Shown piece by piece: positions 1 to 64,000 of a stretch of 64,000 bases of DNA; position 1 is the stretch's first letter, and each line of letters starts with the position of its first letter. Where the stretch lies: NCBI RefSeq assembly GCF_000002075.1, contig NW_004797418.1, positions 427,090 to 491,089 on the forward strand, in the 5' to 3' direction. The translations under genes were made by a program, and so were the position numbers. The stretch comes from Aplysia californica. Taxonomy: Eukaryota. The notes beneath the pieces were generated by a model, which worked only from the letters and a program-made list of their open reading frames with translations, made no database searches and was not told where the DNA came from.

Positions 1-484
1 ACTTTAATTGCTTCAATGGAAGGTCTGCCTAACAGCCGTTTCTCAGTCCCTTGATAACATATAAGTCTTGTTCGGACTTACAATTTTTCTTTTCCAGGGT
101 TGTTGGAAATACACCGATTACATCTAGTTTTGAACCTCTTGGTCCATAGAGTTTCTTGTCAGTTTGTTTTAGCACTTTTGTGTCTCTAAAATATTTGTCT
201 GAGACTACAGACACATCTGCTCCTGTGTCTATACGAAATGTCATTTTCTGTCTGTTGAGTAATATCTCTAGGTGCCAACTATTCACTGAATCGATTTCCT
301 GTATTGAACCTAGGACTGTTGTGGTATTATTACCATGATGATGGTCTGAATCTTCTACTCGTCTCACTTCTTTTGTTCTGCACTGCGAAGCATAATGTCC
401 TATCTTTTTACATTTGTTGCACTCAACTCTTACTGCAGGACAATCTTGGTTACATGTATTTTTATGTGAATCATATTCACACAT
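1..484 (-). mobile_element. Ty3/Gypsy LTR retrotransposon fragment (gag zinc knuckle and aspartic protease)
   Basis: ORF 29..484 contains the CNKCKKIGHYASQC knuckle and FRIDTGADVS protease motif. Duplicate of 29955-30440. Confidence 0.9.
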
Positions 485-1119
485 TGTGCATTTCTTTTTG
501 AACGGAAATCGTTTCCAAAAGAAAAGAAGAAGCAGTTTTAAAGTGATAAAAGGTTACAATATCCAAAGGATAGAAAACAACAGTCCTCATTTCCTGCTCT
601 CTAGCAATGTTCTGTCGTCTGCTTTCGTCTCCTCTTTCTGCCCTCCACCCCCTCACCTCCTTTGCCCCTTCCTCTAGGCTCCTGATTCGCCGGCCGGGAA
701 AAACAAACATTACAGCATGATATAATTCATTATTCTTTAATATATCTCTATCTATCGTTCAATTCATCTATTGATACCTTGGTGATGATGGATACCTTGC
801 GGGCTTTGGTGCTGGGGGGAACTGAGCACTTATGGACCTGTCCGGTGTGCAATGACGTTGTTGCCCAGGACAGGTAATACAGGTATTCATCTATTGTAAC
901 ATAGCCAAAGCGCAACAAGTTTTCCAGAATCAGCTGGTTGGGAATTGTGTAAGTATACATTATATGTGTACGTTACACTATTAAACAACAGCAACCACCC
1001 CCCCCCCCCCCAAAGAAAAAAGGGTATTTGTTGTTGTTTTTTCTTAAATAGACAAAGAAAAATACCGATGTAAGCATATCACCTTAAAAACCAAGTAAAA
1101 GTAAACAAATTAGGACGTT

Positions 1120-1380
1120 TGTGTTGATATTTGTCGTTATTTTGTTATCAGTTGTTATTTGTTGCTATCAGTTGTTATCAGTTGTTATTTGTTGTAATCT
1201 CGACAAAGATAAATACCGATGTAAGACTTCCTTAAAAACCAAGTAAGAGCAACTAAATTTAGGAAGTTTGTGTCGATATTTGTCGTTGTTTTGTTGTTAT
1301 TTGTTGTTATCAGTTGTTTGTTGTTGTTATCAGTTAGTTGCTATTTGTTGTTATCGGTTGCTATTTATTGTTATCTCGAC
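1120..1380. repeat. Low-complexity (GTT/GTTATCA) tract with local duplication; shorter in copy B
   Basis: gttgttatcagtt repeats; aaataccgatgtaag...aaaaaccaagtaa occurs twice (about 1060 and about 1210). Confidence 0.8.
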
Positions 1381-1394
1381 AAAAATAAATACCT

Positions 1395-4346
1395 AAAAAA
1401 CTGAACTGAGTGCTCACTGTGGGCCCAACGCTTCATACTCTGATTATATGCTGATTGGTATGCAGCACGTCTAATGTGTTGAACAAGGGCTGCACAAGTT
1501 GGTGGAATAGCTTCGTAGAATTTGTGCTTTATGGAAAAGATCTCCAGTCGTGCATCATCAACAGCTTCAGGACACCCATCCCATGTCTGCCATGCTGACA
1601 TTTTGCCCTTTCAAGAATGCAGGCACAATATCACAGCCTGTAAAGGCATGGAAGAGCACAATACCACTGTTCCTCTCTGGGGTGAGGGTTGTGGTGAGCT
1701 CATGCACGGAGATTCCCTTCAGATTTCGTCCTTGCCCAAGAGCTATCCACATTTCCTGGAGTCCCAATTCCTGTAATTGTGAGAAAGTGACAACAACAAT
1801 CACAAGAACATCTATGTCATTGGCTTTTATCATGACTGTTTCGGAGCCCCCTTTTACAGTATCCAATGTAGGGAAGATTCTTCTTGTACTTGTATCAGCT
1901 TCCTCGTGGTTGCAGTGTAACCTTGTCATCCAGTATGGCTGCTAGCTGTGACTTATGGCGGACATGCAGCATTCCTTCATGACTCAGAGAAGCTGGACAT
2001 GGCTGACACTTGAGACGGAAGAACTCATGTAGATCGCATTCTATGTTCTGATAGGAAATTTTGAATAATTATGAGAAAAGCTGGCTTTTGAATGGCAATT
2101 GCTGAAAGAAGTCAATTTTTGCCTTCATTATTGCGCATAGAACGAGCTTGTATCTTCATGCTTTCGTGTCTCTAAGTAAGTGCGCCTCAAAAGATGAATT
2201 CCCAGTTGAAGGGTGAGTAGCAATCTTATTAGCACTACAAGGGGATGCTCTATCCTTGGTATCCAGACTGAGTAGATTTCCAGATTCTTCTTGAAATTGA
2301 TTGCCCATGTCCCCGAGCGTGCTTGTCAACCTTTGGACCATTTCCAGGAAGCTTCTCTGGCAGGTGGGCGCCTGTTCCTGATGTTTCGTCTGCTCTGAGA
2401 CATTCCTCAATACTGACGCCTCCTCATATTGTGCAACAAGCTGTGACAGCAGGGCCGGCACCCATCCATCTTCTCAGTGCTGATGGATCTTCAGATTCCG
2501 ACTGCTCCTCCATCAACTTTGATTATTGCATTGGCTTGTTCATGTGCTTGGTCAACTGCCATTTCTGAGAAATCTCTGTTGGATTTGGGAACTACAAATT
2601 TCCCAGCATGAAATCTCCAAAGTCAGCATATCTATCAGGTGCATAGGAAGCCACCATGCATAGTTCACGTTTTTGTTTGCAAATAAATATGGTATAAGCT
2701 GACATAAGGCCTGACGGTAGAGACTGAAGTTGGAAGTTCTCAAGGACCTGATGAATAGCAGAACAACTAACCTCATTGTCAGCACAATGTTCCTGTAACA
2801 GAACTGTGGGCTCTGTAGTTTGCGATGTTCACATCCGTCTTCAAAACTTCGGGTCAGCCCATTCTTCTATATATGTAGAGTAAGTTGTTTTCATTAACTG
2901 GTAGGGGCTGCACGTTGTTACTTGGTGGGTTTGATGGGTCTTGCTGAGACATGCTGCTGATAGGAAAGAATCTGCTGAGCCAGATGAAGCTGCCCCCGCT
3001 TCAGTTAGAGCTCCTGTCCATCCACTGTCTTGAAAGAGTGAACCGAGTGAACGCAGCACATTTATCTCACTATGCAATCCTCCAAACATGATGACGAATT
3101 GACTCTCGCCATAATCTTTGGGCCACTGCCACAGGATCTGTTCGGCTGTGGCATATATCGGCTGATCTGCTGTGATCACAGGCACTTGTCCGTGGTTAAG
3201 AAATCTCACTGCATCCCTAATCTTGTCCACGACATGTCTTACTGTAGCTGCAGAGCGGACTTGATGTCTCAGCAGAGGGAGCATAGTGGATATACATTGT
3301 ACAAGCTTTGAAAACAGGACCCCTCTTCTTGTCTGCCTAATGGGAAGACCATGAGATATTTACATTGTCATGGACCTCAATGATGAAGACTTTCTGGGCC
3401 ATTCATGCTCCAGTCAGCTGTGGTTTCAAAATCTCCATGAGTCTGGTAGAGTCATGTTAGTCACTTCAGGAGGATATTATGGACTCTTATTGGTGAAGTG
3501 GGCAGGTTTGATGTGCGCTATAAAATCTGGAATTTCTGGGACTGTCTTCACCATGTCACCCTTTTCTTGCAATTTCTGCAGCTGTTCTCCCTCATTCTCA
3601 GAGGTGGGGTGCTGGAACAGCGATAAACTTATACCATGGAAAGATGTCGTTGATGTTGTAGCAGATGGATTGTGGTCTATGTTGTCTGTGGCCGAAGTGG
3701 TGAACAGTCCTCTTCGCAGCTCCAGGAGAGGGGGGGGGGGTGGGGGTGGGAGGGGGGCAGATGACTCCATTTCTGATGTACTCAAACACAACAGCATCCC
3801 CCCCCCCCCCCCCCCCCCAGCTCGGCGGACATCTCCAACACTCGATCATAGAATACGTTTAATCCATTTGCCTGGAGCATTTGTGTGAGCTTCTTCGTCC
3901 TGGTCTTTGCAAACACTGACAGACCAATGCAGAGGGGGAATGGAGTCTCTCGATCCTTTGAGTGTCTGTGGTTAGTGGCACCATCTTTGAATCTATCGTA
4001 GCAGTTTAAAATCACTTCAATTGTTATAACATGTTGAAAAACATATTAAGGTGGTGATATCGTGTAAGCATATGCAAATTTGGATTTTTCATGGTCGATT
4101 ACATACATATATTTTGACACCAAAACCATATAATTTGCTCTTCTGCCTCATGCTGTGTGACATTATAGGGTTGCGCATACCGGCAATGGCGGCCATCTTG
4201 AAAAATGGCGGCCATTTTGAAAAAAAATTGCATAGTAAACGTTCGATTTATGAATACGCCTGTCATTGCGGATACGTGTGCCAATTTTGGTGCTTGTATG
4301 ACGATGTGAATGATTCGGCCGATTTTTGCAATTAGCTGCCCCACTA
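1395..4346 (-). mobile_element. Decayed Academ (AcademX, XPG-nuclease-bearing) DNA transposon with one terminus
   Basis: Fragmented ORFs with MFGGLH.E, GWTGAL.EA, NYA.WL..H..DM, D.DVLVI, FHAFTGCD (XPG/FEN H3TH-like) and PPT.AAL.QH..RAAYQ. Terminus 5'-TAGTGGGG on the minus strand (ccccacta ends at 4346), with AAAATGGCGGCCAT motifs in the terminal region. Superfamily assigned from recalled Academ architecture. Confidence 0.7.
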
Positions 4347-4656
4347 TTATGAAGGCCTATAGTTTGTTGCGAGGGACTGTAGTAATCACGAGGGCCAAGG
4401 GCAGACAGCGTGACGGCACTGGTTCTTCGCCTTGCCAGATTGTCCGCTCAGCACCCTAAAGTGGGCACTCTCAGTCTCAACCCCGTCGGTTCGTTTACGT
4501 GAGCTCTCGACTAGCCTAGTATTTAATTTGTAACCTCTTTGGGGATGCCAAAGAGAGACTGGACTGCCACACAGATTCAGTAGGCGGTGGTCCTGGCGAG
4601 AATTCATTTGTTGGGGTTTCAGAGAGGCACAACACAAAATTTATAGCCTTGTTAAT

Positions 4657-4695
<39 letters not shown>

Positions 4696-4835
4696 ATCAA
4701 TCCAGCAACAGCTGGGCTCTCGCTATTCTGTCCAATGCCATGTACTGAGTTGCTCCTGAGTCAGGAGCAACTCATTATCATTATTACCTTTATTTTAAGA
4801 GAGAATGACAATGATAGCTTTAACAATAAACCAAA

Positions 4836-4866
<31 letters not shown>

Positions 4867-4909
4867 CACACACACATACACACACACATACACACACACA
4901 CACACACAC
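4836..4909. repeat. (CA)n microsatellite (homolog 34890-34942); (TTG)n at 4657-4694
   Basis: Direct reading. Confidence 0.95.
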
Positions 4910-7840
4910 GCCCAAAATGCTAAGTCGGTACATGCGATAGTTTACCTGGCAACTAGCATGCTGTGAAGTTTGGTTGCCACTTTGTGAACAAAGAAAGTTC
5001 AAACAAGACGCAGTGACGTGACTCGTGACAGTCTGTTTCTGCTCCGGCGTGTTTATAAGACGGTAAACGTACACGTATTTTGATTGAATTGATCAGAAAT
5101 ATATTGCCTACAAACGAGTATCAAGATTCACAAGGTGAGTAAAATAGTCATTTTTTATGTTATGGTCACTTGACATTTAATAAAAATCGATGACATTTGC
5201 CTTTTCGAATTCTTTCAAATCTTAATTCTACTGAGTCTACCATGCGGAGTGAAAGAGAAGGAAGAAAGTAAGTTCACACCTTGTTTACTTTTTTTTAAAA
5301 ACACTTTCATTAGCTGTACAGAAGAAGGAGAGTGTAGCCAACTGCTTTGCGTAAAAGCAACCCATTTTCTAAAGTATAAACGTGTCATTTTTATTAACAA
5401 ACCCAGTCGCTTACTTTGTCCTCTCCCTCCGCCCGCGAAAAACAAACAATATTGCTTGATACTAATCTCTTTGTCTGTCGTCATTTAAAGTCCACGTTTA
5501 AGTACACTTGTTTCCCAAGATCAGTCAGTAGGTGCGGTAATGTATGTTACATGACTAAACAACAACATTTTAAAAACAGACATCACTAAATACTCTCTGT
5601 GAGCTCAACGATTCACACTCTGTGAAGACCCATAGAGGGGTCGCGAAGGACGCACGTGATAATGGCCCTGATTGTTGCCTCATTGGCAATATGGCCGCCC
5701 TTATTCGTGTTATACCGTGTTACATAATGTGCTGCTCTCTGGTGTGGGCAAACCAAGTCGAGGTTTTAGATTCTAGATCTAGATCTAGGTCTACAGTAAG
5801 ATCCTTTGGGCAAACGCACGCAGCCACCGTTCGCTTACGTGGGTGACGTCATAGCTGTGAGCTCTAGTACTATTTATGGCCTCTTTGGGGAGGACGAGGA
5901 CAAAGTGAGAATGGACGTCATCGCACATTAGTTATCATGAGAGCCGGTACTTTCGGTAAAAAACAAAAGTACCGAAGCTCTGCGCGTTTGATCGATATTG
6001 ATATAAATGATTGCTGATTACTAGATCTATACCTGTACCATCCATGCGTTATTTATCTTGGCTGCTCTTATTGGCCCACATGGGCAAATAAGCTGGGGCT
6101 TATTGGCCCACGTGAGCCATTTAATGCGTTGTTTTTCAATGTATTTCATAACATGGTGTTGTCCCAACTTGTTCTCTTTTATCTTTTCTCACTTTATCCC
6201 TTCTTGTTAATGTTTTCCCGAGGCATTCTCTAGCTTTAATAGTTTTGTTATTATTAAGATTATTAAGAAATAATAAGATTACGGCTATTACTTTTAGCAT
6301 TCTGTATCCTTAATAACACAAGTGCGTTTTAGTCATCTTTTTGTTGGTTTGGGAGTCATTCTAGATAGAGATCTATACTTCCTTAATATTATAGTAGAAA
6401 TTGACTTACTTTCATCCTAACTGTTGTAAGGGAATTTTATATGCCCCTGTGGGTCAATTTCGATTTCCGATTTATCTTATATGTCTGCCTAATTCAATGA
6501 CATTCTTATTTTGACTGCACACATGCACTTGATGCATTGGATTTGATCAAAGGGTAGTAGGTCTTTAAACAGATTCAAAAGGGTGGTGAGGTACTCAAAT
6601 TCTTATAAAGACTCCTCTTATTGTTGTTGTTAGTCGAAAACTGATTTCATAAAAAGAAAACAACAACCCAGGAACCGCTAGATATCTATAGATCTACGTC
6701 TAGATCTAGATTCTAGATCTAGACAATAGTAATAATATCAATAATGGGTTACAAAACATAAAATCCCTCTAATTGAGCTAAAGCTTATATCGAGGTGCTA
6801 ATTAATGGAAACACGAAATGTAGATACCTAGACTCCTGGACTGTTTGATCTTGTCCCAACAAGATAATAATATGTTTGCTTGGTACTTAATTTTAACCCG
6901 CAATGGAAAACAAGCTAGCTACACCATTTACAGTGGAAGCATCTGATTGGACCATTAGACATATAGGCCTAATAAGCATTATTGACCTATTATAGCTATC
7001 AGTGCACGAGTCTAGCAGTGCGCGGCACAGTTTGACCATAGTGCGGCTGTGAGATAGGGATTTCTATCCGGCACACGTTGCTGCCCACTGCGCAGAGACC
7101 GGTACTTATACTATTTGACCAGAGACTCTTAAATATAATTAAATTCACTCTGATTTGACCCAAAGATTAAATATTGCATGCTTTAAATAAGTTTACCTGG
7201 CAACCAGCAGTCATGCCGCGAAGTTTGATTGTCATTTCGTAAACAAACAAGGAAAGTTCAATCAATTATCAAAGTACAGCCTTAGCTTGTATAAGAGTGT
7301 GTAGATGGTCAACTTTATTAAAAATTAAGTTGATTCTATAAACTACAAACGAGTGTATCAATCAAGATTCAGAAGGTGAGAAAGACATTTTTTAAGATGC
7401 GTTCAGTTGATATTTAATACATGTAATTATTGACTTTGTGCATTCAAATCTTCAACTTCTTTTGAGTCTATCATAACGGAAAAGAACACGTGGTGTTCAC
7501 CTTTTTATACACTTTAGCTGTAAATCAAATACTCTGATTTTGGGGAGTGATTAAAATATTGAAGTTTCTATCAAAAGGAAACTTTCTTTTGTAGACATCT
7601 TATATAGATTTGGATCTAGATTCTCTAGATCTAGATTCTAGGTAGATCTAGTTTAGCCAAATCTGTTTTCGTAAAAAAAATAATATTCAAGACAATCTCT
7701 TTCTGCATCAGTAGAAGTAGATTCTCTCTAGATCTAGATTTATCTAGATATCTAGTATCTAATCAAAATTGTGTAAAAACGAGATCTAAGCCATTTTGTG
7801 AGGCACACAAGTGTCTTTTTTATATACAAATTTAGTAACT

Positions 7841-7972
7841 NNNNNNNNNNNNNNNNNNNNNNNNNNNNNNNNNNNNNNNNNNNNNNNNNNNNNNNNNNNN
7901 NNNNNNNNNNNNNNNNNNNNNNNNNNNNNNNNNNNNNNNNNNNNNNNNNNNNNNNNNNNNNNNNNNNNNNNN
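7841..7972. other. Assembly gap (others: 8642-8741, 11433-11582, 36641-36933, 50285-50428, 50709-50808, 52448-52656)
   Basis: Runs of N. Confidence 1.
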
Positions 7973-8741
7973 TTCTACACTTAGTGTAGAATTCTGTGGT
8001 ATGGCAGCAATTCTTTTCAGGAAAAAAACCCAAAAAACTTTACTCGGTACATGCGTTTAAAAAGTTTTCCTGGCAACCAGCAGCCATGCCGGGAAGTTTA
8101 ATTGACATTTTGTAAACAAAGACAGCTGACAGCCTCCCCAGTGTTTATTTAATCGGATGATCAACGTATTTCGATAAAAATCAATCAGAAATGTAGTTTA
8201 CAAACGAATGTCAAGGTTCAGAAGGTGTGTCTTTTTGTAACTGGGTACAACATGGCGTTAATATTATAGATGTGTATGGCTGTTTCCTCACTTTGAAGCA
8301 GGAACCACTTCTTCAGGAACTCAAACTTGTTTCTTCATTGGCAAATTATATTGATTCGTAGCAGAAGCTTTTATACTTCCTTGATGAAAGGCAAATAGTC
8401 TGCATTGATTGTATATATAGATCTAGTAGACTTACACCATGCGTGCTTGATTGGATTGTTATATATTATAGATCTAGTGTCTTGGGCTTGGGTAAATTTT
8501 TTCGAAGTGACTATTTCTCCGAACGTTCGGAGAAATAGTGCATATCTTTATTTCTCCGAACGGTTTCCGGCTTCCGCTCTGACTCTGGTCGTGATTGTTT
8601 GCCTATTTGCGAGAGTTCGGCGCCAACTTTCATTCCGCCATNNNNNNNNNNNNNNNNNNNNNNNNNNNNNNNNNNNNNNNNNNNNNNNNNNNNNNNNNNN
8701 NNNNNNNNNNNNNNNNNNNNNNNNNNNNNNNNNNNNNNNNN

Positions 8742-11700
8742 TTTTTAAAACACTTTCATTAGCTGTACAGAAGGAGGAGAGTGCAGCCAACTGCTTTGCG
8801 TAAAAGCAACCCATTTTCTAAAGTATAAACGTGTCATTTTTATTAACAAACCCAGTCGCTTACTTTGTCCTCTCCCTCCGCCCGCTAAAAACAAACAATA
8901 TTGCTTGATACTAATCTCTTTGTCTGTCGTCATTTAAAGTCCACGTTTAAGTACACTTGTTTCCCAAGATCAGTCAGTAGGTGCGGTAATGTACGTTACA
9001 GGACTAAACAACAACATTTTAAAAACAGACATCACTAATTACTCTCTGTGAGCTCAACGATTCACTCTGTGAAGACCCATAGAGGGGTCGCGAAGGACGC
9101 ACGTGATAATGGCCCTGATTGTTGCCTCATCGGCAATATGGCCGCCCTTATTCATGTTATACAGTGTTACATAATGTGCTGCTCTCTGGTGTGGGCAAAC
9201 CAAGTCGAGGTTTTAGATTCTAGATCTAGATCTAGGCCTACAGTAAGGTCCTTTGGGCAAACGCACGCAGCCACCGTTCGCTTACGTGGGTGACGTCATA
9301 GCTGTGAGCTCTAGTACTATTTATGGCCTCTTTGGGGAGGACGAGGACAAAGTGGGAATGGACGTCATCGCACATTAGTTATCATGAGAGCCGGTACTTT
9401 CGGTAAAAAACAAAAGTACGGAAGCTCTGCGCGTTTGATCGATATTGATATAAATGATTGCTGATTACTAGATCTATATACCTGTACCATCCATGCGTTA
9501 TTTATTTTGGCTGCTCTTATTGGCCCACATGGGCAAATAAGCTGAGGCCTATTGGCCCACGTGAGCCATTTAATGCGTTGTTTTTCAATGTATTTCATAA
9601 CATGGTGTTGTCCCAACTTGTTCTCTTTTATCTTTTCTCACTTTATCCCTTCTTGTTAATGTTTTCCCGAGGCATTCTCTAGCTTTAATAGTTTTGTTAT
9701 TATTAAGATTATTAAGAAATAATAAGATTACGGCTATTACTTTTAGCATTCTGTATCCTTAATAACACAAGTGCGTTTTAGTCATCTTTTTGTTGGTTTG
9801 GGAGTCATTCTAGATAGAGATCTATACTTCCTTAATATTATAGTAGAAATTGACTTACTTTCATCCTAACTGAAAACTTAAAATGTCATGTCACTGGTGT
9901 AAAATATATGTTATTATTAAGATTATTAAGAAATAATAAGATTACGGCTATTAGATTTTGCTGTTGTATTTTCATTTTTATCATTTGTGGATTTAAAAAT
10001 AATAATTTTTTTTTTTTTTGGGGGGGGGCAAACTCAGGGGAGATAACTCGTAATTTTGTGACAAATAATACATGTTGTAAGGGAATTTTATATGCCCCTG
10101 TGGGTCAATTTCGATTTCCGATTTATCTTATATGTCTTCCTAATTCAATGACATTCTTATTTTGACTGCACACATGCACTTGATGCATTGGATTTGATCA
10201 AAGGGTAGTAGGTCTTTAAACAGATTCAAAAGGGTGGTGAGGTACTCAAATTCTGATAAAGACTCCTCTTATTGTTGTTGTTAGTCGAATACTGATTTCA
10301 TAAAAAGAAAACAACAACCCAGGAACCGCTAGATATCTATAGATCTACGTCTAGATCTAGATCTAGACAATAGTAATAATATCAATAATGGGTTACAAAA
10401 CATAAAATCCCTCTAATTGAGCTAAAGCTTATATCGAGGTGCTAATTAATGGAAACACGAAATGTAGATACCTAGACTCCTGGACTGTTTGATCTTGTCC
10501 CAACAAGATAATAATATGTTTGCTTGGTACTTAATTTTAACCCGCAATGGAAAACAAGCTAGCTACACCATTTACAGTGGAAGCATCTGATTGGACCATT
10601 AGACATATATATAGGCCAAATAAGCATTATTGACCTATTATAGCTATCAGTGCGCGAGTCTAGCAGTGCGCGGCACAGTTTGACCATAGTGCGGCTGTGA
10701 GATAGGGATTTCTATCCGGCACACGTTGCTGCCCACTGCGCAGAGACCGGTACTTATACTATTTGACCAGAGACTCTTAAATATAATTAAATTCTCTCTG
10801 ATTTGACCCATAGATTAAATATTGCATGCTTTAAATAAGTTTACCTGGCAACCAGCAGTCATGCCGCGAAGTTTGATTGTCATTTCGTAAACAAACAAGG
10901 AAAGTTCAATCAATTATCAAAGTGCAGCCTAAGCTTGTAGGGTGTGTAGATGGTCAACTTTTTTGATTAAGTTGATTCTATAAACTACAAACGAGTGTAT
11001 CAATCAAGATTCAGAAGGTGAGAAAGACATTTTTAAAGATATGCGTTCAGTTGATATTTAATACATGTAATTATTGACTTGTGCATTCAAAGCTTCAACT
11101 TCTTCCGAGTCTATCATAACGGAAAAGAACACGTGGTGTTCACCTTTTTATACGCTTCTGTAAATCAAATACTCTGATCTTGGGGAGGGGTTAAAATATT
11201 GAAGTTTCTATCAAAAGGAAACTTTGGGGTTAAAATATTGAAGTTTCTATCAAAAGGAAACTTAATCTAGGTAGATCTAGTTGAGCCAAATCTGTTTTTG
11301 TAAAAAAAAATATATTAAAGACAATTTAATCCTCTTTCTGCATCAGTAGAAGTAGTATCTAATCAATATTGTGTAAAAACTAGATCTAAGCCATTTTGTG
11401 AGGCACAAAAGTGTCTTTTATATATACAAACTNNNNNNNNNNNNNNNNNNNNNNNNNNNNNNNNNNNNNNNNNNNNNNNNNNNNNNNNNNNNNNNNNNNN
11501 NNNNNNNNNNNNNNNNNNNNNNNNNNNNNNNNNNNNNNNNNNNNNNNNNNNNNNNNNNNNNNNNNNNNNNNNNNNNNNNNNNTGTGGCCTACGTGCCATA
11601 CGTTTTCCAAAATCAGCAGGTGCTGACTAATAATTGCGTAGGCATACATGATTAAACAACAGAAGAAAAAAAATCATGACTGAGTGCATCACACTTCTCT

Positions 11701-12190
11701 TCACGCTCTATGATTATATGAAAGCCTACAGTTCGTTGCGAGGGACGCGTTGGTTCTTCGCCTTATACCGGATTGGCCGCTCAGCGCCCCGAAGTGGGCA
11801 CACTGAACCCCGATTCCTTTACATGAATCGTGGGTGGCGTCGGAATCTTTATTGATTTTCATACTAAAAATATATATACAAATTCAAAAATGGGAGAAAA
11901 ACAACCTTGTATTAAATCGGCTCAAGGTTCTCTGCGTAGGCTTCCTCGGAGGCAACTGAAAGTATGGCAGCAATTCTTTTCAGGAAAAAAAAACAACCTT
12001 TACTCGGTACATGCGTTAAAAAAGTTTTCCTGGCAACCAGCAGCCATGCCGGGAAGTTTAATTGGCATTTTGTAAACAAAGACAGCTGAAAGCCTCCCCA
12101 GTGTTTATTTAATCGGATGATCAACGTATTTCGATAAAAATCAATCAGAAATATAGTTTACAAACGAATGTCAAGGTTCAGAAGGTGAGG
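8742..12190 (+). repeat. Near-identical direct repeat of about 5297-8225 (possibly a second haplotype assembled in tandem)
   Basis: ORFs 5622..5846 vs 9048..9293 and 5215..5484 vs 8745..8933 are near identical. The copies are separated by an exactly 100-N gap (8642-8741), and each has a gap at the same internal position. Confidence 0.85.
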
Positions 12191-13641
12191 AAATAATGTG
12201 AGGGTTTTTAATTGCCGATGTGTGTTCCATAGCCAATATTATGTAGTGCATATCTGCGTGCTGGTCTAGAAGTAAAAATTTACGTTAACATGTTTAGCAC
12301 ATGATAGCGCATGCCAGACTTCACATCACAGAAGTGTTGTGTGCAAGCCAAATTAATTAAATTTTTATAGTTTTTACAGCCTTTCCATTTTCCTTTTGAT
12401 CGTTAAATGGTAAGCGTTGGCCGACTAAAAGGTTTTTCCCGGCTGGAAGAATTTCAGCATGATTATTTTATTTGCCTGACTTGCATCAACTGTTCAATAA
12501 AACAACAGGCATCGAAAACAATATTCAGCTCTTATATTTTTGTCCACCTCTGTTGTTTAGCCACAACACTACTTCATCCTCTTCTTGGACTTCCAAAGGA
12601 CTTTTAAGGAATGTATGCAGAAATACTCTACTCAAATTACAGAGAGCAGCAAAATAGAGGCTTTTCTGTCTTACTTGTAGACTGCTGCAAATGTTTCAAA
12701 ACTGTCAGATTCTTCTTTTTCTTTTAGCTTTCGGACGTTGCTTCTTGGACTTTTCTTCAATAAATAAGCTTGCTATTCTGCTTAAAGTAATGTTTTGATC
12801 CCAAGCCAAGTTTCATTGTCCAGTTCCTATACCATGTTAAAAATTTGAAAAATACAGTATGTAAACAAATTCTTTATTTTTGGTTTTCAATTTTCTTATC
12901 ATAAGTAGGCCTACAGCATTTGCTGAGAATTCATGACTTTGTGGCAGCCTGCTTTTGGAGGTCTGCTGATAAAGGCTGTATCCTTTACAATCCCAAAAAC
13001 ACTGTCATGCTTCGGAGTATACCTTCTCATGTTCAATGAATGCAGAGACGTACACACCATTCCACAAGTACAATATGTACTACTTTAAAAGATGACTGCA
13101 GCACTGACACTGTCACCGAGACCCAATTATTATTAGTTTTAGAGCAGTAGGCTAAGCGGTCTGTAGTTTGTTTTTGCACTGACTGGTAGTATAGTGGTAG
13201 TGTAGTGCCAAGTGAAGTTGGAGCTCACTGTTCGGAATACATGTTCATGTTTCTGGTTCCCAACTAGCCCTGTAATTCAGTTAGTTATTTGTACACATAT
13301 TTCTGTATTTCAACATCAACATTCAGGAAATTTGTGACTTAAACTTAATTAGCTGTTTATTTTTAAATATCAAAGCAACTTGGGTCTTGAGAATGAAATT
13401 TAAGTATAAAATAGTGATGTTTTCATCTTTTTCAATTCTTTTCTTCCAACTTGCAATAGGGGGAGTTGGGTCTTGAACTTGAGTGCAAATCTTTGCCACT
13501 GTTTCGGCCTTATCATCGCTAGTGTGTGGGTTCTTGGGTCTTGGTTCTTATTTCTCTGTAACTGCAGCTTCTTTAAACATTTCTCCATTTCTCCCCAGAT
13601 TTTCTCACAGTTGATTTGCCAACTCTGTCTGATCTACAGCA

Positions 13642-16600
13642 ATGGATTATGTGACGGGATGGATGCTTGATGCATTCAACATGGTAAGGATTTATATTTG
13701 CTTTGTAGGATGAAAATGTCATCATATTAATCTAGATTTTTGTATCCCTAAGTGTTTACCTCTTTTCATTTTTATCTTCATTCTTGAAAAAGAGAATGCA
13801 GTGCTTAAGTCATACTTGTGCTTCATGACTAAATGACTAACATCCAAAGAAGTTTATTTTCACTTTTCATTCATTGACTCTGCTGATGAAGGAAAGATAA
13901 AACAGTGTGTTCTTTTCTTAACACTGGCTACATGAGAGTTTTTTTTGTGTACCTATTTTGATTATTCTTTCATTCACCCGAGAACTCCTAATAAAAATAA
14001 AAATAATAAATAATAATATTTTATATTTATGTTATAGCACATTTCCCCCCAAAAAGTAGCTCTATGCGCTTAAAAGGGACCTGTTTTCAGTAATGTCGAA
14101 AATCGATATTTGTGGCTTAAACTTGTCATGGTTAAAAATGTGATCAGGTTGCTGCCAGCGTTTCACTGGTGCAACGGCTCTGACTGGAGATGAGGAGTTA
14201 GCTTTCATGTCTGTAAATTGTAAAGTAAACTCTGATTTCAGCAACAGTCTCGCCCTCCATCAGAGGATGCTATCTCAGCTAAAGTGAAACAAGAACGTGT
14301 TTAGATACTAGTGTACAGTGTATAGAGAAACTCGGAGAGGTGAGATTCTAATATACAGAGCACATTGTAGAAAGTTTCATCAAATCTCTATTTGATTATT
14401 TTTTTATGGCTGCCAGGTTTTCCTTTTTTATGTAGGAACAAAAAGGCACAATTTGAATATATATACTCTCTTATTTAATTCCATCAGGGTAAGCCAGATT
14501 TTCCTTCATGGGGGGAAAGAGCTACTATTTTGACACAACACACAAATGATTCGACTTGCGATTTTGAAAAATTCATGTGTTTGATTACGAAAATCTGTTT
14601 AATTTAATTGAATATTCAATTGTTTTGTGCCAAAAAGGTAACTTTTGCTCCATCCATGAAGGGAAATCTGGCTGACCTAGACAGAATCAAATTGGCAATG
14701 TACAATGAGTATCATCCTCCAAAATAAATTTTTTTCGATTTTGTATATCACGATTTTATATGGGGGATGAAAACAATCAATCAGAAGGCTATTAAGTAGG
14801 CCTATTACATGGTCAGATCTTTTGTTTGCGCACACGGACCAGAATGCAAAGTGTAGAAGTAGAAGTCAAGTTAATGTAGTGTGCCCTGGCCAGTGTCATC
14901 CCAGTTGCATCAAACCGTATCAAATAGGTTAAAAAGTAATATATGTTCTCTTTCTCAAACCAGAAGGGGGGGGGGGGGGGGGGGGTTATATTATGTTAAG
15001 TGGACCATGAGATTTTATACTTTTGCATTATGACTCAGCATGAACTTGAAAATTGAATTTGATTTTTCTTTTTTTTTTCTTTTTTTTTCTCACTATTTTT
15101 CATTTTAGAGTAAAACAGCAGCAAGAGGATTATTGTCTGGCTTGACGACATCTGACAGATTGTCTGCTAGGATTGCTGAATTGGAGGCTGAGTTAAAAGC
15201 TGCTAAAACTAACCAGGTATGTGATGCCAATGTGAACTTAATGTGGGTACGAAATATCAAGAATGCAAGAAATATCAATTTGTCAATGTGAAGGAGAGAA
15301 AGTAGACTTGTTAACAATGGTAGACTTATGTAACTGTGGCTAGTTGTGCAGGAAAGAAAATGTAAACTTTGTCTAGATGGATGCTTTGGTTAAGTATTTG
15401 GTAGTCTAATTACTGGGATTTAGCATATCACTTGTGTTTGAATGGTTTATCATTCCCCCCCCCCCCCCCCCCCCCCCATTGGGTTCCAAGGGGAAAGGGG
15501 GAGGCCAGGGCCCAGGTCTTCAGGGTTGGCCCCCCCCCGGGGAAGGGCCCGCAAAATGGTTGTGGCCGGCTGCTTTTAAGGCAGGTTTTTACTTTTTGTG
15601 CAAACAAAGGGGGGAAGGGGGGGGGGTCCAAAAAAAAAACAGTGACAAACGATATTGAAGCAGTATGCATGACATCGCTTTGCCTAGGTGGCAGACAGAG
15701 CTACTTCCCACTCTTCAGATCTTGATATGTTTGGAGTCAAGGAAGGTGTAAGGGTGTGTCATACTATTTGGGTGTGTTGGAGGGGGGAGTGGGGAGGGGG
15801 GTTGTCAATGTGTCGGTTTAATACCCTTTCAACACTGTAAGGTTTTTAAGAGGCAGGATTTCTAAGTTTAACACTCATCTTCTATAAGACTGAGCCAAAA
15901 CACCCCAAATCAAGTTCAGAATGTCTTGTTTGGGGATTTGACTAAGGCCATCAGTTCCATAGTCCAAAATGATATCAACTTAGCCAGTAGTGCACATTTG
16001 CTGTTATAGATCAGTACTGGTTATGCAGGCTTGCCAACTGTCCAGAATTTTCAAGGACTGTCCATGATTCGACTATTGGTAATTTTAAAGCCTTGTCTCT
16101 TACACTGTACCAAAACCAGTCCCACTTGATGGAATTTTGCTCTTTCTAACATAATATGATGTTATAACGTTGGGGATCCCTTATTGGGCTTTGTAACAAC
16201 TTTCTAGTTGCTTTCTGTCATTTGGATTTGTGACAACATATTTCCCCAATGACTACTACAAGAACAAAAGGAAATGAAGAAAGTGGTATACAGTAGTCTC
16301 TGCCACAGATCCCTGTGCTTCGGAGCAAGGTAAGTGCGGGATCGTGGGCCAATGTGGTACTTCAGAGAAGTATTTTAGTGTTGACTTTTGTGTAGTTATA
16401 ATTTTGCTTTCTTGAAACAGCGGGATCATAAGTGAACTGAGATTGTAAGTGGTGGATCTTATCCAAAGACAATTGTGTACTGACATCTTTTCTTTTCTCC
16501 TTTTCATGTTCAGGTTGTTGAGCAGCTCCAAGTCGGACTCTGAGGCTCATTCTCACGGGCCAGCGGTGTCCGAGGTTTCGTCTTTTGTCAGCGAGAAGGC

Positions 16601-19600
16601 AAGAGGCAAAGAGTATGCCCCTCCTGATATGCTCGTATCCAGCGCGGCTGCACCAGCCCCACCTCCTCCTCCTCCTCCTCCTCCTCCTCCTCCTCCTCCT
16701 CCTCCTCCTCCTCCTCCTCCTCCCCCACCCCCACCCCCACCCTATTTTATGCCTGTGATTCGAAGATTGAAGACAGATGTTCAGACAAAGGATCAGGTCA
16801 TGAAGAAAATGAGGGTGAGTGAAAGTCATTTTTGTTTTTTGGTCATTTCACGTAGAATGGTTATTATGGCTTGTTGCCAATATTTTTTTTCTCTTCAAGT
16901 GACGGATCTGCAACAGATATTGGACCTGTCTGTGGTGTAATGGTTTGGTGCTTAGCTGTTGCATGCAAGAGATCTGAGATCGATTCTCAATTGGGGAGAA
17001 CATTTTTATAAAGTACCTTCATCTTTCTGCTGAGATGTATCCCTCTCAGGCTGGGTTGGGCCCGACTGGCAGGGTCAAAAGCCCACCTCTTAAATAATCT
17101 GAATTGTGTCGATGGGAGTATAAAAGCAACTACATAAAAAAAAAAAAGCCAGCACCGGTTTTTCTGCGGGATGTTCTTGAAAAAACAAATTGCCTTTGTT
17201 TATTCACATCACCTGTTTGTAAGTTTTGATAGATCTTTTCTTCTGTTTTGGTATATTTTTTAGTTTTTGGTTTGTTTGTTGTTGTTTTTTTGGGGGGGCA
17301 GGGGTTCTTTTGCACACTTCAGTGGTCACTGATTTCTAATGCTCAAAGATTTTAAAGTTTTTCTGAATCTGAGTCATTGGATACTGTTAAAAAGATAAAA
17401 TCACTAAACTGTATTATTATTATCCTGTTTTTTTCCTGTCACCTGTCATCTATTTTTCCAAGTCTGTGTCTAGCTTGTCAGTTGGCTCAAACGAAAATAA
17501 ACAAGTCTGCTGCACACCTCCCGTGCCATGGACGATACGCCACATGTCTGTCGGGTCCTCATCAATTGATCATTTTTCATTTTTCTGTCGCAGGCGGTCG
17601 GCGGGACTCTGTTGCCTGAGGTCACTGTTGAGGCTCTGAGGAGCGTGAAGCTCAAGAGGACAGGCGGCCCCGACCTGAGGTCAAGAATCAACGAGGACGG
17701 AAACCTCTCTGCCAAGGTTGGTAGACATGTGAGATTATCATTAGATCAAATGGGAACTTTTGTGCCTTATTGCGTTGGATTTAAGTTTATGTGGAAGTTT
17801 TTCTTTTGATATACAGTTGGGTCCACTTAAAAGGAGTCCGGAAAAAACGAGAAGTCTGTTATAAAGAAACTATTCTAAAACCCCGTTTTTTTCTCCTCTT
17901 TATCTTTGTAAATAAAATACTGCTATAGCGCTATCAAACATGCGAGTCAGTTATAGCGGAATATTGCTGCTGCTGTGCTCAGTGCATAGGCCATTACAAA
18001 ACCTTGTCATTTGAGAAACTTGTTTGTGATCTTGAGAAACAAAGAATAGGAGAGCCCATGTGTGTCACCAATGAAGGCCGGAGCGACTGATTAGGGAGGC
18101 ATGCGCAGACAAGCAGAACGCATTGCGTGATAGGCCAGCGTACGCCTAGTTTAGTTATCAAGGCCTACCATGCCTCTCACTTCTCCGATGCGGGGATGAA
18201 GAGGTCACAGCAATGTGATGGATGGAGGGAATGTGTGACGTGCGCAAGCAGACAAAAAGCCCCACAGGGTGGGGTGGGGTGGGGGGAAACACAGCGGGCG
18301 AGTTAGCCCAGAGCCCTTTCTTTCTGATCGCCAATGCCGAGCTGTCAGTCCACATCGCTAGACCTAGAGCTAGAAAAAGAAACCTGATTCAATTTTTGAT
18401 CAAGTAAGACCTAGAGGTCATGTTGAAACAAAATGTGAGGTAGCGTGGTGGAATCAGGCTCTCGTCAATTTTAAGGCATGTAGAGTTATTGGTATCATCT
18501 TAAAGCTTGTTCTCTTGTCTTTGTTTGGATGAAAAAGATATCCATTTATCTTGAATACAAGTCGAGATATTTGGGAAAAAAGGAGGTGGGGTCATCTGTT
18601 TTCAGAGGTAGAATTAATGAGAAAATGGCTGCCAAAGATTAGTCATTTACATTTTTTGTGCCTTTAATCAACGTTTTTCAGAAAAATTCACACAGAAATG
18701 AGTTCTTTAATGCACACAGAAATGAGATATTTAATGGGCATGAAAGGTGTTGAGCCAAAAAACAAAAATTCAATAAAAAACCACAAACCTGCGGAAAAAT
18801 GCAAGTTTCTTCACTTTGATTATTTTGACGAGAGCCTGATTCCACCACGCTGCCTCACAAATCATCATTTGAGAGATAGCAAAAGGAAATAAACAGAACA
18901 CCAATCTCATAGATTAGGCCTACTTTACAGTTTCCCTTGAATTTATTACTGGATCCCTTATAGCGAGAATCCTGCTATAACGGACATTTTGCTCCTGTCC
19001 CCTCCCTCTCGTTATAACAGGATTCCACTGTGAAACTCAATATTTTTTAGGATTCCGGGGAAAGTTCATAGGTCTGATCATGAAGGGGTCGGCAGGTCTG
19101 CATAACGTAGACTTTCCACCAAAGTTGGTGAATGGGGTTTTTGAAATAATCTTTATGAGAAGGTTTTACCGTATGAAAATTTCTTCTGCAGCTCATAAAT
19201 CCCATCTGTTTTGTCTTCAGCCGCTTGCGCCCAGCAATCAGCCTGTAGTCACTCTGGCAGCGCTACAGCGTGTGTCGCTGAGGAAAACATCGCACGTCGT
19301 CAAGAGTCATGGTGACTGCGTTGAAGATGACGTGAGTCGGAAGGAGAAGGAGAACTCTGGGTAAGTTGTCAATCTCAAATGTTGTCTGCTGTTATGGCTC
19401 GAGTTTGCACAATAGCACTTTGTCTGGAGACTGATTTTTCTGAAAATTGTTCAGACTTTTTTTCTTAACATTTTATGTTTACACCTGAAACTGCTCTAAT
19501 AAAATGTTTTTAAAAATAACAAATTCAGTTTTATTGATCCGAGAAGGGCTATTTGGTTTACAATGGCAAACATACATATTACACACATGGTATACATAAA

Positions 19601-21801
19601 TACATTAATTTTAAATACAGGCATACATAAATGCATGCTCAAATACTTACATAAATACTCAATATTACATCAATACAGAACAATTTCACAAACATGACAT
19701 CGCTGGTCACCACTGTGCAGAGCCCTGAATATTGAGCTAGGGTTGTCGTGTCTTCCTCAAGGACACACCCCAGTGACCACCCATCTAAACTCAGTGTCAC
19801 CGACACTTGCTTGACATTACTTGAGTCTGAACTCACTGCTCACTTAACCCCTTTACTCTAATGAGCACCTATACAAGACAATCACCTGTACAAATGACCA
19901 CTTCCTACTCTATGATGTCCACCTGTCTGGGGCAACCACTTTTCTTTTCGGGCGCGTTAGGTTTCTCCGCCAATGACGCAAAAGGGGACTACCTGTCAAA
20001 GTCTGGAAATTGTTTCGCCGCAAATCGTATTCGAATACAAGTTACTTACACAGAAGATAGAAGATCAATTAATTTGTGAAAGCCTCTGAAACAAAATTTG
20101 TAAACGCTCCTAGGCCTACTGTGTCAATGAGAACTCGGGAGGGGTAAACTGTTATAATGACTCAATCTCTCCTTTTCTCCCTTCATTGTAAATACTGGTC
20201 TCGTTCTTGGTCATTCCCACTCTTTCACGTGAAGAATGGCAGCCCAGTTTGAACAGCTTTGGGGTTTTTCAACAACTTTATATCTGAGACATCACATTTT
20301 TATCTTCACTGTCATGACATTATATAAACCTATCCTGCTTAAAGTCCTACTTCCAAAACATATTCTTGTTCCCAAGAAAATTCATTGACCATCAGCAACT
20401 AACAAAGTTAAAACTGAACACAGCAAATTGCAAACAGCCCTTAACAGGCCCTGTGTACAATGGCAAATCAACATCGAGAAATTCGTCAAGTACGTGAGCT
20501 TCAAGCTTTTTAAATTCTGTCCTTAAGACACCACAACGTACTAAATTAAATCTAGTTGTAATCGAATTCAATTTGCGGCGAAACGACCATTCTTTTTTTC
20601 CTCAGGTAAACTATGTGACGTAATTGCGGCGAAATGTCAACCTCCCTTCTTTTCGACAGTGGGTGGCAGTCTAAGACAATTTATACTGCATTTCTTGAAA
20701 ATATTTGTTTTGCCAATGTATTCAGCCATTATGGAAACCCTGTGTAAGAACTTATAATAATTGTGTTGTTTCTTCTATTTCTCAGTGACGGTACCATGGT
20801 CGACATCCGCAAAGTTCTCAAACGAACAACCCTACAAAGGTAACTGTCTTTGCCCTTGTCTTTCAAGAATGTTTACTTCTCATATATAGATCAAGGATAT
20901 GTACTTTATCTGTGCAGGGCTGTATTTGTCTGTTAATATTTTTAACCATATATACTCACACACAGACAAGGATGTGTGGTTAGCAGCTGAGTTGTTATAA
21001 TGTTGAGCCATAGAGTGAATGACCCTTGTTTCTAATCCTCATTGCAGTGTTTTTCCGTTTGAGCAGTTGGGATTTTCTTTTTTTTTGGGGGGGGGGTAAG
21101 ACTGTCTATCCATTTAGCATGATCCTATGTTGATGATGGACATTGTGTTCTGAAAGTTTCGTTTCTGAATAATGTTTGGTGTTGAGATGGACTTTGAACT
21201 TGAACCATGGGTGGTTCAACAGGTTGACAAGTGGTCTGGTGTGGTTTACTCCTTCTTTCCTATCAAATATCTGTCGTTGTCCTTATCTCCTTGCTTTCTT
21301 TTTTGTGTTTGTTACTCTCTTGTAACACCTCTATCTTCAGCACTTATATTATCTTAAGGTGCTGTAAGTGTCGTGAAAATGCTAAAACTAAACTAGAACC
21401 TGAACCATAGTTACACACACATACCCACACAATCGTAATCTGACTGCTCAGGTGGGAGATGTAGGTGGTAAGAGGGCGCCACCGGTAGGTTTTTCTTTAC
21501 TTTCCTTCTTCTGATTCTCTCCATCTGTCTGTCTGGGTTTTTTTACCTACACTAAATAGCCATTACTGTACAGATGTGCATCTCTTTACTTAAACTTACT
21601 GCATGTGGTTGGAGGATTCCAGTGTTTGGCCCTACTTCTGTTCTTTCTTTCTTATGTTTCAGTCTGTCTGATTTGCTTTTTTCCTGCTCAAAATGACAGT
21701 TATAGAGTCATTGTTCTTCTCTTTACTCTAATTACTCAACTGTCTGCCCCCTCAGGAGTCCTGGAGGTACTCCCATGACAAGCAAGAGGACCAGATGTTA
21801 G
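13642..21801 (+). CDS. PRR11: Proline-rich protein 11-like (copy A); exon 3 unreadable in this assembly
   Basis: Exons 13642..13683, 15109..15216, [exon 3 about 15490-15650 garbled], 16514..16814 (P28), 17594..17716, 19221..19360, 20786..20839, 21756..21801. All splice sites are conserved with copy B, and the 7 readable exons have no stop or frameshift. Strong acceptor ttctccccag at 13598 gives a 43-nt 5' UTR portion. Confidence 0.75.
14462..14703. mobile_element. Old MITE with long imperfect inverted repeats (duplicate at about 42060-42300)
   Basis: agccagattttccttcatgg ... ccatgaagggaaatctggct inverted arms within intron 1. Confidence 0.55.
16291..16475. mobile_element. Degenerate Tigger/pogo-like MITE (duplicate 43894-44078; related element starts at 49595)
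   Basis: TA|cagtagtctctgccacagatcc ... ggatcttatccaaagacaattg. Same terminus family as cagtagtctccgcctaagatcc at 49595. Confidence 0.55.
17814..19030. mobile_element. Tigger-like non-autonomous element with internal insertion (duplicate 45396-46597)
   Basis: TA|cagt(g/t)g(a/g)gtccac... and ...ggattccactg termini; internal repeated gttataa/ctatagc motifs. Confidence 0.5.
19951..20646. mobile_element. Mutator-like MITE with 9-bp TSD (duplicate 47518-48237)
   Basis: TSD ttcttttcg at 19942-19950 and 20647-20655. Imperfect TIRs gg..gttaggtttc(g/t)ccgccaat / attgcggcgaaa(t/c)gtcaacctccc; subterminal tttcgccgcaaat repeats. Confidence 0.7.
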
Positions 21802-22261
21802 TCCAGACAGGGGTACAAGGGAACAAATGCTTCATTGTCATAGGTAGGTAACAACTGCTATTTGTGTAGTGACAATGCTTTGTTTGTCTCGCTCAGCTGT
21901 TCCAAGATGTTTTGTTTTTGTCTCTCTAACTTTGGAACTAAAGAAGTTAGATTAATACTATTTTCTCATTTAATCTGATATCAATAGTATTACTTGTATA
22001 TTGTCAAAATGCCACATGTGGCTCATTTTGTCATTTAGTTATATATTTTGACTGCTTAGTGTTTTAATGGCATCTTTGGGAGATGATTTTTCTTTTGTTT
22101 TCCACTGTTGTTTCTGTCTGTCTTACTTTGTCCCTATTCCAACAAATTGCTGTTGTGACGACTTGCTTCTCTTTACTCCAGCCCGTGGTTTAATAATAAT
22201 AATGAAGATCATTTCTATAGCGCCCACTCCTGTGTTACATAAATGCATGTACGAACAATAT

Positions 22262-22278
22262 TCACGCACGCGACACAC

Positions 22279-22314
<36 letters not shown>

Positions 22315-22382
22315 ATAGACACACACTTTCGCACACTCACGCACACGTGTGCACACACACATGCATGCCAAACACACACACA
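22262..22382. repeat. Imperfect (CA)n microsatellite
   Basis: Direct reading. Confidence 0.9.
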
Positions 22383-22912
22383 TAGACATCGTTTCAAAAT
22401 GAGTACATACACATGTATTATATATGATAAAATAAAATACACAATGCAATTCGCAAAATACAGAAATGGATATATCGTCATTTACATAACATTGTACTGA
22501 AACTGAATCTAGATCTAGTTATATAAAAATCATGTCATTAAATGTGTCTTTAAAGATTTTTTAAATTTAGACTCAGATGTTGTGTGTCCCAAGGGTTGGG
22601 GAAGAGAGTTCCAATTTGATGGAGCAAGGTTTGTGGGCTCTCTGGTGTGGTTTGCTCCTTCTTTCCTGTCAAACACCTGTCGTCCTTATCTCTCCTTTTT
22701 CTTTTTATGTTGCTCTCTTGTTAAACGTCTAATCCTCAATAATGACCAATTTGTGTGCCAAGTGCGTAAAATTCTTACTAAAAGCATCTTTAATCCAACA
22801 GATTTCTGACGCAAGCCTAATGGAGCATCCCAGCCTTTATAGACTGGACGAAACGGACAACTGGACTCCCAAACTGGCCGTACCGATGACGCACAGAGGT
22901 ATTGCTTACCTG

Positions 22913-23935
22913 TCTGCTGGACGTACAAACGACACAGAGACATCGATTACCGGTCTACTGGCAGTAGGAGTGATACAGAGACATGGCTTACCGGTCTACT
23001 GGCAGTAGGAGTGATACAGAGACACTGCTTACTGGTCTACTGGCTGTAGGAGTGATACAGAGACATCGCTTACTGGTCTACTGGCAGTAGAAGTGATACA
23101 GAGACACCTATCAGCTGTCTGCTGGCAGTAGGAGTGATACAGAGACATCGCTTACCGGTCTACTGGCAGTAGGAGTGATACAGAGACATCTATCTGTCTG
23201 CTGGCAGAAGAAGTGATACAGAGACATCTATTAGCTGTCTGCTGGCAGTAGGAGTGATACAGAGACATCTATCTGTCTGCTGGCAGAAGGAGTGATACAG
23301 AGACATCTCTTACTGTCTACTGGCAGTAGGAGTGATACAGAGACATCGCTTATCTGTCTACTGGCAGTAGGAGTGATACAGAGACATCTATCTGTCTGCT
23401 GGCAGTAGGAGTGATACAGAGACATCTATTAGCTGTCTGCTGGCAGAAGTGATACAGAGACATCTATTAGCTGTCTGCTGGCAGAAGTGATTCTAAGACA
23501 TCTATTATTAGCTGTCTACTGGCAGCAAGTGTGATGCAATAGGGATATTTATGAGCTGTGTACTGGCGGTAGGAGCTATTCAAAGACATCTATTACCTGT
23601 CTGCTGGAAATAAGAGTGATAAAGAGACATCTATTAGCTGTCTGCTGGCAGAAGTGATTCAAAGACATCTATTACATAGCTGTCTAATGGCTTAGGAGTA
23701 ATTCAGAGACAACTATTAGCTGTCTACTGGCTTTAGGAGTGATTCAAAGACATCTGTTTGCTGTGTACAGGCAGCAGGGGTGATTCAAAGACATCTATTA
23801 GCTGTGTACAGGCAGTAGGGGTGATTCAAAGACATCTATTAGCTGCCTACTGTCAATAGGAGTGAAACAGAGACATCTATTAGCTGTGTACTGGCAGTAG
23901 GAGTGATACAGAGATATCATTTACAGGTCTATTGA
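22913..23935. repeat. Minisatellite, about 36-41 bp unit (ctggcagtaggagtgatacagagacatc...), roughly 25 copies
   Basis: Direct tandem repeats with no unique spacers; unit variants change along the array. Confidence 0.95.
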
Positions 23936-24657
23936 ACGTACAAGCGACACACAAAGAATCACATCCCGTCTTGGTCTAGAACTAGGTTTCAGTGTTGATT
24001 CACTTCTTTCCAATGGATGTTGGTCTGCGCATCTGTGGATGTGGGCGTTGTTGTAGATGATATTGATACCCTTCTCTGAGCAGAAGGCTGGAAGTTGCCA
24101 CTTGCGGGCCCCCCTTTTTGTCTTTCACTCTGTGTTTTGTTCTGTTTATTTATTTTGTCTGTCCCTTGCCATAAATTACGATTATTTATTGTGCCAATGT
24201 GTTTTTCTTTGCTTTAATAAATTTCATGTGTATTTGAATGTGTGTTGGTTTTGTTTTTGTTCTCTGTAAATGCAGCATTTTCTAAAAAAAAGCTCAGATA
24301 ATGTCTGAAAGTCTATGGTAGTCTATGGTCTATGGACACTCATTACGATCATTCGACTGCGCTCAAAGATGCAATATACTTTGCTTACCACATAGATTTT
24401 TCTGTTCTGCTTTCTTTATCTGGATCTGTAAAGGCAAGCAAAAATTTGCCCTCTGTTCAACGTGGAAAGTCGTGCTTTTGATTTGTGCATGATGGTTTAA
24501 AATGTGCCTTAACGTTGCCTTAGTCTGCTGTTGGTCAGGCACATGTTCCTGCTTCATCTTTAAAGATTTAGACTGCTTTTAGTGTAATTTTAAAAAATAT
24601 ATTTAATGTATTCTGCTTATTTTTAGAAGCTGTCCCCGATGACACAACTTCCTTTAA

Positions 24658-26065
24658 CTCCCAGCAGTTCATGCAGTGCTATATGTGAGGCATCTTGGTG
24701 AAATCAGGCGCTTGTCAAAATATTAAAATCCGAGAAATCTGCTTTTTTCGACCAGTTTGGACATTTTTTCGAATTTTTGTTTTTTGACTCATCAATTTGT
24801 ATGTCCGTTCAAAAATACTTTTATGTGCGGATTTCTTTGAAAAACCCTGATTAGGGGCACAAAAAAATCAAATATGCTGTTTCCAAAGACTCTTAAGCTA
24901 TGGAAGTCACCAAACTTTGGCGGCCATTTTCTTGCAAATTTTTATTCTGAAACCAGGCGACCCCACCTTCAATCGCAAAATTGTGACTTTCATTCCAGAT
25001 AAATGAACATATTTCCTCAAAAGCTGGGGGCGAATGAATAACCTTTAAGATAATACCAATAACTCCACATGCCCGAAAATTGAAGAGTGTCTGATTCCAC
25101 CGCGTCGTGGCAGATGATGTATTATATACGATGGCTGATGATGTGGTATTTCGCCCATAAAATACATTGAATTTTATCAAGAAAGATTCTGTAAGGTATT
25201 TTTATCAAATAAAAATGACTGAATAGACTAAAAAATATAAAATAGGTATTGAAATTGGCGGTTTTATTATAAAATTCTCGCTCTGAAATTTCCAGCTTCA
25301 AGGGCTATAACCGAGAATTTGTAAAATGCACAACAATGGCCCTCATTTTTTTTATTTTTCAACAGAATGAGGTGTCTTTTACACATTACTTGCAGAATTG
25401 AATGTACTTTCTCATCAAATTAATGTAAATGTAAACTACATTGAAAAATATTTTTTTTCTTCTTCGTGATTGTCGGTAACACGAAAAACATGTCACATCT
25501 CAAGAAAGCTTGACAAATATAAAATCTTTTGACTAGGTCTGAAAGATCATCAAATTCCCTTTCTATTGACATATGATAAGTCTATCTGGAACTGATAGAT
25601 TATTGCAGGAAGTTGAGAGAGCAAAAAGTCATGATATGAAATTTCCAGATTCAAGGGCAATAACTAGGAATTGTAGGATGCATTAGAATGGCTCTCATTT
25701 CTTTATTTTCGAACAGAATGGTGTATCTTTGACACATAATATGCAGAACTGAATGCACTTTTCCATGAAATAATTGTTAACTCTAATTTCTCAAACCCTT
25801 TTTTTTCCATCTTTGTAACTGTTGGAAAAGTGTGATTTCTGGTGGGTTTTTTCTATTTTTAGTAACCAGAAAAAAAGGTCCCACTTCAAGACAGCTTAAC
25901 AAAAAAATGAAATCTATTGGGTAAGTCTGAAAGACCATCCAATTCCCTTTCCATTGATATGTAATATGTCTATCTGGAGTAGATAGATTATTGCATGAGG
26001 CTGGAGGGCATGGAGGACAACTGAAATATAAATGAAAAAGCCAAAATAGGCAAAACTGCCAGGAG
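24658..26065. mobile_element. Non-autonomous TTAA-specific (piggyBac-like) DNA element
   Basis: TTAA at 24654-24657 and 26066-26069. TIR ctcccagcagtt / aactgccaggag (10/12 match). Internal direct repeat of about 350 bp (about 25285-25610 vs 25638-25997). No transposase ORF. Confidence 0.65.
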
Positions 26066-26769
26066 TTAATCAGTGTTTCTGGGAAGTGCTTTCCTGCGAG
26101 TGTTTGAAGGGCATCACTGTTGGGCCTACTCCTATTTCATTCCTTACCTTTCTGTCTGTGGGCCTTATTCTCTCCCTGCATTGAATGACTGTTATTGTGT
26201 CGGTGTGTTTCTGTTTTTACTTAATTAAATAAACTGTTTGCGCTAACTGAAGTGTCTTTGGGCCATTCCCAAAGGGGGAATATTAACATGTTCTTAAGAT
26301 CTTGTGGGCGGTTGGTAGCTGATCTGGTGTGGTTTGCTCCTTTCCTATCAAGCAACTATCGTCTTTATCTCTAGTCCTTCTGTTTTATGTTTGTTACTCT
26401 TTTGTAACTCCTTTAATCTTCAGCACTTATATGACCTTAGGCCTATTGTGTTGGACGTGCCGTAAAACTCTTACTAAAACCAAACTAACATCTTATGTAC
26501 AGTGGAATTGTAAATGGGTTGATTTATCAATGTCATGCTCATACGGTGCCAGAACAATATTGGGGGAACTGCTGCTTTTTCTTTCCTTATCCTTACTTTC
26601 GTCATTTTCCCTCTACTTCTTTTGTATGTTTGTCACTCTCTTGTGAACTGCTATTTCTCGGGTGCTTTGATAGTCGAAGCAGACTTTGTGCTGTTTCCAC
26701 TGTTGGGGCTAGGGAGGTGAGAAGAGTAAGCGTGATTCCCCGTTTGGAAATCTCTGTTGACATCCACCC

Positions 26770-29700
26770 TGTTATGTTATGACTTTCTTGTTGAGTCTTG
26801 GAGATGCTGGTGGTACCCCATTTACTGGTGTTCTAGTAGATCTCGATTAGCCGATGCCGCTTCTCTCGGCTCCAGCTAGTGGGTAGTGGTAGTTTGTTTC
26901 TTCGCGCCTGGCCCGAAGTCACGTGAGGTGTCCGTTAGGCCTACGTCACAATGACTATTCTAAAGGTGCGTTCACTCCACCTGTCCAACGGTGCGCTTAC
27001 ACCAGCCCCCCCCCCCTCTTTATAATGAGGAACTAACAGCTTGAAGGGGCCAAAGCCCAAAATAACAAAACCAACTCTTACAGCGACAGCTATAACAAAA
27101 TAGTTTTCCTCCCCAAAACAACGACTGCATCTGATATATACACAAGGAAGAGAGAGTACTATAATCCAGTAATTGGCACTTGCAGGACCAAAATTGAGTC
27201 GATTGTGCCGTAAAACACCTACACAATCAATCAATCATTAAAAAGTCCTGTATTTCTCTCTGCTTGACCAGCCTTCGACTTCTAGTGACTACTGGCTTTG
27301 TCTCCGTCTCCTTCGAAAGGCTACTTGCAGGATCAATTTGAGTGATCCCTGGCTCAGTTTGAGGTTGCCTTCACGTTGGTAGATTGTTACTATCTTTGGG
27401 TATAGAAGAAGGTACTGACAGATGTTTATCCGATCTTTTTCTAATCTATTGTCGGTTCCTCCGTGTAACATGTCCAGAAGAAGTTTTGACGTTTACAGAT
27501 CTTGGAAGAACTTAAGCTTCCTCCAGCCTTGGAGTCTTAAGGCAAATCGACTGTCCTGGTTCCAACTCTGGTAGATTTTTCACTCTATGCCTACTATCAA
27601 AATTCTCCTTTGATCTTTCTTTTTATCATAGCATCTTTCCTCCGGAATTCTGTATCGTTCTGTCCTTCCTGCAAGGATGGTACTCTGATGCTGAGTTTCC
27701 GGTTCATCAGCAGTTCAGCTGGACTCTGTCCCCGGGTCAAAGGTGTGGCTATGTAATTCAAAAGGGCCAGAAGAGAGTCCTGTTCTTTCTTGAGCATGTT
27801 TTTAATTTTTTAAACTGCTCTCTTCGCTTCTCCTTTAGCCGACTGATGATGAGGGCTACTTGTAACATGTTTGAATCCATAATAGGAAGCGAAGTTACAA
27901 AACTCTGCTGAAGTACATCGCGTCCTATTGTCAGTAAGTACCGTCCTGGGAATACCCATTCTTGCAAAGATAGTCTTGAAACTGTTGAATGATAACACTC
28001 TTGGGGGTAAGAGAAGTAAGGTGTGAAATCTTAATCCTTCTGGAATAATAATCCACCACCAGCAGATAATGTTCTCCCTGTCATTCAAACAGGTCACTTC
28101 CTACTTTTTCCCAAGGGTGAACTGGTGTTGGAGTTGGTGTTAGACAATTAATGGTTGAGGAGGCTGTGTTTTTCACACTCAGGGAAGTTGCTCACCTGGG
28201 TTTCAATATCCTTAGACATTCCTGGCCACCAAATACAGGTGCGGGCTAAAACCCTACACTTGACTATACTTTGATGCCTCTTTTGGATTCTCTGAAGCAT
28301 GTCTTGCCTCAGTGATGATGGAATGACTAACCTGCATCCGTGCAAAAGAATCCCTTGCTCCACCGCCAAACAATGACGCTCTGCATAGTATAATTTTAAT
28401 CTTCCATTCGTCCTTTGAGGCCAATGGCCTTGGGTGAAATGAATAACCTTTTGGCATTCCTTGTCGCTGTTCTGTGCACGTCGAACTTCCTCCTATCTTT
28501 CATCTGATATATGGGGATCGACTGAAATATTGTACTCACTTCAAGTGTTTTCTCTTCTACTTTTTTGTTTTTGAAAGGATACCTGGATAACGAGTCTGCC
28601 GTAACTAGGTCCTTGCCAGCAGCGTATTCAATGTCGTAAGTAAATCTCGACATCCTCATCCTGAACCTCTGTATTCTTGGAGTATGGAGATCAAAGGCAT
28701 TTGCTTTCATCGGCGACAGTAGTGGTTTGTGGTCTGTCTCGATTACAAGCTTAGGGAGATTCACAACACCAAGTCATAGCCAAAGCCTCCTTTTCAATCT
28801 GTGCATACCTAGTCTCTGTATCCGTTTGAGATCTAGACGAGTAGAAAACTGGCTTCCAGCCTTCCCGGTCTTTCTGCAATAGAACTCCTCCAATTCCAAA
28901 AGAAGACGCGTCTGCAGACACCCTTTTTGGCTTGTTTGGGTTGTAATGTTGTAGTACTGGTGTAGTACTAAGTAGAACCTTTACTTCTTCAAAAACTTTC
29001 ACTTGTTCTGTCCCCCATGTCCATTCATTGTCTTTCTTAAGCACGTCTCTTGAGGGCTTTGTCGCATCTGTTGGCATAGGTACAAATTTGCCCACGTGGT
29101 TTACCTCTCCCGAAAATCTTATTAGCTCTGGGACATTTTCTGGTGCCTCAAGCCTGGTAATGGCGTCGACTTTTTCTAGGTCAATGCTGACACCGTTTGC
29201 ACTGACAATATGTTCAAGAAATTTCACTTTCTTGGTTGAAAACTCACACTTCTCATTTAGTGTAATTCCAGCTTTGTTCTTTCGATCCAAGACCAACTTC
29301 AGTCTTTCGTTGTGTTCTTTTTTTTTTTTTTATCTCTTCCTCCTACACGAACATAATCAATGTCACATATCACACCTGGTTTTCCTGCCACAATGTTTGA
29401 CATTTCTCTGTGGAATATTTCAGGATCAGAATTGATCCCAAAAGGCAGTCTTTGGTAACAAAATCTCCCTTAAGGCGCAATAAAAGTTGTTAACTCTTGA
29501 GACCTTTCGTCTAGAGGAATTTGATGCAATGATTTGTTACAATCCAGCTTCCTGAAAACTGTAGCTCCTTTCAACCGTGCCAGTTACTGGTTAGTAGTAG
29601 GAAGAGGGGAAGAGGGTAGTTCTCTCTTTTAACACTTTCATTCAGTTTAGTGAAATCGCACCACAGTCAGACTTTTCCCGATGGCTTAAGAATAGCTATT

Positions 29701-30445
29701 ATAGGAGCATACCAATTAGTAGGTTTGGTAACAGGTCTGGTGATTCCTTTTTCCTGTAGAGACTTTAGTTCTTCTTCAACTTTATCTTTTAGTGGAAGAG
29801 GCAGCCTTCTAGGGCAGGTAAGGTTAAATGACTTTGCATAGTCTTTCAACTCAATGGTATATTCATTGCTTGTTTTTCCTAAGCCTAGGAAAGGACAAGT
29901 ATACTCCAGTTTTGGGTCAAATTTAGCTTCTGATAATCCATTAAAACCTCCACTACTTTAATTGCTTCAATGGAAGGTCTGCCTAACAGCCGTTTCTCAG
30001 TCCCTTGATAACATATAAGTCTTGTTCGGACTTACAATTTTTCTTTTCCAGGGTTGTTGGAAATACACCGATTACATCTAGTTTTGAACCTCTTGGTCCA
30101 TAGAGTTTCTTGTCAGTTTGTTTTAGCACTTTTGTGTCTCTAAAATATTTGTCTGAGACTACAGACACATCTGCTCCTGTGTCTATACGAAATGTCATTT
30201 TCTGTCTGTTGAGTAATATATCTAGGTGCCAACTATTCACTGAATTGATTTCCTGTATTGAACCTAGGACTGTTGTGGTATTATTACCATGATGATGGTC
30301 TGAATCTTCTACTCGTCTCACTTCTTTTGTTCTGCACTGCGAAGCATAATGTCCTATCTTTTTACATTTGTTTCACTCAACTCTTAATGCAGGACAATCT
30401 TGGTTACATGTATTTTTATGTGAATCATATCCACACATTGTGCAT
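26770..30445 (-). mobile_element. Decayed Ty3/Gypsy (Mag-like) LTR retrotransposon, 5'-truncated, with PPT and 3' LTR
   Basis: Order on minus strand: gag knuckle, protease (DTGA), RT, RNase H (SADASSFGIGGVLLQ, YAQIEKEALA, ETDHKPL), integrase (WWPGM, TVLTDN). Many frameshifts. Polypurine tract at about 27002-27020 on the minus strand, then a TG..CA bounded LTR candidate at about 26770-27001. No 5' LTR seen. Confidence 0.88.
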
Positions 30446-31189
30446 TTTCTTTTTGAACGGAAATCGTTTCCAAAAGAAAAGAAGAAGCAGTTTTAAAGTG
30501 ATAAAAGGTTACAATATCCAAAGGATAGAAAACAACAGTCCTCATTTCCTGCTCTCTAGCAATGTTCTGTCGTCTGCTTTCGTCTCCTCTTTCTGCCCTC
30601 CACCCCCTCACCTCCTTTGCCCCTTCCTCTAGGCTCCTGATTCGCCGGCCGGGAAAAACAAACATTACAGCAGGATATAATTCATTATTCTTTAATATAT
30701 CCCTATCTATCGTTCAATTCATCTATTGATACCTTGATGATGATGGATACCTTGCGGGCTTTGGTGCTGGGGGGAACTGAGCACTTATGGACCTGTCCGG
30801 TGTGCAATGACGTTGTTGCCCAGGACAGGTAATACAGGTATTCATCTATTGTAACATAGCCAAAGCGCAACAAGTTTTCCAGAATCAGCTGGTTGGGAAT
30901 TGTGTAAGTATACATTATATGTGTACGTTACACTATTAAACAACAGCAAAAGACCCCCCCTCCCCCAAGAAAAAAGGGTATTTGTTGTTATTTTTTCTTA
31001 AATAGACAAAGAAAAATACCGATGTAAGCATATCACCTTAAAAACCAAGTAAAAGTAAACAAATTAGGACGTTTGTGTTGATATTTGTAGTTATTTTGAT
31101 ATCAGTTGTTATTTGTTGCTATCAGTTGTTATCAGTTGTTATTTGTTGTTATCTCGACAAAGATAAATACCGGTTAAATAACGTCTAAA

Positions 31190-34135
31190 AAACTGAACTG
31201 AGTGCTCACTGTGGGCCCAACGCTTCATACTCTGATTATATGCTGATTGGTATGCGGCACGTCTAATGTGCTGAACAAGGGCTGCACAAGTTGGTGGAAT
31301 AGCTTCATAGAATTTGTGCTGTATGGAAAAGATCTCCAGTCGTGCATCATCAACAGCTTCAGGACACACATCCCATGTCTGCCATGCTGCCCTTTTGCCC
31401 TTTCAACAGAATGCAGACACAATATCACAGCCTGTAAAGGCATGGAAGAGCACAATACCACTGCTCCTCTCTGGGGTGAGGGTTGTGGTGAGCTCATGCA
31501 CGGAGATTCCCTTCAGATTTCGTCCTTGCCCAAAAGCTAGCCACATTTCCTGGAGTCCCAGTTACTGTAATTGTGAGAAAGTGACAACAGCAATCACAAG
31601 AACATCTATGTCATTGGCTTTTACCATGACTGTTTCGGAGCCCCCCTTTACAGTATCCAATGTTGGAAGATTCTTCTTGTACTTGTATCAGCTTCCTCGT
31701 GATTTCAGTGTAACCTTGTTATCCAGTATGGCTGCTAGCTGTGACTTCTGGCGGACATGCAGCATTCCTTCATGACTCAGAGATGCTGGACATGGCTGAT
31801 ACTTGAGACAGAAGAACTCATGTAGATCGCATTCTCTGTTCAGATAGGAAATGAATAATTTTGAGAAAAGCTGGCTTTTGAATGGCAATTGCTGAAAGAA
31901 GTCAATTTTTGCCTTCATTATTGCGCATAGAACGAGCTTGTATCTTTATGCTTTAGTGTCTCTAAGTGCGCCTCAAAAGATGAATTCCCAGTTGAAGGGT
32001 GAGTAGCAATCTTATTAGCACTACAAGGGGATGCTCTATCCTTGGTGTTCAGACTGAGTAGATTTCCAGATTCTTCTTGAAATTGATTGCCCATGTCCTC
32101 CAGCGTGCTTGTCAACCTTTGGACCCTTTCCAGGAAGCTTCTCTGGCAGGTGGGCGTCTGTTCCTGATGTTTCGTCTGCTCTGAGACATTCCTCAATATT
32201 GACGCCTCCTCATACTGTGCAACAAGCTGTGACAGCAGAGCCGGCACCCACCCATCTTCTCAGTGTTGATGGATCTTCAGTGATTCCGACTGCTCCTCCA
32301 TCACCTTTAATCACTGCATTGGCTTGTTCATGTGCTTGGTCAACTGCCATTCCTGAGAAATCTCTGTTGGATTTGTGAACTACAAATTTCCCAGCATGAA
32401 ATCTCCAAAGTCAGCATATCTATCAGGTGCATAGGAAGCCACCATGCATAGTTCACGTTGTTGTTTGCAAATAAATATGGTATAAGCTGACATAAGGCCT
32501 GACGGTAGAGACTGAAGTTGGAAGTTCTCAAGGACCTGATGAATAGCAGAACAACTAACCTCATTGTCAGCACAATGTTCCTGTAACAGAACTGTGGGCT
32601 CTGTAGTTTGCGATGTTCACATCCGTCTTCAAAACTTCGGGTCAGCCCATTCTTCTACATAGTAGGTTGATTTCAAGAACTGGTAGGGACTGCACGTTGT
32701 TACTTGGTGGGTTTGGCGGGTCTTGCTGAGACATGCAGCTGATAGGAAAGAATCTGCTGAGCCAGATGAAGCTGCCCCCGCCTCAGTTAGAGCTCCTGTC
32801 CATCCACTGTCTTGAAAGAGTGAACCGAGTGAACGTAGCACATTTATCTCAATATGCAATCCTCCAAACATGATGACAAATTGACTCTCGCCATAATCTT
32901 TAGGCCACTGCCACAGGATCTGTTCGGCTGTGGCATATATCGGCTGATCTGCTGTGATCACAGGCACTTGTCCGTGGTTAAGAAACCTCACTGCATCCCT
33001 AATCTTGTCCACGACATGTCTTAGTGTAGCTGCAGAGCGGACTTGGTGTCTCAGCAGAGGGAGCATAGTGGATATACATTGTACAAGCTTTGAATGCAGG
33101 ACCCCTCTTCTTGTCTGCGTAATGGGAAGACCATGAGATATTTACATTGTCATGGACCTCGGTGATGAAGACTTTCTGGGCCATTCATGCTCCAGTCAGC
33201 TGTGGTTTCAAAATCTCCATGAGTCTGGTAGAGTCATGTTAGTCACTTCAGGAGGATATGGACTCTTATTGGTGAAATGGGCAGGTTTGATGTGCGCTAT
33301 AAAATCTGGAATTTCTGGGACTGTCTTCACCATGTCACCCTTTACTTGCAATTTCTGCAGCTGTTCTCCCTCATTCTCAGAGGTGGGGTGCTGGAACAGC
33401 GATAAACTTATACCATGGAAAGATGTCGTTGATGTTGTAGCAGATGGAGTGTGGTCTATGTTGTCTGTGGCCGAAGGGGTGAACAGTCCTCTTCGCAGCT
33501 CCAGGAGAGGGGGTGGGGGGGGGGGGGGAGGGGGGCAGATGACTCCATTTCTGATGTACTAAAACACAACAGCATCCCCCCCCCCCCCCCCAGCTCGGCG
33601 GACATCTCCATCACTCGATCATAGGATACGTTTAATCCATTTGCCTGGAGCATTTGTGTGAGCTTCTTCGTCCTGGTCTTTGCAAACACTGACAGACCAA
33701 TGTAGAGGGGAAATGGAGTCTCTCGATCCTTTGAGTGTCTGTGGTTAGTGGCACCATCTTTGAATCTATCGTAGCAGTTTAAAATCACTTCAATTGTTAT
33801 AACATGTTAAAAAACATATTAAGGTGGTGATTATCGTGTGTGGTGATTATCGTGTAAGCATATGCAAATTTGGATTCTTCATGGTCGATTACATACATAT
33901 ATTTTGACACCAAAATCATATAATTTGCTCTTCTGCCTCATGTTGTGTGACATTTTAGGGTTGCGCATACCGGCAATGGCGGCCATGTTGAAGATGGCAG
34001 CCATTTTGAAAAAAAAATGCGTGGTAAACGTTCGATTTATGAATACGCATGTCATTGCGGATACGTGTGCCAATTTTGGTGCTTGTATGACGATGTGAAT
34101 GATTCGGCCGATTTTTGCAATCAGCTGCCCCACTA
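31190..34135 (-). mobile_element. Decayed Academ (AcademX) DNA transposon, duplicate copy
   Basis: Duplicate of 1395-4346. ORFs 32629..33066, 32340..32573, 31918..32247; terminus ccccacta ends at 34135. Confidence 0.7.
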
Positions 34136-34887
34136 TTATGAAGGCCTATATTTTGTTGCGAGGGACTGTAATCAAGAGGGCCACGGGCAGACAGCGTGAC
34201 GGCACTGGTTCTTCGCCTTGCCAGATTGTCCGCTCAGCACCCCAAAGTGGGCACTCTCAGTCTCAACCCCGTCGGTTCGTTTACGTGGGTGACGTCACAG
34301 TCGCGAGCTCTCGACTAGCCTAGTATTTAATTTGTAACCTCTTTGGGGAGGCCAAAGAGAGACTGGACTGCCACACAGATTCAGTAGGCGGTGGTCCTGG
34401 CGAGAATTCATTTGTTGGGGTTGCAGAGAGGCACAACACAAAATTACTAGCCTTGTTCATGTTGTTGTTGTTGTCGTTGTTATCGATCCAGCAACAGCTG
34501 GGCCCTCGCCGTTATGTCCAATGCCATGTACTGATAAGTGTAGGTTTGCTGCAGTAAAAGCCCGGCTCGTAAGTCCGTTTCCGTTGATTGCCCTCCATGA
34601 AATAATAAATAGAAAGGTGGCTGCACTTGTGGGCACCAACCCGTGTCTCGCACAAGCCCTCCCTTTTTGCAGAACTATGGCCAAGCTGAGCCGCTTACTG
34701 CTAGACTCTCGCACTGAAAGATATTAAATCTACATTCTAGTATTGAGCCACATATTAAGTTAGTGAGTAAAACAAATAATGCTCTAGATCTATATCTCCT
34801 AGTTACATGTGTTAGTCAGGAGCAACTCATTATCATTATTACCTTTATTTTAAGAGAGAATGACAATGATCGCTTCAACAATAAACC

Positions 34888-34944
<57 letters not shown>

Positions 34945-37540
34945 CCAAAATGCTAAGCCGGTACATGCGATAGTTTACCTGGCAACTAGCATGCTGTGAA
35001 GTTTGGTTGCCACTTTGTGAACAAAGAAAGTTCAAACAAGACGCAGTGACGTGACTCGTGACAGTCTGTTTCTGCTCCGGCGTGTTTATAAGACGGTAAA
35101 CGTACACGTATTTTGATTGAATTGATCAGAAATATATTGCCTACAAACGAGTATCAAGATTCACAAGGTGAGTAAAATAGTCATTTTTTATGTTATGGTC
35201 AGTTGACATTTAATAAAAATCGATGACATTTGTCTTTTCGAATTCTTTCAAATCTTTTAATTCTACTGAGTCTACCACGCGGAGTGAAAGAGAAGGAAGA
35301 AAGTAAGTTCACACGTTGTTTACTTTTTTAAAAACACTTTCATTAGCTGTGCAGAAGAAGGAGAGTGTAACCAACTGCTTTGTGTAAAAGCAACCCATTT
35401 TCTAAAGTATAAACGTGTCATTTTTATTAACAAATCCAGTCGCTTACTTTGTCCTCTCCCTCCGCCCGAGAAAAACAAACAACATTACTTGATATTAATT
35501 ATCTCTTTGTCTATCGTTCATTTAAAGTCCACGTTTAAGTACACTTGTTTCCCAAGATCAGTCAGTAGGTGCGGTAATGTATGTTACATGACTAAACAAC
35601 AACATTTTAAAAACAGAAATCACTAAGTACTCTCTGTGAGCTCAACGATTCACACTCTATGAAGACCCATAGAGGGGTCGCGAAGGACGCACGTGATAAT
35701 GGCCCTGATTGTTGCCTCATTGGCAATATGGCCGCCCTTATTCGTGTTATACTGCTCTCTCTATAACCTACAAACGAGTGTATCAGTCAAGATTAAGAAG
35801 GTGAGAAAGAAATTTTTTAAAATATACGTTCAGTTGATATTCAATAATTGTAATTAGATCTATTGATTTTGTGCATTCAAAGCTTCAACTTCTTACTTCT
35901 TCTGAGTCTACCATAACGGAAAAGAGAGGTACACGTGGTGTTCACCTTTCTTAAATACACTTTAGCTGTATATCAAATACTCTGGATCTTGGGAAGGGAT
36001 TACAAAATTACAGTTTCTATCAAAAGGAAACTTTCTTTTGTAGACATCTTATAGATCTAGATCCAGGTAGTTTAGCCTAATCTGTTTTCGTTAAAAAAAA
36101 GGGGTATTTTTTTACTTTCCCTCCCGTCTCACACTCAGCTACCAGTTGTCTATTTTCTACTAAATATTGATGCGCTGAACACGAATATCAACTTCATTTC
36201 CGTCGCAAATCAATGTTTTTTTTAGAAATATTTGATTGTTTTTAACCGAGATAGACATGCTTTGGACCAATCGGGGGTTTCCAGGGGGGCCTGCCCCACT
36301 GGGGTAAAAGAAAATCTGGGGGGTTACAGGGGGGCATGCCCCCCTGTTTTTACACCCATAATTTGATATTTTACAGTTAGATTTGAAATTGTCTTGAAAA
36401 TAATTGATTTGCGACAGTTTTAGTGGCTTTATGTGTGATCTGCAGCAAACAGTACAGCAGTTTGACCCCTGAAACAGTGCATCTGTGTGCGGGAGTGAAA
36501 GTAAAAATTTACCCCAAAAAATAATAAAGACAATTTAATCCTCTTTCTGCATTAGTAGAAGTAGAATCTAATCAATATTGTGTAAAAACAAGCCATTCTG
36601 TAAGGTACAAAAGTGTCTTTTTTATCGACAAACTCAGTAANNNNNNNNNNNNNNNNNNNNNNNNNNNNNNNNNNNNNNNNNNNNNNNNNNNNNNNNNNNN
36701 NNNNNNNNNNNNNNNNNNNNNNNNNNNNNNNNNNNNNNNNNNNNNNNNNNNNNNNNNNNNNNNNNNNNNNNNNNNNNNNNNNNNNNNNNNNNNNNNNNNN
36801 NNNNNNNNNNNNNNNNNNNNNNNNNNNNNNNNNNNNNNNNNNNNNNNNNNNNNNNNNNNNNNNNNNNNNNNNNNNNNNNNNNNNNNNNNNNNNNNNNNNN
36901 NNNNNNNNNNNNNNNNNNNNNNNNNNNNNNNNNTGAGGACTATACATGTGATAAGTTTTCCAAAATCAGCAAGTGCTGAATAATAATTGCGTAGGCATAT
37001 ATGATTAAACAATAGAAGATAAAAAATCATAACTGAGCGCTCACACTTGCGGGATCTACTCTTCACGCTCTATGATTATGAAAGCCTGCACTTCGTTGCG
37101 AGGGACGCGCTGGTTCTCGATTTACCGGATTGGCCACTCAGCGCCCCGAAGTGGGCACACTGAACCCTATTTTACATGAATCGTGGGTGGCGTCGGAATC
37201 TTGATTGATTTTCATACTAAAAATTTAAATCAAGAATGGGAGAAAAACAGCCTTGTATTAAATCGGCTCAAGGTTCTCTGCGTCCTAGGCTTCCTCGGGG
37301 GCAACTGAAAGTATGGCAGTAATCGTTTCAGGGGAAAAAAAGATACTTTACTCGGTACATGCGTTAAAAAAAGTTTTCCTGGCAACCAGCGGTCATGCCG
37401 GGAAGTTTGATTGTCATTTCGTAAACACAGACAGCTGAAAGCTTTCTCAGTGTTTATTTAATCGGATGATCAACGTATTTCGATAAAAAATCAATCAGAA
37501 ATATTGTTTACAAACGATTGTCAAAGTTCAGACGGTGAGG
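34136..37540 (+). promoter_or_regulatory. Promoter/first-exon-like modules upstream of PRR11-like copy B
   Basis: X-box at 34973 and 37373; GTGAG donors at 35168, 35801 (module lacks its X-box through deletion) and 37535; CRE at 34290-34297. Confidence 0.55.
36101..36515. mobile_element. About 410-bp MITE (GGGTA..TACCC TIR), insertion specific to copy B
   Basis: TIR gggtatttttttactttccctcccg / cgggagtgaaagtaaaaatttaccc. Empty A-rich site in copy A (about 7675 and about 11305). A second copy lies in the opposite orientation at 58221-58626. Confidence 0.85.
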
Positions 37541-38349
37541 AAATAATCTACAATGTTTTTAAAAAAAATTAATACTTGCAGTGGCACTTGGCGTTTGATA
37601 ATAATATTTCTCAGTCAGTTTGTAAGTGGGCCCGCCCGTCATGCCTTGTGTCGTTACCACAGAATTCTGTGGTCGTTACACGGTTACTAGATCTAGTTAG
37701 AATATACGTGTGTTCTGTGTAGTCTGTGTCTTTTTGTAATGGGATGGTATAACATGGCTTTAATATTATAGATATATATGGCTGTTTCCTCACTTTGAAG
37801 CAGGAACCACTTCTTCAGGAACTCAGACTTGTTTCTTCTTTGGCTAATTATTGATTTTTAGCAGAGAACAGGAAGCTTTTACAGCGATTTTGTAGTTTCG
37901 TTAATTAAGTCAAGATGGGGGTTTCTGGGGGGCTAATGAAAATACGGAGGTTTGGGGGGGGGGGGGGGGTCGGGGCATGCCCCTCTTAATTTTATCCTAA
38001 TTTGATGTTTTGAAGTTAGGTTGCATCCATGCTCTTGTGGAGCCTATTTGGTCATCAAGACTTCTGGATTTCTTCTCTGGATGTAAACAAATGGATCATG
38101 GACTTGACTTTAACGAACGGAAGTACAAGATCACCCCGCTTTTACTTCCTCGATGAAAGGCAAATAGTCTATACATTGATTGTATAATAGATATGCTTAC
38201 ACCATGGGTGCTTGATTGGATTGTTTTAGTTATAGTAGTATCTTGGGCTTGGGTATTTTTTCGATTTGCTTTTATAATGGACTCCTCTCGCGCTTAGATT
38301 CTCAAGCACTTTATGTGCACTTTTAATTTTTACCTTCTTTAGGCTGAGA

Positions 38350-38738
38350 CCCTAGCCTACATGGATTTTGACATCATAGTAGTGTCTCGCTAATTATTTA
38401 AGTTTATAGAGATGTATGGGCATATCGTTCATGATAGATATGATAATTTTATATATATATATATTATTATAAAATCAAATGGGACCATTAGTTTGTAATT
38501 TTACTTGTTTTTAGCAATATATGGGTGATTTCAGATGGGCATGCCCTAGCCTACATGGATTTTGACATCATAGTAGTGTCTATACCGCTAATTATTTAAG
38601 TTTATAGAGATGTATGGGCATTCATTCATGATATGATATATATATATATTATTATAAAATCAAATGGGACAATTAGTTTGTAATAATTTACTTGTTTTAG
38701 CAATATATATGGGTGATTTCAGATGGGCATGCCCCTAG
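38350..38738. repeat. Local tandem duplication, 2 x about 190 bp
   Basis: ccctagcctacatggattttgacatc... starts at 38350 and 38544; ccctag microhomology recurs at 38733. Confidence 0.85.
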
Positions 38739-39689
38739 ATGCATTTCACTTTATGTTTTGCAATAGGTTTGTTATTTTCTTAAGATCAATTCAAGGGTTT
38801 TAATGGCCGATATGTGTGTTCCACAGTCAATATTAATATCATTATGTAGTGCATAATGTGCGCGCTGGTCTAAAAGTAACAATTTACGTTAGCATGTTCA
38901 GCACATGATAGCGCATGCCAGACTTCACGTCACAGAAGTGTTGTGTGCGAGCCAAATTAATTAAATTTTATAGTTTTTCCAGCCTTTCCATTTCCTTTTT
39001 TAAATGGTAAACGTTTGCCAGCTAAAAGGTTTTTCCTGGCTGGAAGAATTTCAGATGATCTTTTTTTTTGCCTGACTTGCATCACAACTGTTCAATAACA
39101 CAACAGGCATCGAAAACAATATTCAGCTCTTATTTTTGTCCACTTCAGTTGTTTAGCCAACTACTTCATCTTCATCTTGGACTTCCAAAGGACTTTTAAG
39201 GAATGTATGCAGAAATACTCTACTCAAATTACATAGACTGCTGCAAATGTTTGATGTTCTTTTAGCTTTCCCTGTAGCTGGACGTTGCTTCTTGGACTTT
39301 TCTACAATAAATCAGCTTGCTATTCTGCTTAAAGTGCTGTTTTGATCCCAAGCCAAGTTTCAATGTCCAGTTCCTACCGTCTTAACGTCTTAACTAATTG
39401 GTCCTCCCCTTTGCCTGACCTCTTCTAGAATAGGATTCTCAAGTGAATTATAATGTCAGACTGTGAGTGAAAAAAAACCTGCTGAGAATTCATGAACATT
39501 GTGGCAGCTTGTTACCTTTTGGAGGTCTGCTGACTTTATTAGATTTTCCGTGCTCTTTCGTGTACTCCTGTCATGCTTCGGAGTATACCTTCTCATGTTT
39601 AATGAATGCAGAGACATTACACACCATTCCACAAGTACAATTTGATCAGTACAGTTTTATTTTTGAAGATGCTTCACATTGTTCCTGAC

Positions 39690-39940
39690 TTTCTTCCATG
39701 ATTGTCCAGCTTTCACAGCCACTCATAGATTCGAATTGTTGACTTCACGTGGTACTGATAGCCTTTCAGAACTTTCATTTTAGTAGCCTCTGAGTCTATT
39801 TTTCAGGATTTGACTTGATTTTATTGAAACTATTTTTAGCCATAGCATTTCTCCATTTCATATCTGTGGAATATTCTAGGCATCTGGTGTTATTATGATA
39901 TCCTAGATATTTTAACTTTTGAAGCTGTTTGATCTTTTTA
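39690..39940 (-). mobile_element. Highly decayed RTE-like LINE fragment (absent from copy A)
   Basis: Minus strand reads GCESWTI and a KYLG-like region; many stops. Confidence 0.4.

Positions 39941-64000: not shown

What the first reader, a model, noticed from the sequence alone, without database searches (positions are those of the whole stretch)
4350..12190. Cassette of tandemly duplicated promoter plus first-exon modules with conserved RFX X-box, forkhead site and splice donor
Seen: at least three anciently diverged versions of a unit, visibly much more diverged than the A/B copies, lie upstream of each gene copy. What survives in each complete unit is the X-box GTTT(A/T)CCTGGCAAC, a GT(A/G)AACA site about 30 nt later, and an AAG|GTGAG-type donor about 160-195 nt after the X-box. 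Homologous upstream blocks carry a perfect CRE (5844, 9291, 34290) or ATTGG. The first coding exon begins with a strong acceptor (13598 / 41216) and so needs an upstream non-coding exon. Known: RFX plus FOXJ1 sites typify motile-cilium and sperm promoters, and CRE/CREM sites typify spermatid genes, whereas mammalian PRR11 uses an NF-Y bidirectional promoter shared with SKA2. Inference: a bank of alternative first exons made by promoter duplication, possibly placing an invertebrate PRR11 in a ciliogenesis or spermatogenesis programme.
Basis: partly seen in the sequence, partly recalled or inferred. Interest (0 to 1): 0.7.

Follow-up and report, generated by a model that had tools for sequence, protein, structure and literature searches.

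The report
Stacked copied promoters of PRR11 gene
A sea-hare copy of the cell-division gene PRR11 carries three to five old tandem copies of its own start signal and non-coding first exon; the nearest kind is spliced into the message, the others were likely kept as spare or alternative starts, and the arrangement is of a kind already known from human genes.

Summary
Real and locus-specific. Every coordinate checks; a seventh X-box at 8064 was missed. The ~250-nt unit occurs only at copies of a PRR11-like gene (17 of 17 hits; 9 of 9), which has 7 copies in the assembly. One RNA contig shows the predicted proximal junction 37534→41217; the distal M1 exon had zero depth in 4 of 4 runs. Distal units still keep X-box, forkhead site and donor (5/120 changes vs 199/821, p=1.4e-8), so they were likely used. 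Corrections: the CRE rides on a dispersed repeat (91 exact copies) and is no sperm signal. A's inner duplicate starts at a 100-N gap and is probably an assembly overlap. A CDE/CHR-like element lies between X-box and forkhead site; human PRR11 is a CHR gene and mouse Prr11 has an RFX1 peak, so a proliferation promoter fits better than a ciliary one. Tissue is untested. The architecture matches human REF1 dual promoters. The scan noted similar duplicated promoters on other DNA (e1-9035599, e1-9860686, e1-10282336), none at this locus.

The parts
4940..5134 (+). Unit M1 (copy A): X-box 4940-4953, degenerate forkhead site GTGAACA 4984-4990, TTTGAT 5079-5084, donor AAG|GTGAGT after 5134
   Evidence: the B counterpart had RNA depth 0 in 4 of 4 runs
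7191..7375 (+). Unit M2 (left version): X-box 7191-7204, CDE/CHR-like TGCCGC-GAAG-TTTGAT 7214-7229, forkhead GTAAACA 7239-7245, donor after 7375
   Evidence: 0/30 changes in X-box, forkhead and donor against 69/212 in background
8064..8224 (+).
8642..8741 (.). 100-N stretch; the repeat of 5293-7830 starts on the next base (8742-11430). Likely an uncollapsed overlap of two alleles or array copies
   Evidence: 5 of 12 100-N stretches have such flanking duplicates; 3.9% substitutions between the two versions
10839..11017 (+). Unit M2 (right version): X-box 10839, TTTGAT 10872, forkhead 10887, donor after 11017
   Evidence: 94% identical to the 7191 unit
12024..12184 (+). Unit M3, the proximal promoter and non-coding first exon of copy A: full-consensus X-box 12024-12037, TGCCGG-GAAG-TTTAAT, forkhead 12072-12078, TTCGAT 12130-12135, donor after 12184
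   Evidence: an M3-type exon is spliced to exon 2 in run X5 (laid on the B paralogue)
4340..4650 (.). Fragment of a dispersed CRE-bearing repeat upstream of M1; the CRE is deleted in this copy (approximate ends)
5600..5940 (.). Same repeat upstream of M2, with TGACGTCA at 5844-5851 (duplicate at about 9050-9390, CRE 9291); approximate ends
11700..11845 (.). Same repeat upstream of M3, with ATTGG and a degenerate CRE (approximate ends)
13599..21801 (+). PRR11-like gene, copy A: exon 2 13599-13683 (ATG 13642), seven further exons; exon 4 garbled at about 15455-15650
34130..34440 (.). CRE-bearing repeat upstream of B's M1 (CRE 34290-34297)
34973..35167 (+). Unit M1 of copy B
   Evidence: depth 0 over 34808-35161 in 4 of 4 runs
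35760..35800 (+). Orphan 3' end and donor of M2 in copy B; X-box and forkhead site deleted
37373..37534 (+). Unit M3 of copy B: X-box 37373, TGCCGG-GAAG-TTTGAT 37396-37411, forkhead 37421, donor ACG|GTGAGG
   Evidence: joint 37533-41216, GT..AG at cut +1, one contig of depth 63.7 with 84 letters on the short side, run X5
41217..49395 (+). PRR11-like gene, copy B: eight exons, open 320-codon frame
   Evidence: RNA joints exon 2-3 and exon 4-5 in X4 and X5; NCBI names the matching protein proline-rich protein 11-like

Best explanation
The unit is the core promoter, non-coding first exon and splice donor of a PRR11-like gene, present in tandem three to five times; the proximal type (M3) is spliced to the first coding exon in RNA, the distal types were likely kept by selection as alternative or back-up starts, and the promoter most likely answers to cell-proliferation factors. 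Inferred sequence of events: (1) a single unit, as still seen at the C15 copy, was duplicated in tandem; (2) the whole gene with its stack was then amplified into a tandem array of near-identical copies (1.7-3.0% apart); (3) single units have since been lost by deletion or point change, differently in each copy. Each intact unit would start a transcript a few tens of bases after the forkhead site and splice its donor to the one acceptor in front of the ATG, so the protein is unchanged and only output, tissue or 5' leader differ. The conserved letters are an RFX X-box, a CDE/CHR-like element (TGCCG(C/G)-GAAG-TTTGAT), a forkhead site and a second TTYGA(T/A) about 55 nt before the donor. These would recruit RFX and MuvB/DREAM-FOXM1-type complexes in dividing cells such as gonad, embryo and larva (inferred; no binding or tissue data). 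Odds by step: duplication 0.95; M3 type used 0.9; distal units used at some time or tissue 0.65; cell-cycle rather than ciliary logic 0.5.
For: Locus specificity. RNA junction at the predicted bases, and splicing of exons 2-3 and 4-5. Constraint in four distal lineages (Za, Zb, M1, M2): X-box 1/56, donor 1/36, spacer 14/118 changes against 199/821 in flank, exon body and intron; p=5.6e-6, 7e-4, 1.2e-3. The donor was not the anchor used to find the units. Single-unit copy on C15 whose flanks resemble parts of all three unit types. CHR list and spacing: TTTGAT and TTCGAT are validated CHRs and PRR11 is in the table of conserved-CHR late cell-cycle genes (PMC4176359, passages); the CDE sits 4 nt upstream of the CHR (PMC5716687, passages). 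Site 1 matches the validated list in 8 of 16 units; chance for such a composite in a 30-nt spacer is about 0.012. Site 2 lies 52-56 nt before the donor in 13 of 16 entries and switches among TTTGAT, TTCGAT and TTTGAA. Mouse Prr11/Ska2 RFX1 peak at -257 (PMC7498320 supplement rows). Fission-yeast RFX and forkhead sites within 40 bp on mitotic genes (PMC4538799, section 15). Protein under purifying selection, omega about 0.43 between array and C15 copy.
Against: No junction from M1 or M2 was listed, and the M1 exon had depth 0 in 4 of 4 runs; 21 joints were not shown and the tissues are unknown. M1 alone shows no significant constraint (2/30 vs 37/205, p=0.089), and the forkhead site alone is not significant in distal units (3/28, p=0.069). 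The CHR reading is post hoc: validated hexamers occur 9 per kb here, so 1.4 are expected in any 160 nt. A's own M3 reads TTTAAT at site 1, which is not on the validated list, and the CDE-like 6-mer has 1-2 mismatches. The junction rests on one contig in one run whose RNA nature is a guess by the tool, and the contig matches neither A nor B at the exon 2-3 border (it matches copy E there). Copy number and the order of units rest on a gapped assembly. The X-box anchor inflates its own conservation figure.
Confidence: 0.5

Rival explanations
1. The same stack is a motile-cilium or sperm promoter bank driven by RFX and FOXJ1. This rival concerns regulation, not architecture, and can hold together with the best explanation in spermatocytes or multiciliating precursors.
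For: X-box with a perfect GGCAAC half-site and RYMAAYA 34 nt away in M2, M3 and the C15 copy. Close Fox and Rfx motifs near the start are described as a ciliary-motility fingerprint (PMC4168999, passages). The gene was silent in one raw poly(A) run and expressed in two others, so it is tissue-restricted.
Against: The CRE support falls away. Xenopus prr11 shows no significant rise in three sheets that I read, from their names, as multicilin time points (fold 2.2, 0.95, 0.47; padj 1, 1, 0.12; PMC5245798 supplement rows; 5 of 17 files not searched). In mouse ependymal cells Prr11 appears only in RFX1 lists of the held, cut file, and that paper's abstract, seen in a passage, gives RFX2 and RFX3 the prominent ciliary role. 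None of 25 listed testis/cilia papers mentioned PRR11.
Confidence: 0.25
2. Only the proximal unit works today; the distal units are relics of promoter turnover, or act only as enhancers of the proximal start.
For: Depth 0 on M1 in 4 of 4 runs. Frequent loss among young copies: B's M2 lacks its X-box, A's 8064 unit and Z's proximal unit lack an intact donor, E's M3 is cut after the X-box, Z's M2 lacks the forkhead site. M1 lost RYMAAYA and CHR-like site 1.
Against: Donors in four distal lineages changed at 1 of 36 sites (p=7e-4), which an enhancer role does not need. In copies Z and E the proximal unit is the broken one, so these copies need a distal unit or are silent.
Confidence: 0.3
3. The stack is an assembly artefact or a dispersed repeat. 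True in part: the inner duplicate of A (odds about 0.7) and the CRE block (about 0.95). False for the three unit types.
For: 5 of 12 100-N stretches in the fetched regions have flanking direct duplicates, against 2 of 24 other N stretches, both inside this same duplicate. The CRE 18-mer has 91 exact copies, control 0.
Against: M1, M2 and M3 are only 61-68% alike and recur in the same order in separate gene copies. M1 and M2 lie in one unbroken stretch, 4940-7375. The core occurs nowhere else. The two versions around the gap differ by 3.9% and carry different deletions, so a true local duplication is not excluded.
Confidence: 0.03

Closest known systems
Human REF1 dual-promoter duplicon (Weaver and Lowe, bioRxiv 10.64898/2025.12.03.692127; abstract and passages)
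   Same: An ancient tandem promoter duplication gave alternative promoters of one gene, and the duplicon was then spread by segmental duplication of the whole gene.
   Different: REF1 has two promoters, both shown as start sites; here there are three to five, only one type is seen spliced, units are lost differently in each gene copy, and the host is a mollusc PRR11 array.
Mouse Snrpn U exons (PMC3248558, passages)
   Same: Several upstream promoter-plus-exon units splice mostly to a common exon 2 and can compensate for one another.
   Different: Nine exons over 580 kb with an imprinting role; here the stack spans 2.5-10 kb and no such role is known. That U exons arose by duplication is recalled, not seen in the passages.
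Variable first-exon clusters such as UGT1/UGT2 (PMC2819257, passages)
   Same: Tandem first exons, each with its own promoter, spliced to common downstream exons; birth-and-death evolution.
   Different: Those variable exons are coding and diversify the protein; here the ATG is in exon 2, so the protein is constant.
Vertebrate PRR11 promoter (PMC5372550 passages; PMC4176359 passages; PMC7498320 supplement rows)
   Same: PRR11-type gene; CHR-like hexamers and an RFX site near the start.
   Different: Mammals have one bidirectional NF-Y promoter shared with SKA2. Here no SKA2 match lies near any copy (a weak test), the ATTGG is repeat-borne, and the promoter is multiplied.
RFX plus forkhead promoters: ciliary (PMC4168999, passages) and mitotic, Sak1-Fkh2 in fission yeast (PMC4538799, abstract and section 15)
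   Same: X-box and forkhead core within about 40 bp.
   Different: The motif pair alone does not tell the two programmes apart; no binding or tissue data exist here.

Membership tests
Tandem-duplicated alternative promoters (REF1 type) | Homologous promoter copies in tandem upstream of one gene | tested here: met
Tandem-duplicated alternative promoters (REF1 type) | Old tandem duplication later spread by whole-gene duplication | tested here: met
   units 61-68% alike; gene copies 1.7-3.0% apart; 7 copies
Tandem-duplicated alternative promoters (REF1 type) | More than one copy serves as a start with a spliced first exon | tested here: inconclusive
   M3 type spliced in 1 of 4 runs; M1 depth 0 in 4 of 4; tissues unknown; 21 joints not shown. 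Donor constraint is indirect support
Tandem-duplicated alternative promoters (REF1 type) | Open chromatin or mapped 5' ends at each copy | not testable with these tools
   contigs cannot show starts; the one raw-read run laid was silent
RFX/FOXJ1 motile-cilium promoter | Full X-box RYYNYY N1-3 RRNRAC (PMC4168999) | tested here: inconclusive
   met by M3 only, 1 of 8 units tested; the other 7 have a perfect 3' half and a relaxed 5' half, a form the paper also describes
RFX/FOXJ1 motile-cilium promoter | Forkhead core RYMAAYA close to the X-box | tested here: met
   6 of 8 units; fails in M1 and Zd
RFX/FOXJ1 motile-cilium promoter | Expression in ciliated or sperm cells, dependent on RFX/FOXJ1 | not testable with these tools
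   run tissues are not given; vertebrate orthologue rows give an RFX1 peak but no significant rise in the multicilin sheets
CRE/CREM spermatid promoter (family features recalled) | A CRE conserved as part of the promoter | tested here: not met
   CRE is part of a dispersed repeat with 91 exact 18-mers; deleted in A's M1, degenerate in M3; no C15 hit for the block
CDE/CHR late cell-cycle promoter | Validated CHR hexamer near the start, conserved | tested here: inconclusive
   site 1 in 8 of 16 units, site 2 in 13 of 16 entries; background 9 per kb; start not mapped; found post hoc
CDE/CHR late cell-cycle promoter | GC-rich CDE 4 nt upstream of the CHR | tested here: inconclusive
   TGCCGG or TGCCGC, 1-2 mismatches to TGGCGG, at exactly 4 nt in M2, M3, Za and Zd; 3 mismatches in M1
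CDE/CHR late cell-cycle promoter | DREAM/MuvB binding and G2/M peak expression | not testable with these tools
   needs ChIP or reporter data
PRR11 protein family | Sequence kinship to PRR11 | tested here: met
   NCBI names for P0003 and an Elysia relative; the top two Atlas clusters are PRR11 at 0.91 and 0.90, PRR11 Pfam families on 11-50% of members; the local Pfam copy gave no family
PRR11-SKA2 bidirectional pair | SKA2 head-to-head with PRR11 | tested here: inconclusive
   PF16740 gave one sub-cut-off hit on another contig, none near the copies; an exon-wise search can miss a diverged gene
Dispersed repeat (core unit) | Many copies at unrelated loci | tested here: not met
   17 of 17 and 9 of 9 hits at PRR11 copies; the DNA search gives lower bounds

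The most novel reading that the evidence does not exclude
The stack is a working bank of three to five subfunctionalised PRR11 promoters: M2 and M3 keep RFX, CHR-like and forkhead sites for dividing cells, M1 keeps only the X-box and donor for another cell type, and each array copy keeps a different subset. It would also show that an RFX + CHR + forkhead mitotic promoter logic for PRR11 is shared by molluscs and mammals.
Probability: 0.2. Interest if true: 0.6.

Novelty: new member of a known kind. Interest (0 to 1): 0.36.

Why it matters
The kind is known, so the architecture alone is not surprising. Its value is as a natural mutagenesis series: about 17 homologous core promoters in one genome, of two very different ages, mark out the letters that matter. 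They point to RFX and CHR-like input on an invertebrate PRR11, where the vertebrate papers I saw stress NF-Y. If the distal exons are used in different tissues, it is a compact, testable case of promoter birth and death inside an amplifying gene array. It also warns that a perfect CRE beside a promoter can be cargo of a repeat.

Tried and rejected
No RNA holder was listed on record in the run search; this is no evidence either way. X17 (raw poly(A), about 1.5 billion letters) was practically silent over the gene and says nothing on promoter choice. X7 showed only thin unspliced pieces, which may be DNA or pre-mRNA. Depth arithmetic hints that the C15-type first exon is spliced in X4 (17.4 x 36/354 = 1.77), but the joint was not displayed, so I do not count it. 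The unspliced intron-1 contig of X4 could not be assigned to an assembled copy (best 18 of 21 sites). Rfam found nothing in 4200-13700. Pfam gave no family for the exons or P0001. P0006 is a repetitive chance hit and was set aside. A generic strict X-box pattern gave 8 hits in the window against 7.7 expected, so motif presence alone is no evidence; only conservation and position are. Intron identity was unreliable because the M3 and C15 introns are not homologous, and was redone without them. The C1626 array does not pair one-to-one with C148 as a simple second haplotype, so true copy number is open (about 4 to 7). Literature searches: PRR11+RFX+promoter gave 1 unrelated paper; promoter duplication+alternative first exons+tandem gave 0; duplicated promoters+first exon+alternative promoter gave 1; I found nothing on this locus in these, and the library lacks most subscription journals. 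PMC314283 was not held. The supplement of PMC4745085 (RFX2 testis targets) could not be read and may bear on the sperm reading; file 1 of PMC4176359 was not searched.
Full report
Setting. The window is G000:C148:427090-491089. It holds two copies, A and B, of an eight-coding-exon gene inside a segmental duplication of about 93% identity. Source names call the protein proline-rich protein 11-like of Aplysia californica, with relatives in Lymnaea, Elysia and Bradybaena; the two best Atlas clusters are PRR11, while the local Pfam copy gave no family. Exon 7 finds 7 copies: three on C148 (Z upstream of the window, A, B), three on C1626 (two of them here called D and E) and one on C15 (F). The six array copies differ by 1.7-3.0% in the gene body. 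F is older (dS about 0.30) and the protein is under moderate purifying selection (omega about 0.43, poly-proline left out).

Every X-box, forkhead site, donor, CRE and acceptor is at the stated base. A seventh X-box at 8064 was missed. Aligning 18 units from all copies gives three recurring types, M1, M2 and M3, at 61-68% identity, two more old units in Z, and the unit of F. The unit is confined to this gene: 17 of 17 DNA hits and 9 of 9 matches of an X-box-plus-forkhead pattern, reversed control 0. The first refutation criterion is therefore not met for the core.

How many units are real. The stretch 8742-11430 repeats 5293-7830 from the first base after a 100-N stretch. In the regions fetched, 5 of 12 100-N stretches have such flanking duplicates, against 2 of 24 other N stretches, both of which lie inside this same duplicate. 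F's two identical units flank one of these stretches too. I read A as M1-M2-M3 shown twice in part (odds about 0.7). Against this, the two versions differ by 3.9% and carry different deletions, so they may be two array copies or a true local duplication. F then has one unit, with flanks that resemble parts of M1, M2 and M3; that it shows the ancestral state is an inference.

RNA. Four of 24 listed runs were laid on the B paralogue at 82% likeness. Run X5 has one contig (depth 63.7, 84 letters on the short side) that joins 37533 to 41216 with GT..AG at cut +1, which is the predicted 37534-to-41217 junction. A contig of the same depth carries the exon 2-3 border letters of copy E, not A or B, so the evidence is for an M3-type exon of some array copy. 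Exon 2-3 and 4-5 joints appear in X4 and X5, including the F type. The bin holding M1 had depth 0 in 4 of 4 runs and no M1 or M2 joint was listed, but 21 joints were not shown, X17 was silent for the whole gene, and tissues are not given. X4 also has a contig spliced at exons 2-3 that reads unspliced far into intron 1.

Selection. Counting changes from the consensus of the other lineages, the four distal lineages (Za, Zb, M1, M2) changed 1/56 X-box sites, 1/36 donor sites, 3/28 forkhead sites and 14/118 spacer sites, against 199/821 in flank, exon body and intron; X-box, forkhead and donor together give p=1.4e-8. The X-box figure is inflated by anchoring; the donor figure (p=7e-4) is not. M2 alone is significant (0/30, p=1.9e-5); M1 alone is not (2/30, p=0.089). 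A patchwork of kept motifs around a 66%-identical exon body fits selection better than gene conversion (inference). Yet units die often among the young copies: B lost M2's X-box, Z's and E's proximal units are broken, Z's M2 lost its forkhead site. This is promoter birth and death, and it suggests that the units are partly redundant.

The CRE is not promoter evidence. The upstream block has weak hits on nine other contigs, 5 of 10 such loci fetched carry TGACGTCA in the same context, and one 18-letter piece has 91 exact copies, control 0. The CRE is deleted in A's M1 and degenerate in M3, and neither block search hit C15. Co-option is not excluded, but nothing supports it.

Which programme. 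Only M3 meets the full X-box consensus of PMC4168999 (passages); the rest have a relaxed 5' half, and M1 fails the forkhead core. The constrained spacer reads TGCCG(C/G)-GAAG-TTTGAT. TTTGAT and TTCGAT are validated CHRs and PRR11 is listed among conserved-CHR late cell-cycle genes (PMC4176359, passages); a CDE sits 4 nt upstream of a CHR (PMC5716687, passages). Site 1 is a validated hexamer in 8 of 16 units (E's truncated unit left out, F counted once), and a second TTYGA(T/A) lies 52-56 nt before the donor in 13 of 16 entries, as TTTGAT, TTCGAT or TTTGAA. This was found post hoc in DNA with 9 such hexamers per kb, and A's M3 has TTTAAT at site 1. Mouse Prr11/Ska2 has an RFX1 peak at -257 (PMC7498320, supplement rows of a cut file). 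Xenopus prr11 shows no significant rise in three sheets I read as multicilin time points (PMC5245798, supplement rows). RFX and forkhead sites within 40 bp also mark mitotic genes in fission yeast (PMC4538799, section 15). Mammalian PRR11 uses an NF-Y bidirectional promoter with SKA2 (PMC5372550, passages); no SKA2 match lies near any copy here (weak test). I put cell-cycle logic at about 0.5 and cilia or sperm at about 0.25; they can overlap in the gonad.

Comparison and verdict. Human REF1 shows the same history: an old tandem promoter duplication giving alternative starts, later spread by segmental duplication (bioRxiv 10.64898/2025.12.03.692127, abstract and passages; the lead came from earlier finding e1-9035599). 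Snrpn U exons and UGT variable exons are looser relatives. I found nothing in print on this locus, within a limited library. It is a new member of a known kind: real, partly confirmed in RNA, with a larger and more dynamic stack than the precedent, but with use of the distal exons and the tissue programme unproven. Interest 0.36.

Noticed in passing
window 15455-15650: Exon 4 of copy A is garbled after a long C run (71% to B's exon 4, other exons 87-99%); RNA contigs carry the B-like exon. Probably low-quality sequence rather than a pseudogene.
   Followed up: partly
window 21799-21801 and 49393-49395: All five array copies compared stop 14 codons earlier than the C15 copy.
   Followed up: partly
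window 34130-34440; 91 places genome-wide: An uncharacterised dispersed repeat that carries a perfect CRE; two fetched copies share about 490 bases. Type and ends not determined.
   Followed up: partly
window 38871-41299 (run X4, record 3): A 1665-letter contig spliced at exons 2-3 but unspliced about 1.5 kb into intron 1; it matches no assembled copy exactly. Retained intron, or a long leader from an allele without a working donor.
   Followed up: partly
window 22893-23950: Tandem array of a unit of about 82 bases downstream of copy A, also present after Z, E and the third C1626 copy.
   Followed up: no
window 32-553, 27500-30400, 53300-56500, 59000-60100: Broken retroelement frames: zinc knuckle, aspartyl protease and RT-RNaseH matches (LTR type) and RT or RNase H matches further right.
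   Followed up: partly
window 1200-3900 and 31000-33800: Decayed minus-strand frames upstream of both copies, duplicated with them; no Pfam match for the two frames tested.
   Followed up: no
G000:C148:396000-408000 (L021-L023): Copy Z has five units, an inverted piece of the CRE repeat at 398570-398735 and an inversion in intron 1; its proximal unit has a mutated X-box and no donor.
   Followed up: partly
window 7841-7972, 11433-11582, 36641-36933: Three N stretches lie at the same homologous place downstream of M2; gap and mask cannot be told apart.
   Followed up: no
G000:C148:397414 unit (L022): In unit Zb a second X-box-like site directly follows the first on the other strand; other units keep only part of it.
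   Followed up: no
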